In this document: positions 1 to 64,000 of the stretch, piece after piece | Layout: every line of letters starts with the position of its first letter | Position numbering within the stretch: position 1 is the first letter of the stretch | Source of the DNA: Nitrospirota bacterium | Lineage (GTDB): Bacteria; Nitrospirota; Thermodesulfovibrionia; Thermodesulfovibrionales; UBA9159 | Length of the DNA: 64,000 nucleotides | Reading direction: 5' to 3' | Assembly: GCA_963699545.1 (NCBI GenBank) | Contig: CAVOUE010000003.1 | Span: 160,001-224,000, forward strand | Notes under the pieces: generated by a model | The model's database searches: none | What the model was told of the DNA's origin: nothing | What the model saw: only the letters and a program-made list of their open reading frames with translations | Program-made: the position numbers and the translations under genes

Positions 1-29
1 ACCTTTCTTACACCGCCGCGGGAATCATC

Positions 30-1055
30 GTGATGGCCTCGAGTGTGAGTTCCTCCGTTATCCAGCCGGTCTTCGGGTTCCTCTCCGACAAAAAGGAGAA
101 ACCCCTTCTTCTTCCCTTCGGCTGTCTCTGCGCAGGAGCGGGATTTTCTCTTATTCCCCTGTCCTCCTCATATGCCGTCATACTCGCCCTGGTGATCCTG
201 AGCGGACTGGGGGTCGCTTCTTATCACCCCGAAGGCTACCGGACAGCATATTTCTTCACCGGAGAGAGAAAGGCAACGGGGATGTCCATCTTCTCTGTGG
301 GAGGGAATCTCGGGTTTGCCCTCGGTCCCCTCGTCTCCCTCTCCATCATCACCCATGCAGGCTTTTCCTTCCTTCCGGTGGTGATCATTTTTTCCCTTTT
401 CTTCATCGCCGTGCTCACGGTCTTCTGGAAAAGGCTCGCTCTCCCCAGGGCGAAGGAGCAGACGAGAAAGGAAGAAAAGGAAAAGATGCTGAAGGGAACA
501 ACTCTCTCCCTTTCGCTGATCATCGCAGTCGTGGTGATGCGCTCGTGGACCCAGTTCGGGCTCATGACCTACATCCCCTTCTACTTTATCGACTACCTGA
601 AAGGTGACCCTGCCCAGGCGGGAAAGCTTCTCTCGGTCTTCCTCCTTGGCGGCGTCGTGGGCACTCTCGGAGGGTCTCCCCTAGCCGACCGCTGGGGACA
701 TAAGTTCTATTTGACCCTTTCGATGCTCTTCACCGCCCTGATCTTTCCCATGGTCTTTGTCGCCAGTGGGTTCCTCCTGTTCCTGACCGTCGGGGTTCTC
801 GGCATGGTGCTCATCTCGACCTTCACCGTCACGATTGTGATGGCACAGCAACTCCTGCCAAGGAACCTTGGCGTTGCATCCGGCCTGATGGTGGGTTTTG
901 CTATCGGGACAGGAGGGATCGGGGTGACTCTCCTCGGGATTATCGCAGATCATGTCGGAGTACCGGCTGCCCTGAAGGCGATAATCGTCCTCCCCCTCAC
1001 AGGACTTATGCTGAGCATGCTCCTCAGGTATCCTGTGAAAAAAAACGACTCATGA
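30..1055 (+). CDS. MFS transporter, fosmidomycin-resistance (Fsr)-like; probably 5'-truncated by the window edge
   Basis: Multiple hydrophobic helices; QPVFGFLSDK, YHPEG, GGNLGFALGP and LADRWG motifs typical of Fsr-type MFS. Confidence 0.85.
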   Translation: MMASSVSSSVIQPVFGFLSDKKEKPLLLPFGCLCAGAGFSLIPLSSSYAVILALVILSGLGVASYHPEGYRTAYFFTGERKATGMSIFSVGGNLGFALGPLVSLSIITHAGFSFLPVVIIFSLFFIAVLTVFWKRLALPRAKEQTRKEEKEKMLKGTTLSLSLIIAVVVMRSWTQFGLMTYIPFYFIDYLKGDPAQAGKLLSVFLLGGVVGTLGGSPLADRWGHKFYLTLSMLFTALIFPMVFVASGFLLFLTVGVLGMVLISTFTVTIVMAQQLLPRNLGVASGLMVGFAIGTGGIGVTLLGIIADHVGVPAALKAIIVLPLTGLMLSMLLRYPVKKNDS

Positions 1056-1092
1056 GAAAAGAGAAAACATTGTGTTAGAATTTTAGAGCGCG

Positions 1093-2787
1093 ATGAAGAA
1101 AACGTACGGCACAAAAGAGAGCCTCCTGAGAGAACTGGACGAGATGAGGCGAAAGCTCCACGAGATCGAGCAGTGCAGGCGCGACTTCCGGAGTGTGCAG
1201 GAGAAGTATGAAAAGCTCCTGGAGTCTGCTCCCGATGCCCTGGTGTTCGTTAACAGAGAGGCAAAAATCGTGCTGATAAACGCACAGCTTGAAAGGCTCT
1301 TCGGGTACTCGGAAGAAGAACTGGTGGGGAAAGACCTGCACGTCCTGATACCGGAACGGTTCCGCTCAAAGCACCGCGAGCATATGGCAGCGTATTTTTC
1401 CGTCCCCCGCATCCGGCCCATGGGCAGCGGCCTGAAGATCGTCGGCCTGAGAAAGGACGGGACTGAATTCCCCGCCGACATCAGTCTGAGTCCCCTGGAG
1501 AACGGAAGGCGAGTTCCTCGCCACAGGGGCCGTCAGGGACATTTCCGAACGGAAGCGTGCCGAGGAGCTCATCGAGCGGAACTACCATATCCAGCGGGTG
1601 ATCAGCTCGGTCCTCAGGATCTCCCTGGAGCCTGTCCCGGTGGACGAGCAGATGGAACGTGTCCTCAACCTCATCTTCACCATACCGGGCCTTGCCTTGG
1701 AGTCAAAGGGGGCCATCTACCTCGTGGAGGATGAACCGGGGATCCTCGTGCTGAAGGCCCCGCGCAAGGATTCCTTTTCCGGGGAGCTCCCGTGCGAGAG
1801 GATTGCCTTCGGGAAATGTCTCTGCGGCGCGGCAGCATCAACCTGCACCACGGTATTTGCTGACTGCCTTGATGGCCGTCATGAGATCACCGCCGTGAAC
1901 GACTTCCCCCACGGTCACTACTGCGTGCCCATTGTTTCGGGCAATGAGACCCTGGGACTGATCAATGTCTTTGTGAGGGAGGGGCATAAGAGAAGCATTG
2001 GTGAGGAGGAATTCCTCACCAATGTCGCCCATACCCTTGCCGGCGTCATCCGGCGCTCCAGGACAGAACGGGAAAAGGACCGGCTCCGGGAGCAGCTTGC
2101 TCAGTCAGAAAAACTCTCTGCCCTGGGAAGGATCACCGCCAGCGTAGCGGACGAGATCAGGAATCCCCTCACCTCCGTGGGCGGATTTGCCAGGAACTCT
2201 ACAGGAAGATCCCTGACGGCGCCACCGAGAAGGAATATGCTGATTTCATTATCTCCGAGGTGAACCGTCTGGAGAGTATCCTCCACGACGTCCTTGTCTT
2301 TTCACGGGGAGGAGGTCCCCGGAGAAGGGAAAACGACCTTCACGCGATTATCGAAGATGCAGTGAAGCCTTTTGAAGAACGCTGCAGAAGTCTGTCCATA
2401 GTAGTTCAGAGATCATTCGGAGATATTCCCCATTTGAACATCGACAAAGAGCAGGTCCTTGAGGCGGTGAAGAACCTCGTTGCCAACGCGGTTGACGCGA
2501 TGCCGCAGGGCGGGACCCTGAATCTCATCACCGCCGTGGAGACGGTGGAAGAGAAGCCCTACGTCACCGTGAAGATAGGAGATACCGGCCAGGGGATCCC
2601 TGAAGAGACAATGAAAATGATCTTTGAACCTTTCTTCACCACAAAGATCCAGCCAAAGGGAACGGGTCTCGGCCTTCCCATCGCAAAGAAGATCGTGGAA
2701 GATCACGGAGGCCTCATCCTGGTCGAAAGCGCGCCTGGTTCCGGTTCGACCTTCAGCCTTTCTTTCCCGCGCGATATCCCTGCTTAA
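1093..2787 (+). CDS. PAS-GAF sensor histidine kinase, split by two frameshifts (ORFs 1093-1734, 1598-2263, 2260-2787)
   Basis: PAS (LLESAPDA..., [10 protein letters not shown]), GAF ([12 protein letters not shown]), HisKA ([11 protein letters not shown]), HATPase ([25 protein letters not shown]) in consecutive overlapping frames. Confidence 0.85.
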
Positions 2788-2814
2788 GGGATGGGGGCTC
2801 AAGGGAAAATATCC

Positions 2815-2839
2815 GGGGGACAGGAGGTACCTGTCCCCC
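2815..2839. repeat. GGGGGACAGG-N5-CCTGTCCCCC palindrome between convergent genes (REP-like or terminator)
   Basis: Perfect 10-bp inverted repeat read from the sequence. Confidence 0.6.
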
Positions 2840-2850
2840 TTTGGGACCGC

Positions 2851-3108
2851 TTACTGAGCGAGCTTCAGACTCTTCGCTGCTGTTTTGATGTCATCGTCAT
2901 TAAACTTTGCATGCATCTTGGCAGAGGGGCCTTCCTTGACCGCCTTCATAAAATCCGCAGCATTCTTGATGTTCTTTTTTGCCACGATCTTATCCAATGC
3001 CTTGTCGCCCTTGTGGCAGGACGCACACTTATCTTCCGCGGTAAAGCCAAGGGCCGCAACCCCAAGGACGAAAACAAGAGCAACGATGATTGCCGTAACT
3101 CTTTTCAT
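2851..3108 (-). CDS. Small periplasmic monoheme c-type cytochrome
   Basis: Signal peptide, single CASCH heme-binding motif, C-terminal MH as candidate distal ligand; GGAGG RBS. Confidence 0.8.
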   Translation of the reverse strand: MKRVTAIIVALVFVLGVAALGFTAEDKCASCHKGDKALDKIVAKKNIKNAADFMKAVKEGPSAKMHAKFNDDDIKTAAKSLKLAQ

Positions 3109-3219
3109 TCTTTCTCACCTCCTTTCCCATTTAAGCGCCTTCTCGCAGACCCCACCATGGGGCACTGCTTGTGTTCTTCTTGATGGCCTCAGTCGTTGAG
3201 GAGCACACAGCCCCGAACC

Positions 3220-3256
3220 AAAAAATGGCTTACTCCCCGGAAGGGGAGCAAGCCAT
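3220..3256 (-). terminator. Intrinsic terminator downstream of the SWIB-domain gene
   Basis: TGGCTT-ACTCCCC/GGGGAGC-AAGCCA hairpin with A6 tract (U-tract on minus strand). Confidence 0.65.
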
Positions 3257-3290
3257 GGGATAACAGAACGGTCTTCGACTGCCTGGCAGA

Positions 3291-3623
3291 TCAGCTCAGA
3301 TGCTTGCTGACCAGCTTGGTCATCTCGAACATCGTGACGGTCCTCTTTCCTCCGAACACTGCCCTGAGGTTCTCATCGGCATTGATATTTCTCTTGTTCA
3401 CCGCATCCTGTAGCTTGTTCTTCTTGATGTACTGCCAAAGTTTCTTCACCACCTCTGTCCTCGGGATGGGCTTGTTCCCCACAACCTTGGCAAGGGCATC
3501 GCTGATCTTCATCGCTTTCATGAATGCTGGGTTCGGTTTCCTCTTGGCCTTCACGGTCTTCTTCTTTGCTACCTTTTTCACCACCTTCTTTGTCACCTTC
3601 TTTGCGACCTTTTTTGGTGCCAT
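3291..3623 (-). CDS. SWIB/MDM2-domain protein with Lys-rich histone-H1-like N-terminal tail
   Basis: MAPKKVAKKVTKKVVKKVAKKK tail, then PRTEVVKKLWQYIKKNKLQD...NADENL...MFEMTKLVSKHL SWIB signature; start chosen after GGAG RBS. Confidence 0.85.
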   Translation of the reverse strand: MAPKKVAKKVTKKVVKKVAKKKTVKAKRKPNPAFMKAMKISDALAKVVGNKPIPRTEVVKKLWQYIKKNKLQDAVNKRNINADENLRAVFGGKRTVTMFEMTKLVSKHLS

Positions 3624-3814
3624 CTCTCCCTCCTTGTATCGTGAGCATCTCAATGATGCCATTGAGTTCCCTCTGTGCTAACTACATCCTACTAAACATC
3701 TCTCATCTTGTCAACCAATTTTCTTTATCCCCCGGGAATCGTTCCGGCTGCTGAAAAGGACGATCAGCAGTGACAGCCGGTCCTGTGCACCCCGCCCCTG
3801 ACGGATTTGGACGA

Positions 3815-4504
3815 CTACTTGACAGAGATCAGCTCCACCTCAAAGATCAGTGTCGCATTGGGGCCGATAACGCCCCCTGCCCCCTTCTCACCATAGGCAA
3901 GACTCGAAGGGATAACGAGCACCCACTTTGCCTCTTCTTTCATGAGCTGCAATGCCTCGGTCCACCCCGATATGACGCCGTTGACCGGAAAAGTTGCCGG
4001 TTGTCCGCGTTTATACGAACTGTCAAACTCCGAACCATCGATGAACGTCCCGCGGTAATGTACCGTAACAGTGTCTGTTGCCTTCGGCGACTTGCCTGTG
4101 CCCTCAGTGATCACCTTGTACTGCAACCCGCTGGGGAGGGTCTTCACTCCCTCCTTTTTCTTGTTGTCCGCGAGGAACTCCTCCCCCTCTTTCTTGCTCT
4201 TCTCGGCCACCTTCTTTGTTTCCTCAGCCTGCCTTGTCGTCATTTCCTGCCTGAAGGCATTCTTCACGGCAAGCATCTCCTCTTCGCTCATCAGGAGGGC
4301 GCTTCCCGAAAGGGAGTCCTTCAACCCCTGCAAAAGGACATCGGGATCAACATCAACCGCTTGTTTCTTCATGTTGTTCCCGGCCTCTACCCCCATAGTG
4401 TAGCTCAACTTCTCCTTCTGCGTCTTCAGTGTCATCTTCTCTGCAGCGCCTGCCTGGCCAGCCAGAAGAAAAATACCCAGGGCAACGAACCATCCGAATT
4501 TCAT
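3815..4504 (-). CDS. FKBP-type peptidyl-prolyl isomerase (FkpA/Mip-like)
   Basis: Signal peptide, FKBP_N (KLSYTMG), LPSGLQYKV, VHYRGT..FDSSY, VISGWTEAL, AYG..IGPNATLIFEVEL. Confidence 0.95.
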   Translation of the reverse strand: MKFGWFVALGIFLLAGQAGAAEKMTLKTQKEKLSYTMGVEAGNNMKKQAVDVDPDVLLQGLKDSLSGSALLMSEEEMLAVKNAFRQEMTTRQAEETKKVAEKSKKEGEEFLADNKKKEGVKTLPSGLQYKVITEGTGKSPKATDTVTVHYRGTFIDGSEFDSSYKRGQPATFPVNGVISGWTEALQLMKEEAKWVLVIPSSLAYGEKGAGGVIGPNATLIFEVELISVK

Positions 4505-4746
4505 GAAAACTCCTTTCTGATTTCGATATTTCCGACGTGTCCCTGTCGGTTCGCTCATGAGGTATTGTAAATGTTTCCTTCGTGCGATGCAACGCTTTCC
4601 CTGAAAAGTGAGCACTGGGCAAAGGCCCACTTTCCCCGACATTTCACCGAGCCGGCGAGATGCCGGTCTCTCTTCAAGGACGAAAGGGGTCTTGAGAGGA
4701 AAAACGTGCTATACTATTGCTAACAACGTGCAAAGGAGGAATCGTT

Positions 4747-4998
4747 ATGGCAAGAATGGTTACCTATGAGTGTGATGAATGCGGGTGTGAGATCGTCGTC
4801 ACCGAGATGCCGGAAACCGAGTTGACTCCCATCTCCTGCTGCGGCATGGAAGTGACCGAGGTGTCATCTGCGGCCGCGAAGCCGGCGCAGAAGACGGTGA
4901 AAAAGACAGCAAAGAGGGTGGCGAAAAAAGTCGCAAAGAAAAAGGTCGTTTCACGGAAGAAACCGGCCGCAAAAAAGACCGCGAAGAAATCCAGATAG
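4747..4998 (+). CDS. Small protein: desulforedoxin-like CxxC-x18-CC domain plus Lys/Ala-rich histone-H1-like tail
   Basis: YECDECG...SCCGMEV followed by KKTVKKTAKRVAKKVAKKK...; strong AAAGGAGG RBS. Confidence 0.7.
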   Translation: MARMVTYECDECGCEIVVTEMPETELTPISCCGMEVTEVSSAAAKPAQKTVKKTAKRVAKKVAKKKVVSRKKPAAKKTAKKSR

Positions 4999-5150
4999 AC
5001 CGGAAGGCTGCGGAAATACTTTTTCAAAAAAAAAGAAGGCTGCGATCAATATCGTTCTGAGCCGTATTACAGAGGATGGCTCCGAAAGGGAATTGGTCCG
5101 CCCTTCTCATGATCTCTGCCGGGGAACCCGCTCCCTTAATTGCCCCAGGG

Positions 5151-5552
5151 TCAAGGCTTCTTCCGGTAGAAAGAAGATTTGAATTTCTCCGGATGGAACG
5201 GATGCAGCCGGATGACCGTACACCCGGGGAGCTTTTCCTTTATCTGCTCATCCCTTACCCGCTGGTCATATCCCAGGGCGACGATATCGGGAGCAAGGTT
5301 GAGGAGAATAGAGAAGAGGTCCCCTTCCGGATTGCCGAGGACAACCCTGTCGGGGATGCCGGTCTGCTCCACGTTGGACCGCCGGCATTGCTCGTCATGA
5401 TCCGGCTTGATACCCTTTATCTTCAGGACATTTGTGTCCCTGGCGACAATCACGACAAGTTCGCTTCCCAGGGCCTTTGCCTGGTTGAGAAAATCAACAT
5501 GCCCCGGATGAAGATGGTCGAAGGTCCCCGCGCAGACGACCATCATGCCCAT
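5151..5552 (-). CDS. Cytidylyltransferase-family nucleotidyltransferase, FAD synthase (RibL)-like
   Basis: GTFDHLHPGH (HxGH), VIVARD, PDIVALGYDQ, KSS motifs. Confidence 0.75.
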   Translation of the reverse strand: MGMMVVCAGTFDHLHPGHVDFLNQAKALGSELVVIVARDTNVLKIKGIKPDHDEQCRRSNVEQTGIPDRVVLGNPEGDLFSILLNLAPDIVALGYDQRVRDEQIKEKLPGCTVIRLHPFHPEKFKSSFYRKKP

Positions 5553-5705
5553 CCGGATGCTCCCTTCTTTCGGTTATGGTAACGCACGCTTCACCCTATT
5601 GTAGTAGAAAATGGTATAATGACGAAACCTTTATTTTCACTACCCTGTCGCATGCTCTCCGTCAACCGTGAGCGCACGATACGGTGAAAAGAGACGAAGG
5701 AAGCA

Positions 5706-6008
5706 ATGGGAAACAGTGTCAATGATGTCCGTCGGGATGCGGTCCAAAAGATAAGAACCGCAGTGGAGCAGGGGTCTTCGTTTGAGGAGGCATGCTCCCT
5801 GATAGTGGTCAGGGACACCGGATTGAGGGAATCCATCATCAGCGACTCTCTGAAAGCTCTCATTGCCGAGATGCACGTTTCCCGGGGCATTCCCCTAAAA
5901 AACCTTGCCATGAGGCTGCGGGTGTCCCTCAGCCGGTTGTTGAATGCAAAGGAAGGCATGCCGGGAGAGAGCGGAGAAGCCGCGTCTGCAGGATCGCAGG
6001 TCGCATAG
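5706..6008 (+). CDS. Hypothetical protein with C-terminal HTH-like segment; paralog of 7858-8214
   Basis: Shares F..AC..I.V.D.GL...II.D.LK..IAEMH...G.PL....L.V...RLL.A with the 7858 protein. Confidence 0.65.
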   Translation: MGNSVNDVRRDAVQKIRTAVEQGSSFEEACSLIVVRDTGLRESIISDSLKALIAEMHVSRGIPLKNLAMRLRVSLSRLLNAKEGMPGESGEAASAGSQVA

Positions 6009-6038
6009 GGATCACTCCGGGGCAACCGGAAGGAATGG

Positions 6039-7703
6039 TCACCTATTCAAGGAAAAGGCCCGGGCGTATTCGATAACCGCCGCTGCCTGTTCTGCCAGGG
6101 CGGTGGCAAATTCGATCTCATCTTCGTGAAACGTCCTGTGAGCCTTCTTCGTCAGCACCCTGAGAACCCCGATCACGCTTCCCCGGAAAATCATAGGGAT
6201 GACGAGCATGCTCCGTATGCCCTCCTCCTCCGCCTCTTTCCGGTATACGATTCTCGGGTCTGTCCTAACGTCGTAGAGAGCAACGGACTTGCCTTTCAGG
6301 GCATCTGCCACGCCTTTTTCGGCATCCACCGGCCCCTTCTTCAGATACCCTTCGCTCAGCCCGTATGCAGCAACGAGTTCCAGTCTCTTCCGGTGCGTGT
6401 CCAGCAGCCTGATGGTGGCGGCATCGGTATTCATGGCATCGGCAATCCGTCTGACGATAAGGTCCATCACTTCCTGCGCATTCAGCAATGAGCTCGCGGC
6501 CTTTGCAATATCCTGGAGGGCCTTCAGATATTTTGCCTCTTTATATTGCTGTTCGTACATCCTTGCATTCTCTATGGCGGTGCCGCACTGCTCAGCGAGG
6601 GCCGCGGCAAAGTCTGTATCCTGCCGGGTAAAATGTCTCACCTGCGCCGTGAGCAGTCTCAGGATCCCTATGACCCTGCCTCTCGCAATGACCGGAAGGG
6701 TGAGCATGCTCTTGATGCCTTCCTCTTCGGCCTCCTTCCGGTAATGGACCCTCGGGTCCGTGGACACATCGACCATAGCCACAGGCTTCTCATTAAGGGC
6801 CTCCCTGATATTCTCTTCCATATCCACCGGCCCCCTGCCGAGATATCGCTCGCTCAATCCGTAGGCGGCAGCCAGTTCGAGATATTTTCCCGATTCGTCC
6901 AGAAGTCGTATGGTTGCAGCCTTCAGGCCCATGACTTCCGGAAGTGTCCTCACGATCATATCGAGGACTTCCGTGAGCTGAAGAGATGAGCTCACCGCCT
7001 TGCTAACCTTCCGGTAGACCCTGAGATATTCCTTCTCCTTCGAAAGGGTCTTTTCAAAGACCCGGGCATTCACGATGGCAATGGCTGCCTGCTCGGCAAT
7101 GGCAGCCACGAACTTCAGGTCATCCCCTGAATATTCCGTTGGTTCGGACGTATACATCCTGAGCACTCCGATCACCTCATCGCCGAATCGCAACGGGATC
7201 GAAAGGATGCTCCTGATCCCCTCGGCCAGGGCTTCTTCCCGGTACTTTGTATTCTCGTCGGCAGTGATGTCGTATATGGAAACAGGTTTTCCGGCCAGCG
7301 CATCAACAATGCTTCCGTCATAAACCACGGGACCCTTATTGGCATAGCGCTCATTCAGCCCATGGTAGGCCGCGAGCTCGAGCTGGTTTGTTTCCCTGTT
7401 CAGAAGTCTGAGGGAGCTCGCCTTCACGTTCATCACCTTCACCACATTGGTCACAATGAGGTTCAGGACCTCGTCGAGGGCAAGGCTCGCGCTGATGGCC
7501 TTGCAGATGTTCTGATAGCTTTCGAGATAGACCCGTTTGGAGAATATCTTCTCCGCGCATACCGTGCAAATGGAGTGAGTGAACTCGCCGTGTCCCCTCC
7601 TGGTGAGGTAGACCTCCACTTCCTCCCACTTCTCCTGCTCCGTCCGTATCTTCTTGCACCACCCGCAGATGGGTATCAGTCTCTCTCTCTCGTCTCCGCT
7701 CAC
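6039..7703 (-). CDS. Triple-GAF protein with N-terminal CxxC...HxxCxxC Zn-binding-like module, no kinase or cyclase output
   Basis: PICGWCKKIR...HSICTVC, then three repeats of ASSL..VL..IV....A.IRLL...LELAA.YGL...Y..GPV...EGI.S.L..P...VIG.LR...A.A.AEQ. Confidence 0.85.
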   Translation of the reverse strand: MSGDERERLIPICGWCKKIRTEQEKWEEVEVYLTRRGHGEFTHSICTVCAEKIFSKRVYLESYQNICKAISASLALDEVLNLIVTNVVKVMNVKASSLRLLNRETNQLELAAYHGLNERYANKGPVVYDGSIVDALAGKPVSIYDITADENTKYREEALAEGIRSILSIPLRFGDEVIGVLRMYTSEPTEYSGDDLKFVAAIAEQAAIAIVNARVFEKTLSKEKEYLRVYRKVSKAVSSSLQLTEVLDMIVRTLPEVMGLKAATIRLLDESGKYLELAAAYGLSERYLGRGPVDMEENIREALNEKPVAMVDVSTDPRVHYRKEAEEEGIKSMLTLPVIARGRVIGILRLLTAQVRHFTRQDTDFAAALAEQCGTAIENARMYEQQYKEAKYLKALQDIAKAASSLLNAQEVMDLIVRRIADAMNTDAATIRLLDTHRKRLELVAAYGLSEGYLKKGPVDAEKGVADALKGKSVALYDVRTDPRIVYRKEAEEEGIRSMLVIPMIFRGSVIGVLRVLTKKAHRTFHEDEIEFATALAEQAAAVIEYARAFSLNR

Positions 7704-7857
7704 ACAAACCCTCTCCTTCTTCTGCTTTTCCCGCCCTGGTCGCTTCCTTTATTCTTTTCGTGCGCGTCTGTTTCTGTCAAGACGTTTTGTATTAATTCTT
7801 TTAATCCGCCCATTCCCGTGGGGTGCCCGGCAGGTGCCTGATGTGCTATAATGGACT

Positions 7858-8214
7858 ATGTCGGAGAAGGTCAATTACAGGCAGCTCACCGAGGAAGAAG
7901 ACAGCATCTACAAGAGGAGCATCGGGGTCATCAGGTCGAATATCAGCAACGGGGTGAAGTTCGACCTCGCCTGCGAATTCATCACGGTGGATGACAGCGG
8001 ACTGAAGACCCTGATCATTGATGACGCCCTCAAAATAGAGATTGCAGAGATGCACTATGGAACAGGGCTCCCGCTCCTGGACGTGTCAAGAAAGCTCGGC
8101 GTTCCCGTAGAACGACTCTTAAAGGCAACTGCCGAGATGATGGAAGATGTGTTCCATACAGCCGATGAGGTCTCCCGGGAACAGTACGGAGACCCCGGTC
8201 CCCTTGCCCGCTGA
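7858..8214 (+). CDS. Hypothetical protein with C-terminal HTH-like segment; first gene of the grx-FTR unit
   Basis: Paralog of 5706-6008; 7 bp upstream of the glutaredoxin start. Confidence 0.7.
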   Translation: MSEKVNYRQLTEEEDSIYKRSIGVIRSNISNGVKFDLACEFITVDDSGLKTLIIDDALKIEIAEMHYGTGLPLLDVSRKLGVPVERLLKATAEMMEDVFHTADEVSREQYGDPGPLAR

Positions 8215-8221
8215 GGAGGAA

Positions 8222-8485
8222 ATGAAGCGAGTCACCCTCTTCTCCCTGAGCACCTGCGCCGCCTGCAAGAAAGTAAAGAAGTTCCTTGACGATCACACGA
8301 TCCCGCATACGATGATCGAGGTCGATACCCTGGACAGCGGAGAGCAGTGGCTCATGACAAAGGAACTCGCCAAACGCAACCCTCGGGGAACCTATCCCAC
8401 CCTTGTCATAGAGGACGTTATCGAAGGATATGACATCGGGGCCCTGGAGTCAAAGCTCTTGCCGGGAAAGCCCGAAGCATCATAA
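8222..8485 (+). CDS. Glutaredoxin-like protein (CAAC)
   Basis: LSTCAACKKVKKFL, NPRGTYPT cis-Pro loop, IEGYD; GAGGAGG RBS. Confidence 0.85.
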   Translation: MKRVTLFSLSTCAACKKVKKFLDDHTIPHTMIEVDTLDSGEQWLMTKELAKRNPRGTYPTLVIEDVIEGYDIGALESKLLPGKPEAS

Positions 8486-8501
8486 CTGTCCGGGGGAACC
8501 A

Positions 8502-8828
8502 ATGACACCCGAAAAGCTCTATGAGGCCCTTATGCGCTATGCCGGATCTCAGGGCATGGAATTGTATAATGACCGGGATTTTGTATTGGATATTGTCCGC
8601 GGCCTTCTCAGGAACGAAGAACGTTACGGGTACCGGTCCTGTCCGTGCAGGCTCGCCACAGGCATCAAAGAACGTGACGAGGATATCATCTGTCCCTGCA
8701 GCTATAGGGATGATGATGTGAGGGAATACGGGAGCTGTTACTGTTCTCTCTATGTGTCAAGGGATTGGAACGAGGGGAAGATACCGCATGGAGTTGTGCC
8801 GGAGAGACGAGCCCAGAGGAGGGAATGA
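8502..8828 (+). CDS. Ferredoxin:thioredoxin reductase catalytic subunit family
   Basis: GYRSCPCRL, IICPC, GSCYCSLYV Cys motifs. Confidence 0.9.
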   Translation: MTPEKLYEALMRYAGSQGMELYNDRDFVLDIVRGLLRNEERYGYRSCPCRLATGIKERDEDIICPCSYRDDDVREYGSCYCSLYVSRDWNEGKIPHGVVPERRAQRRE

Positions 8829-9223
8829 ACATGAGCGATGAAGAAAAATGTGATCTGAACATCTTTGATGTGCCGGGCCTCAATGACATCAGGCAGAGCC
8901 CCGACATCCTCGAAAAGATCAAATGGGAGGTGACGCCTCAGATGGTGATGGAACCGAGATTCCAGTTAGAGTCGGAAGGCCTGCGGAAACTCAGTGAGAT
9001 ATCCGGATATATGTTTTACATCGAGTCCCAGTGCAATCCCCCGGCGCTCATGCTTCTGAAGGTGGGGAAAACCGATATCGCTTCAACAGTAGGAAAGGTT
9101 GACGAGGTCCCTCAGGAGCTTATCAGAAAGGCGATGGAGAACCCTGTGGACAAACCGGCCAACGGGATGTACGCGATCACAGCCGAGATCAGGGAGTGGC
9201 TGAAAAAGGAGCTGGGGGTTTAG
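8825..9223 (+). CDS. Conserved hypothetical protein, DVU0772-like
   Basis: I.W..TP, FYI....P.L.L, P..LI, YAI...I..WL..EL pattern recalled from the DVU0772 family of sulfate reducers; not verified by search. Confidence 0.5.
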   Translation: MNMSDEEKCDLNIFDVPGLNDIRQSPDILEKIKWEVTPQMVMEPRFQLESEGLRKLSEISGYMFYIESQCNPPALMLLKVGKTDIASTVGKVDEVPQELIRKAMENPVDKPANGMYAITAEIREWLKKELGV

Positions 9224-9987
9224 GCCTTCCGCTTCGCCTTCAGCGTCTCTTCCATCATCAGAATATATTTCACGAACTTGAAGCCGAAGAGCATGAGTTC
9301 GACATCATCGGTACGCATCTTCTCCCGTGACGCTTCATCCACCTCAAAGTTATCAAGGAACTTGCTATTGAATACGAACCTGCGGAACCGGTCCACATCA
9401 TAGTTTGCCATATAGAACATCGCCAGTTTCTTCCCCTCCAGCGCCATTTCCGGCATGTTCCTCATCAGGAGAATGCTCTTCCAGTCCCTGTTCAGCACAT
9501 CATACCGGTCGACGCCCTGGTCTTCCCTCCAGCCCGCCACCGTCCACTCCTGAGACTCTTCAAACCCCTTGCAGTGGTCTTCCCTGACAAAGAAGAAGAA
9601 TTCCTCATCCACCACTTTGTCATCCACCGCCTTTTTCAGCGTGCCCTGGCCGATGGGATAGTATCTGCAGTTGGCGGGCCTGTCCTCGTACACCGTGCAT
9701 CCCTCGGCGCTCACGAAGGGGCAGGTCCTTGTCTCATCAGCATTCATACGGAGATAGATCAGGGGAAAGGACGCCTTCCCATCGGTCTGTGTGTAGGTAT
9801 ATTTTTCGAGAAATTCCTCGGAGGGAATACCGAGCTTCTTCTTAAGGGCGACCACGTCATAGGGGGTGAGCATGATATCGATATTGCTGCAGCACTTCGT
9901 AAAACAGGAAATCCCCTTATGACATTTGAACCTGAACCTGCTCTTCAGGGTGAGCTGGACTTTGTCAACCGCCGCCATGTTCGCCAT
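9220..9987 (-). CDS. YkgJ-family Cys-cluster (Fe-S/Zn) protein
   Basis: F.C....CFTKCC, LTPYD, CPFV...GCTVYEDRP.NCRYYP, HCKG. Confidence 0.85.
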   Translation of the reverse strand: MANMAAVDKVQLTLKSRFRFKCHKGISCFTKCCSNIDIMLTPYDVVALKKKLGIPSEEFLEKYTYTQTDGKASFPLIYLRMNADETRTCPFVSAEGCTVYEDRPANCRYYPIGQGTLKKAVDDKVVDEEFFFFVREDHCKGFEESQEWTVAGWREDQGVDRYDVLNRDWKSILLMRNMPEMALEGKKLAMFYMANYDVDRFRRFVFNSKFLDNFEVDEASREKMRTDDVELMLFGFKFVKYILMMEETLKAKRKA

Positions 9988-10154
9988 ACAAACCTCCACA
10001 TTCTTGCTTATCTATTATAATCACCGCTTCGGAGAAAATGCTATTCATGAGGGCAAGGGGCCACCGGTAATGGGCGATACGGAAACATCCGGGCGGTATT
10101 TGTAGTCCCATTGCCTCTTGCCAATAGCTATTGCCGGATTTGAATCTGAAAAAC

Positions 10155-10187
10155 AAAAAAGGGGCTGGCCGGTAAGGCCAGCCCCTT
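10155..10187 (-). terminator. Intrinsic terminator after hppA
   Basis: AAGGGGCTGGCC-GGTAA-GGCCAGCCCCTT hairpin with A-tract on the low-coordinate side. Confidence 0.8.
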
Positions 10188-10201
10188 GCATCTCAAAACC
10201 A

Positions 10202-12278
10202 CTATATTAACGGCACGATAAGAAGCGCTACGATGTTGATGACCTTGATCATAGGGTTGATCGCCGGGCCCGCTGTGTCTTTGTAAGGGTCTCCGACGGT
10301 ATCGCCTGTTACAGAGGCCTTATGCCCATCGCTCCCCTTCTTATGAACTTTCCCTTTGTCGTCGGTAACGCCCTCTTCAAAGGATTTCTTGGCGTTGTCC
10401 CATGCTCCGCCGCCGCTTGTCATGGCGATAGCCTGGAAGAGTCCGGTCAGGATACTACCGATAAGGACTCCACCGAGGGCTTCCCTGCCGAGGAGAAGAC
10501 CTACTGCGATAGGAACTACCACCGGGATAAGGGCAGGGACCATCATCTGCTTGATAGCGCCTTTTGTGACGATGTCAACGCACTTGCCGTATTCCGGCTT
10601 TGCCTTATATTCCATAATTCCGGGGATCTCCCTGAACTGTCTTCTGACCTCCTCAACAATACTGCCGGCTGCCTTTCCAACCGCCTCCATAAGGAGTGAG
10701 CCGTAATAATAAGGGAGAAGACCGCCGATGAAAAGACCTGCCAGGACCATCGGGTTTGAAAGGTCAAATTTCAGCGCGGTCGGGAAAGACCTTGAATACT
10801 CGGCAAAAAGGACCAGCGCTGCAAGACCTGCTGAGCCGATCGCATAACCCTTTGTAACAGCCTTTGTCGTATTTCCGACTGCATCCAATGGGTCTGTGAT
10901 GTTACGGATCTCTGCAGGCAGTCCCGACATTTCCGCTATACCGCCTGCGTTGTCAGTAATCGGACCGTATGAGTCGATCGCAACAACGATGCCTGTCATT
11001 GAAAGCATGGAAACCGCTGACAGGGCGATAGCAAAAAGACCGCCTGCTGCATCACCGGCGAATCCGCCGCCCAAAGCATATGCGCCGAGGATTGAGGCAA
11101 CAATAACTATAACAGGCGCGGCGGTTGACTTCATGCTGACCGCGAGACCGGCGATCACGTTTGTTCCGTGACCGGTCAGACTGGCCTTTGCAATGTGTTT
11201 CACCGGGGGATACTGCGAAGCAGTGAAGTACTCAGTTATAACCACGATCAGTCCGGTCAATGCAAGGCCGATAACCGCCATAAGGAAAACGTTCATTTGA
11301 GTAAATGACGCATGAGCAACCAATGAAGCCTGCGCTGAAGCGCCCTTCAGGAACTCGCCTGTCACAAAATAAAATACTATTGCCGCAAGCACGCCTGCAA
11401 CGGCAAGCCCCTTATAGAGGGCCCCCATGATGTACTGGCTTTTACCGAGCCTTACTGCAAAGGTTCCGATAATGGATGCGATGATCGATATTCCGCCGAG
11501 GAGCATCGGAAACTCAATCCAGTCGCTACCTACGCCAAAAACCGTCTTTGCCAAGAGCATTGCTGCAACAAGTGTAACCGTGTATGTTTCATAAAGGTCA
11601 GCTGCCATACCTGCGCAGTCCCCTACATTGTCTCCTACGTTATCTGCGATAACAGCAGGGTTTCTGGGATCGTCCTCGGGGATTCCCGCTTCAACTTTTC
11701 CAACGAGGTCAGCGCCTACGTCAGCAGCCTTTGTGTAGATACCGCCTGCGATACGGGCAAACACGCTCATAAGTGAGCATCCGAAGCCGAGGCCTACCAA
11801 GGCATGGAATACCATCTCAGGATTTGCTGCCTTTGCAATCGTATAAAAGCCTGCAAGGCCTATAATTCCAAGACCAACAACCATAACGCCGGTAACCGAG
11901 CCGCCCTTGAACGCAAGACTGAGCGCAGCCTGGAGAACCTCTGTGCGCGGCCTGTGTAGTGCGGACGTTAGCGCGGACAGTAACCCACATACCCACAAAG
12001 CCGGCAAGCGCAGAACCGAACGTGCCGACAATAAAGCCAATAGCGGTCCAAATGCCGAGATTCATCGCCGCGATAAGAACGACAAGGACCACTGCAACCA
12101 TCGCAACTGTCTTATATTCGCGTGCCAGGAACGCATATGCGCCCTCTTTGACCGCATTCGAGATCTCCTGCATCTTTGCACTGCCGGCGTCCTGCTTCGA
12201 TACCCACATTGCGGTCATAATTGCGTATATGACACCTAGTACACCGCAACCTAAGGCAAACAATATCGTTAGACTCAT
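10202..12278 (-). CDS. hppA: Membrane-bound ion-translocating pyrophosphatase, K+-independent H+-PPase type; one frameshift near 11937
   Basis: [64 protein letters not shown]-terminus in ORF 11817-12278. Confidence 0.95.
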
Positions 12279-12436
12279 TTATCTTCCTCCTTTGCTGAGA
12301 TTTGATAGCACCGAGATTATCATAAGAATATTTTATAAATCAATAAGCAGCTCTCATGACCTAAAAAGAACGGCCCCCCTCCATCCATAGGGTAACTCCT
12401 CCTCACCTCCTTTTGGTTTTTGCTCAGGGAACAGCT

Positions 12437-12868
12437 TCAGGAACCGAGGATATAGTCTTTCAGATAGTGGACCTCCGCCTCCAGGTTCCCTGTGTGATAC
12501 TTCACCACGTCACGCATGGACACCACACCCACAAGCCTTCCCCTGTCGATCACCGGAAGATGGCGTATCTGCTTATTGGTCATAATGGTCATGGCATAAT
12601 CGAGGTCATCTTCAGGCTCTATCACCAGAAGGTCTCTGCTCATCACATCCTTTATCGCGACCTTGTCAAAGGAACTGTGGCGCGTCCAGCACTTCAGGAC
12701 GTCCCGCTCGGTGAACAGCCCGACGCATGTATTATCTTCCATCACGAGGATCGCCCCGATGTTCCTTTCGACCATTTTCTTCACTGCGGAATCCACCGTG
12801 ACATCGCTGTGTATCGCGATGACCTCGAGTCCCTTATCCTTCAGGATATCCTTCACCTTCATGGCCAT
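12437..12868 (-). CDS. Stand-alone CBS-pair protein
   Basis: IGAILV, GLFTERD, VMS, IRHLPV, GVVSMRDVV; starts 6 bp after the qmoC stop. Confidence 0.9.
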   Translation of the reverse strand: MAMKVKDILKDKGLEVIAIHSDVTVDSAVKKMVERNIGAILVMEDNTCVGLFTERDVLKCWTRHSSFDKVAIKDVMSRDLLVIEPEDDLDYAMTIMTNKQIRHLPVIDRGRLVGVVSMRDVVKYHTGNLEAEVHYLKDYILGS

Positions 12869-12874
12869 AGGTCT

Positions 12875-14014
12875 CTACTCTCTTCCCGCCTGCTTCGCAA
12901 ACACCATGGCGGTAGCACGGTATACCATATGGGCCATCTTCGAAAAGGGCGCATATGCAAAGAGGAAGAAAACGAACACGAGGTGGATGAAATACGTAGG
13001 ATACGCCAGAGCAGCGATGTCCGCAAGCCTGAAGAGCTCCGAGAGTATGCCTGTGGCCATGATGGCGAAGACCACCAGGATGAAGAGCCAGTCATAATAA
13101 CTCCCGGCACCCGCTTTTTCCTTGTTCTTGAGCCGGTTGGTGATCACCAGCATAGTGCCGGCCAGGAGCGCAAGTGCGCTCACATTTCCGACAATCTTGA
13201 GCGGATCGTAGAGCGGAAAGGGCGAGTCCCCGAAGTGAAAAATGGAGAACGCCTCGATACCGAAGATCTTGTGCCCGTAGAGGTAAACAACCGCCCAGCT
13301 TGTTGTTATGGCAAGGCCGATGAAGGCATAGAAAACCAGGAGATGGGAGGTTGATCGGGCCATGGTCACATTGCACTTCTTGAACCTGCTGTGGGAGAGG
13401 ATATCTGCAATGACCCCCTTGAAACTCCCCATGATATCTCCCCTGACCTTCGCCCCTTCGCTCATGGCTGCCCAGTATTTCTTCACGCCGAGGACGAAGG
13501 AAACGACCGCAAAGATCGCCGCGGCAGTAAAGATCGGATCGACAAAATGGATGGGGATGAACTTTGAGTACACGATCTTCCCCTCGGGGAACGACGAAAG
13601 CTGGCCCTCATAGCCGGCAACACCGAGGAAAATGAGCACCGGCAGCGCAAAGAGGAGGATCAGGTACTTCGAGTCGCTCACCATATTGGCAAGGAACGAA
13701 GGCGCGGAAAATTCCCTTATGGTCATCTTTCGTATCGCACCGAGGACCTCACCCGGCTTGGCACCCCGGGGACAGTATGCGGTACAGTCACTGCACTGAT
13801 GACAGAGCCAGATGTCCGGGTTGCTGATGAGCCTGTCCTTCAGACCCCATTGCGCATACATCATCTCTTTCCGGGGAAAAGGTTTGCTGTCCGGGGTGAC
13901 ATTGCAGACCACCGAACAGGTGGCACACTGGAAACACTTTTTCAGCGATTCTCCCCCGCTGTTCATAACCTCTTTTACAAAATTCAAATCCGGGCTTATT
14001 GCCTGTTCTGCCAT
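12875..14014 (-). CDS. qmoC: Quinone-interacting membrane-bound oxidoreductase subunit C
   Basis: CFQCATCSVVC and CHQCSDCTAYCP clusters, then a membrane cytochrome-b domain (YFIHLV...PFSKMAHMVYR); downstream of qmoAB. Confidence 0.95.
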   Translation of the reverse strand: MAEQAISPDLNFVKEVMNSGGESLKKCFQCATCSVVCNVTPDSKPFPRKEMMYAQWGLKDRLISNPDIWLCHQCSDCTAYCPRGAKPGEVLGAIRKMTIREFSAPSFLANMVSDSKYLILLFALPVLIFLGVAGYEGQLSSFPEGKIVYSKFIPIHFVDPIFTAAAIFAVVSFVLGVKKYWAAMSEGAKVRGDIMGSFKGVIADILSHSRFKKCNVTMARSTSHLLVFYAFIGLAITTSWAVVYLYGHKIFGIEAFSIFHFGDSPFPLYDPLKIVGNVSALALLAGTMLVITNRLKNKEKAGAGSYYDWLFILVVFAIMATGILSELFRLADIAALAYPTYFIHLVFVFFLFAYAPFSKMAHMVYRATAMVFAKQAGRE

Positions 14015-14142
14015 CTATACTTACCTCCTCTTAAAACAAAGGTTGCGGTTAAGGTTCAGGGTAAGACAGGAGGTTTTCGCAGCATTGTCCATCATCTCCC
14101 GTTTTCTTCTCAACCTTAAACCTCTGCCCTGACCTGTTGTAT

Positions 14143-16374
14143 TTAAAATTCCTTAAACGGATTAGGCCCTATTTCTTTGACCTTTGCGACAAACTCGTTG
14201 ATCATGTCGGGGAGTTTGTCATACTCATTGATCGCGACCTGCATCATCTGGACCCTTTCGGACTCAAGTTGGAGCCTGTTCAGTGTCTCTCCGATCTTGC
14301 TGAACCGGTAGTTTGCAAGCTCACTGCCCTTCACAAAGTGACACTGATAGTTTTCTCCGTATTTACAGCCGAGGAGCAGCACCCCGTCAACGCCTTTGGA
14401 GAGGGCGTCTGCAACCCACACGAGGTTCATGCCCCCGAGGCATCTCAGCGAAATAAACCTGACACTCGCATCGATCTCTTTACGGTTAATACCTGCGGTA
14501 TCAAGCGCCGGATATGCGTCGTTTTCGCAGGCAAGGCAGATGATCCTGAACTCCTCCTCGGGACAATCAAGCGACTTAATCATGGAGCCGATGATGTCAA
14601 CGCTGTAATCTTTAAATTGCACAATTCTTTCCGGACATGCGCCCATACAGGTCCCGCACCGTCTGCACCGGTTCAACTTATAAAAGGGTATACCCTTCTC
14701 GTCTTCTTCAATGGCCCCAAAGGGACATTCTTCCGTACACCTTTTGCACGCGGTACACCTGATGAGCATCGGGTCGGGGAACGTGATGTCCCAGGCCCTC
14801 GGATGGACGGCCATTCCTCTTGAGGCGTGATCGACGCATTGTATCGCCTTAAAGGCCGCGCCCGCCGCATCTTCCTGCGCTTCGGACATATTCATGGGCT
14901 GCCTCACACAGCCCGCAGCGTAGACACCGGTCCTCCTCGTTTCATACTGAAAGCAGATGAAGTTCGAATCCGCAAACCCGCACGCACCTTCAAGTGAAGG
15001 GAGCTCCGGGCCCTGCCTGTAAGCGAGGTTCAGGATATATTCCGGCTTCGGTGTTGTCTCAAGATATGCCTTCTTGGCGTCATCACCCTTTGCAGCTTCC
15101 AGGGCGAGATTATCGAGATATTCCTGTGGCGCCCTCGTCGTCGGGACCATGCCCGTTGCAAGAACGACCAGATCGGCCTCAACCGTCACCTTTTCGCCAA
15201 GAAGCGAATTCTCCATCTCGACAAGGAGGTTGCCGTTTCCGACCTCGGTAACGCCGGTAACATCGGCTTTCGTGAGCATGACGCCCGGATCGTTCTGGGC
15301 CTCCATGTAATATGATTCGAGCCTCCCCGGTGTTCTTATATCAATATAGAAGATCATTGCAAGCGCATCGGGGTTCTGCCTCACATACTTTGCCTGTTTC
15401 AGCGATGTCGCGCAGCACATGGACGAGCAATAGGGAAGATGATTCGGGTTCCTCTGCCCTGCACATTGAATAAAGGCCACCTTCCTCGCCTCTTTACCGT
15501 TGGAGGGCTTTATGATCTTTCCGTTGTTCTTCTTTGCGATTTCCTCGAATTCTATGTTTGTCACCACGTCTTTGGATTTCCCGTATCCGAGGTAATCAAG
15601 CTTTGTGGCGTCATAGGGCTTCCAGCCTGTGGCCATGACAATTGCGCCGATCTTTACGGTCTCGGAGTTGCCGTTTGACGCTATCGTCACGTCATACAGA
15701 CCCGGCTGACCTTCTGTCTTCTCAACCTTTGCGGACTTATAGACCTTAATATCCGGATTGCTTTCCACTTCTTTGATAAGCGCATCTGCGTCGGTATCCA
15801 CTATGAGGGGCTCTCTGAAAAACACCCCCATCGGAATTTTCTTGTAGAGTTTATTCATAAAGCCGCCGAGCTGGGGCTCCTTTTCCACAAGGACGACCTT
15901 CTGCCCCGCCTTTGCCGCCTCAATAGCTGCTGTCATGCCGCTTATGCCGCCGCCGATGACCAGGATTGTACTGCTCAGGTTCTCAAGGATGTTCGGCTCC
16001 GGCAGATCCCCTTTCTGCGTCTTGACGATACCCATGATAAGATAGTCCGCCGCAATGGTCTGGGTCTCATCGGTCTTCGGAGGCTTGCTCCAGGCGACGA
16101 ATTCCCTCATATTCACTCTCTCGGTAATAGTTCCGGAAAAGGAAAACTCATCATACTTCACACGCGGAGAGCAGGCCGCTATGATGATCGTGTTCACTCC
16201 GTCCTTGATATCGTCCTTGATCAACTGGACTCCGGCGGGACCGCATAAGATATCGTGGGTCTTGCAGTTAGCGATCTTCATGTCCTTTGTGGCCACATTC
16301 GAGAGCTTCTCTATGTCAATGGCATCGCCAATGCCGCAGCCTTTGCAGATATATACGCCGAATTTCTTCTCCAT
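14143..16374 (-). CDS. qmoB: Qmo subunit B (HdrA-like flavoprotein with ferredoxin and MvhD-like domains)
   Basis: GGGISG FAD site, QCAGQR..YCSSMCC, two CxxCxxCxxxCP, CENDAYPA..CLG..GCKYGENYQCHF. Confidence 0.95.
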   Translation of the reverse strand: MEKKFGVYICKGCGIGDAIDIEKLSNVATKDMKIANCKTHDILCGPAGVQLIKDDIKDGVNTIIIAACSPRVKYDEFSFSGTITERVNMREFVAWSKPPKTDETQTIAADYLIMGIVKTQKGDLPEPNILENLSSTILVIGGGISGMTAAIEAAKAGQKVVLVEKEPQLGGFMNKLYKKIPMGVFFREPLIVDTDADALIKEVESNPDIKVYKSAKVEKTEGQPGLYDVTIASNGNSETVKIGAIVMATGWKPYDATKLDYLGYGKSKDVVTNIEFEEIAKKNNGKIIKPSNGKEARKVAFIQCAGQRNPNHLPYCSSMCCATSLKQAKYVRQNPDALAMIFYIDIRTPGRLESYYMEAQNDPGVMLTKADVTGVTEVGNGNLLVEMENSLLGEKVTVEADLVVLATGMVPTTRAPQEYLDNLALEAAKGDDAKKAYLETTPKPEYILNLAYRQGPELPSLEGACGFADSNFICFQYETRRTGVYAAGCVRQPMNMSEAQEDAAGAAFKAIQCVDHASRGMAVHPRAWDITFPDPMLIRCTACKRCTEECPFGAIEEDEKGIPFYKLNRCRRCGTCMGACPERIVQFKDYSVDIIGSMIKSLDCPEEEFRIICLACENDAYPALDTAGINRKEIDASVRFISLRCLGGMNLVWVADALSKGVDGVLLLGCKYGENYQCHFVKGSELANYRFSKIGETLNRLQLESERVQMMQVAINEYDKLPDMINEFVAKVKEIGPNPFKEF

Positions 16375-16376
16375 CG

Positions 16377-17639
16377 CTATTTCCTCCTCAAACTCTGCAT
16401 GCTCTTGATCGCAACACCCGTGGCGTCCTGAACAGACCGAACAACATCAGCAGGACTCTTCAGTGTCCCCACGGCATATATGCCTTTTTTCGCGCTGCCA
16501 GCGTCCACAAACCCATCAGGCGTATAAGAGATATCCTTGACGATTTTCGAGTCCTTTGTGCCGGGGACCATACCTGCGGCAAGGACCACCATATCAAAGG
16601 TCGCCTTGATCTTCTTGCCGCCCAGAATATCTTCTACCTCAACGATGACATCCTTCGTAGCAGGGTCTTCGGTAATCCCCGCAACCTTGCCCTTTGTTAG
16701 GGTGACATTGGGATCGTCCTTCACCTTCCACAGGAATCTGTTCTCATAAAGCCCGGGAGTCCTAAGGTCGATGTAAAATATCTGCGCCTTTGAATCCGGG
16801 TATTGTTCCCTGATATACATGGTCTGCTTCAGTGAAGCAAGGCAGCATATATACGAACAGTAGGGAAGATGGTTCTCGTCCCTCGATCCCGCGCACTGGA
16901 CAAAGGCGATGTTCTTCACCTCTTTGCCGTCAGACGGACGGACGATTTTGCCGCCCGTAGGCCCGTTCGCCGCAGCCAGCCTCTCCATCATCATGTTCGT
17001 GATCACATTCTGGACTTTTCCAAAGCCCGAGGTTGTCCATTCTGGTGGCATCGTACAGGTTCCATCCTGTAGCCATAACAATGGCGCCGACCTTGAGGCT
17101 TACTGTTTCCGTCTTCATATTCAGGTCAATGGCGTCGTATTTGCAGGCGTCAAAACACGCCTTCATGCAGTCTTTTGCGCAGGCTGAATCGTCGATCACA
17201 TATGTGAAGGGAAATGCCTGATTAAAAGGGAAGATACGCTGCCTTCGTCTTGTCCATTCCGAAATTAAAATCATTACTGCGATATGACGGACATGCTTGC
17301 GCACAGGCATCGCAGCCCACGCACTTGTCATTTACGTACCTCGGATTGACCTTCACGGTCACATCGAAAGTTGCCCTCTTCTCCCTTGATTTCCTGCACC
17401 TCGGCCAGCGTATAGAATTTAATCTGTCCGCTGTTCTTTATCCTCTTGAACTGTATCTCAAGGCCACACACTGGCGGGCATAGTTTCCAGAAGTACTTAT
17501 TCAACTGCGCCACCTTGCCGCCAAGATAGGGGTTCTTCTCGACGATAACAACGTCGTTACCGGCCTCAGCGATTTCCACTGCTGCAGTGAGACCGCTGAA
17601 ACCTCCTCCGATTATTAAAGCTGTTTTATTCTCTGCCAT
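16377..17639 (-). CDS. qmoA: Qmo subunit A (HdrA-like), split by two frameshifts
   Basis: [47 protein letters not shown] across ORFs 17328-17639, 16930-17331, 16377-17081. Confidence 0.9.
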
Positions 17640-17764
17640 TTCTTTCCTCCTCTTTCTGCTTGGCGAATCCGCCCGTGGCGGAAAGGCAGCCAGTCACAAA
17701 GAGATTCTTATATCTCAGTCGTTGAGTAATATAAACGCCTCTTTTTGACCTGCTGAAGGATCAG

Positions 17765-17786
17765 GGGAGGGCAGTCGCCCTCCCCC
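17765..17786 (-). terminator. GC-rich hairpin after aprA (terminator or mRNA-stabilising stem; weak U-tract)
   Basis: GGGGAGGGC-AGTC-GCCCTCCCC. Confidence 0.5.
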
Positions 17787-17797
17787 ATCCCGATCAG

Positions 17798-19801
17798 TTA
17801 CTTATACATCTCGACATAGGGAACCTTCTTGAATTCCCATTTGTTGGTCGCGCTGTCGTACTTCGAATTGGTGAAGCACTTCCAGTTTGTGTCATCGATC
17901 TTGTTAAAGTCGCCCCTGTAGTAGTACCCGGGGTACCTGGACTCCTCCCTGAAGAGGATATGCCTTGCATGCGCCTCGACCGACAGAATTCTGTGGTAGT
18001 TCTCGAAGCACCTTAAGAGCTCGTGGAGGTCTTTTGCCGCCATCTTTGCGGCATCCTCTTTGAGCATCTCAAGCTTCTTGAGGCCTTCTTCAAGCATCGT
18101 CTTTGAGGTCATGTACCAGGTGGCAACCCCACCGAAGTACTCGTCGGAAATCTTCTGGAGTCTCAGCTGAAGCGATTTCGGACCGATGTAATTGGGGTTG
18201 ATCGTGGGATCCGTCGAATAGGTCTTGTATTTCTCATACATCTCGAACGGCAGATAGAGCTCGGCCGCAATCTCATCAAGGGACAATTTCGGTGACGGCT
18301 TGTAGTCTGCGTGGTCGAGGATGAATGCCAACGCGCCCTTTGCTGCGATCCTGCCCTCTGCATGGGAACCGGATGAGAATTTGTGGCCTGAGGCGCCGAC
18401 AACGTCACCAGCCATGAAGAGACCGGGTACGGTAGACATCCTGTTGTATCCCCAACTGTAATGTGCGGGTGTGCCGGCAATATCGCCGGGGCCGCTCACC
18501 CAGAATCCTGCGCAGCCTGCGTGTGAACCCAAGAGATAGGGCTCTGTCGGCATAATTTCGGATGTACTCTTATCCGGCTCAATATTACTTGCCGCCCACA
18601 GGGACGCCTGTCCGATAGCCATGTCAAGGAAGTCTTCCCATGCCTCTGCCTCGAGGTGTTTCATCTTCTTGGCGCCTTCTTTATCGCCAAGTTTCTCTTT
18701 GAAGCCTTTCCCCAGGGCCTCCATAGCCGCAGGGGTCTGCATGAGGATCGGGCCCCTGCCGTCCCTCATGGCCCTCATCATAAGATGGTTCCTGATCGCC
18801 GTACCGAGACCTTTTGCATAGTCTCCGTATCTGGCAACCGCATCATCAAAATATTCCTTGTCCGCGCAGTAGTCGTTCCCGAAGCTGTCTGTTGCCTTTG
18901 CCTTAAAGAACAGGAACCATGCGCCGACAGGACCATATCCGTCCTTAAATCTTGCGGGCACGAACCTGTTCTCCATCAGGGTCAGCTCGGCGCCGGCCTG
19001 CATGCCGAACGCATACCCCGAACCGCAGCTGAATACCGGGTACCAGGTCCTTCCCATACCTTCACCAACCGACCTCGGTCTGAAGCAGTTAACTGCTCCC
19101 GCAGTCGCACAGATCATCGCCTTTGCTTTAAAGGAGTAAATCTTGTTTTCCCTCACGCTGAACCCGATGGCCGCTGCCACGTTTTTCCCATTGGTATCCA
19201 TTACCGCCTTCACAATGAATACCCTTTCAAAATGGTTCTGCGCCATACCGGTTTTTTCCCTGTTGACCTGAAGGGCCTTCTTCGCAGCCTCTGCAACGAC
19301 AACCTTATAGGACTCGCCATTGATCATGATCTGCCATTTGCCGGACCTTACCGGTGTTCCGCCGTCCTTCAGGCTCGCCTTACCGGCATCTTTTGCCTGG
19401 AAGCCATCGAGTGAGAACCCGTCATCGCCCTTCTTCCAGATGGGGAGACCCCATTCTTCAAAGAGCTGGACCGAATCGTCAACGTGCCTGCCGAGGTCAA
19501 ACACAAGGTCTTCCCTGATGATACCCATCAGGTCGTTTCTCACGTATTTAACATAATCAGCAACCTTGTTCTCACCAACATAGGTGTTAATGGCGGACAG
19601 GCCCATTGCGACTGCGCCGCTTCTGTCTGTTGCAGCCTTGTCAACCAGGACAACCTTAAGTCCCTTTTCATTTGCCCAGCGGCATGCTTCGAACGCAGCG
19701 CCGCACCCTGCCATACCGCCGCCCATGATCAGGAGATCGGTTTCAACTTCAGTTACTTCAGGCTTCGCACAAAATGAAAATGTACAAGTTTCTTTTTCCA
19801 T
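17798..19801 (-). CDS. aprA: Dissimilatory adenylylsulfate reductase alpha subunit
   Basis: GGGMAGCG, RSGAVAMGLSAINTY, WQIMINGESYK, ENRFVPARFKDGYGPVGAWF, HKFSSGS, ESRYPGYYYR. Confidence 0.98.
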   Translation of the reverse strand: MEKETCTFSFCAKPEVTEVETDLLIMGGGMAGCGAAFEACRWANEKGLKVVLVDKAATDRSGAVAMGLSAINTYVGENKVADYVKYVRNDLMGIIREDLVFDLGRHVDDSVQLFEEWGLPIWKKGDDGFSLDGFQAKDAGKASLKDGGTPVRSGKWQIMINGESYKVVVAEAAKKALQVNREKTGMAQNHFERVFIVKAVMDTNGKNVAAAIGFSVRENKIYSFKAKAMICATAGAVNCFRPRSVGEGMGRTWYPVFSCGSGYAFGMQAGAELTLMENRFVPARFKDGYGPVGAWFLFFKAKATDSFGNDYCADKEYFDDAVARYGDYAKGLGTAIRNHLMMRAMRDGRGPILMQTPAAMEALGKGFKEKLGDKEGAKKMKHLEAEAWEDFLDMAIGQASLWAASNIEPDKSTSEIMPTEPYLLGSHAGCAGFWVSGPGDIAGTPAHYSWGYNRMSTVPGLFMAGDVVGASGHKFSSGSHAEGRIAAKGALAFILDHADYKPSPKLSLDEIAAELYLPFEMYEKYKTYSTDPTINPNYIGPKSLQLRLQKISDEYFGGVATWYMTSKTMLEEGLKKLEMLKEDAAKMAAKDLHELLRCFENYHRILSVEAHARHILFREESRYPGYYYRGDFNKIDDTNWKCFTNSKYDSATNKWEFKKVPYVEMYK

Positions 19802-19814
19802 GTATATTCACCTC

Positions 19815-20234
19815 CTATTCATTTCTTGCCGGGCCGGTAAAGAAACCAGGCTTCTTAAGTGTCGCAAAATCAGGCGCCGGTTTCCCTGCATACGGATCAA
19901 CCGAACCCTCTGCTGTTGTCCTGATGGGGAACTTGAACCTCTTGAGGACCCCGTTCCTGAACTTGATCGTCCACATAATGGAGTCGGTGCCTCTCAAGGG
20001 GATAGTGCTGGACCCGAGGGGAACGAAGTCTGAATAACCCCTGACCTCGATCGCCTGCTGCGGGCAGATCTTGACACAGTTAAAGCACTCCCAGCACTGC
20101 TCAGGCTCCTGATTGTATGCCTTCATCTTTTCTCTGTTGAGGGCCATCAAATCATGAGGACAGATATACTGGCATGCGGTCTTATCCTGGGCCTTACATC
20201 CATCACATTTCTCGGTAATCACAAAACTTGGCAT
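19815..20234 (-). CDS. aprB: Adenylylsulfate reductase beta subunit
   Basis: CDGCK..TACQYICPHDLM, CWECFNCVKICPQQAI, KRFKFPIRTT. Confidence 0.98.
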   Translation of the reverse strand: MPSFVITEKCDGCKAQDKTACQYICPHDLMALNREKMKAYNQEPEQCWECFNCVKICPQQAIEVRGYSDFVPLGSSTIPLRGTDSIMWTIKFRNGVLKRFKFPIRTTAEGSVDPYAGKPAPDFATLKKPGFFTGPARNE

Positions 20235-20379
20235 GTTCCTTAACCTCCTTTACGGTTTCTCAATATCAGCCTTAGCACCTAAGGCAGTAATCCAAAACTT
20301 TCCGATGAGCTAAATCTCCACCTCCTCTCACTTCTGAATATTTGTGTACCTTTATCTCGGCCTTTAATACGACATGAAT

Positions 20380-21579
20380 CTATTTATCAAGACTCTGATA
20401 ATACTTAATCAGAATTTCCGCCACCTCAGGACGTGAGAATTCTTTCGGCGGCGCAATACCCTTCCCTAACATTTCACGGACTTTTGTACCCGAAAGCAGA
20501 ACGAAATCTTCTTTTGTATGATCAGGCGCTTCACACATCATCACGACCTTGTTCAGTTTCTTCGAGTATGCAGTATGGTCTGCCTTGAAGATTTCGATTT
20601 TCAGCGCACCGGCAGGTACTTCATCGTCGAAGATTTTTTGCGCATCAAATGCACCGTAGTGATCACCCACACCCGCATGGTCACGACCAACAATGAAGTG
20701 AGTTGCGCCCATGTTTTGACGGAATATAGCGTGCAATACACCTTCCCGTGGTCCGGCATACAGCATATCGAAACCGTAACCAGTAATCATTGCACTGTTT
20801 TTTGGGAAGTACAGCTCAACCATTTTACGGATCGCAGCATCACGAACAGGTGCCGGGATATCTCCTTTTTTCAATTTACCAAGTAACATGTGAATAACCA
20901 GACCATCACAACCTAAACGCTTCATTGCCATGTGACAAAGTTCTTCGTGGGCCAGATGCATCGGGTTACGGGTCTGGAAAGCAACAACCTTACTCCAGCC
21001 GCGCTCAGTGATTTCGTTGCGAATTTCGACTGCTGTGCGGAACGTGTCCGGGAATTCATCCTGGAAGTAAGAGAAGTTTAATACTTTAATTGGACCTGAC
21101 AGACAAACTTTACCCTGAGCGTTGAATGCTTCAACACCTGGATGTGCTTCCCCAGCCCTGGGCCGGTAAACTTTTTCAGACATCAGCGCCATCTCTGCAT
21201 CGCTGAATTCTTCAACCGCGACAACATCCATAACTGCAAGGATTGGATTGCCTTCAACGTTCGGATCTTTCAGTGCAATGCGATTACCCGCCTTGATTGA
21301 GCCTGCATTGTTAACCAGGTTTAAAATCGGAGTAGGCCAGAACAAACCGGATGTTGTTTTCATATTTTTCGCAACAGACAGCGCATCAGCTTTATTCATG
21401 TAGCCTGTCAATGGATTGAAGTAACCGCCACCCAGCATAACTGCATTCGCTGCAGTAGCTGAGCTCACAACAATAGAAGCCAGACCTTCAGCTTCTTTCT
21501 GCAGGGTTTCATTCTCAGTCGTGTCATACACGAATAGTGGATTCAGTTTGTCTGAACCATGTGGTTTAATTAATGCCAT
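20380..21579 (-). CDS. sat: Dissimilatory sulfate adenylyltransferase (ATP sulfurylase), sulfur-oxidiser-like sequence
   Basis: VAFQTRNPMHLAHEEL, MLYAGPRE, HFIVGRDHAGVG, LSGTKVREML, EFSRPEV. Confidence 0.97.
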   Translation of the reverse strand: MALIKPHGSDKLNPLFVYDTTENETLQKEAEGLASIVVSSATAANAVMLGGGYFNPLTGYMNKADALSVAKNMKTTSGLFWPTPILNLVNNAGSIKAGNRIALKDPNVEGNPILAVMDVVAVEEFSDAEMALMSEKVYRPRAGEAHPGVEAFNAQGKVCLSGPIKVLNFSYFQDEFPDTFRTAVEIRNEITERGWSKVVAFQTRNPMHLAHEELCHMAMKRLGCDGLVIHMLLGKLKKGDIPAPVRDAAIRKMVELYFPKNSAMITGYGFDMLYAGPREGVLHAIFRQNMGATHFIVGRDHAGVGDHYGAFDAQKIFDDEVPAGALKIEIFKADHTAYSKKLNKVVMMCEAPDHTKEDFVLLSGTKVREMLGKGIAPPKEFSRPEVAEILIKYYQSLDK

Positions 21580-21816
21580 TTTCCCCTCCTGTTAAGGTAT
21601 TTTTTGTAGGGCAATGCTGAACCCTTAATCCACAATGACCTTTTGCCTGATCCGCGCTTCCGGGCTCCATGAAGCCGCCTAAGAACGTTTTTTCAGAGAC
21701 CGTTCACGCGATGATGTTCGAAAGAGCACTATAAATTAATCGATGTCGGGATTTAATGCAATTTTAAAATTATAATTCAAAGATTAGTTTTCCTTATAAA
21801 AATTGACGAGGGACGG

Positions 21817-21853
21817 AAAAAGTCGACGGCAGGAGCCCAAGCCCCCGCCGTCG
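21817..21853 (-). terminator. Probable intrinsic terminator after adk
   Basis: CGACGGC...GCCGTCG hairpin with A5 tract on the low-coordinate side. Confidence 0.5.
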
Positions 21854-21878
21854 GACGGGAAAAACGCAATACCGCAGG

Positions 21879-22526
21879 CTATTTCAATCCCAGGGAATTA
21901 CAAACCGCCTTAAAGATATCATCGATGCTTCCTGTTCCGCTGACAGAACTTAATATCCCCTTCTTCTTGTAGTAATCGAAGAGAGGCGCCGTTTGTGAGC
22001 TGTACACATCGAGCCGCTTCTTGATCGTCTCTTCCTTGTCGTCATCCCTTTGGAATAATGCCCCCCCGCATTTATCACAGGTCCCCTCCTTCTTCGGAGA
22101 GTTGAAGTAGACGTTATACATCTGGCCACAGCCCTTGCAGGTCCTTCTGCCGGTAAGCCTCTTCATGAGGTCGTCAAGGGGAACATCAACGCTTAATGCG
22201 GCGGTCAGGGGCATCTTCAGCGTGTCAAGCATCGCATCCAGGGCTTCGGCCTGGGCCGTGTTCCTCGGGAAACCATCAAGGATATATCCTTTTTTGCAGT
22301 CATCCTGTTTCAGCCTCTCCCCGACCATACCAAGCACCACCCTGTCGGGAACAAGCTCCCCCTTGTCCATAAAAGATTTCGCCTCTTTGCCGAGGGAAGT
22401 TCCGGCCGCAACTGCTGCCCGCAGAAGGTCGCCGGTGGAGATTTGAGGAATTCCGTATTTTTCGATAAGTTTTTTCGCCTGAGTCCCCTTACCGGCACCT
22501 GGTGCGCCAAGTAGTACAAGTCTCAT
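21879..22526 (-). CDS. adk: Adenylate kinase (Zn-lid type)
   Basis: GAPGAGKGTQA, ISTGDLLR, LDGFPR, CKGC...CDKC lid, QRDDD. Confidence 0.97.
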   Translation of the reverse strand: MRLVLLGAPGAGKGTQAKKLIEKYGIPQISTGDLLRAAVAAGTSLGKEAKSFMDKGELVPDRVVLGMVGERLKQDDCKKGYILDGFPRNTAQAEALDAMLDTLKMPLTAALSVDVPLDDLMKRLTGRRTCKGCGQMYNVYFNSPKKEGTCDKCGGALFQRDDDKEETIKKRLDVYSSQTAPLFDYYKKKGILSSVSGTGSIDDIFKAVCNSLGLK

Positions 22527-22695
22527 AATGCCTCCTTATATTAGGTTAAGATTTGGGTATTCGCGGAATGACAGTTACTTTATGACAACAATTGAACTTT
22601 TTTCAAGAAAAATGACTCGTCTTAACGATTAAATTCTCTTATCTTCCTATAATTTGATGATTCCAGGCGAACCATTGAGCAAAATCGCTCAGCCG

Positions 22696-23289
22696 TCATA
22701 AGGAAGAGAGATAGGCCCTCAACTTTCTCAATGCTGCACCCCGGTGACTCAATGCATCCTTTTCATCGGCGCTCATCTCCGCAAAGGTTGTGTTATGGCC
22801 CTTCGGGTAAAATACCGGGTCATAGCCAAAGCCACTGACACCTTTTGGTTCCATCCCTATCTTGCCTTCCGAAAAACCAAGAAAGGTCTTTACCCTGCCA
22901 TCAGGAAATGCAAGGGCCACGCAGCAGACAAAGCGTGCCCCCCTTTTGCCCTCTTCCACCCCCTGCAGTTCAGCGAGCAGTTTATCGAGGTTCTTTCTGT
23001 CATCGGCACCGACACCTGCATATCGCGCCGACCAGACACCCGGAGCGCCGTTCAGGGTGTATACCTCAAGGCCTGAATCATCGGCAATGGCCGGTTTTTT
23101 TGTGTATCGTGCCACCGCCTCCGCCTTTTTCACCGCGTTCCCTTCGAAGGTGCCTGCGTCTTCTTCCACATCGGGACACCCGGGGAAGTCATCAAGGGTG
23201 TAAAGCGCCACCGGAACGCCCTGCAGTATCCTCTTTATCTCCCCGACCTTCTTCTTGTTCCTTGTGGCGATCACAAGTTCACGTTCCAT
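22696..23289 (-). CDS. rdgB: dITP/XTP pyrophosphatase (HAM1 family)
   Basis: ATRNKKK, ADDSGL, PGVWSARYA, GFGYDPVF, SHRG. Confidence 0.92.
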   Translation of the reverse strand: MERELVIATRNKKKVGEIKRILQGVPVALYTLDDFPGCPDVEEDAGTFEGNAVKKAEAVARYTKKPAIADDSGLEVYTLNGAPGVWSARYAGVGADDRKNLDKLLAELQGVEEGKRGARFVCCVALAFPDGRVKTFLGFSEGKIGMEPKGVSGFGYDPVFYPKGHNTTFAEMSADEKDALSHRGAALRKLRAYLSSL

Positions 23290-23464
23290 GGTACCCCCGT
23301 GTTCATCATATCCGCCGCAACAGCCCTCATAAGATACCCGACTCCAGCGCAAAGGTAAACGAAAAAATTCATGCTGCAGTTGCTTTTCCCGTAACAAAAT
23401 CTGATACTATAGACCGTGCTGGAGCACTGCTGCATACGGAGAAGTCTTCATTTTCTGAGGAGAT

Positions 23465-23785
23465 ATGATGTTGCCGGAACTGAAATATGACGAAAAAGGA
23501 TTGATCCCGGCCATAGTCCAGGATATTGACAACGGCGAGGTACTGATGATGGCGTACATGAATGAATCGTCACTTAAAATGACCATGGAGACGGGATATA
23601 CTCATTTCTGGTCCCGCTCGCGGCAGAAATACTGGAAAAAAGGCGAAACCTCCGGCTGTGTGCAGGAGGTGAGAGAGATATGCTATGACTGCGACTCTGA
23701 CACTCTCTTGATCAAGGTGAAACAGCACGGCGCCGGCGCGTGTCATACAGGGACCAGGACGTGCTTTTTTAGAAAGATAGAATAG
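23465..23785 (+). CDS. hisI: Phosphoribosyl-AMP cyclohydrolase
   Basis: [29 protein letters not shown]. Confidence 0.95.
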
Positions 23786-23860
23786 CAGCTGAGAGATGGA
23801 CTCAAGACGACTCAGACCAGATTACTCATAAAGATTAGTCATAAAGAAATTAATAAATGA

Positions 23861-24016
23861 GGGGCTCGACCGGTCTGAGGCAAGATACCCCGGGTTATTG
23901 GTGCGGCCGGTTATGAGGCCGCATGAGTTCAGTTATTCACAGACCGTACATAGGTTCCCTTTGATAGGAAGAGGCACAGAGGCCTATTGTATATTGCCTC
24001 AGACCGGGTGAGGCCT
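23861..24016. other. ~155-nt foldback element (candidate structured RNA or MITE)
   Basis: Perfect 14-bp IR 23870-23883/23994-24007 enclosing internal hairpins. Confidence 0.5.
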
Positions 24017-24045
24017 GGATCGAAAAGAAACATACGGAGGATTTA

Positions 24046-24393
24046 GTGACTGATTGTATTTTCTGTAAGATCATCGAGAAGAAGATACCTTCGAAGCTCG
24101 TTTACGAAGACGACCTCGCCATTGCCTTTGAAGACATCAACCCCCAGGCCCCGGTCCACACCCTCGTGATACCCAAAAAGCATATCCCTACGGTCCTTGA
24201 CCTGAAGGAGGGGGACGACGATCATCTTATCGGCCATCTCTTTAAGATCGCAAATAAGATTGCGCAAGATAAGGGTATCGCCGACAGGGGGTTCAGGCTG
24301 GTAACGAACTGCAACCCGGAAAGCGGCCAGACGGTCTATCATGTCCACCTTCATGTGCTGGGCGGACGGGGAATGCACTGGCCGCCGGGCTAG
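24046..24393 (+). CDS. Histidine-triad nucleotide-binding protein (HinT/PKCI-like)
   Basis: DCIFCKII, AF.DINPQAPVH, GQTVYHVHLHVLGGR..WPPG. Confidence 0.93.
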   Translation: MTDCIFCKIIEKKIPSKLVYEDDLAIAFEDINPQAPVHTLVIPKKHIPTVLDLKEGDDDHLIGHLFKIANKIAQDKGIADRGFRLVTNCNPESGQTVYHVHLHVLGGRGMHWPPG

Positions 24394-24401
24394 AACCGAA
24401 G

Positions 24402-24932
24402 TTATGCGGGATCAGCCTCCACATCCAGGGTGATCCGGACTTCTCTGCCGACCACAACGCCTCCTTTTTCAAGGCTAGCCACATTCCACAGTATCCCGTA
24501 ATCTTCACGGTTGATTTCGGCAACAGCCGTAAAGCCGAGGCACGTCTCGCCCTCCTCAGTGCCCTTTACCGGACCCACATACTCTGCATCGAAGCTCACG
24601 GAGCGGGTTACCCCATGAAGGGTCAGATTGCCGGTGAGGCTGAACCGTTTGCCGCCGACGGCATTGACTTTGGCACTCCTGAAGAAGATCTTCGGATATT
24701 GTGCGACATCGAAAAAATCAGGGCTGCGGAGATGCTCGTCACGTTTTTGGATCCCGGTCCAAATGCCTTCGGTCTCTATTTCCACTTCCACCGATGAATG
24801 TGCAATATCGGCAGGATCAAACTGGATCGCGCCCGAAAGTTTATTGAACTGCCCACGCACGTTCGAAACCATCATGTGCCGCACGGTAAATGCCGCCACG
24901 GAGTGGTCCGGATCGATAATCCACTTCGCCAT
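24402..24932 (-). CDS. YceI-family protein
   Basis: W.IDPDHS..F.VRHMM.S.VRGQF, RDEHLRS.DFFD, G.LTLHGVT, INR.DYG..WN. Confidence 0.92.
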   Translation of the reverse strand: MAKWIIDPDHSVAAFTVRHMMVSNVRGQFNKLSGAIQFDPADIAHSSVEVEIETEGIWTGIQKRDEHLRSPDFFDVAQYPKIFFRSAKVNAVGGKRFSLTGNLTLHGVTRSVSFDAEYVGPVKGTEEGETCLGFTAVAEINREDYGILWNVASLEKGGVVVGREVRITLDVEADPA

Positions 24933-25037
24933 TGTTATCCCCTCCTTAGGAAAAAAATGACCTTTTACCCTCATTGTATCAGACAAAAAAGAGATTGCAA
25001 TGGCAGGGAGAAGAGCAAGCAACAGGTATCGGTAGGG

Positions 25038-25586
25038 CTATATTTGTATTCTGGGTCTGGGTACTTGTTCACCTGTGAGAAGCTCCTGTAGCATCTCTAT
25101 CGGGTAAAGATGTCTGCTCCCCCTCATGAGGCTTCTGTTTATGTCCTTGTTGACCGCAAGAATCCGTGTTTTTTCGATACCCTCGTACCGCTGGATAATA
25201 AGGTACTCAGCTTCAAAGGCAAGCTGGGTCATAGCTCCCAAAACCGTCTTGCTTGCAGTCTTCGCAAACCCCATCTCCGTGTACTCAGTCATAACCCTGT
25301 TTATGACCTCAAGGGGAAATCCCTCTGCCTGTAAATTCATGTTCAGGTGAAACAGGAACTCATCTATGATGTTTGTAAGGTTCTCCTTCTTCACCTTGGG
25401 GATAAGAAAACTGTAAAGGGTTTTCTCATTCGTAAACAGGATGCACTTCCTGCGGTCAATCCGTAGGAGGTTGGCGTACCAGTTACCGAGACATTGTGTG
25501 TCGGGTTCATAGGCAGGAGTCTGAAGGGGAGGGTTTCCGAGTTCCTTGAGGAGCTTTTGGGTGCAGTGGAGGAGTGTCATTTTCAA
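25038..25586 (-). CDS. Hypothetical protein (DUF6933-like)
   Basis: CTQKLL, LGNWYANL, NEKTLYSF, KT.SK.VLG.M pattern; family recalled, not verified. Confidence 0.55.
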   Translation of the reverse strand: MKMTLLHCTQKLLKELGNPPLQTPAYEPDTQCLGNWYANLLRIDRRKCILFTNEKTLYSFLIPKVKKENLTNIIDEFLFHLNMNLQAEGFPLEVINRVMTEYTEMGFAKTASKTVLGAMTQLAFEAEYLIIQRYEGIEKTRILAVNKDINRSLMRGSRHLYPIEMLQELLTGEQVPRPRIQI

Positions 25587-25588
25587 GG

Positions 25589-26251
25589 CTATTCACGCAA
25601 AATATTTCCACATTTGGAGCAATAATATGCGTCTTCGTCATTTTGAGTTCCGCACTTTTCACAGAGGGATGGTATTATTTTGTTCCCGCATTGGCTGCAA
25701 AATACTGCTCCCTTACCAATGATTTTCCCACATGTCGGACATAAGTCATCTCTTATCTTAAAGCCGCAATAAGTGCATACAATCTTGTGCGATAGGAGCA
25801 TCGCTTTGCATTTTGGACACCAGATAAATACGTCAGACCCATCATCTTCAACATCTTTATCTGGAATTCCCTGCTTATGTACATTCTCGCTCTGTTCTTC
25901 CGTTTTCTCTCTGCTTAATTCAATTTTAGGTTCAGAGTGGCGTGTTTCACGAACATAAAATATTGAAACCATAAATAAGACACTTGCAACAATATCTATA
26001 ACAGCCCATGTCTCTCTATCAAAACGAAAAGGTATTATGGGATTAAAGATAAGAGCAACTACTCCGAATACAATTTGCACCCCTTTCTTAGACTGATTAG
26101 AGGCAAGGGATACAGTATAAGCTCCAACTCCAAAGGTTATCACCCGTAGGAAAAAGTAGTATCCATAGGGGAGCGGTGTAAGAGCTAATAACAGCATCGC
26201 TGAAACAACACCTCTTAGAATTATTGATGGCGGGAGTTCTGTGAGCTTCAT
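25589..26251 (-). CDS. Membrane protein (DUF6804-like) with C-terminal zinc ribbons
   Basis: PLPYGYY..LR, FNPIIP, W..ID TM region; six CxxC pairs at the C-terminus. Confidence 0.7.
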   Translation of the reverse strand: MKLTELPPSIILRGVVSAMLLLALTPLPYGYYFFLRVITFGVGAYTVSLASNQSKKGVQIVFGVVALIFNPIIPFRFDRETWAVIDIVASVLFMVSIFYVRETRHSEPKIELSREKTEEQSENVHKQGIPDKDVEDDGSDVFIWCPKCKAMLLSHKIVCTYCGFKIRDDLCPTCGKIIGKGAVFCSQCGNKIIPSLCEKCGTQNDEDAYYCSKCGNILRE

Positions 26252-26536
26252 AGGGTATCTCTCATAATGAATGCACTGAGTCAACCATCCTTCGGTAACA
26301 TTTTCCTATGAGGCAACTGGTCATAAAAACTTCGGCTCACGGTAATCGGAATAGGCTTCGCACCTGCTTTTCTTCTTGCAAGATGCCTCACAGCCTTCAA
26401 TGTACTGATAATGTCCTCCTGCTGGGCACCATATTTTGTCTGTTTTTTTACTTTCAATATTGGCATCCTTGGTCAGTGGCTTATCGAGTTTCTTTACCAT
26501 TTGTTTTGTCTGTCCTATATCCTGAAAGCGGGGAAA

Positions 26537-27073
26537 TTAGCTATATTTGGTTTCACGATATTTCCCCGTCAGTCTAAAAAATATTTTTTCGATACGATAA
26601 GTGATAAAACCGAGCTTATGCTTATATATACGAAATCTGATTCTTTCTGTTCTCCCCTTGGTAGATTTAAACTTATACTGCCGAAAGAAATAAAAAACTA
26701 TATCTTCACCGTAATCAGGGTCACTGAGAATGCTGTCCTCTTTTGCTACTGCCTCGATGACTGTTGGCACATGAGCGTTTAGCGTTCTCTCTTTAGATGT
26801 GATTTCGAACTTAATTCTCTTAGCTTTCATCTTTGGATTTAAGCCAGTCAAAACTATTTCTTTGTCTAAAGAGGTTACTTGAGAACCTAGATTTTCAACT
26901 TCGAAACTTACGCTATATTTGTTGTCGCTAAAATGTTCTTTCAATAATTCAATCCTCAAGCGTATGCGATTTTTCCAGCGGTCCCAAACAAACAAAATTC
27001 CGCCAGACCCACCAATCAGATAAAGAATTCGTAAGGGGTCGGCTAAAAAATAATCAAAAAGCTTGCTAAACAT
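26537..27073 (-). CDS. AT-rich hypothetical protein with N-terminal hydrophobic segment
   Basis: 178-aa ORF in visibly AT-rich DNA; no recognised family. Confidence 0.5.
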   Translation of the reverse strand: MFSKLFDYFLADPLRILYLIGGSGGILFVWDRWKNRIRLRIELLKEHFSDNKYSVSFEVENLGSQVTSLDKEIVLTGLNPKMKAKRIKFEITSKERTLNAHVPTVIEAVAKEDSILSDPDYGEDIVFYFFRQYKFKSTKGRTERIRFRIYKHKLGFITYRIEKIFFRLTGKYRETKYS

Positions 27074-27505
27074 ATTTTAATCGTCCATTCATCAAGTTTT
27101 GTATCCCGTATGGATATAAAATACTTCTCGATAATGGAAAGGTCAAGGACTCATGGCATTGACTAAGAAAATTTTGCCGAAAACTCAGCATTGACCTTGT
27201 GGCTCGGTGCGATATGCACATGTAACATTTAATTAGGAGGTAGCTAGAATTGCCCTGCAGAATGGGTCCAAATCGAGTTTAAGAGGGGGACAGGCGAATG
27301 GCGAAGCTCGGATATGGGTGGGGAGGCTAGAAGGCTTAGAATGGATTTGAATCGGGGAAGCTCAAATCAGTATTTTGCGGTTCTTTCGTTGGGGACTGAT
27401 TCAGGGACAATCTGGGGGGGAATCCGAAAGTGGACTGTTCACGGTTTGTTCACGGTATTTTTGAAGATTTCAGGGGGATAACATATTAACGTAAAAAGAA
27501 AGAAA

Positions 27506-27591
27506 TGGTGCCGAAGGCGGGATTTGAACCCGCACGGGTTACCCCACACGCCCCTCAAACGTGCGTGTCTACCAGGTTCCACCACTTCGGC
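27506..27591 (-). tRNA. tRNA-Leu (anticodon GAG)
   Basis: GCCGAAG/CTTCGGC acceptor stem, CACGT-TTGAGGG-GCGTG anticodon arm, long variable arm, GGTTCAAATCC T-loop, encoded CCA. Confidence 0.97.
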
Positions 27592-27678
27592 ATACTGGAT
27601 GATACTATAAAAAAACCGTTGATTTCAACACGCGTGTCCCGGACGAGGGGAAAACGGTCCTCGGAATATCCGCTTATT

Positions 27679-28761
27679 TCAAAAACCCGGATATAGCCTT
27701 GCCTTGCATTCGGGACAGATGCTGTGGCTGAAGTCAGCGTCGGTTCGCTCACGCACGTATGCTTCTATCTGCTGCCAGTGCCCTTTGTCATCACGGATCT
27801 TTTTGCACGAAGCGCAGATGGGCAGCAGGCCACTTAATGACCTGATATTGGCGAGGGCTTCATGAAGCTCGGCAACCATCTTCTCCCGTTCTTCCGCCAG
27901 GGTCCTGAATTGTTCCTCGGACTCCTTCAAAGCCGTCTCCATCTGCTTGCGCCCGGTGATGTCTCTCACGGCCTCGATCCCGGCTATGATCTCCCCCTTC
28001 GCATCCCTCAGCGGGGACGAAATGATCTCGTAGTAGAACGTCCCTTTCTCCGTCTTTCGGGACTGTTCCTTCTTGTGGATCTTCCCGTCGTCAAAGGACA
28101 TGGCGACGTGACATCCATCGCAGACATGATCCTTTTTCTGATACCCCTGGTAACAATACTCCCCAATATGATCTCCCACCAGCTCCCTGTGGATCCGGTT
28201 CTGGTACAAGACCCGGAAGTTCCTGTCCTGAATGCTTATCCCATCTCCCATAGCCGCGATGATAGCCTCGGACCTGGCCTTCTCGTCCGCTGCCTTCCTG
28301 AAGGCGAACCTCAGGCGTTCTTCCATCTGCTTTCGTTCAGTGATGTCCAGGAGTGTTCCGATGATGGCGGGCCTGCCGTCAATGTGGGTAAGGGTCCCGT
28401 GCACTTCGAAATCGACGGGGAGACCATCCTTTCGTTTTCCCCGTACTGTATAGTGTACGCTGTCGGTCTCGCCCTGGATGCGTCTTCGGATGTTCTCCTC
28501 CACCAGGGGGCGGTCGCTCTCGTGAATGAGCTCCAATACAGACCCCAGGGAGAGGAGTTCCTGCTGTGGATAACCGAAGATATCCTCGCACTTCGGATTT
28601 GCATAGCGCACCTTGCCGTCCTGGAGGATGTATATGCCGACAAGAGACTGCTCGACAAGGCTGCGGAACTTCTCTTCTGATTCCCTGAGACGCACGCATT
28701 CGCCCCGCGCGTTCTTCAGTTCCTCAATGAGCTGGTCTCTGGTTTTCTCTTTGTCATTCAT
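27679..28761 (-). CDS. PAS-PAS sensor protein ending in a CxxC...HxxCxxC module (no kinase domain)
   Basis: FRSLVEQSLVGIY, RKDG, DITERK, CY...C..CHV PAS, LPICASCKKIRDD..W...FSHSICPEC; start set at MNDKEK. Confidence 0.85.
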   Translation of the reverse strand: MNDKEKTRDQLIEELKNARGECVRLRESEEKFRSLVEQSLVGIYILQDGKVRYANPKCEDIFGYPQQELLSLGSVLELIHESDRPLVEENIRRRIQGETDSVHYTVRGKRKDGLPVDFEVHGTLTHIDGRPAIIGTLLDITERKQMEERLRFAFRKAADEKARSEAIIAAMGDGISIQDRNFRVLYQNRIHRELVGDHIGEYCYQGYQKKDHVCDGCHVAMSFDDGKIHKKEQSRKTEKGTFYYEIISSPLRDAKGEIIAGIEAVRDITGRKQMETALKESEEQFRTLAEEREKMVAELHEALANIRSLSGLLPICASCKKIRDDKGHWQQIEAYVRERTDADFSHSICPECKARLYPGF

Positions 28762-28943
28762 CTTTGAATTTGCCGCAACCACGCGGAGCACGGCGTTGCG
28801 TGGTGCATCAGCGCTTAGATTATAACCTAATTTGTTTCTAACTTCTATTATTTGGAACCGATCCCCTGATGACGAGGGGGATCGCCGGATACGCGTGTTT
28901 CTTTTTAATTCTCCCGCCCTTTGGTATAATATTGCGCATATCT

Positions 28944-29033
28944 GGAGGGGTGGCCGAGCGGTTGAAGGCGACGGTCTTGAAAATCGTTGTAGGGGTAACT
29001 CTACCGTGAGTTCGAATCTCACCCCCTCCGCCA
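28944..29033 (+). tRNA. tRNA-Ser (anticodon TGA)
   Basis: GGAGGGG/CCCCTCC acceptor stem, ACGGT-CTTGAAA-ATCGT anticodon arm, long variable arm, GTTCGAATC, CCA; TGgTATAAT extended -10 upstream. Confidence 0.97.
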
Positions 29034-29091
29034 CTTATTCCTTAACAATCAAGGAGCAGCTTCTTTCCACTTTACCGACAGCGGGGATGCC

Positions 29092-30591
29092 ATGAAGACC
29101 TTTGAACCCTACGTCTTTCTGAGAAAAAAGAGGTACTGGATCTTTTCCTCCGTCCTTTTCATGCTGATGGTTGCCCGCACCTGGACCGGTTTCTGGCTTG
29201 GTGATTTTTGGGAACATGCGGCGGTTGTCCGGGAGCTTGCAACAAACCCCCTCTCGCCCGGACACCCCCAACTGCTCGTGGAAGCTCAGCACGCCTATTT
29301 TTCCCCTTACAGCCTCGGTGTCGCCCTGCTTGCAAGGATTATGGACCTCAACCCAATCTCTTCCCTCGCCCTCGCAGGGCTGGGGAATCTTGTCTTATTC
29401 CTCATCGCTTTCCGGTGGTTCATCGTCCTCTTCTTTGATGACCATGGGGATGCGATACCTTTCTATGCCCTCGTATTCATCCTCATGCTCTGGGGAAGAG
29501 ACCCGTGGTTCTGGAGTGCCTTTTTTCATATCTCCGTCCTGGGCTTTGTCCTGCCCTATCCGTCCACTTTTGCTTCTGCGTGCGTATTCATTTCGTTCGG
29601 GCTTTACCTGACGCACCTGAAGACCGGGAAGATCATCTATGTCCTGTTGCTTATCCCGGTCATAAGCGTGGTTTTCCTCACTCACCCCACGACCGCGGTT
29701 GTAATGTGCATCGCCCTGACATCCTTTTCCCTGGGCTTCCCGGAGAGGGTTTTGTTCCGGAACGTCATGACCCTCTTCGCTGCCTTTATGATCTCCTTCA
29801 CCATAGCCGCTGCCTGGCCGTATTATAGCTTCATCTCGCTCATCACCGTGCAGTCTCCCGATTTTCACGGGCACAGCAGGCTGCTGTATCAGCACGTCCT
29901 CAGCAGAACCTTTCCTGCACTGATCGGCATCCCCCTGCTCGTCATCAGGCTCAGAAAGAATATCCTTGATCCCCTGGCCCTGACCTTCCTGGGATTAACC
30001 GCGGTTTACTTCTACGGCTATATTTCGGATCTATGGGGATACGGCAGGGTTATTTCCCATATGGTAATGGTTCTTCAGATCTCGCTCGCTTGGCTCACAG
30101 CCCGCGTCGAGTCGCGATGGCAGGCTGATAAGGCTGTCGTGAAAGTGAGCTGTGCGGCCATGCTTTTGCTGTCCGCCATATATGTTTTTAAGATGGCAAC
30201 CTACAAAGGAGAGGATTACCAGAAATATTCAATCCTCTCCCGGTACACGAAGCAGTACGACCTTGTCTTGTCAGACCTGCAGACGAGCTTGTATATACCC
30301 GTCTTTGGGGGCAAGGTCATAGCGCATCCCTATCCCGTCTACTTTGTCGCGGATCATGCGGAGAGGAGGAGGGACCTCGTGCATTTTTTTGATCAGGCGA
30401 CCACGAATCAGGAGAGGGTGGAGATCATCAGGAAATACCAGCCGGCTTTTCTGCTCTACAAGAGGGCTTTTTCAAGAACAAGCCCCTCGCTCTATAATTC
30501 CTTAGGGCAGTTCGGCACGGTCATCTATTCGGACGGGGATTTTATATTGCTGTCCCTGAAAAAAGCGTCATCGGAGCGTCAGCAAAATTGA
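29092..30591 (+). CDS. Polytopic membrane protein, possible GT-C-fold glycosyltransferase
   Basis: About 11-13 hydrophobic segments, acidic loop GDFWEH after TM1, YPST and HPTT motifs, soluble C-terminal domain. Confidence 0.55.
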   Translation: MKTFEPYVFLRKKRYWIFSSVLFMLMVARTWTGFWLGDFWEHAAVVRELATNPLSPGHPQLLVEAQHAYFSPYSLGVALLARIMDLNPISSLALAGLGNLVLFLIAFRWFIVLFFDDHGDAIPFYALVFILMLWGRDPWFWSAFFHISVLGFVLPYPSTFASACVFISFGLYLTHLKTGKIIYVLLLIPVISVVFLTHPTTAVVMCIALTSFSLGFPERVLFRNVMTLFAAFMISFTIAAAWPYYSFISLITVQSPDFHGHSRLLYQHVLSRTFPALIGIPLLVIRLRKNILDPLALTFLGLTAVYFYGYISDLWGYGRVISHMVMVLQISLAWLTARVESRWQADKAVVKVSCAAMLLLSAIYVFKMATYKGEDYQKYSILSRYTKQYDLVLSDLQTSLYIPVFGGKVIAHPYPVYFVADHAERRRDLVHFFDQATTNQERVEIIRKYQPAFLLYKRAFSRTSPSLYNSLGQFGTVIYSDGDFILLSLKKASSERQQN

Positions 30592-30645
30592 TTATCTCAA
30601 GAAATAACTTTTATTTTTTAAGGACTTCTGGAATGAGTTGGAGAG

Positions 30646-30669
30646 GTTCGCATCTCATCCCCGCCGCCA
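30646..30669 (+). repeat. Degenerate copy of the tRNA-Ser 3' end (att-like scar)
   Basis: GTTCGcATCTCAtCCCCgCCGCCA versus 29010-29033 GTTCGAATCTCACCCCCTCCGCCA: 21/24 identical. Confidence 0.7.
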
Positions 30670-30740
30670 TGTGAACTGAGTTACCAAACCTAAAATTACA
30701 AGTTGACAACGGCATGTTTTCATGATAAAAGATAATTAGT

Positions 30741-30846
30741 CCCGACAAGGCCTAACCCTCTGTGAGGAGGCGACGGAAAGCGGCGGGTCTTAAGAGAAGA
30801 TGGCCGAGCTGCCGAAGGAAGGAACCTTTGGTTTGTTCGGCTTTTT
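30741..30846 (+). promoter_or_regulatory. c-di-GMP-I (GEMM-I) riboswitch with overlapping intrinsic terminator
   Basis: CGACAAGGCCTAACCCTCT-GTGA-GGAGGCGACGGAAAGC..GGGTCT...AGATGGCCGAGCTGCCGAA fits the GEMM-I consensus; GCCGAA/TTCGGC + T5 terminator. Confidence 0.85.
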
Positions 30847-30917
30847 ACTTTGTGAGACGATGGCTTGATAAGAGACCACTGTAATGACTGGGGTAACTGA
30901 AAGAAGAGAGTGAACCC

Positions 30918-32813
30918 ATGATCCTCGAAGAGGTAGTAAATTTTCTGAAAAAGGAGCCCCCTTTTCAGTTTCTCGATGACGCTGCCCTGAGGTCCGTTGC
31001 CGACAGTTTATCAATTGAATTCTATCCCAAAGATACCGTCATCCTGAAACAGGACGGTCCTCCCAGTGTCTTCCCTCAGGGTCATCAAGAAGGGGGCTGT
31101 AAAGGTCTTCATGAAATCGGAAAGTGGGAGACGAGGTCCCGGTGGATTACAAGGGGGAAGGGGATAACTTCGGCTTCTCATCCATGATCGGTCAGGACAT
31201 TCAGAGGACAACGGTCGTCGCCGTTGATGATACCATCTGCTATTTGCTCCGTAAGGAAAGGGTCTTAAAACTGCTGGAGTCAAGCCCTGCGTTCTCTGAG
31301 TACTTTATGTCCTATCTCTCAAAATATCTCGACAGGACTCATAAGGAGATGCAGGGCAAGAGCATGTTCTACGGCAGCAGTGGCCGCGTTTTATTTACCA
31401 CCCCTGTGGAGGATATCGCAAAAGAGGTTGTTCTCCGTAGGGGAAGAGACATCCATACAGGAAGCAGCGCAGCTCATGGCAAAAAAGAAAATAGGCTCTC
31501 TCATAATCCTTGATAAGAGGAATCTCCCCGTCGGCATCGTGACCGAGAAGGACCTCAGTGAAAAAGTGGTGGCAAAGGCAAGAAGCGTATCTGAACCCGT
31601 GAAAAATATTATGACCATCTCGCTCATACGGGTCGATGCGAGCGATCCCTGTTTCGAGGCTGTCCTAAAGATGATCAAGTACAACATTCATCATATGCTC
31701 GTCATTAAGGAGGGGGCCCTGAAAGGTATTATGACCGATCATGATCTTACGCTCCCCCAGGCGGCATCTCCCCTGTCCTCTGCAAGCGATGTGGAGAACC
31801 AGCAGACCATTGACGGGCTTATCCCGGCATCAGTGAAGATGGACACCATAGTCGGGATGCTTCTCGAAGAGGGAACCAAGGCAAGCTGCATTACAAAGAT
31901 TATCACCGAAATCAATGACAGGCTCGTAAAGAAGGTTCTCGAGATCGCTGAGAAGACACACGGGCAACCTCCCGTTCCCTATTGCTGGATCGCCTCCGGC
32001 AGCGAGGGGAGAAAGGAACAGGTCTTTAAAACAGACCAGGATAATGCGATCATATACGCCGACCCGGAGACAACGGAGGAAGAGGAGATAAGGAGATATT
32101 TTTCGATCTTCACGTCTTTCGTGAGGGACAGCCTCATCAAGGTGGGCTTCCCTCTCTGTCCCTCTGACTGCATGGCGAGCAACCCCTATTGGTGCCAGCC
32201 CCTGAAGGCGTGGAAGAGGTACTGCTCCGACTGGATAAACAGACCGACAGCTGACGCGGTGTTGAGGACTCACACCTTCTTCGATTCCAGACCTATCTAC
32301 GGCAAACCCGGTATTTTTGAAGAGTTGAGAGATTCCGTTCACTCCACATTAGGGGGTCGGAGTATCTTCCTCGGTCACATGGCAAACATGATTGTCAAAA
32401 ACACCCCTCCCATCGGCTTTCTCAAGTCATTTGTGGTGGAAAAGACCGGAGAGCACAAGGATACATTTAATCTGAAGGTCAAGGGTATTGCCCCGTTGGT
32501 GGATGCGGTGAGACTGTTTGCCCTGGAAAGAGCGATAAAGGAGACCTCTACCATGGAAAGGATCCATGCGTTGAAAGACAAACACACCATTGTGAAAGAA
32601 TGTTCGGATGAGCTTGAGCACGCCCTTGAATTCATGATGCACATCAGGATACGCCATCAATTTGAGCAGATCAAGGAAGGCCGGAAAGCGGACAATTTTA
32701 TTAATCCGGATACATTGAGCACCTTTGAAAGAAAGACAGCCAGTGAGGCATTTCATCTTATATCAAAGACGCAGGGCCTGATATTCGAGAGATATAAGCT
32801 GTTTATGAGTTAG
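30918..32813 (+). CDS. cNMP-binding/CBS/DUF294 putative nucleotidyltransferase, split by two frameshifts
   Basis: PPFQFLD cNMP start, EGDNFG, CBS (GIVTEKDL, IHHML), GSEGRKEQ...DQDNA NTase, MASNP.W, FFD.R, NLK..G..PLVD.VR. Confidence 0.88.
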
Positions 32814-32940
32814 GGACGAAAGAACGAATAACAGATAAAACACACCTCCGCCTGTTCGCCAAAGATATCCGTTTCCGATCGAAACCGGTGCTTCGCTCCT
32901 TCCGCGGGGTTCTCTTTGCCGGCTATACTATAATAGAAAA

Positions 32941-33738
32941 GTGAAGAGACCATACAAGGCAGTTTCAGGCAAGACGTACTCCCTCTTCGGTGTCGATGTG
33001 TCAACCGATCAGTACTTCAGCACCATCCACGCCATTGCGGAAGGCCTCTTAATCCTCTGTCGTGATGAACGGGTCCTTCTCTCCCATGTCCAGAAAGCGG
33101 GCGGCATGAGGTTCAAAAAGGGGCTGGCTTATGGATGTGACGATGTTCTCATTGCTCACATACGAAAGAACCTCCAAGAAGCGCTTCACACCTATACGCC
33201 GGGGGTTAAAGAACATTTAAAGAGCATCCCCTTCTCTCAGAGGTTCGACAAGACCATCAGAACACGAGAGGAAGGATATCATCTTTACATGCTTGAGATC
33301 GAACTCGTCAACCGGATATACAGGGATGCTTTCAAGAAAAGCAGCTACAAGTTTGCGCTCCTTCCCCATTGCCTGAGAGATTTCAGGCCACAGTGCAGTT
33401 CAGTCCCCGGAGATATCGAGCATGTCTGTATGGGATGCACCGAGGACTGTTTTATCCGTCTCGGCAGTGAGCTGCTTACGAAGTACGGGATCCAGCCTTA
33501 TATATCAATAACCATAGACCAGGAGAGGCTCTTCAGGAGGCTAAAGGCAGAGCATCCGGACATCGGAGCACTCGGGATTGCTTGCATCCCGGAGCTGGCT
33601 CAGGCTATGAGGCTTTGTATTAAACTTGGGATCTCCCCCATCGGGATACCGCTGAGCGCCAACCTCTGTGCCAGGTGGATGAAGCGGACGTATGAGAGCT
33701 CGTTCAGCCTTGAGGAGCTCGATAAACTCGTAAGGTGA
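32941..33738 (+). CDS. DUF116-domain protein
   Basis: LLPHCLR...C......C.GC..C, GIAC..EL, GIPL...C. Confidence 0.75.
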   Translation: MKRPYKAVSGKTYSLFGVDVSTDQYFSTIHAIAEGLLILCRDERVLLSHVQKAGGMRFKKGLAYGCDDVLIAHIRKNLQEALHTYTPGVKEHLKSIPFSQRFDKTIRTREEGYHLYMLEIELVNRIYRDAFKKSSYKFALLPHCLRDFRPQCSSVPGDIEHVCMGCTEDCFIRLGSELLTKYGIQPYISITIDQERLFRRLKAEHPDIGALGIACIPELAQAMRLCIKLGISPIGIPLSANLCARWMKRTYESSFSLEELDKLVR

Positions 33739-33804
33739 ATTTCTCCCACGCTTACGGTGATAGGATTTCCAGGAGATGGAGGCGTCCTCATCGCGTTCTT
33801 CGCT

Positions 33805-34539
33805 TCATCCTATTTTCTTTATCGTTCCTGTCTTCACCCTTGAAACGGCAAGCTCACGAAAACGCATCGCTAACTCGGCCCCTCTTGCCTCTTCCTCGTG
33901 CTTAAAGAAAACGAAGGCCTTCTCCCATCCTTGCGAAAGGATCCTTTCGATCCATTGTGACAGATCGGCATCCGTATAATCGGAGCGGCGGAGGCGCAGG
34001 TACCCCCACGTCGCCGTAGTGATGATCTCATTTGCCGGATTCTCTTCAGCGTCCGCGACGCACAGGCTGCATCCCCTTTTACGAAGGAGGTCCAGGATTT
34101 CGACATCGAGCCAGGATGGGCTCCGGAACTCGAACGCGCAGGACATAGTGACGGGGATCAGAGCGAGAAGATCTGCCAGCGCCGGGCGGTCCCCACGAAA
34201 GCTCTTGGGGAACTGAAAAAGGACCGGACCCAGTTTCCTCTCCAGAAACGACAGCGTCCCGAAGAGGTACTCGGTCTCCTCGCCCACATTTCTCAACCGC
34301 TTGATATGCGTAATGACCTGGGGTGCTTTGAGCGCGAAGACAAAATCGTCGGGGACCTGTTCCGCCCAGGATGCAAGGACGCCCTTTGTGGGCATGTGAT
34401 AAAAGGTGTTATTGATCTCCACCGCGCCGAGGCGTGCTGAATAGAAGCGAAGCATCTCTTTGGGCGAGATCTTTTCAGGATAGAATGCTCCCTTCCATTC
34501 CTTGTACGCATACCCGCTTGTACCGACATAGATCTTCAT
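33805..34539 (-). CDS. DUF72 (YecE-like) protein
   Basis: VGTSGYAY..W.G.FYP, VEINNTFY, LKAP..ITH, GPVLFQFP, AFEFR..SW, YLRLR. Confidence 0.92.
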   Translation of the reverse strand: MKIYVGTSGYAYKEWKGAFYPEKISPKEMLRFYSARLGAVEINNTFYHMPTKGVLASWAEQVPDDFVFALKAPQVITHIKRLRNVGEETEYLFGTLSFLERKLGPVLFQFPKSFRGDRPALADLLALIPVTMSCAFEFRSPSWLDVEILDLLRKRGCSLCVADAEENPANEIITTATWGYLRLRRSDYTDADLSQWIERILSQGWEKAFVFFKHEEEARGAELAMRFRELAVSRVKTGTIKKIG

Positions 34540-34627
34540 ATTTTCTGCACCGTGAGCAGGTAAGGCCTTGCCGATAAGAGAAGTATCGGTTGTCCTGACC
34601 GTTTAAAGATCCGGCCTGTGATTTCCG

Positions 34628-36123
34628 CTAAGGATTGTATTTACCCGAGGCCGGCACTGCGCGCTTAAAGGCCCAGGCCTCGATTGTCTTTATCTGTTCA
34701 GCCATGGTCACCGAAAGAGGGACGGTCCTGCTCAGAGCTACCAGGAAATCCTGTTCGACTACGGGACGCTTCTCGGCAAGGGCCTCGAAAACCGCTGATT
34801 GGACCACCTGCTCGATTTCAGCCCCGGAAAGACGTTTGGGCGATGACGCCAGTAGCGGGATATCAAACCCGGAAGGATCGATATTCTGCTTCTTCATATG
34901 AATGCGGAATATTTCTTCCCGCGCCTTTTCATCGGGAAGCCCGACATAAAATATCTCATCGAAGCGTCCCTTGCGCAGCACTTCCGCGGGAAGCATCTCG
35001 ATGGCATTGGCGGTAGCAGCGACAAAAACAGGCGCCTTTTTTTCCTGCATCCACGTCAGGAAAGACCCGAGGACCCGGGAAGCGGCGCCCCCTTCAGCCT
35101 TGAACCCCTGCGATGAAATGCCGGCCTCGATCTCGTCTATCCAGAGGACACAGGGCGCAATCGCCTCTGCAGTACTGAACGCCTTGCGCAGGCTGGACTC
35201 CGGGGAGCCGAACGCCCCCCCATACACAACCGCCATATCCAGACGGATAAGGGGGAGGCGCCATTGAGCTGCGATCACCTTGACGAACAGCGATTTGCCG
35301 CAGCCGGATATCCCCATGATCAACACCCCTTTCGGCATCTTTGCACCGGTAGAAATGTTATCCAGGCCGAATGCCTTTTCACGACGATCCAGCCAGTGTT
35401 TGAGGTTTTCCATCCCGCCCAGATGGTCCGGATCGGCATCATTGACGACAAACTCCATGATGCCGCTTTTTCTGATGATCTGCTGTTTGGTCTCAAAGAG
35501 CGCCTGAACGATTTCGCTGCCGCTGCCGACCTGAGACTGATTGAAAGCGCGGATGCTACGCTCGATGTCCGTAAGATCAAGCCCCTGGGCCGCCACCACC
35601 AACCTCCCCACCAGCTCCGGATCAGCGGCACAGGCCTGCGCCAGTAGCGGAACACGTTCTTTCAGGAACTCCAGGTGCGCCTTGATCTCTGCTATGGCAG
35701 GAAGTCCCTGGTAGAGAATAACGAGGTCTTCTCTCAACCGTTCCGGCACAGCCTCCTCTTCACCAATGACAATCAGGATCTTTGATCGGGCCCGCACCGC
35801 AAATTCTTTCAGCTTTCTGATAATAAACGGGTTATTTCCCCAAAAGCTGGAAATGTCCTTGAAAAGAAAAATGGCGGGTCCCGGTTGCGCGATGGCGAAA
35901 TCGAGCGCCGGCAGAGGCTCTATCGTTTCTTTGAACGACGCTCCCTCCCGGATGAGACCTTCGGTGCAGGTCCATACATAGGGACTCCCTGCCCCTTTCA
36001 CGCGCCGCGGCGGACACGCGCTACAATCCCCTCCGTGCGCCGCTCGTTATCGGTAACCACATAAATTAAACTGTTTCCGGCCCCGATTATTCTCAGCAAA
36101 TCGTGGGCATTCAGGTTTTCCAT
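34628..36123 (-). CDS. AAA+ ATPase, Ycf46-like; frameshift near 36010-36030
   Basis: [27 protein letters not shown]....[14 protein letters not shown]-terminal [10 protein letters not shown] read at 36123 with GGAGG RBS. Confidence 0.85.
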
Positions 36124-36337
36124 TATCCTCCCGTTAATGCCCCTGACAGAAAACCTCCTTCAGCCAGCATGGCATTACTTTCCCGCTGTACTACGCACCA
36201 TTATATCAGGTTTCAAAGGCGCCAGGGTCGGCAAATAGCTGAAACTTGAGCATTTGTCTTCTTGATAATCCCCTCTTCACATGCTATTCTTCGCTTATGC
36301 TGAAAAAGCAGACTTCTCTCAGTTATCAGTGCATTTC

Positions 36338-37212
36338 ATGAAAAGGATCGCGCGCTTTTTCCTGATCGTGGTTGCGGCGGCATCGCTCACCGGCTGCATC
36401 ACCTTTCTGACCGAGATCAAGGTCAGGGGTGACGGCAGCGGGACGATGGTGCAGACGATGACCATGAACCCGGAGCAGATGAAGGAATCGATGGAAGGCA
36501 TCGCGAAGCAGATGGGCGCGACAACGACCGAGTCGAAAGAGGATACGAAAAAGGACTCCTCGAAGGCATCCGGAGGAGGGCCCGTTCAAGGAGGGCGATC
36601 TCAAGGGCAAGGCCGCAGACCTGGGCCCGGGCGTGACGTTCGTGTCCGCGGAAAAGATCGACACGAAGACAGCCGCCGGTGTCCGCGTGACCTACGCCTT
36701 CAAGGACATCAATCAGCTGGCCGTCAATCCAAAGCCCGCGGCGGCGATGGGGACGGCCGGCGCCGGAGCTTCTTCGCAGGACGCCCTGAAGTTTCGGTTC
36801 AACCGCATGCCGAACGGCAACGCAGTTCTCACGGTCGTCTTCGCCCACGCCCAAGCCGGAGGCACCGAAGGAACAAACCGCCACACCGCCGCCTCCGGCT
36901 TCTCCGGAGGAATCGGCCCAGCAGATGTCCATGATGAAGCAGATGTTCAAAGGTCTCCATATGGGCATGGCCGTCGATGTGGAGGGCAAGGTCGTTAAGA
37001 CGAACAGCCCGTATGTCGAAGGATCGAAGGTCACGCTGATGGACATCGACTTCGATCCGCTTCTGTCCGACGAGAAGGGCTTCAAGGCCTTGAGCGCGAA
37101 GATGGAGACGGCCATGGGAGACGACCGAAAGACGATGGAGGCCCTGAAGGGAATCAAGGGCCTCAAGATCACGACGGATCCGGAAATCTCGATCGAGTTC
37201 GCTCCGAAATAG
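36338..37212 (+). CDS. Putative lipoprotein, split by frameshifts
   Basis: Lipobox LTGC, DGSGT motif; continues in ORFs 36633-36998 and 36925-37212. Confidence 0.65.
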
Positions 37213-37255
37213 GGTTCCCCAGGATGATGAGCGGAGCCGTCTCGATGATGCGGCC

Positions 37256-37558
37256 TTATCCCGGCAGCTTGGCTGCGAGGACTTCGACCTTCTCGATGAC
37301 AGGCGGTTGCGCCAGCAGTTCAGAGGCCTTTGCCATCAGCGCAGCAGCCACACGGCCGGAGAGGTGGGCCTGACGACCTGCCTCGTCGGGAAAGGCATCG
37401 AAGATACCGAAGGTCGACGGCCCAAGACGGATCGCAAACCAGGCGATCGTGGCCGGCTCCTCCATGACTACCGCAAGACCCCCGCGAAGAAAGTCCTCCA
37501 CTTCAGCCTCCTTTCCGGGTTTTGCCTCCAGTCGAACAAACAGCGCTGTCTTAACCAT
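37256..37558 (-). CDS. Antibiotic-biosynthesis-monooxygenase (ABM) domain protein
   Basis: LEAKPGKE..V..FL, EPAT.AWFA, FGIFDAF.DEAGR.AHL.G. Confidence 0.9.
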   Translation of the reverse strand: MVKTALFVRLEAKPGKEAEVEDFLRGGLAVVMEEPATIAWFAIRLGPSTFGIFDAFPDEAGRQAHLSGRVAAALMAKASELLAQPPVIEKVEVLAAKLPG

Positions 37559-37565
37559 GATGTCC

Positions 37566-38021
37566 TCCTTTCTTAAGAAAGCAACAATCTCTTTCCACTA
37601 CACGTTTCTTCATTACTCCTTATCACAAAATTCAGACAAGTTCAGCAATGCACATTGCTCCACAGGCAGGGTCGCCGGACCGGAAGATATCGCCTGGCCG
37701 GTTCCCCCCAAACTTCGGAGGAAGATATACTTATTTCAGGGCCTGCAATTTCTCCAGTATTCCTTTTAATACGTCCTCTTCCTCCTTCAGTTCCATTTTA
37801 AAATCGTGTTTGGCGCCCGAAGCAATCTCACCTCTGAGTTCCGGTATATAGTCCTTAAGTACTCCTACAAGCATATCCTTTTCCTTGTCTGTCAGTTCCA
37901 GCTTCATGTCCATTCTCCTTTCATAAGAAAAGCACCATCTTTTTCCACTACATACTTCTTAATTACTACTTATCACAAAATTCAAACAAGTCAAGGCAAA
38001 ACATTGCTCCGCAGGCAGGGT
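37566..38021. repeat. ~105-bp imperfect direct repeat (37566-37672 and 37916-38021) forming the leader of two unrelated genes
   Basis: Both copies share TCCTTTC.TAAGAAA...TTTCCACTACA...TTATCACAAAATTCA.ACAAGT...ACATTGCTCC.CAGGCAGGGT. Confidence 0.85.
37731..37913 (-). CDS. Small hypothetical protein (60 aa)
   Basis: AAAGGAG RBS, helical composition, preceded by the duplicated leader. Confidence 0.65.
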   Translation of the reverse strand: MDMKLELTDKEKDMLVGVLKDYIPELRGEIASGAKHDFKMELKEEEDVLKGILEKLQALK

Positions 38022-38075
38022 AGGCAGTTTCGCGTTTTCAAATGCCATGGTCAAGCCTCACCCCAAAGGGCGTCT

Positions 38076-38417
38076 TCAACTGCCTGAGCGTTTCGGCCTA
38101 TAGCCCATATTTGCCAATACTGTAATGAGCGCATCGCAGTGATCGCCCTGGATTTCAATAGACAAGCCTTTGACTGTGCCGCCGGCACCCAGCCCGGCTT
38201 TCAATCTCTTGAGGAGCGCTTCCCTGTCTTTCATTGGAATCAGGAGACCTTCGATTACTGTGACGGACTTCCCGCCGCGCCGCTTCCGGTCGAGCCGGAC
38301 AATCACTTTCTGATGAGAAGGATTCAGCGCAGGCTTGACGCCATCTTCCACCGGTCTTTCCTTCCGGGCAATAAACTTGCCGGTGGAGTAGACTAATTTC
38401 GTTTTTTCTTCAGGCAT
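38076..38417 (-). CDS. SUI1/YciH translation-initiation-factor family protein
   Basis: LVYST, RGGK.VTVI.GL, LK..LG.GGTVK...IEIQGDH. Confidence 0.9.
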   Translation of the reverse strand: MPEEKTKLVYSTGKFIARKERPVEDGVKPALNPSHQKVIVRLDRKRRGGKSVTVIEGLLIPMKDREALLKRLKAGLGAGGTVKGLSIEIQGDHCDALITVLANMGYRPKRSGS

Positions 38418-38450
38418 AGTCCATTTCAGCCCAGGGCCCGCTGCGGTGGT

Positions 38451-38681
38451 TTACTCCCTGTTCTCCCATTTGTGCCTCAGATACAAGGCCTCAACTTTTT
38501 TTCTGGCCCAGGGGGTCCTTCTGAGAAATTGCAGGCTGGATTTGATGCTCGGGTCATGATTAAAACACCTGATGCGGATGGTCCTTCCCATTTTCTCCCA
38601 GCCATGAAGCTCTACCAGCCGGGTCAGGATCATTTCCAGAGTGATGCCGTGAAGAGGGTCGTTGGATTGTCGCCCAGTCAT
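38451..38681 (-). CDS. VF530/DUF2132-family DNA-binding protein
   Basis: [12 protein letters not shown]...[27 protein letters not shown]. Confidence 0.88.
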
Positions 38682-38707
38682 GTCTCAGCTTGCGCTTTCA
38701 TCCGTAA

Positions 38708-39244
38708 TTACATGCCATCCTTCTTGGCGAGCCTTATACCGGCACTCTCTATAAGAATAAGCCGTTTCTTGTAAAGAGCGCCTATCGCCTTTTTATACGT
38801 CTTCTTGCTTGTACCGAACAGGCGGTAGATATCCTCAGGTGGGCTTTTATCGTCCAAGGCAATAAATCCGCCCTGCGCCTTCAGTGTGTCGATAATTTTT
38901 CCCGACACATCATCAACCTTTTCAGCGCCGGGTTTTTGAAGACAGAGATCAACTTTGCCGTCGTCCCGCACCTTTTTGATAAATCCTGCGATATGCTGTC
39001 CTTTCCTTAAGGGCTGAAACACCTCGTTTCTATAAAGCAAGCCCTCGCGGGAGTTGTTGATAATCGCCTTGTAACCGATGTCGGTCCGGTCGCAAATCAA
39101 CAATTCTACGCTTTGGCCCTCTTGAAACTCGACCTGTCCCTTATCAGGAAGCTTGTCCAATTTCGGCGCAGCAACGACGTGGTTGCTCTTATCATCACTT
39201 TTCTTTATGACCCTCACCCTTTTAAGTTTTCCTGTTTTCGCCAT
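38708..39244 (-). CDS. CvfB-like S1/winged-helix RNA-binding protein (short form)
   Basis: TDIGYKAIIN..GLLY..EVF, IKKVRDDGKVDL, DKSPPE.I...FG.SKK.YKKAIG.LYK. Confidence 0.8.
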   Translation of the reverse strand: MAKTGKLKRVRVIKKSDDKSNHVVAAPKLDKLPDKGQVEFQEGQSVELLICDRTDIGYKAIINNSREGLLYRNEVFQPLRKGQHIAGFIKKVRDDGKVDLCLQKPGAEKVDDVSGKIIDTLKAQGGFIALDDKSPPEDIYRLFGTSKKTYKKAIGALYKKRLILIESAGIRLAKKDGM

Positions 39245-39315
39245 GCAAACAGCATCCTCTGTCTTTCATATGTTCTTGTTGTTTACCACCTTCTCCAAAG
39301 TTCCCGGCAGTCCGG

Positions 39316-39837
39316 CTAGCCGGTCTTTTTCCCCTGAAGACCGAGCGCCTGCACTATCTCGCGCATGTGGTCGATATGAAAGCCGATGTGAAAATTGCCG
39401 AGGCCGAATGCCCACTGGGCCAGGGTCGGATACTCCCCGAGCGGCGACTCCTTGAGCATGGGAATATGGGCCTTCCTGGCAAGCTGTTCCTGCGAAAGAC
39501 CTTCGACGAACGCCGCGATACTTGCATATTTCCGGTCATATTCGGCCAGAAGTTCCGCAAGGGTCATCCTGCTCCGCTTCCCTTCCCAATAGGGGTCTTC
39601 GGGCTTTATATCGATCTTGGGCGTATCCAGTTCGATGAAGGGTTTCAGAGCGGCGAGGTGGTCTCTTCCCTCCGGACCGCAGAGATGTGATATGATCTGC
39701 TTGGGCGACCAACGGCCCTCCGGCGCCCGGGACGAGCTCACCTCATCGAGCCCCTCACAAGACTTCCTGAATTCAGCCGCCTTTGCGCGTATTCCCTGCG
39801 CGATCTCTTTTCCGGTCTGATCAGTCATATATTTCAT
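39316..39837 (-). CDS. DinB-family protein
   Basis: WSPKQIISHL, C-terminal H...H. Confidence 0.7.
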   Translation of the reverse strand: MKYMTDQTGKEIAQGIRAKAAEFRKSCEGLDEVSSSRAPEGRWSPKQIISHLCGPEGRDHLAALKPFIELDTPKIDIKPEDPYWEGKRSRMTLAELLAEYDRKYASIAAFVEGLSQEQLARKAHIPMLKESPLGEYPTLAQWAFGLGNFHIGFHIDHMREIVQALGLQGKKTG

Positions 39838-39967
39838 ACCTCCTTTCTCACCTGCCTCTATTCTATCAAGTCCCGCCTCAGTTCACAAAGAATGGATACG
39901 AGGTTGCCAACCCCGGCCCAAAAATGCTAAGATAATCTGACTAGACAGACCAGTCGAGGAGGTCGTT

Positions 39968-40219
39968 ATGGGTATGTGGCAGTTGCAGGAGGCAAAGGCT
40001 CGCCTGAGCGAGGTCATTAAAAAGGCAGCGAAAGAAGGCCCGCAGCAGATCACTGTTCATGGGGAACCGACTGCGGTAGTGATTTCCAGTAAGGAGTACG
40101 AGCGGCTCAAGCACCCCAAGGGCAGTTTTGTTGAATTCATGCGGCACTCCCCGCTTTACGGGTTGGAGCTTGACCTCAGGCGCGAGCAAACACTCACGCG
40201 CGCGACAGAAGTGGCATGA
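39968..40219 (+). CDS. Phd/YefM-family antitoxin
   Basis: WQLQEAKARLSEVI..A..EGPQ.ITVHG...AVV; ATGA overlap with the PIN gene. Confidence 0.92.
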   Translation: MGMWQLQEAKARLSEVIKKAAKEGPQQITVHGEPTAVVISSKEYERLKHPKGSFVEFMRHSPLYGLELDLRREQTLTRATEVA

Positions 40220-40626
40220 GTTATCTGCTCGATACCAATATCATATCCGAGACTATCCGCAGTAATCCAAATAAGGCACTCATCTCCTGGCTTGACAAGA
40301 TTCCCGGTGAAGCGCTTTTTGTAAGCGTCCTGTCGCTTGGTGAAATTCGCAAGGGCGTCGAGGCGCTTACCGACAGGAAGAGGCGCGAGAAGCTCCGCAT
40401 CTGGCTGGAGCACGATCTTCCGGCGTGGTTCGAGGGACGGGTGCTTCCGGTTGACCTTGCGGTGGCAGACCGCTGGGGGCGGTTGCTTGCAGATATGCGC
40501 CGGCCGCTACCCACTATTGACAGTCTTCTCGCTGCAACAGCGCTGCATTATGAGTTGAGGCTGGTGACGCGGAATTCAGGGGATTTTGCTTATCCGGGGC
40601 TCGAAGTCATCAACCAGTTTGGATGA
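40216..40626 (+). CDS. vapC: VapC-like PIN-domain toxin
   Basis: YLLDTNIISE, SLGEI, DSLLAATA, LVTRN..DF. Confidence 0.9.
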   Translation: MSYLLDTNIISETIRSNPNKALISWLDKIPGEALFVSVLSLGEIRKGVEALTDRKRREKLRIWLEHDLPAWFEGRVLPVDLAVADRWGRLLADMRRPLPTIDSLLAATALHYELRLVTRNSGDFAYPGLEVINQFG

Positions 40627-40853
40627 CATGCTGCACAGCTTTCGGTCTTTAGCCTGAACAGCTGACTGAAAGAGTCCTTGCTTTAACAGGTATAACGTAA
40701 TATTATTAGGAAAGTTGTTGCGGGAGGGGAATGGAAAATGGGAGAACCTCAGCCTTTAGCCAAAGCCCTGGGTGCAACATTATTGGCTGCAACTTTTCAC
40801 GGGTTGTTGAGGATAGAGGGGGAAGAAACGGGATGTGTCCCTAATATTTTCCA

Positions 40854-41525
40854 CTAATATTTTCCATATTTGCTTTTTGCCTCTGCCTCGTTTTGTGTTG
40901 TCTCTACAGGTTTGAAGTAATAAACTAATCTTTCAGGAGCTTCAGGAGCCCTTGTCCATGTTGATCTATCCTGTACCTCTTGTCTCCATTCAGAAACAAT
41001 TTGACGGGTATTAATATCAATTACAACTGTTCTTGCAATTACGTAGGAACTCCACAGATAAGGAATCCTTGTGCTATCTCCTGAAATTCTCCATTCTTCC
41101 GCAACTTGAAAGATAGTCGTTATGACATGCGTCATTGAGGGATATTTTTCTTTGATCCTTTGCCATAAACGCGAATCTATCATCGAAGGCTCAGCATTAA
41201 TTTTTATTGCTTTTGCGATCAATTCATTTGTCACGGTATCTAATGGGGAGAGCGATGCTCCACGAAGACGTATAAGCGGTCCCTGCATTGTTGTTGGCAC
41301 AGTTTTACGCTGAGTGGGGCCGATACTGCTAAAAGAAGCAACGATGGAATCGGCAAGCCCTATATTTTCCCCTGTATAGTCGTAATCCATACCATAGCCA
41401 TCAATATTCTTAATCTGCAGCATTTGGGCATTTTCTTTTATAGTCTGCCAACTGCCAGGCCCACTAGTTGTAGCACAAGCAAACAAAAAAACTGCGACCA
41501 CAGCAATGACCATTAATTCTTTCAC
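40854..41525 (-). CDS. Hypothetical lipoprotein (AT-rich)
   Basis: Lipobox LFAC; overlaps the upstream gene's stop. Confidence 0.6.
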   Translation of the reverse strand: MKELMVIAVVAVFLFACATTSGPGSWQTIKENAQMLQIKNIDGYGMDYDYTGENIGLADSIVASFSSIGPTQRKTVPTTMQGPLIRLRGASLSPLDTVTNELIAKAIKINAEPSMIDSRLWQRIKEKYPSMTHVITTIFQVAEEWRISGDSTRIPYLWSSYVIARTVVIDINTRQIVSEWRQEVQDRSTWTRAPEAPERLVYYFKPVETTQNEAEAKSKYGKY

Positions 41526-42106
41526 CGGTGCCTCCTTTTGTCATCAATTTCAGAGATTATAAGACTCGCTGCGTTATCTAAAGGCGTGTTGAAAGCATCG
41601 GTAAACCTTGTATTGTCTTGATAAGTAACTTGTATATATATGTTGCGACTATTATCTCTTTCCGACTTAGAAATATTAATTGTGGCAGCTTTGATCTTTA
41701 AATCAACTAATCGGCTTTCAATTGTACTTCTTTCCTCGGCTGTAGCGCCTGTTATGTCAAAAAGCGGTTTTACCCTCTGCTGTTTTCTCTCTGGGCTAAC
41801 AGTTTGCCTAGCTGTTTCATTGTCGGGCATTACTTTAGATGGGACTCTTGCCAGTTTATTGTCTTTCTCTTCAATGCTGTCCTTAGTCGGCGGGGTTGAT
41901 TGCTGAATTACAATATCACGGCCTGACTGATATATGGTAGAACCAGGAGAAGACTTAATTTTGGCATCCTGATCAATTGCATTGCTTGGTGAAAATACGT
42001 ACCAGAGTCCTATTAAAGATGCTATGGATCCCAGGAGGGCTATGATTATATACACTGGGTGTCTCATAATCTTATCCCAAATCGTCTGATTTTCTTTCAT
42101 TTCCAT
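41522..42106 (-). CDS. Hypothetical single-TM protein (AT-rich); start uncertain
   Basis: TM segment IIIALLGSIASLIGLWYVF; the longer ORF start at 42271 falls inside a repeat. Confidence 0.55.
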   Translation of the reverse strand: MEMKENQTIWDKIMRHPVYIIIALLGSIASLIGLWYVFSPSNAIDQDAKIKSSPGSTIYQSGRDIVIQQSTPPTKDSIEEKDNKLARVPSKVMPDNETARQTVSPERKQQRVKPLFDITGATAEERSTIESRLVDLKIKAATINISKSERDNSRNIYIQVTYQDNTRFTDAFNTPLDNAASLIISEIDDKRRHR

Positions 42107-42392
42107 TTTTTTACGTTGTCTGTCTGTCAATGATATAACTCTCTTAAAATACATTGGACTGGTTGCTATCAGATGTTTTTCCCAGTCAGAGCGCGCGGTA
42201 TTCTTGTGAGCTTTAATGAAGCTCAGATCATGGCTGGGATCTTTATAGTAGAGAGGAATAAATAGGGACATATCCCATTTTCTCGACAGCCTTTCCCACG
42301 ATCGCTCAGCTATCAGCGCTCAGCAGTCAGCTATCAGCCAGATAGCCTGAAGGCTGAAGGCATTTAGGTCCCCAATTCCCGGGTTTCCCCTT

Positions 42393-42422
42393 GACGATGT
42401 TGAAATAACAGATTATCATTGA
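42393..42422 (+). pseudogene. higB: 3' relic of a HigB toxin gene (DDVEITDYH*)
   Basis: GAC GAT GTT GAA ATA ACA GAT TAT CAT TGA immediately before higA, matching the DVEIxDYH C-terminus of HigB killer proteins. Confidence 0.7.
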
Positions 42423-42436
42423 AAAGGAGCGATACC

Positions 42437-42745
42437 ATGAGAACATTAAAGAATATACATCCTGGCGAAGTGCTGAAAGAGGAGTTTCTGGTGCCCATGG
42501 GGATATCTGTCTATCGTCTGGCTAAAGAGACAGGCCTTTCGCAGACAAGAATAGGACAGGTCATAAAGGCCGAAAGGAGCATTACAGCAGAAACCGCAGT
42601 GAAGCTGGGCAAGTTTTTCAGTGTCCCCGCGGAATTCTGGATGAACCTCCAGACGCTTTATGACATTGAAGAGGCACGGAAGCGGTATAAGAAGGATATT
42701 GAATCCATTCACACAGTACGTGAACTTCAGCACTCGGCCGCATAG
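42437..42745 (+). CDS. higA: HigA-family antitoxin (XRE HTH)
   Basis: IHPGEVL.EEFL.PMGIS.YRLAK, RSITAETA.KL..FF...EFWMNLQ..YD. Confidence 0.92.
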   Translation: MRTLKNIHPGEVLKEEFLVPMGISVYRLAKETGLSQTRIGQVIKAERSITAETAVKLGKFFSVPAEFWMNLQTLYDIEEARKRYKKDIESIHTVRELQHSAA

Positions 42746-42815
42746 CTCTCACAAAATAAGCTTTAGGGCGGAGTCGCGCGGCCTTATCCTCATCTCCTGA
42801 CTTCCGGCCCTCTGT

Positions 42816-43388
42816 TCACCACCTTCTCGGTTTCGCGAGTATCTCCAGCACCTTCAGCTCAAGGAACCTCTTTGAAGCAGCTGATTTTATCACCACGACC
42901 GTATCCGCGCCGTACCCTGTCCCGGCGACCGCGATCACCTCTTCGTCCTCAGGGACAAGACCGGAGTCCACAGCCATCATCACTATCTCACAGCAGACCT
43001 TCGCCCCTTCTCCGAACCTTCTTAAGGCCTGCGCGATTATCATGGCCGGATAAACGCCGCTGAACTTGGCGTTCAATGACGTTTCTATGGAGTGGGTGAG
43101 GATCGTGCCTACATAGATCTTCGCCCCGTTTGCCCTGATCTTGTCGGCGGTCTCTCCGGACATTTCAGATGTGTTGGGCCCCTTGAAGCCCGCCGAGTGG
43201 GTGACTACGACCATATTCACGCCGCTGTTCCTGAAGGTCTCTGAAAAAAGGAGCCCATTGGAGCCGGTGGTTGACGCCACGACAACATGTCTGTATTTGC
43301 CTTCGTTCAGCCCGGCTTTTACTACCTCGATGCATGCGCCGGTGTTCTCCTTACCCGGTCTTTCAAAATAGACTATCTTTCTTTCCAT
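42816..43388 (-). CDS. Pyruvate-kinase C-terminal-like domain protein (stand-alone)
   Basis: YFERPGKENT, VVVASTTG, VVVTH..GF, LR.FG.G.KVC.EI..MA.DSG, A.AGTG.GADT. Confidence 0.85.
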   Translation of the reverse strand: MERKIVYFERPGKENTGACIEVVKAGLNEGKYRHVVVASTTGSNGLLFSETFRNSGVNMVVVTHSAGFKGPNTSEMSGETADKIRANGAKIYVGTILTHSIETSLNAKFSGVYPAMIIAQALRRFGEGAKVCCEIVMMAVDSGLVPEDEEVIAVAGTGYGADTVVVIKSAASKRFLELKVLEILAKPRRW

Positions 43389-43622
43389 ATCAGACCTCCG
43401 TTCATTTTTTCTGACGCTGTACGTCCTCTTAATCTTACCACTCGCATGATATATTTCTTCACCGGAATTTGAAAAAGGGGACAGGCTATTTTCTTGAGTG
43501 CCGCGTACAAGGAGTAATTTCAGGTGCGCGCCCGTTCTTGATTGGATAGGAAGGAAGGCGGTTTTGCAGCAGTCGCAACGGCATCTCCTTTAATACACCT
43601 CCCAACCTATGTATATGCTTTC

Positions 43623-44126
43623 CTATAACTCCTTGATCAAAACGTCGGCGATCTCCTTGCGGTGCGAAGTTCCGCTTCCCGTACTCGGGTGGCCGATAGC
43701 GAGAACAGCCATGAGTTCCATTTCCAGAGGCAATTCGAGAAACACCCGAACGTTCTCTGCGTTCTTCAGTATCTCTCCCAGCCAGACGGCCCCAAGCCCG
43801 AGGGCGTGCGCCGCAAGCAGCATGTTCTGAATGCATGCTCCCATTGCCTGATGATCTTTGATGTCGTTGTACATCGCCCCTCTGTCAACGAATACGGCAA
43901 TACACGCAGGGGCGGACTCAATGATCGTCCGGTATTTTGTGAACTCTGCCAGTTTTAGACGGGCCGCCCTCTCCCGTACGATAACAAAACGCCACGGCTG
44001 GTTATTCATGCCGGAAGGCGCCCATGTCCCGGCCTTGATGATCTCTATCAGCTGCTCTCGCTCGACCGGCCGGGCGGTATATTTCCTGATGCTCCGCCGG
44101 GTATAGATTCCTTCAAGCAGATCCAT
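43623..44126 (-). CDS. Nitroreductase-family protein
   Basis: RRSIRKY, APSGMNNQPWRFVIV, QNMLLAAHALGLG.VW. Confidence 0.92.
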   Translation of the reverse strand: MDLLEGIYTRRSIRKYTARPVEREQLIEIIKAGTWAPSGMNNQPWRFVIVRERAARLKLAEFTKYRTIIESAPACIAVFVDRGAMYNDIKDHQAMGACIQNMLLAAHALGLGAVWLGEILKNAENVRVFLELPLEMELMAVLAIGHPSTGSGTSHRKEIADVLIKEL

Positions 44127-44326
44127 TATCTTTCACCTCCCATCGGGAATGGCTCCCGGCACCTGAAGTGTTGTGTGATCACCTAAAAGCCTTCCACCTT
44201 CAGGCTATGCACCTGGAGAGTTACTCATAAGGTGATTAATGATAATACGTTATCCTGACTGAAGACAAGAGAGCGGCTTTCCTGGGTATCGGCATCCCCA
44301 GGAACCACTTATGTTATATTCTAATT

Positions 44327-45308
44327 ATGCCGGCCAATCTTCCGCCCGAATACTTCGAAGCCGAAAAGCGGTTCAAGGAGGCTGCGACCCCGCAGGAGAA
44401 GGCTGTCGCCCTGGAGGAGCTGATATCGACGGTGCCGAAGCACAAGGGCACCGACAAGCTCAGGGCCGATCTGAGAAAAAGGCTTGCACAGCTCCGCGAA
44501 GAGGCCGCCAAGAGGAAGAGATCCGGGAAGGGTGATCTCTACACCATCGAAAAACAGGGCGCCTCGCAGGTCGCCCTTGCAGGCTTCGCCAACTCGGGGA
44601 AATCGTCGATCCTCAAATCCCTGACGAACGCGAATCCCGTTGTCGCCGATTATCCCGTATCTACCGTCACGCCCCTTTCCGGCATGATGCCTTTTGAGGA
44701 CATCCAGTTTCAGCTTGTCGATCTTCCGCCCATCGGGAACGAATCGACCGACGGATGGGTCTCGGGCATCCTCAGGGTCGCCGATGCACTCTTGCTGGTT
44801 GTCGACCTCTCGGAGGACCCGGACATCCAGGCAGAGCTTCTGATCGAACAGTTGGCGAAATGGAGGATCGGGCTCCTGAAGAGGTCGGAGCCGTCCGGGG
44901 AGTGTTCCGGCTGCAAGCCCGCCGTCATTGCCGCCACCAGGTCGGACCACAGCGCCGCCCAGGAGGGGCTGAGGAAACTGAGGTCAACGTATGAGACCCT
45001 TTATCCCGTGGTTCCGGTATCTTCGGCGACGAAGGAGGGTCTTGAGGAGTTGAGAAGGACCCTTTTCGAAATTCCCGCATCATCAGGGTCTATTCGAAAG
45101 AGCCGGGCAAGGAGCCTGACAGGGCCACACCCTTTGTGCTTCCCCTGGGCTCGACCGTTCTCGGACTCTCGCCGAGACGATCCACAGGGATTTTCTGAGC
45201 AACCTCAAATACGCCTGCATCTGGGGATCGGCGAAGTTCGGGGGCCAACGGGTGCAGAAGGACTACGTCCTTCACGACAGGGATATCGTCGAATACCACC
45301 TGAAGTGA
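44327..45308 (+). CDS. DRG/OBG-like GTPase with C-terminal TGS domain; frameshifted in the 3' part
   Basis: MPANLPP, PKHKGTDKL, GFANSGKSS, ADYP, QLVDLPP; TGS end GQRVQKDYVLHDRDIVEYHLK* read in another frame. Confidence 0.85.
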
Positions 45309-45355
45309 TCGGTGCTGCCCTCTCTATCCGGGAAAGAGGGGCTTTGGACCGGGGG

Positions 45356-46873
45356 TCACGTCTGAACCCAATTTTCCCTCTCCATCCTCCTGAAGTGTCT
45401 CTCGAATATCTTCCTGAAATGGAAACCGTAGATGGAAAAGGTCACGGCCATCGGCAGGAGTTTGGGTCTCCTGAAGAGGGACCAGAAGACGAGCCTCCAG
45501 TAGTAGAAACGCTCCTTTCCGAACATCCCCAATATGAACACGGACTTTAATCCGGCCTTCCAATAGCTGTACCGCATCTGCACCACCTTTTTCTGCATGG
45601 GCCGGTAATCCTTCATAAAGCGTTTGACCCTCGTGTAATAATGCTTTGGGGAATAGATGGTCTCTATGATCTGCCTGTACCCGTTGATAAGCTTTTCATA
45701 ACTCATCTTGGGGATGAAGTTCATGGAAAGGTCCGTGTTGTCTCCGGTAGCCGTCTTTAACAGCCTGTTCTCGGTGACCAGCCGCTCGTAGAGTTTTGTG
45801 CCCCGCGGCGCGTTCAGGAGCCCCACCATGGCCGTCACGATCCCGCTCTCCTGTATGAACGTTATCATCTTCTCGAAGATCGAAGCAGGGTCCTGGTCGA
45901 ACCCCACAATAAAACCGGCCTGGACCTCCAGCCCGAAGTCCTGTATCTTTTTAACACTGGCTATAAGGTCACGGTTCCTGTTCTGTGCCTTGGCGCATTC
46001 GATCAGGCTTTCCTCGTGCGGCGTCTCTATGCCGACAAAGACCGTGATGAACTCGGCCTGCGCCATCATCCTCATGAGTTCCTCGTCGTCAGCCAGATTG
46101 ATGGAGGCCTCGGTCGAGAAGTAGAAAGGCCGCTTTCGCTCCGTCCATCCATTGGATAAGCGACGGGAGTATATTATCCTTAAGCTTCTTCTTATTGCCG
46201 ATGAAGTTGTCGTCCACAAAAAAGACCCCCTCCCTCCAGCCGAGGGAGTATATCTTCTCCAGTTCCGCGATCACCTGCCCGGCTGGACTTTGTCCTGGGG
46301 ACCCGGCCGTAGAGCGACGTAATGTTGCAGAATTCACAGTCAAAGGGGCATCCCCTGGAATACTGGATGTTCATGGAGGAATAGTGCCGCATGTCTATCA
46401 GTTCCCATAGGGGAATGGGCGTTTTCGTCATGTCCGCCTTTTCGACGGATGCATAGAGACGTTTCGGCCTTCCCTCCTTTAAATCGTTGAGAAAAGGACT
46501 GCAGCGTTATTTCCGCCTCATTGAGCACCAGGTGGTCCACGTCTCCGAACTCTTCGTGGTCATTGCTGAAAAGGGGCCCGCCGGCCACAACCTTGACCCC
46601 CAGTTCCTGGCATCTGGCGAGCACGGCTTTAACGGATTCCTTCTGGATGGACATGGCGCTGAGAAAGACATAGTCGGCCCACAGGAGGTCCTTGTCCTTA
46701 AGCTTCCGGACATTCATGTCCACAAGTCTTTTGTCCCATTCAGGCGGGAGCATGGCTGCCACGGTCAGCAGGCCGAGGGGCGGATAGGCCGCCTTTTTCG
46801 AAGTGAACTTCAGGGCGTAGGAAAAACTCCAGAACGTATCGGGATATTCAGGATAAACCAGCAGGATATTCAT
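45356..46873 (-). CDS. B12-binding radical SAM protein with DUF4070-like C-terminus, split by frameshifts
   Basis: YPDTFWSF, PPLGLLTVAAMLP, SRGCPFDCEFC, FFVDDNFIGNK, VFVGIETP, GFIVGFD. Confidence 0.88.
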
Positions 46874-47065
46874 AAACAAACTCCTTATGCGCGGACAAAA
46901 CGGTTAATAAAATGAACACGACGATTGGATGGCATGGTGGGGTGAAACAGATGTACGCTGCAATCGCTTCGCTTCAATGTCTTCATAGTATACCATGAAT
47001 GACCAATTTCCCCCAGACTTTTCGCAGCTCTTCACTGGTCTCATCAAAGTTCCTCCGGTGCCGGC

Positions 47066-48118
47066 TCATGGGCCCTCCTTCGGGGGCGAAATCCTTACTG
47101 TTCCCTTTTCCCCAACCCGGCCCTCGACGGAATACCGGTAACCGCGAAAAAGCCCGATGGCCCAGAGATTCGTCAAGAGGTGGTTTGTCACCGTTTCTGC
47201 TGTAAGGGCGGATTCGTGACGCGACAGCGCCAGGTACAGCACTATCTGGTCTGCGAGATGCCTGTCGAGGGCTGCGCCGGACCTGTAGTAACTGATGAGT
47301 TCGCCTGCAGCTTCGTCTCCCACCTCTTCCGCCCTTTTGCCCCGTGCGCCGAGCGCGGAAAAGCCGGCAAGAGAGCTCCCTGACCTGCATTCGAGATAGA
47401 CAAACGTGCCCTGGCCATAGGTCGGAACGTTGATCGTATCAATGACTGTTTTGTCCGCAAGTTCACCGGCTGATGCAGATATCCTTGAGAGAGCGGCTCC
47501 TTGCTGCCTTTCGGCAATGGAGGGCGGAAGACCTCCGACTCCTGAACTCCCGGTCACGCTGCTAACCTCTCCTCTTTCGGTCAGGTCGAGGGAGCTGATC
47601 CTGTCCGCCGGAAAGATATCCGCCCTTATCCTGCCTCCCCCTTTCGGATAAAACCCGTATGTTTCTATCGAGACCTGCACTCTGACACCAAGGCGCTCAA
47701 GGAACGGGACAAAGACGCCTGAAAGGAAATGGAACGGCGGACTGAAGGGCACGTGGGTCCCGCCCGTGAAGGCCACGGAAGACATCCTGCCTGTGAACAG
47801 CAGAGCGGGAAGAACGGTCTGCAGAACGAGTGACGTCGAGCCCGCCGTGCCTATGTCGAATGAATATGTCCCTCCCTGCGGCTCTCCCGGGCTGAAGAAG
47901 AGCTCCGTGGACCCGGGGCTGTCTCCTTCCACTGCGGCCCCTGAAATGAGCCGGGCCGCGCTGACGCAGGTCAGGTGCTGCGGCATAAGGCCGGGTTTCT
48001 TGCGACCTTTCCTGATATGTTGAATCCTGAAGGGTTTTCCGAAGAGGCATGAGAGACCGAGAGCCGTCCTGACTATCTGTCCTCCTCCCTCTCCGTAACT
48101 GCCGTCGATATCGATCAC
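47066..48118 (-). CDS. rtcA: RNA 3'-terminal phosphate cyclase
   Basis: DGSYGEGGGQIVRTAL, PGL..QHL, GTAGS..LVLQ, GGTHV, GFYPKGGG, D.HLADQ, T.HLLTN. Confidence 0.95.
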   Translation of the reverse strand: MIDIDGSYGEGGGQIVRTALGLSCLFGKPFRIQHIRKGRKKPGLMPQHLTCVSAARLISGAAVEGDSPGSTELFFSPGEPQGGTYSFDIGTAGSTSLVLQTVLPALLFTGRMSSVAFTGGTHVPFSPPFHFLSGVFVPFLERLGVRVQVSIETYGFYPKGGGRIRADIFPADRISSLDLTERGEVSSVTGSSGVGGLPPSIAERQQGAALSRISASAGELADKTVIDTINVPTYGQGTFVYLECRSGSSLAGFSALGARGKRAEEVGDEAAGELISYYRSGAALDRHLADQIVLYLALSRHESALTAETVTNHLLTNLWAIGLFRGYRYSVEGRVGEKGTVRISPPKEGP

Positions 48119-48281
48119 AGCACTATCATATCACCGAAACCTCAATTTTCAGCCAATCTTTCTTTTGCTACAACGTATGCAGCCTGAACTGCTGATCGAC
48201 TGCAGAAGACCGAAGAAATGAAGTGAAGGAAGCAACAGCACGCCGGTAAGTATGAAAGGTTCTTTGCGTGCACAACAGTCT

Positions 48282-49190
48282 TTAATCCTTTATGTCCGGC
48301 TCGAAAAAGCAAAAGCGCACCTGTGGGAAAGCCTTCTTCAACTCAGCTTCAACACGGTTGATATCTTCTATCAAACCTGCGGGAGAGACCGTTTCCTGCA
48401 TTCCTACTTTTGCAGCTACCATCAGCTCAGGGCCGAGCTGAAGGGTAATAAGGTTGTACACCTTCAAGACCTCTGGCTGCCCTGAGAGAAACGAGCGGAG
48501 TGCAGTCACTGTTTCAGGGTCCGCGCTTTCCCCAATGAGCAGGCTCTTAACTTCAACACCGACAACTATGGCCACAAGAATCAAAACCACGCCTATCGCA
48601 ATTGTGCCCATGGCATCGAATACCGGATTTGCCGTGACACTCGTGGCGAGCACAGCGACAAGGGCAAGAAAAAGGCCGAGAAGGGCAGCGATATCCTCAC
48701 CTACGACGACGATGAGCTCGCTCTGCCTGCTTTTCTTGAACCATCTTAAGAAAGGGGTTCCGCCCTGTATCTTTTTCACCTCAGCAAGCGCACCCCTCAA
48801 AGAAACAATCTCAAGCAGTATCGAGACCGCGAGAACAGCTACAGCGACCCATGGCGATCTCGGCATCTCAGGGTGCATCAGCTTGTGTACTCCCTCATAG
48901 ACAGAAAAAATGCCACCCATGCTGAAAAGCATCAAGGCCACGATGAATGACCAAAAATATATTGCCTTTCCGTAGCCGAGGGGATGATCTTCAGATGCCG
49001 GGGCCTTTGCCCTCCTCAGACCCACGAGCAGAAGAATCTGGTTTGCGCTGTCTGCAAAAGAATGTATTGCCTCAGCAAGCATCGCCCCCGACCGTGTGAA
49101 CCATGCAGCAAAGCCTTTTGCAATGGCGATCCCGAGGTTCGCGCCCAGAGCATACACTATTGCCTTTACAGAGCCGCCTGAATGAGACAT
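48282..49190 (-). CDS. Cation diffusion facilitator family transporter
   Basis: AEAIHS.AD..NQ.LLL.G, HPLGYG...YFWSF, ED.AAL.GL. Confidence 0.9.
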   Translation of the reverse strand: MSHSGGSVKAIVYALGANLGIAIAKGFAAWFTRSGAMLAEAIHSFADSANQILLLVGLRRAKAPASEDHPLGYGKAIYFWSFIVALMLFSMGGIFSVYEGVHKLMHPEMPRSPWVAVAVLAVSILLEIVSLRGALAEVKKIQGGTPFLRWFKKSRQSELIVVVGEDIAALLGLFLALVAVLATSVTANPVFDAMGTIAIGVVLILVAIVVGVEVKSLLIGESADPETVTALRSFLSGQPEVLKVYNLITLQLGPELMVAAKVGMQETVSPAGLIEDINRVEAELKKAFPQVRFCFFEPDIKD

Positions 49191-49310
49191 GAACTTCTCC
49201 TCTCCCCTTATTTGTCGAATAGTCCTTTCATAGTCTAAAACATTGGAGGATAAAAAAGAGGGGGGAACAAGGGCTGACCCCAAGGGTGAGGGAGGAGCCA
49301 GGAACAGATC

Positions 49311-49350
49311 TTTTTGCAGCCGAAGCGACCAGGCGCTTCGGCTGCAAAAA
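49311..49350. repeat. Perfect 17-bp-arm hairpin
   Basis: TTTTTGCAGCCGAAGCG-ACCAGG-CGCTTCGGCTGCAAAAA; the T-tract precedes the stem, so not a canonical terminator. Confidence 0.7.
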
Positions 49351-49353
49351 GCC

Positions 49354-49617
49354 TTACGTCATAAACAGTGCAAAGTTAGTCTTATCGAAGTAATCGCACT
49401 TCAGGCAACTGCCCGCCTTCTTTGCATATATCCCCTGGACCTCTCCACCGCAGAGCGTTCCCACTTCCGCCCAGCAGCGGCTGCAGATGTTCTCCGTGTC
49501 AGAACACCCCTCAAGGTCCGCATTAACGGTAACGGGACACACACCCAGGTCCTCGGCGTTTCTCCCCCCCGGTTCTCTTCCGCAATTCTTGAACTCCCAG
49601 CAACGAATCTTCTTCAT
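49354..49617 (-). CDS. Small Cys-rich 'two-CW'-type protein
   Basis: CWEFKNCGREPGG....LGVCP, RCW...GTLCGG.VQG..A.K...CLKCDYF. Confidence 0.75.
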   Translation of the reverse strand: MKKIRCWEFKNCGREPGGRNAEDLGVCPVTVNADLEGCSDTENICSRCWAEVGTLCGGEVQGIYAKKAGSCLKCDYFDKTNFALFMT

Positions 49618-49820
49618 ACTGCCTGACTCCTTCACAGCGAGTTACCAGCCAAAAAAGCTGCTTCACAACACAACCATATATAATAATATTTTAGAAAACG
49701 AATCGTCAAGGCGAGCCCGAAGATTCTCTGATTTTCAGCGCGTACCCCGGCGCAGGGCCTTGAAAATCGTCGTCAACGTGATATCATAAAGTATATTGCG
49801 CATCTCTCAACGGGGCGGCA

Positions 49821-50942
49821 ATGGAAGCAAACAGGTTCAAGAACGCAATTCGGGACATCCTGTCCAGTTCGGGCATCGTTATCAATGGAAGCCATCCTTG
49901 GGACATCACCATACATAACGAAGGGTTTTATCAGCGTATCATTAAAGAGGGAAGTGTGGGGCTCGGGGAGTCTTTCATGGACGGATGGTGGGAATGTGAG
50001 CGTCTTGATGCTTTCTTTCATAGGATCATGCTGTACCGCGCGGAAGACATGATTAAAAAGAACTGGAAGATGCTCCTCCCCGTAATCAGGGCTGCTGTCA
50101 TCAATCTCGGCAGCAAATCGAAGGCCTTTCAGGTCGGTAAAGAACATTATGACATCGGAAACGAACTGTACAGGAATATGCTTGATAAAAGGATGGTCTA
50201 CAGCTGCGCTTACTGGAAGAACGCTGAAACACTTGATGAGGCCCAGGAAGCGAAACTTGACCTTATCTGCAGGAAGTTAAACCTGCAGCGCGGCGACAGG
50301 GTGCTCGATATTGGATGCGGATGGGGCAGCTTTATAAAATATGCGGCAGAGGAATATGGGGTAAGAGCAGTAGGTATCACTGTATCCAAAGAACAGATGA
50401 CGCTCGGCAGGGAATTGTGTGCAGGGCTGCCTGTTGAGATCAGATTGCAGGATTACAGGGACGTTGATGGAACGTTTGACCATATCGTTTCTGTTGGGAT
50501 GTTTGAACATGTCGGGTTCAAGAATTACAGGACTTATATGGAGGTCGTTCACAGGTGCCTGAGCGATGATGGACTGTTTCTATTACATACGATAGGCAAG
50601 AATTTTTCTGATGTGACTGTTGATCGCTGGTTCGACAAATATATCTTCCCGAATTCGGTCATCCCGTCAATGAAACAGATAAGCGGTTCCATAGATGACC
50701 TGTTTGTGTTGGAAGACCTGCATAATTTCGGCCCTTATTACGACCAGACCCTTATGTCATGGTTCGGGAATTTCGAGGGAAACTGGGACACATTGAAGAC
50801 ATGCTATGACGACAGGTTTTACCGTATGTGGAAATACTATCTTCTGTGCAGCGCCGGCTCATTCAGGTCAAGGTATCTTCAGGTCTGGCAGATAGTTCTT
50901 TCCAAGAAGGGCGTACCCGGAGGATATAAGCCGGTCCGCTGA
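49821..50942 (+). CDS. cfa: Cyclopropane-fatty-acyl-phospholipid synthase
   Basis: GLGESFMDGWW, HYDIGN, YSCAYW, LDIGCGWG, SVGMFEHVG, KYIFP, RMW.YYL. Confidence 0.93.
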   Translation: MEANRFKNAIRDILSSSGIVINGSHPWDITIHNEGFYQRIIKEGSVGLGESFMDGWWECERLDAFFHRIMLYRAEDMIKKNWKMLLPVIRAAVINLGSKSKAFQVGKEHYDIGNELYRNMLDKRMVYSCAYWKNAETLDEAQEAKLDLICRKLNLQRGDRVLDIGCGWGSFIKYAAEEYGVRAVGITVSKEQMTLGRELCAGLPVEIRLQDYRDVDGTFDHIVSVGMFEHVGFKNYRTYMEVVHRCLSDDGLFLLHTIGKNFSDVTVDRWFDKYIFPNSVIPSMKQISGSIDDLFVLEDLHNFGPYYDQTLMSWFGNFEGNWDTLKTCYDDRFYRMWKYYLLCSAGSFRSRYLQVWQIVLSKKGVPGGYKPVR

Positions 50943-52676
50943 GAACCTCGCTCACCTTTTGCTTTCCCTCGGCTTTTCGCGCACCACTTCGCGGGCGGTC
51001 TTTATCCTCGCGCAGTCGCAAGAAAACGGGCTGTCTCATGATGCCCTCGTCGGTCCAGCCGTGGAAAGCAACCTCGCAGACCAGCTTCGGCTTTACCCAG
51101 GTGACCGGCGCATTGGTCTCCGGTTCCACTTTAAAGGGGCATTTTTTTTGGATCAGGGGCTCCAATTTTTCGCGGATTTCCTTCAGATCCTTCGCCGCGA
51201 ATCCGCCTCCCGAATGACCGATGTAAATCAACTCGTCCCCCTCGAATACGCCCAGGACAAGGGAGCCGAAATATTTTCTGCCCCCTCTCGGTTCCGTGAA
51301 TCCTGCGATCACGCCCTCCTGCGTAAGCTGCGTCTTTACCTTCAGCCACTGCCGGCTCCTTCTGCCCATCCGGTAGGCGCTTTGAGAATGTTTGGCGATG
51401 ATCCCCTCGAGTCCCTTTTCTTTGACGACATTGAAAAACAGGACGCCCTCTTTCGATACGTGATCGCTGAATTTTATTTTCGGGGAAGACGGGAGAATTT
51501 TTTTCAGGAGTTCTTTTCTCCTGAGCAGGGGCAGGTTCGTCAGATCATGTCCCTGGAAGTACAGGAGATCAAAGACGTAGTAGAGCAGATGACCGCTTCC
51601 GGATTTTTGGTAATTCTGGAGCATCTGGAAATCAGGATGTCCCTGATCATCCACCACAACAATTTCGCCGTCCAGAACAGCCTCAAATCTGAATTTCTGC
51701 AGCGACTCCACAATAGGAAAAAACTTTTTGTTTAACGAGATCAGGTTTCGGGAATAAAGCGAAACGTCTCCGTCCCGGATTTCGGCAATGGCCCGGTACC
51801 CGTCCCATTTCACCTCAAAGATCCAGTCCGGATGATCAAACGGTTCTTTGACCAGGGTCGCGAGCATCGGTTTTATGCCGTGCGGCATCGGTTTAACCGG
51901 CGCATCCTTCAGGTCCTCCCATTTCCATCGCTTCGCGAAGACGGATTTGGTTTATTTTTTTGACTGGAAGATTTCTCCGGTTCGGCTTCGGAAACCTCCT
52001 CCAGGGTCTTATTGGACACTACGGAACGGTTCTCCCTGAGAATGTCCCCTTTGATCGCATATCGGTCTTTCTTCTTCAGAAGCAGCCACGACTTCTCGTC
52101 CCTTCCCGTCTTTACCAGCGCGAATTCACCCTGAAGCTTTTCTCCCTCGAGGACAAACTTCATATTCCCTTTTCTTAATCCGTCCAGAAGAAGTTTCTCA
52201 CTTTCTTTTCTCTCTTTTGCGGAAGGGTGATGATAAAAGCCCCTGTCCCAGATGATGACGCTTCCTGCGCCGTAATTGCCCTCAGGGATAACGCCCTCAA
52301 AATCCTTGTAATCAAGCGGGTGGTCTTCAACCATCATGGCCAGCCTTTTCAAGGAAGGATCCAGCGATGGCCCCTTCGGCACGGCCCAGCTCTTAAGCAC
52401 CCCTTCCAGCTCGAGCCTGAGATCATAATGGAGGGCCCGGGCCGCGTGCTTATGAATAACAAAAATGAGATGGTTCCCCGTATGCAGGCGGGGACAGTCC
52501 CGATTCTACGACTTCGCTTCGCTTCGTCCGTAAACCTGCCCGGACCTGCCTACCGGACAGGCAGACGGCAGGCGGGCCTGCCTGTCCGGTAGGCAGGTCC
52601 GGGACAGTCCCCTTATTTGGTTTCGGCTCGGTGTTTTCCCGAATTTCCGTTTGGATTCGTATTCCTTTAATCCCAT
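50863..52676 (-). CDS. ligD: LigD, phosphoesterase + ATP-dependent ligase domains; several frameshifts, a repeat insertion near the 5' end, 3' end uncertain
   Basis: MGLKEYESKRKFGKTP start, FVIHKH...HYDLRLE..GVLKSWAVPKGPSLDP (PE), FEVKWDGYR, LDGEIV, EGIIAK, WLKVK (ligase). Confidence 0.88.
52491..52611. repeat. Nested palindromic repeats: GGGACAGTCCC-bounded element containing 63 bp of CCTGCC..GGCAGG units
   Basis: GGGACAGTCCC at 52491 and 52601; perfect 26-bp IR 52539-52564/52578-52603. Confidence 0.9.
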
Positions 52677-52710
52677 GTTGGAAATTCCATTCCTTATAGA
52701 CCTAAATCCG

Positions 52711-52888
52711 GCAGGTGGGAACAGGTACCTGAGCGACCTGGCACGTATTTCGTTCCGGGTCTTCGCGAAATGGAGCGTCCGCAGCCGTGACTGTCTGAGC
52801 CCGAAGGGCGAGTTTCACGGGTGCAGCGCAATAAGCATAGAGCCGTAGAAATAGGGCCTTTCGAGCGAAGGGTCCTGTTCCCACCTGC
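52711..52888. repeat. 178-bp MITE-like foldback element
   Basis: 15-bp perfect terminal IR GCAGGTGGGAACAGG/CCTGTTCCCACCTGC with internal hairpins. Confidence 0.65.
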
Positions 52889-52895
52889 GTTTGCC

Positions 52896-53803
52896 TCATA
52901 GATGAGGAAGCTTCTGTTTTTTCACGAGCACCTCTCGAAAGAGGTCACCCTTTTTTTCGGCCCTGCTCACTGCTTCCGAATGCATCACCTGCAGCTTTTC
53001 CGGGTCACCAAGCCCGGCCAAATTCTCCAGTTCCTTCCATGCAAGGGGAAACGAAACGACCGGTTTTTCCCGGGCCCGCAGGGAATACACGCAGATCATC
53101 GTCTTTGAAGAGTCGTTTTGAGACCAGTTGATAAAGACCTTTGCTTTCCGGTATTCCTTCGCCATTTTCGCGGTCACCAGGTCCGGATAATTCTTCTGCA
53201 TGATTACTGCCACGGCCTTTGAAAATTTCTTGGTATCCTCAAAGGTCGTCTCTTTGCGGTTCAGGGGGACATATACATGGAGTCCTTTTTTGCCCGAGGT
53301 TTTTACATAGCTTGCAAGCCGCACCTCAGGGAGCAGGTCCCGAAGTATCAGCGCCACCCGTGGCACAATCCAGAATGTTCGCCCGATCGCCGGGATCCAG
53401 ATCGAAGACCATGGAATCGGGCGTTTCAGGGGAACCGGCCCTGGCCAGAGGCACATGGAGCTCAAGAGACGCAAGGTTCTCCACCCATATCAGCGTTTCC
53501 AGATCGTTGACCAGGCAGACTGTCATCCTCTCTCCATCATCCCGGCGGACCTCCGCTGTTTTCACCCATTCCGGACGGTGAGAGGGACAGCGCTTCTCGA
53601 AAAAGAAATCCTTATCCACTCCTTCGGGATAGCGCTTTAAGGTCAATGCCCGGTCTTTCAAATGGGGCAGGATGAACTTCGCAATCCTGCGGTAGTATTC
53701 CAGGATGTGGGCCTTCGTAAAACCATAGGAGGGATAGAGGTCCTTTTCAAGGTTCGATAAAGAGAGTCTTCTCCCGGCTAATCTCGACGACTTTTCGGCT
53801 CAC
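52896..53803 (-). CDS. Stand-alone LigD primase-polymerase domain, frameshifted
   Basis: LSNLEK.LYP..GFTK, LTLKRYPEGV..FFEKRCP, ELHVPL, MVFDLDPG, KTSGKKGLHVYVPL, VFINWSQN, YSLRA. Confidence 0.88.
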
Positions 53804-54646
53804 CGGTTCTTTTTCACTTTGCGCATGCTCTCCTCGAGCGCGGCGACCAGATCGGGCGGGCCTTCTCCCTCTTCTTCCTCCACTTCAGGAGCCTCCACCA
53901 GGGCTTTTTCCTTCGCCTTCTTCTTCAGGAGATCCATGATCTTTTTCCGGCGCCTGTCCGCATATTTTTCCGGGTTAAAGTCCGCCATCATTTTCCTGAT
54001 GCTCTTGTTTTATACGGCTTTTCTCTTCGGCTTCGATCTTTCCTTCCTTCGGTGCGATGTCTTCATCGGGAAGTATCTCTTCGCGGTAATGAAGGGTGAT
54101 CAGGGCCAGCGCTCCCTCCGTGCTTTTGACCGCCACAAGATACTCGCGCTCACCGAGCACGAATTTCGCGAGCCCGGCCTTGTTTGTCCGGCGCATCACC
54201 TCGACCAGCAGCCGATAAGCTTTTTCGCCCCCTTTCGAAGGAACGAGATAATACGGGTGATCGTAATAGATCGGATCCACTTCCTTCATATCGATGAACT
54301 CGATGATCTCGATCGTACGGCTCCGTTCGGGCGACACGGACTCCAATTCCTCGTCCGTTATCAGTATGTATTTGTCCGGTCCGATTTCGTATCCCCTGAC
54401 AATCTCATCCGGAGGGACCATCTTTTCTTCTTCCGGACAGAACATTCTTCTCTGGAGGGGAGAGTAATCCTTGCTGTGGAGCATGCGAAAAGAGACACGG
54501 CCGGGCTCGACGGCCTTCACCAACTGTACCGGGATCGCCACCAGGCTGAAACTGATCGTCCCGCTCCATATTCCCTGGCAGGCCGCTTCATTCCCCCTCC
54601 TTGAAGACGACTTCGGCGGGATCTGGACCGGATCGCGAGTTTTCAA
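53800..54646 (-). CDS. ku: Ku protein (copy 1), one frameshift
   Basis: IWSGTISFSLVAIPVQL, IVRGYE, DPIYYDHPYYLVP, AY.LL..M; tail PDLVAALEES. Confidence 0.9.
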
Positions 54647-54647
54647 T

Positions 54648-55419
54648 TCAGGCCACCTTCTTCAGGCTCGCTTCAAGGGCCTGAAGCAGCTTATCCGATG
54701 CTGTGGGTTTCAGGCGCCTGGGGCGCAGGACCGCAATCTTTTCTCCGCGGGCTTTCTTCTCGATCAGATCTTGGAGCTTTTTCTGATGTTCGTTTTCGAA
54801 TTTCTGCGGCTGAAAAGGCCCGGTCAGCTGATTGATCAGATCACTCCCGATCTTCAGTTCTTTTTCAGACAAAGGGATATTCTGCAGTTCAAGAGATTTT
54901 ACCGAAATCACTTCGTCGGCATACCGCAGGGTATTCAGGCGAAGGATCCTTCCCGCTTGCCTGCAAGGCCCCGAGATAGTACCTCTTTCTCATGGCCCAG
55001 GTGCAGATACCTGCCACCTCCATTTCCTCCAAAGCCCCGACAAGCGCGTTATATCCTTTTAAATGAATATCCGGCTCCAGGTAGTAGACGCGCTCAAGAA
55101 AGAGGGGATCGATCTGTTCGGTCTTGACGAATTCGTGGACTTCGATCATCCGGCTGCTTTCGGGAGCGGTCTGTTCGAGTTCCTCAGGATCGACGATGAT
55201 ATATTTCCCCTCCTCCACTTCAAACCCTTTGGCCTGTGCTTCCGTCGGCACCGGTTTCTTTTCATACGCACAGATCATCTGCTGGCGCAATTTCACATGA
55301 TCACGCTTGTGAAGGAGGTGAAACTGGATCCGCTCTTCCTTGATTGCGGTATGCAGCTTCACGGGCACATTGACATCCCCGAAATGGATATTTCCTTTCC
55401 AGATCGCTTTTCCCGCCAT
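54648..55419 (-). CDS. ku: Ku protein (copy 2), one frameshift
   Basis: AIWKGNIHFG.VNVPVKL, FHLLHK.D, KGFEV, IDP.F..R.YYL.P; tail LL.ALEASL. Confidence 0.9.
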
Positions 55420-55686
55420 CGAAAACTCCTCAACAGTCCTTTCAAGACCAGGCTATTTGTTTCGCCCTTTATGACCTTCCCTATAAGAAAAGTATCGCAC
55501 AAAATGTCCTGCTGTCAAATTGTATTTTTTTGAGAAAATGCTCAGATCAGGCAACGAGGTCGCTGGAATGGATTTCGATCCGTGAAGAGGGCAGTTAAGG
55601 GGTTTGAATAGTCGTTCCGGATTCTCAGAGCGCCTCCATGTACCATCTCCAGAGCTATAACGTATGGCAAAGTCTTAAGCGGCCTT

Positions 55687-56895
55687 CTATGCGTTTCTTT
55701 CAACATGCACGGTCATGACAAATATCGGCACGGCTATCGCAAGGGCTGCGGACATCACCCAGAACGAGAAAAGATAACCGTGGTGTGCCAGGAGAACCCC
55801 GGCGAGTATAGGGCCTGATGCGTGCCCTATATCGAAAATCGTGCCAAAGGTCCCCATGGCGGTCCCGAAGTGTTTCTGTTTGCAGAGATCAGCCACAAAG
55901 GCTGCGCCCGAAGAGGTAACGAGCGCTTCTCCCAGGCCGAAGAAAGCAGCGGTAAGCATAAGCAGATAAAAATTTTTGAATACCGGTATCAGGCCGAAGG
56001 AGACCGCGCAGATGAGGATTCCTACGCTTATCAATGCTTTTCTCCCGTATTTGTCTGACGTCCTTCCCATAATCGGCTTTGAAAGTACTGTTGTTACCAC
56101 CTGCACTCCCCACAGGATACCCGCCTGAAATTCATTGAGACCGACAACCTTTACTGCGTAGATTGGCAGAAAGGCCTCCAGGGCGCCCATGGTCATGTTC
56201 TGAAGACCTTCTACTGCGGAGGTAATTGCAACCCGTTTGTCGCTTATGACCTCTTTTATTCCTGAGATGAACTTCAGGGATGCTTCCTTGAGTCCTCTCC
56301 CATCAGATGCAGATTTGTCTCCTCGCAGTACTCCAATCGCTAAAATAAGCGCCAGGAGACCCGCGATGCCGCTTGCAAGATACGCGTATTGAAAATCAAT
56401 TATGCAGGGGCTTGCAGCTCCGGGGCTTCTGTGGAGTATGAAGCCGCCCAGCGGCGCACCCAGAAGGTTCCCGATGATTGTCACTGAAGAAAACCATGAA
56501 AGCATCTCCCCTTTCTTCGCGCCGGCGATGTCAGCAACTACCGCCATGGAGACCGGGCCGTAGACAGCAGTGGCAAGACCGTGCAGGAACCTGATGATAA
56601 TGAGCAAGGTGTAGTCCTTTACCTGAAGATAGGCAAAAGGCATGAAGGCGAAAAAGAGAAGACCGACCATCATTGTCCTCTTCCTGCCTATGACATCTGA
56701 CAACGCACCTGCGGGAAGCTTGAAGAATATCCCTGTTACGGTCGATATCCCCACAGCAAACCCTATGGCCTCGGGACCTGCTCCGAGATAGAGGGCAAAG
56801 AGGGGGAGTACCGGGCTTCTTGCAAGGGCGTAAGACAGCCGCGCAAAGAAGCCCACAGAGCAAAGTGCAGTAAAGGGAGAAAGTATATTGGTCAT
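55687..56895 (-). CDS. MFS transporter
   Basis: 12-TM pattern, G.LSDVIGRK and GRTSDKYGRK motif A. Confidence 0.9.
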   Translation of the reverse strand: MTNILSPFTALCSVGFFARLSYALARSPVLPLFALYLGAGPEAIGFAVGISTVTGIFFKLPAGALSDVIGRKRTMMVGLLFFAFMPFAYLQVKDYTLLIIIRFLHGLATAVYGPVSMAVVADIAGAKKGEMLSWFSSVTIIGNLLGAPLGGFILHRSPGAASPCIIDFQYAYLASGIAGLLALILAIGVLRGDKSASDGRGLKEASLKFISGIKEVISDKRVAITSAVEGLQNMTMGALEAFLPIYAVKVVGLNEFQAGILWGVQVVTTVLSKPIMGRTSDKYGRKALISVGILICAVSFGLIPVFKNFYLLMLTAAFFGLGEALVTSSGAAFVADLCKQKHFGTAMGTFGTIFDIGHASGPILAGVLLAHHGYLFSFWVMSAALAIAVPIFVMTVHVERNA

Positions 56896-56905
56896 CTCTT
56901 GCCCG

Positions 56906-57460
56906 TTAGTGCTTTATTGGTGTCTGCCGGTCATAATAGATGCTCTTTCCCGTTATGCTTACAGGGATGCCCATTACCACTTCGCCCTTGATCAGGCCCA
57001 TTGCCCTTGCAGCAGCGCCAACACGCTGCTGGACCCTGTTGTCGACATTCAGAAGGCTCGCCGTCTTTGCCGCCGATGACAGCGCAACGCCGATATCAAT
57101 CATTCTCATCACGCAATGTGGCCCCGTGTATCCCATTTCCTTGTCCTTCATCTGTTTGGCCTTTTCAAATTCCTTGCAGGTGGGATAACCGCATCCTCCG
57201 CAGTCATATCCTGCGGTTACAGGCTTGCTTAACCCTACGAGAAGAAGAGCCTGGGAATTCTCTATGTTGGAGGCATCCCTCAGCCAATAGGCTTCGTTTG
57301 TGCTTTTCGGGGCATATTCCTTCATCGCATCAGCTATTCTCTTAAGGTCTTCGTCCTTTGTGATGACGACTATTTCGAGAAAGTCCTTCCCACCAGCCTT
57401 GGGAGCGGTCCTCGCAGACGCTGCCATTAACTTTGCCGCCATCTCTGTAACTTCTTTCAT
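56906..57460 (-). CDS. DUF2148/ferredoxin-like protein
   Basis: ARTAPKAGG.D, DCGGCGYPTC, GP.C....D.G.A..SA, VDNRV, GK.IY.DR. Confidence 0.8.
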   Translation of the reverse strand: MKEVTEMAAKLMAASARTAPKAGGKDFLEIVVITKDEDLKRIADAMKEYAPKSTNEAYWLRDASNIENSQALLLVGLSKPVTAGYDCGGCGYPTCKEFEKAKQMKDKEMGYTGPHCVMRMIDIGVALSSAAKTASLLNVDNRVQQRVGAAARAMGLIKGEVVMGIPVSITGKSIYYDRQTPIKH

Positions 57461-57512
57461 CGTGAACCTCCTTTGCAATACGACTCAAGTAAGGGCACCT
57501 ATTTGCCCTTCA

Positions 57513-58531
57513 TTAAATAAGCACCTTCCATACATACCCTGCCAAGGCAGAGCCAATTATCACCGGGATCATCCCCCATTTAAAGCGGGTCATTCCAACA
57601 AAGGCACCCACTGAGGCAACCAGTGCATACCAGTCAAATCCTTTACCCTCAGGCAGTAGCACATGATAGGTGAATATGACGGACAGGTTCAGGACAACAC
57701 CGACAATTGCCGCGGTGATTGTCGAAAGTGCCGACCCCAGCTTGATGTTATTGCGGAGCTTCTCAATATAAGGTGCGCCAAGGAATATCCACAGGAAGCA
57801 GGGAGCGAAGGTGACCCATGTGAGGGAGAAAACCACAACGTCAGGCAGACAGCCATCACCTTTAGAGAGCGCAACCAGGTAGGGTTGACGCGGTCCTGAG
57901 CCAGCGTTTCGTCATTCAGCACGACATCGGCATGATGGGCTTCTTTTGACTTTCCCTTAAAGAAAAAGGACGGGGCGATAAAACTACCAAGGAAACCGAT
58001 GGCACCCGCCGAAAGAACGATAGCCGGGAACGGTATGTTCAAGAAATAGATGCCTATGAATGAAAATGCGGCAAGCATTATCAAAACCCAGTTCCTGAGC
58101 GACTTTTTGCCGATCCTTATGACGGCCTCGGCCACTATGGCAGCCACTGCGGGCTTTAGCCCGTAAAAGAAGGCCCCAACAGAAGGGACATTACCAAATG
58201 AGGTATACAGCCATGCAAGTCCCCAGAGTATGAATACTGATGGAAGCACGAAGAAAACTCCTGCGACAATGCCCCCCCACGTTCGATGGAGCAGCCAGCC
58301 GATGTAGATTGCCAGCTGCTGGGCTTCAGGCCCCGGCAAAAGCATGCAGAAATTAAGAGACTGGAGAAAATGGTCCTCATCGATCCATTTCTTTTTTTCA
58401 ACCAGGTCTTTATGCATCATCGCAATCTGGCCTGTCGGCCCCCCAAAACTGATGAAGCCAAGCTTGAACCAGTATTGAAATGCTTCCCTGAATGACGGCT
58501 TGGTTCTCAAGATGAGTTCTCCCTTTTTCAA
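57513..58531 (-). pseudogene. chrA: Chromate efflux transporter ChrA with internal deletion/frameshift near 57827
   Basis: KLGFISFGGPTGQIA, CMLLPGPEAQQLA in the N-half; jumps directly to TWVTFAPCFLWIFLGAPYIE, missing most of the second CHR domain. Confidence 0.75.
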
Positions 58532-59536
58532 TCAACTTTTTGAAACATAAAGCATCTCAAACAGAGCCATCCCTCTTTCGAGGGCATCCGTATCATCTTT
58601 TGCTGCCTTTCGTATCCCGATGAGAATATCTTCCAGCCCTTTTGCTTCGGCAGACCTGTATTTTTCGTCCTTCATATCAAGATCATGAATAATCTCAGCC
58701 ATCTTCCTCACGGTCTTATCCTTAAACCCGAAGGATTTGACAAGTACCTCAAATGTGCATAAATCACCGGCATGGGTGAATTCCCCGCCTCTCATGTCGA
58801 AGACAATGGACCCCCTGCCTATTGAATCCACGTCCTTCTCATCTATGAACTCGAAAGAAGCATTCCTGTCTATGAACTGTCTGATGAGCCAGGCCGATGC
58901 CATTCTGTCTATAAAAGGTTTTTTCCTTGTTATCCATGTCTTGTTATGATAGTCCTCAAGTTTCCGAGGTGTGATAGCAACAGGCTTTTCCTTGCCTGGT
59001 TCAGCCCCTGAAAGGGCTCTGAGATTCGTCTTTGTATGCTTTATTCTTTCGTTTAATGCCCGTCCTTCTCTTGATGAAAAAAAATCCACTCTTTGCACTT
59101 CTTCAAGGTTCTTGAGGATCTTGGCGAACTGCTCTGCTATGCCCTCAACATTCTGAGCCTTTCCACCTTTCTGTATGCTGCTCAACCGTCTTTCAAGATC
59201 ATCCAGAGCTTTACCTATGATCTTGTAGTCATCAGCCCTCTGTTGATCAAACAGGGTGATTATCTCTGAGTCCTTCATCGTGTCGATCTTCTCCGTCTTT
59301 ACAAAGCCGGCCTCACCCTTCATCTCCGCTATTTCAGATACGAGCCACTGCAGGAATTCATAGTGCTCATCATTAAAAGGCAGAATGTACACTGATCCTT
59401 TCAGTTGCATCGCCCCTGCCTTTGTGAGCTTCCGCCAGACCTTCATCCTGTTGCTCACCGGCTTTGAAGGGACACTATAGAAGAAAAGTACCCAGCCCTG
59501 TCCTTTACGGTTGTCTTTGAGCGAAGCGGGTTTCAT
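58532..59536 (-). CDS. chrB: Chromate resistance regulator ChrB
   Basis: R.KVWRKL...GA..L..SVY.LP N-domain; WITR..P.IDR.ASAWLI..FID, FD..GGEFTH.GD.CTFE, IIHDLD. Confidence 0.9.
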   Translation of the reverse strand: MKPASLKDNRKGQGWVLFFYSVPSKPVSNRMKVWRKLTKAGAMQLKGSVYILPFNDEHYEFLQWLVSEIAEMKGEAGFVKTEKIDTMKDSEIITLFDQQRADDYKIIGKALDDLERRLSSIQKGGKAQNVEGIAEQFAKILKNLEEVQRVDFFSSREGRALNERIKHTKTNLRALSGAEPGKEKPVAITPRKLEDYHNKTWITRKKPFIDRMASAWLIRQFIDRNASFEFIDEKDVDSIGRGSIVFDMRGGEFTHAGDLCTFEVLVKSFGFKDKTVRKMAEIIHDLDMKDEKYRSAEAKGLEDILIGIRKAAKDDTDALERGMALFEMLYVSKS

Positions 59537-59570
59537 AGCTCTTCCTCTGTGCCTCCTTCATTCGCAATAT

Positions 59571-59831
59571 TCAAGCTCTGCTGGTGCAAAGCTTGGTTGA
59601 TCCTTTCGGACGATATCCGGACTTACGATGCTTGGGTGCCCCCGCATCCTTCTTCATGTAATTCGCCGCGGTTTCGAACTCTCCTGCCTCTGCAAAGGCA
59701 ATAGCGGTAAAGGTATCCTCTATCTTCTGTCCAACCTTCTTGAATGCCTCTCGTGCAGCGCAGAACTCCCGCTCTTCTGCAAAGGTTATATTGATGAACA
59801 GCTCTTCCAGTTCCCATGTTAAGTTTGTCAT
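59571..59831 (-). CDS. Small protein with duplicated (I/A)xFAE.xEF motif
   Basis: ITFAEEREF and IAFAEAGEFETA; AAAAGGAGG RBS. Confidence 0.7.
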   Translation of the reverse strand: MTNLTWELEELFINITFAEEREFCAAREAFKKVGQKIEDTFTAIAFAEAGEFETAANYMKKDAGAPKHRKSGYRPKGSTKLCTSRA

Positions 59832-59881
59832 GGCATCCTCCTTTTTAGGGCCGCTGTCTTAAGCATGTTACTCTTGTTTGT

Positions 59882-59910
59882 AATGTAACAGATGTTACTT
59901 AGTTTGTCAA
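59882..59910 (-). promoter_or_regulatory. Sigma70 promoter of the chr operon with overlapping palindrome
   Basis: TTGACA-N17-TACATT on the minus strand; GTAACA-GA-TGTTAC at 59885-59898. Confidence 0.7.
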
Positions 59911-59997
59911 GTACAGAATCCGTCGCCACCGAAAGCCTGCTATTATTGTCGTCCGGTTTATGGTTTGAGGAATTCGATAGGGATGATGGTAGGACCG

Positions 59998-60045
59998 TTG
60001 ACATAATGAGAGCGAGCATATTACTATATCGCAGTATGGTAATAT
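59998..60045 (+). promoter_or_regulatory. ars promoter and candidate ArsR operator
   Basis: TTGACA-N18-TACTAT; IR ATATTACTATA-N6-TATGGTAATAT (10/11). Confidence 0.7.
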
Positions 60046-60048
60046 AGT

Positions 60049-60384
60049 ATGGAATTCTTCACACTTCAGGCGAAAGCGATCTCAGATCCAACGAGGCTTC
60101 GGATGCTGAAGCTCCTTGAGCGCGGCGAACTGTGTGTATGCGAGATCATGGAGGTCCTGGACCTCGGACAGTCCACTGCTTCAAAGCATCTGAATATACT
60201 GAAAAGGGCGGGTCTTGTGGAATCCCGAAAGGGTGGCACCTGGTCATACTACCGACTTTCCGACAAATCACGTAATCATAATAAGGATTTCTTGAAGTTC
60301 GTTGCCCTTCATCTTAATGAAGACGACACAATCACCAAAGACAAGAAATGCCTCAATACAAAAAAGAAGATGACCTGCAAATAG
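60049..60384 (+). CDS. arsR: ArsR-family repressor
   Basis: KA.SDPTRLR, ELCVCEI metal site, QST.SKHL..LK.AGLV, W.YY.L. Confidence 0.92.
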   Translation: MEFFTLQAKAISDPTRLRMLKLLERGELCVCEIMEVLDLGQSTASKHLNILKRAGLVESRKGGTWSYYRLSDKSRNHNKDFLKFVALHLNEDDTITKDKKCLNTKKKMTCK

Positions 60385-60430
60385 CAAATCATAAGACCGA
60401 TGCATATGAGGTGCATCAAGCGGAGGAGAT

Positions 60431-60859
60431 ATGACGAAGAAAAAAGTATTGTTTGTCTGTGTTCATAACAGTGCCAGAAGCCAGATGGCGGAGGCATTCT
60501 TGAACTCCTTGGGAGGCGACAGATTTGAAGCTGAAAGTGCTGGATTGGAACCAGGCCAGTTGAACCCTCTCGTCATTGAGGCGATGAAGGAAATAGGGCT
60601 CGATATATCAGGGAACAAAACACAGAGTGCATTTGATTGTTTTAAGGCGGGGCGACTTTACCATTACGTCATAACAGTGTGCGATGAAACAAACGCTGAA
60701 AGGTGTCCTGTATTTCCAGGATTCGCAAAGAGACTGCATTGGGAATTTGATGACCCATCCAAGCTTCAGGGAAGCCATGAGGAAAAACTTCAGGGGATAA
60801 GGATAATCAGAGACAGGATAAAGGGTCAGATAGAGCAGTGGCTCTCTCAGAATGTATGA
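60431..60859 (+). CDS. arsC: Thioredoxin-coupled arsenate reductase (LMW-PTP fold)
   Basis: [17 protein letters not shown]....RCP.FPG, HW.F.DP. Confidence 0.92.
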
Positions 60860-60884
60860 ACGAGATGAAGATGAGGTATGAACA

Positions 60885-61967
60885 ATGAACCCCAAAATTA
60901 CACAACGACTTTCATTCTTGGATAGATTCCTCACCCTTTGGATATTTCTCGCGATGGGGCTGGGAGTGTCTTTGGGGTATTTTGTTCCGGGACTTGAGGC
61001 CTTCATCAACGGGTTCCAAGTTGGCACAACGAATATACCGATCGCCATAGGGCTGATCCTCATGATGTATCCTCCTCTTGCGAAGGTCAAATATGAGGAA
61101 CTGGGGCAGATTTTCGGAGACAGGAGGGTGCTTGTTCTGTCTCTGGTACAGAACTGGGTCATCGGTCCTGTCCTGATGTTCCTGCTCGCCATTGTCTTCC
61201 TGAAGGGCTATCCGGAGTATATGGCAGGGCTGATCCTCATCGGTCTTGCACGTTGTATCGCTATGGTCATTGTCTGGAATGACCTTGCCTGTGGAGATCG
61301 GGAGTATGCCGCTGCTCTGGTCGCCTTCAACTCCATCTTCCAGGTGCTCTTTTTTTCTGTTTATGCGTACACGTTTATTACTGTCCTGCCTCCCTTGCTC
61401 GGCCTTAAAGGGCAAGTGGTCAATGTGACCATGGTTCAGATCGCAAAGAGCGTCTTTATCTATCTTGGAGTCCCCTTTATTGCAGGGATGCTTACACGGT
61501 TTAGCCTGTTGAAAATGAAGGGCAGGGAATGGTATGAAAGAACCTTTGTTCCGAAGATAAGTCCCATAACGCTTATAGCCCTCTTGTTCACTATTGTTGT
61601 GATGTTCACGCTCAAGGGGAACTATATTGTCCAGCTCCCTCTTGATGTCGTCAGGGTGGCGATCCCCCTTCTTGTTTATTTTGTCCTGATGTTCCTGGTC
61701 TCATTCTATCTTGGCAGGAGATTCGGTGCGGGATATGAGAAGACAACCACCCTTTCCTTCACTGCTGCAAGTAACAATTTTGAGCTTGCGATAGCGGTGG
61801 CGATCTCTGTGTTCGGGATCAACTCGGGACAGGCCTTTGCTGCGGTCATCGGTCCCCTTGTTGAAGTTCCGGCCCTCATAGCTTTAGTGAATGTAGCCCT
61901 CTTTTTCCAGCGGAAATATTTTCCGAGCCGGTATTGCAGGGTCGTTGGCGTTAAGTCGCCTCTATGA
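60885..61967 (+). CDS. acr3: ACR3-family arsenite efflux pump
   Basis: [51 protein letters not shown]. Confidence 0.95.
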
Positions 61968-61992
61968 AGCAGCGAAGGGAGACATTGAAGGC

Positions 61993-62709
61993 ATGAGAAT
62001 AGCGGTCCTCGGAGACATACATGGAAATATTGAAGCGTTGAACGTGGCTTACAATGCAGCTCTCTCTTTAAACGTCAATACAATATATCATCTTGGGGAT
62101 CTTGGCGGCTATGCCCCGTTTGTGAACGAGGTGGTCGATTTCCTCGTCGAGCATGGCATTGAAGGTGTGCAGGGGAACTACGATGAAACGGTCGCCAATG
62201 ACCGTGAGCACTGCGGGTGCAGGGCCGAAGACCCGGTTCAGGAGGAAATGGCGAACCGGTCCTTCGAATGGACGAAGAGGCATGCGTCTCAGAAGACCAA
62301 AGAGTATCTGAAAAAACTTCCTTTTAGTATTTCGTTTCAGGCTGAGGGGAAAAAGGTGCTGCTTTTCCACGCGACACCGGGGAAAAACAATCTCTATTGG
62401 TACGAGGACAGGCCCGAGAAGTTCTTCCGGGAGATGGCCGGGAAGGTGGACGCCGACGTTATGATATACGGGCACACTCATAAACCGTACAGACAGGATA
62501 TACAGGGAAGGGTCTTCATAAACGCCGGGAGCGTAGGGAAACCAAAGGACGGGGACGCGCGGACGTGTGTAGCGCTGGTGGAGATCTCAGATGAGGGAGT
62601 GAACCATGAGTTTCTGAGGGCGCCGTACGATATCGAGAAAGTGGCTTCCGCCATCCTTGCCAGTGGATTGCCTCCCGCTTTGGCCGACAGACTCAGGGAA
62701 GCCCGCTAA
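61993..62709 (+). CDS. Metallophosphoesterase (YfcE/PPP-like), ars-linked
   Basis: DIHGN, GDLGGY, GNYD, CGC, FHA, GHTH, NAGSVGKPKDGD. Confidence 0.9.
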   Translation: MRIAVLGDIHGNIEALNVAYNAALSLNVNTIYHLGDLGGYAPFVNEVVDFLVEHGIEGVQGNYDETVANDREHCGCRAEDPVQEEMANRSFEWTKRHASQKTKEYLKKLPFSISFQAEGKKVLLFHATPGKNNLYWYEDRPEKFFREMAGKVDADVMIYGHTHKPYRQDIQGRVFINAGSVGKPKDGDARTCVALVEISDEGVNHEFLRAPYDIEKVASAILASGLPPALADRLREAR

Positions 62710-62721
62710 GCCCTGAACGTA

Positions 62722-63903
62722 TCAAAAGATCGGGGTGGGCACTTTCCCCCAGCCTGTGTCTTTTGAGAGGTCCTTGAGGCCGTGAATACTCATCGTATGG
62801 ATATCCATATCGACCATGAACTCCGGCGTTCTCACCGCGCTGATGAAAAATACATCGTAAGGTCTGCTGACCGTCACATTATTGATCTTTAAAAAAATCA
62901 GCCTTCTTTCAACCCCCATGGTCATAGTATGCTCGGAATGACCTCCCGCCCCATGCATTGCATGATGTCCCTCCTTCAGGTGACTAAAGGGGTGAAGTAT
63001 CCAGTCGGCAAACATCCTGATGGTATGTTCGTGCTTATAGAGTTTCCACTCACCCCCGGTATCCGCTATGAGCCCCTGCATGATGTAGTGCGGAGGCAGG
63101 AAATAAACAAGATACTGTTCACTATTTTTCAGTCTAGTTTTCACTTCCTCCATCTTCAAAATATCTCTCATCCTGTGTTCCATCTTTCCCAAATCTTCAG
63201 GAAGGATCGCAAGAGCTACCACATTGGCATCGGTCCACACCGGGAGATGCCTTATGGTATAGTCCCTCAGGGAGAAAGCACCCCCAATGGTAATCGCAGC
63301 GATAAGAACAAAAAGTGTTATCTTGCCCGGAATTGACGACGGAGAGACACGATGCTCAATTGTCTTTGGCAAGAACATTCCGGTTCTGTCCATGTATTCT
63401 TTGTAGGCAGCGGGATGCTCCTTTAACATCCTCCTTTCCTCATCCTTTGAGAGAAAATAGTAGATGAGGATCATCACAAGCCAGAGGACAGCAACCAGGA
63501 ATCTGGGCCAGAGGATGGCTAAACCCATACCGGTGATACCAAGACCCAGGTATTGAGGATGCCTTATAAATGAGTACAGTCCTTTTGAAACGGCACCTTT
63601 TCTGAAGAATTTATTAGTATATACCTGAAGAGCACAGGCGAGAAAAACCACGATTCCTCCAACAAAGAGAACCGAACCCATTATCCGTATGAATTTCAGG
63701 AAATCATCAGGAGGGATGACCATATGGGGAAGGAAAAAACAACTGAGCCATCTCGTTGCAGGATACTTTGCTATCTCAAGAAGGAAAGGATTGAACACAG
63801 AGTAAAAAAAACCGGCAAAGGGGCTGATCATTATGAGGATTTCAAGACAGATGACGAAATAGAGAACTATGGCGCTGTTCAATACAGCTTTATTTTTATT
63901 CAT
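62722..63903 (-). CDS. Isoprenylcysteine-methyltransferase/PEMT-family membrane protein with His-rich C-terminal domain
   Basis: GLYS.IRHPQY.G, EE..M......Y..Y...TGMFLP; HHAMHGAGGHSEH segment. Confidence 0.75.
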   Translation of the reverse strand: MNKNKAVLNSAIVLYFVICLEILIMISPFAGFFYSVFNPFLLEIAKYPATRWLSCFFLPHMVIPPDDFLKFIRIMGSVLFVGGIVVFLACALQVYTNKFFRKGAVSKGLYSFIRHPQYLGLGITGMGLAILWPRFLVAVLWLVMILIYYFLSKDEERRMLKEHPAAYKEYMDRTGMFLPKTIEHRVSPSSIPGKITLFVLIAAITIGGAFSLRDYTIRHLPVWTDANVVALAILPEDLGKMEHRMRDILKMEEVKTRLKNSEQYLVYFLPPHYIMQGLIADTGGEWKLYKHEHTIRMFADWILHPFSHLKEGHHAMHGAGGHSEHTMTMGVERRLIFLKINNVTVSRPYDVFFISAVRTPEFMVDMDIHTMSIHGLKDLSKDTGWGKVPTPIF

Positions 63904-64000
63904 GGTGAAACCTCATTTCTATTATCTCACAGGTAAAGGCACAGGCCAATAGCAAGAAGCTTTCTGACCTTTCCTCTTTCTAAATGATATCCCTGCGTTC

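Follow-up and report, generated by a model that had tools for sequence, protein, structure and literature searches.

The sat locus and its neighbours

The window analysed in this study is a stretch of 64,000 nucleotides from a MAG-like genome assembly of the order Thermodesulfovibrionales (Nitrospirota). It carries rdgB, adk, sat, aprBA, qmoABC and hppA in an order that constitutes a conserved slot in Thermodesulfovibrionales. In window coordinates, and from the 5' to the 3' end of the locus, its features are:

22696-23397, minus strand: rdgB/Ham1-family gene, the outer resident flank (Pfam Ham1p_like)
21879-22526, minus strand: adk, the upstream resident flank (Pfam ADK; 95% amino acid and 89% nucleotide identity to the same-genus genome G001)
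21824-21853, minus strand: terminator-like hairpin 3' of adk (13 pairs, 10 of them G-C, then a T run)
21717-21798, minus strand: conserved, AT-rich, promoter-like element of the resident locus, upstream of the foreign sat (78% identical to G001)
21585-21590, minus strand: AGGAGG ribosome-binding site 5' of the sat ATG, inside a stretch that aligns with the xenolog genomes G008 and G040 and does not align with the native-sat genome G001
20380-21579, minus strand: sat, a 399-residue ATP sulfurylase, assigned as a xenolog by Pfam domains, PDB matches, identity to Thiotrichaceae and codon anomaly
20331-20365, minus strand: non-coding scar, a remnant of the resident sat's 3' end, starting 14 bases past the foreign stop codon
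20235-20330, minus strand: aprB leader, resident DNA, in which homology with native-sat relatives resumes (from 20286 for G001, from 20330 for G014)
19815-20234, minus strand: aprB (Pfam APS-reductase_C and Fer4; 92% amino acid identity to G001)
17798-19801, minus strand: aprA of the sulfate-reducer type (best PDB match 3GYX, 835 bits; 94% amino acid identity to G001 and G008)
16377-17639, minus strand: qmoA, present in the assembly as ORF pieces in three reading frames
14143-16374, minus strand: qmoB (Pfam FlpD, Pyr_redox_2 and Fer4)
12875-14014, minus strand: qmoC, an Fe-S domain followed by hydrophobic segments (Pfam Fer4_8/9/17; syntenic with relatives)
10202-12278, minus strand: hppA, H+-pyrophosphatase with one frameshift (Pfam H_PPase at positions 1-103 and 100-645 on two overlapping ORFs)

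The order rdgB-adk-sat-aprB-aprA-qmoA-qmoB is the same in all ten relatives' loci, as far as each reaches; rdgB is syntenic in nine of them, and the tenth locus ends short of the gene. Hardly any variation is seen in the N-terminal codons of adk and aprB. The first-pass annotation had placed sat inside a native aprBA-qmoABC cluster. The resident nature of the neighbours is borne out, but the cluster is not intact as assembled: qmoB and qmoC are whole, while qmoA, compared with G014, has single-base insertions at three places (about 17370, 17234 and 17029). As frameshifts also affect hppA and both EF-Tu genes in this MAG-like assembly (87% complete, 5% contamination), these insertions are probably assembly errors.

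Upstream of sat, the element at 21717-21798 aligns across four genomes of family f1 that carry either sat type. It may function as a promoter, in which case the foreign sat would be expressed from a resident promoter. A sigma-70 consensus scan of the element gave no site, and Rfam gave no match in 20150-21950.

Sat protein, phylogeny and codon use

ATP sulfurylase catalyzes the reversible conversion of ATP and sulfate to APS and pyrophosphate. The sat product contains a PUA_2 domain (PF14306, 112.7 bits) followed by an ATP-sulfurylase domain (PF01747, 251.4 bits), both above their cut-offs. Its top matches among solved structures are PDB 1JHD (655 bits, residues 3-398), the ATP sulfurylase of the Riftia symbiont, and 4DNX (629 bits), that of Allochromatium vinosum, so that the likeness to the Riftia symbiont enzyme noted in the first-pass annotation holds. 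The protein equals both in length and domain order and aligns with them over its whole extent, with only one gap of one residue. The motifs QTRNPMH (residue 202) and GRDHAG (residue 298) are intact and align to the corresponding motifs of 1JHD and 4DNX; QxRNPxH and GRDHAG are the catalytic motifs of ATP sulfurylases. Sat is 86-89% identical to the enzymes of Thiothrix, other Thiotrichaceae and further Gammaproteobacteria (86-87% to those of Thiothrix caldifontis and T. lacustris). At the DNA level, the closest gene from Gammaproteobacteria (L038) shares just 79% with sat. From these comparisons, sat appears to encode a functional ATP sulfurylase belonging to the lineage of proteobacterial sulfur oxidisers. 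The resident Sat of Thermodesulfovibrionales is only 45-49% identical to it (47% for the same-genus genome). In two genomes (G027 and G006), the place between adk and aprB is taken by a third Sat type, with 28-32% identity. Since foreign, resident and third type all occur between these two genes, three Sat lineages occupy one slot within the order.

A Sat tree of 95 rows, including 26 Nitrospirota copies of the foreign type and 10 resident-type rows, groups the protein with its counterparts from sulfur-oxidising Gamma- and Alphaproteobacteria, at a distance from the Sat native to the host order. All 26 Nitrospirota copies fall into a single clade (SH-aLRT 99). It belongs to a clade of 63 rows (SH-aLRT 95) that otherwise consists of 37 rows from Pseudomonadota, among them Thiothrix, Cocleimonas and other Thiotrichaceae; a clade of 85 rows (SH-aLRT 100) is set apart from the 10 resident-type rows. 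Thiothrix and other Thiotrichaceae are the nearest relatives with a name. Together with the 1JHD match and the identities of 86-89%, the tree sustains the earlier view of sat as a xenolog from the lineage of proteobacterial sulfur oxidisers. By itself, and with an outgroup as remote as the resident type, the tree does not prove that the Nitrospirota clade nests inside the Gammaproteobacteria, because an AU test in which all 32 sampled proteobacterial rows were kept together did not reject that arrangement (p 0.718); the constrained tree in fact scores 16.3 log-likelihood units higher. It is therefore from the remnant, the slot, the scattered occurrence and the codon use that the direction of transfer is deduced.

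The codon use of sat is unlike that of its host. Its 15 arginine codons are CGT (8), CGC (4), CGG (2) and AGG (1), whereas AGA and AGG make up all 7 arginine codons of aprB and 27 of the 28 in aprA; the first-pass counts for sat and aprB were exact on recount, and its spot check of aprA stands on the full count. It was also right in calling sat more AT-rich, with a GC content of 0.46 and a GC3 of 0.43 against 0.51-0.54 and 0.56-0.70, respectively, in qmoC, qmoB, aprA, aprB, adk and rdgB. Among all self-called ORFs of the genome that have 200 or more codons and 8 or more arginines (1752 ORFs), sat ranks fourth from the top in CGT/CGC share, 37th from the bottom in GC3 and 26th from the bottom in the likelihood of its synonymous choices. 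Other low-GC3, CGY-rich ORFs in this genome are methyltransferase-, repressor- or defence-like as judged from their printed sequence alone, and have a mobile or defence look. The codon bias of sat also differs from the high-expression bias of the host: in 32 ORFs of ribosomal-protein, EF-Tu and EF-G operons, all Pfam-confirmed, AGA/AGG account for 281 of 406 arginine codons and CGT/CGC for 52, with a GC3 of 0.64. Sat is thus an outlier in the codon and GC3 comparison proposed earlier, departing in composition both from the host genome and from its highly expressed genes.

The arginine codons of sat resemble those of proteobacterial Sat genes, which average 7.2 CGT, 6.5 CGC and 0.6 AGR over 59 loci. 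The Nitrospirota xenologs average 8.4, 4.6 and 0.66 (29 rows, 4 of them duplicates), and the resident-type genes 12.6 AGR (11 rows). The GC3 of the foreign type ranges from 0.36 to 0.63 across its Nitrospirota hosts.

Displacement and spread within Thermodesulfovibrionales

Among the ten relatives' loci, four carry the foreign and six the resident type, the latter including that of G001. DNA homology to this same-genus genome is 84% over rdgB-adk and 90% over aprBA, and is lost between about 21717 and 20286. Within this interval, the 35 bases at 20331-20365 are 91% identical to the last codons of the native sat in G014, with a local-alignment score of 28 that was reached by none of 200 shuffles. 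The resident Sat has a C-terminal tail of about 14 residues, and it is the coding remnant of this tail that forms the scar. Judged by this remnant and by the resident Sat in the same slot of the same-genus genome, the foreign sat has displaced the resident sat exactly in place, between adk and aprB, as the first-pass annotation had claimed. Remnants with a score of at least 15 occur in 7 of 26 xenolog loci and in none of 59 proteobacterial loci; it is a caveat on the displacement evidence that only these 7 of the 26 have a clear one.

The foreign type is present in at least 50 of 317 genomes of Thermodesulfovibrionales, in 5 of 13 families, and at least six genera hold both types. At 91% and 92% nucleotide identity to G040 and L025, respectively, sat exceeds its flanks (66-79%); at 4-fold sites, the identities are 0.72-0.73 for sat and 0.34-0.36 for the flanks. 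Over 292 pairs of xenolog loci, the median 4-fold-site identity is 0.56 for sat and 0.42 for the flanks, and sat leads the flanks by over 0.15 in 150 pairs and trails them by over 0.15 in 2. In 36 resident-type pairs the medians are 0.31 and 0.34, and no pair lies above +0.15. After correction for base composition, excess identity is greater in sat than in the flanks in 252 of the 292 xenolog pairs. Constraint on sat codons could partly explain the low synonymous divergence; running counter to this reading, some xenolog pairs are saturated at 4-fold sites (0.36-0.43). These patterns show that the foreign type has spread within the order.

The sat of this genome is closest in DNA to copies from other families of Thermodesulfovibrionales. 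Because the Nitrospirota copies form a single clade, the GC3 of the gene varies as widely among hosts as noted above and the closest DNA copies lie within the order, the last transfer step most likely took place within Thermodesulfovibrionales and not directly from a proteobacterium. The description of sat as barely ameliorated therefore fits its arginine codons but not a fresh arrival from Proteobacteria. The search for a vector turned up no phage record, and none of the 33 matching plasmid records reached 60% identity. Cluster representatives at 50% identity, unnamed and for the most part fragmentary, gave no pointer to a donor. In the openly available full texts that were searched, no description of a foreign Sat in Nitrospirota turned up.

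Direction of the APS pathway and history of the gene

The genome holds two dsrAB-like pairs. At the dsr locus, laid out as dsrAB, DsrD-like, dsrN, dsrC, DsrT-like and dsrMKJOP, dsrA scores 530 bits, above its cut-off, and the ORF directly 3' of dsrB is DsrD-like at 21.6-22.1 bits, below the cut-off of 24.2. It is followed in order by DsrN-, DsrC-, DsrT- (RsbRD_N), DsrM-, DsrK-, DsrO- and DsrP-like genes, and a tusA-dsrE-dsrE-dsrH-like cluster adjoins the operon. By their layout, with a DsrD-like gene, the dsr genes look reductive, and DsrE/DsrH-like genes are present in addition. The main flux would be sulfate activation in an organism with a reductive Dsr pathway. Reversal during disproportionation may occur, as it may for any Sat; the enzyme itself is reversible.

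In our account of the history, which we regard as highly probable as a whole, a Sat of the sulfur-oxidiser lineage displaced the resident enzyme in place and spread within the order. Sat would have jumped from another phylum once or very few times, and the foreign allele would then have passed from one Thermodesulfovibrionales lineage to another through homologous replacement at this conserved slot. The present genome would have gained it after the split from its same-genus relative with the resident type; upstream, the promoter region of the resident locus was retained, and downstream, 35 bases of the former gene were left behind as a stump. The foreign Sat would work with the resident AprBA, QmoABC and H+-pyrophosphatase, and selection may have driven its spread.

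Two readings question the transfer itself. That the sat segment was joined to this contig by mis-assembly or by a binning error from a co-occurring sulfur oxidiser has next to no probability, even though the assembly is MAG-like with many frameshifts, no public run contained over 18% of the words sampled from 19700-22100, and assembly of four public runs over this interval gave only short contigs of relatives, none of them spanning it. The contig is 903 kb long, the foreign sat lies between adk and aprB in four other genomes and in 21 loci of named public records, its DNA is at most about 92% identical to any other copy (and far less to the nearest gammaproteobacterial gene), and the resident remnant and promoter region directly adjoin it. 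Judging by their titles, the 21 public-record loci come from many different studies. Nearly as improbable is a transfer in the opposite direction, from an origin in Nitrospirota to Proteobacteria. The AU test is compatible with a root on the Nitrospirota stem, but behind the gene lies the remnant of a different, widespread resident sat, the foreign type has only the patchy occurrence given above, and its arginine codons are like those of Proteobacteria and unlike those of its hosts. The Nitrospirota copies are also shallow, at least 87% identical to the copy in this genome, whereas proteobacterial copies go down to 76%.

The remaining readings concern what the displacement changed. According to the first-pass annotation, the pathway may run in reverse, in sulfite oxidation or disproportionation. 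In its developed form, this reading holds that Sat was taken up because it favours ATP and sulfate formation from APS and pyrophosphate, so that the cluster would serve sulfite oxidation, in disproportionation or sulfur oxidation, with ATP made by substrate-level phosphorylation. The named members of this Sat lineage are sulfur oxidisers, the recent spread across families suggests an advantage, and the tusA-dsrE-dsrE-dsrH-like cluster lies beside the dsr operon. One MAG labelled Dissulfurispiraceae carries the foreign sat, and from that family the available text of PMC12998232 names a single species, a disproportionator. We nevertheless consider the reading unlikely and the earlier proposal without specific support. 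The dsr layout is reductive, and DsrH-like genes occur in 37 of 41 relatives with no link to sat type. In a scan of the genome no other sulfur gene had the codon signature of sat, and no oxidative genes were seen to have been transferred along with it. At the 90% level, no alignment position sets the Nitrospirota copies apart from the proteobacterial ones. Moreover, in the available text of PMC10504309 the Sat-AprAB-Qmo cascade of sulfate reducers is itself described as reversible and proposed for sulfite oxidation in disproportionation. Slightly less doubtful, though still rather unlikely, is that the foreign Sat is equivalent to the resident one and spread only through highly conserved flanks that favour homologous recombination. 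This would agree with the three Sat lineages in one slot, with the nearly invariant N-terminal codons of adk and aprB and with the Nitrospirota copies having no substitutions of their own. Against it, a synonymous excess over the flanks was found in none of the 36 resident pairs and in 150 of the 292 xenolog pairs, so that recent movement is seen, in this sample, for the foreign allele only.

Our preferred account, an in-place displacement followed by spread within the order, can be set beside known systems. The Sat of sulfur-oxidising Gammaproteobacteria (1JHD, 4DNX) has the same length, domain order and motifs, but here it serves a Nitrospirota host with reducer-type AprBA, for which 3GYX is the best match, QmoABC including QmoC, and dsr genes of reductive appearance. 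The resident Sat of the order (e.g. in G001) shares its slot, neighbours and protein family, and differs in sequence, in the use of AGA/AGG for arginine and in its C-terminal tail. The concept of xenologous in-situ gene displacement within conserved operons was reportedly put forward by Omelchenko, Koonin and colleagues in 2003. Here, likewise, one gene of a conserved cluster has been swapped for a distant homolog among resident neighbours; beyond that general concept, the stump is visible and the foreign allele can be traced among the families of one order. Exchange of APS-pathway genes between reducers and oxidisers has also been proposed for green sulfur bacteria, which, in the available text of PMC10504309, are said to have acquired sat-aprBA-qmoABC from sulfate reducers. 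In the present case, the transfer goes from an oxidiser to a reducer lineage and involves one gene instead of the whole cascade.

The sat of this genome is an unusually legible case of gene displacement in place, with the old stump visible and the later spread between species traceable. Genome-based sulfur typing lumps sat, aprBA and qmo together as a single block and infers the direction of metabolism from marker types. As about one in six species-level genomes of the order, which is widespread in the subsurface, have an oxidiser-type Sat inside a reducer-type block, type-specific models could mislabel such genomes. At least six genera with both alleles at one locus provide a natural experiment in which kinetic and ecological effects can be compared in nearly identical backgrounds. 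We suggest, as a tentative and not especially likely possibility, that the foreign Sat allele is sweeping across species and family borders of freshwater and subsurface Thermodesulfovibrionales because it changes the performance of the APS pathway. If so, the gains could lie in the recovery of ATP during sulfite oxidation in disproportionation, or in sulfate activation at low sulfate, and the sulfur-cycle behaviour of these bacteria would be predictable from their Sat type where dsr-based typing fails.

Replacement of sat between adk and aprB

On the minus strand, the genes of this region run in the order rdgB (Ham1 family), adk, sat, aprB, aprA, qmoA, qmoB, qmoC, a CBS-domain gene, and hppA. 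The first-pass annotation had claimed that a sat of the proteobacterial sulfur-oxidiser type replaced the native gene within aprBA-qmoABC. Both the foreign nature of sat and its replacement in situ are upheld, the replacement by the shared gene order, the loss of homology to G001 (a genome of the same genus), and a 35-base remnant of the former gene. The arrangement rdgB-adk-sat-aprB-aprA-qmoA-qmoB is kept in all ten fetched loci, as far as each extends, with a foreign sat in four of them and the resident type, usual in the order, in six. A Sat match was present in 36 of 41 related genomes; most, including that of G001, are 46-48% identical to the window protein, and those of G008, G019, G031, and G040 are 89-94% identical. 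DNA identity to G001 is 84% across rdgB-adk, 78% over a conserved AT-rich element (21717-21798), and 90% across aprBA with its leader, and homology is gone from about 21717 to 20286, apart from weak similarity at the catalytic core.

Features in and around the sat slot of the window
21824-21853, minus strand: terminator-like hairpin 3' of adk
21585-21590, minus strand: AGGAGG site of sat
20380-21579, minus strand: sat

The most telling evidence of displacement is the 3' junction. Resident Sat ends in a C-terminal tail that the foreign type lacks; its final codons match, at 91% identity, a stretch of 35 bases (20331-20365) that begins 14 bases past the stop codon of the foreign gene. The score of this remnant, 28, was reached in none of 200 shuffles, and scores of at least 15 occur in 7 of 26 xenolog (foreign-type) loci versus none of 59 proteobacterial loci. 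A remnant of the resident tail behind a foreign stop codon shows that the resident gene was present first and was then overwritten. In our view, the resident sat was clearly displaced in situ by a xenolog. No hairpin was found in the sat-aprB gap of the window. In the alignment, inverted arrays of 7-base repeats occur in the sat-aprB gaps of loci from G035 (L018), G040 (L017), and G001 (L013), and are absent from that gap in the window and in G014.

That the sat segment is a product of chimeric assembly is argued against by its position on a 903-kb contig, by the recurrence of this architecture in four further genomes of the set as well as 21 loci from named public records, by the divergence of the other sat copies (none above about 92% DNA identity to the window copy), and by the resident remnant and resident promoter-like region that directly adjoin the gene. 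The assembly does look indel-prone, with single-base indels in essential or highly conserved genes, and apparent pseudogenes in this genome are thus untrustworthy. As assembled, qmoA (16377-17639) carries three 1-base insertions and hppA (10202-12278) one frameshift; because both host EF-Tu genes (contig C11:13355-14557 and C12:45999-47200) are also frameshifted, with several indels each, we read these breaks as assembly errors rather than as pseudogenes. The reading frame of sat is intact. Elsewhere in the window, a low-GC stretch (25400-27300; 0.37-0.42), with ORFs matching DUF6933 and DUF6804 plus zinc-ribbon and one ORF without a family match, may be another acquired segment.

Codon use and relatives of the foreign Sat

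The arginine codons of sat comprise 8 CGT, 4 CGC, 2 CGG, and 1 AGG, exactly as counted in the first pass, and AGA/AGG make up 7 of 7 in aprB and 27 of 28 in aprA. GC3 is 0.43 in sat versus 0.56-0.70 in qmoC, qmoB, aprA, aprB, adk, and rdgB. ORFs were called with a self-trained codon model across the whole 3.04-Mb, 13-contig genome; in the 1752 that reach 200 codons and contain 8 or more Arg, sat ranks 4th from the top for CGT/CGC share, 37th from the bottom for GC3, and 26th from the bottom for synonymous-choice likelihood. It also departs from the bias of highly expressed host genes (32 ORFs from ribosomal-protein, EF-Tu, and EF-G operons, all 32 confirmed by Pfam), in which AGA/AGG account for 281 of 406 Arg codons and CGT/CGC for 52, with a GC3 of 0.64. 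Proteobacterial sat genes average 7.2 CGT, 6.5 CGC, and 0.6 AGA/AGG (59 loci) and the Nitrospirota xenologs 8.4, 4.6, and 0.66 (29 rows, four of them duplicates), whereas resident-type sat averages 12.6 AGA/AGG (11 rows). Therefore, the CGT/CGC codons are a retained mark of the donor. Xenolog GC3 ranges from 0.36 to 0.63 and lies below that of neighbouring genes in five of five genomes compared; the low value in the window fits the low-GC3 copies to which it is closest. CGT/CGC-rich ORFs also lie in groups at C3:735900-790200, C7:114000-118900, and C10:120292-122490. Most of these have high GC3 (several above 0.75, maximum 0.92), unlike the remaining genome, and may represent contamination or islands with another origin.

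The Sat protein contains PUA_2 and ATP-sulfurylase domains, as well as the Sat motifs QTRNPMH and GRDHAG. Among solved structures it matches 1JHD best (655 bits, residues 3-398), followed by 4DNX (629 bits), the Riftia symbiont and Allochromatium vinosum enzymes, respectively. Close database relatives (90-100% identical) carry names such as Nitrospirae, Thermodesulfovibrionales, and Thermodesulfovibrionia, which assigns the host to the order Thermodesulfovibrionales. Outside Nitrospirota, the nearest copies among species-representative genomes are 82-89% identical: up to 89% in Thiotrichaceae and other gammaproteobacterial MAGs, 86-87% in Thiothrix caldifontis and T. lacustris, and 82-83% in Cocleimonas. 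Chromatiaceae, Sedimenticolaceae, and alphaproteobacterial rows reach 76-80%. The 26 Nitrospirota copies in a tree of 95 rows group as a single clade (SH-aLRT 99) within a 63-row clade (SH-aLRT 95) that also holds 37 Pseudomonadota rows, including Thiothrix, Cocleimonas, and other Thiotrichaceae; ten rows of the order's usual Sat lie far away. Keeping all 32 sampled proteobacterial rows together was not rejected by an AU test with a very distant outgroup (p 0.718), so the tree alone leaves the root unfixed; imposing that constraint improves the score by 16.3 log-likelihood units. As no alignment position separates Nitrospirota from proteobacterial copies at the 90% level, the foreign enzyme seems to have been taken over unchanged.

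No mention of a foreign Sat in Nitrospirota was found by full-text search of the open literature; the works compared were PMC10203281, PMC10504309, bioRxiv 10.1101/196774, bioRxiv 10.1101/2023.06.27.546762, PMC12998232, PMC11406059, PMC8477390, and PMC6338057.

Recent spread of the foreign sat among Thermodesulfovibrionales

In DNA, the window sat shares 91% identity with the G040 copy and 92% with that of locus L025, and adk, aprB, and aprA of the same two are only 66-79% identical. At 4-fold degenerate sites, the corresponding values are 0.72-0.73 for sat and 0.34-0.36 for the flanks; sat identity to these two is as high as that of the flanks between the window and G001 (0.63-0.68). Over 292 pairs of xenolog loci, the 4-fold medians are 0.56 for sat and 0.42 for flanks, and sat is ahead of the flanks by over 0.15 in 150 pairs and behind them by over 0.15 in two. 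The 36 resident-type pairs give 0.31 and 0.34, none above +0.15. After correction for base composition, the median excess is 0.22 for sat versus 0.08 for flanks, sat's being larger in 252 of the 292 pairs. Silent sites in sat are not generally frozen, since 4-fold identity of the window copy to G019, L027, L040, and L073 is 0.36-0.43. From these comparisons, we conclude that the foreign allele passed from lineage to lineage within the order long after these had split, and that the host gained it after diverging from G001. The visible stump of the old gene and this recent spread go beyond the first-pass reading.

Sat matches occur in 270 of 317 genomes of the order. The foreign type is found in at least 50 of the 317 (counted from the rows listed), distributed by family code as f2 28, f6 10, f11 9, f1 2, and f12 one broken copy; partial or interrupted copies make up six of the 50. 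Both types coexist within at least six genera (g1, g31, g38, g44, g48, and g122). A third Sat lineage, 28-32% identical to that of the window, fills the same adk-sat-aprB slot in G027 and G006, from other families of the order.

Other Sat copies in related genomes
L112 (G027), 4360-5472: third-type Sat
L113 (G006), 3396-4466: third-type Sat
L114 (G025), 2946-4097 and 14345-15511: slot occupied by the resident type, third-type copy past hppA

Evidently, the slot is prone to replacement and has been overwritten more than once. AprA identities to the window protein fall largely into two groups (about 87-94% and 60-79%) that are not aligned with family codes, and foreign sat is found with both; aprBA may itself have been exchanged among members of the order.

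Direction of the APS pathway

The Sat reaction is reversible, and the first-pass annotation had suggested that the pathway may run in reverse. AprA is of the sulfate-reducer type (best PDB match 3GYX, 835 bits), and the contig of sat also carries a dsr locus.

Dissimilatory sulfite reductase locus of the host
C3:398736-412100 (L109): dsrA, dsrB, DsrD-like, dsrN, dsrC, DsrT-like, dsrMKJOP

Here dsrA scores above cut-off (530 bits), and the DsrD-like ORF directly after dsrB lies just below it (21.6-22.1 versus 24.2 bits), followed by DsrN-, DsrC-, DsrT-, DsrM-, DsrK-, DsrO-, and DsrP-like ORFs; past the locus, a tusA-dsrE-dsrE-dsrH-like cluster occupies the opposite strand. A second DsrE-DsrE-DsrH-like set on C12 (about 133.8-136.9 kb) is accompanied by an ArsR-type regulator as well as a flavoprotein disulfide reductase. 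The host has another, divergent dsrAB-like pair (C4:38371-40648; L111 6371-8648) that adjoins cytochrome P460 and uroporphyrinogen decarboxylase genes and whose dsrA model score of 317 bits is below the 393-bit cut-off.

DsrH-like genes occur in 37 of 41 relatives irrespective of sat type, and the codon signature of sat was not found in any other sulfur gene of the host genome. Thus, nothing ties sat to an oxidative module, and the reverse-running pathway receives no specific support. In one study, the reducers' own Sat-AprAB-Qmo cascade is proposed to run backwards during disproportionation (PMC10504309). Our reading is that sat is a like-for-like replacement serving the resident APS pathway, and its spread suggests that the foreign gene may confer an advantage.
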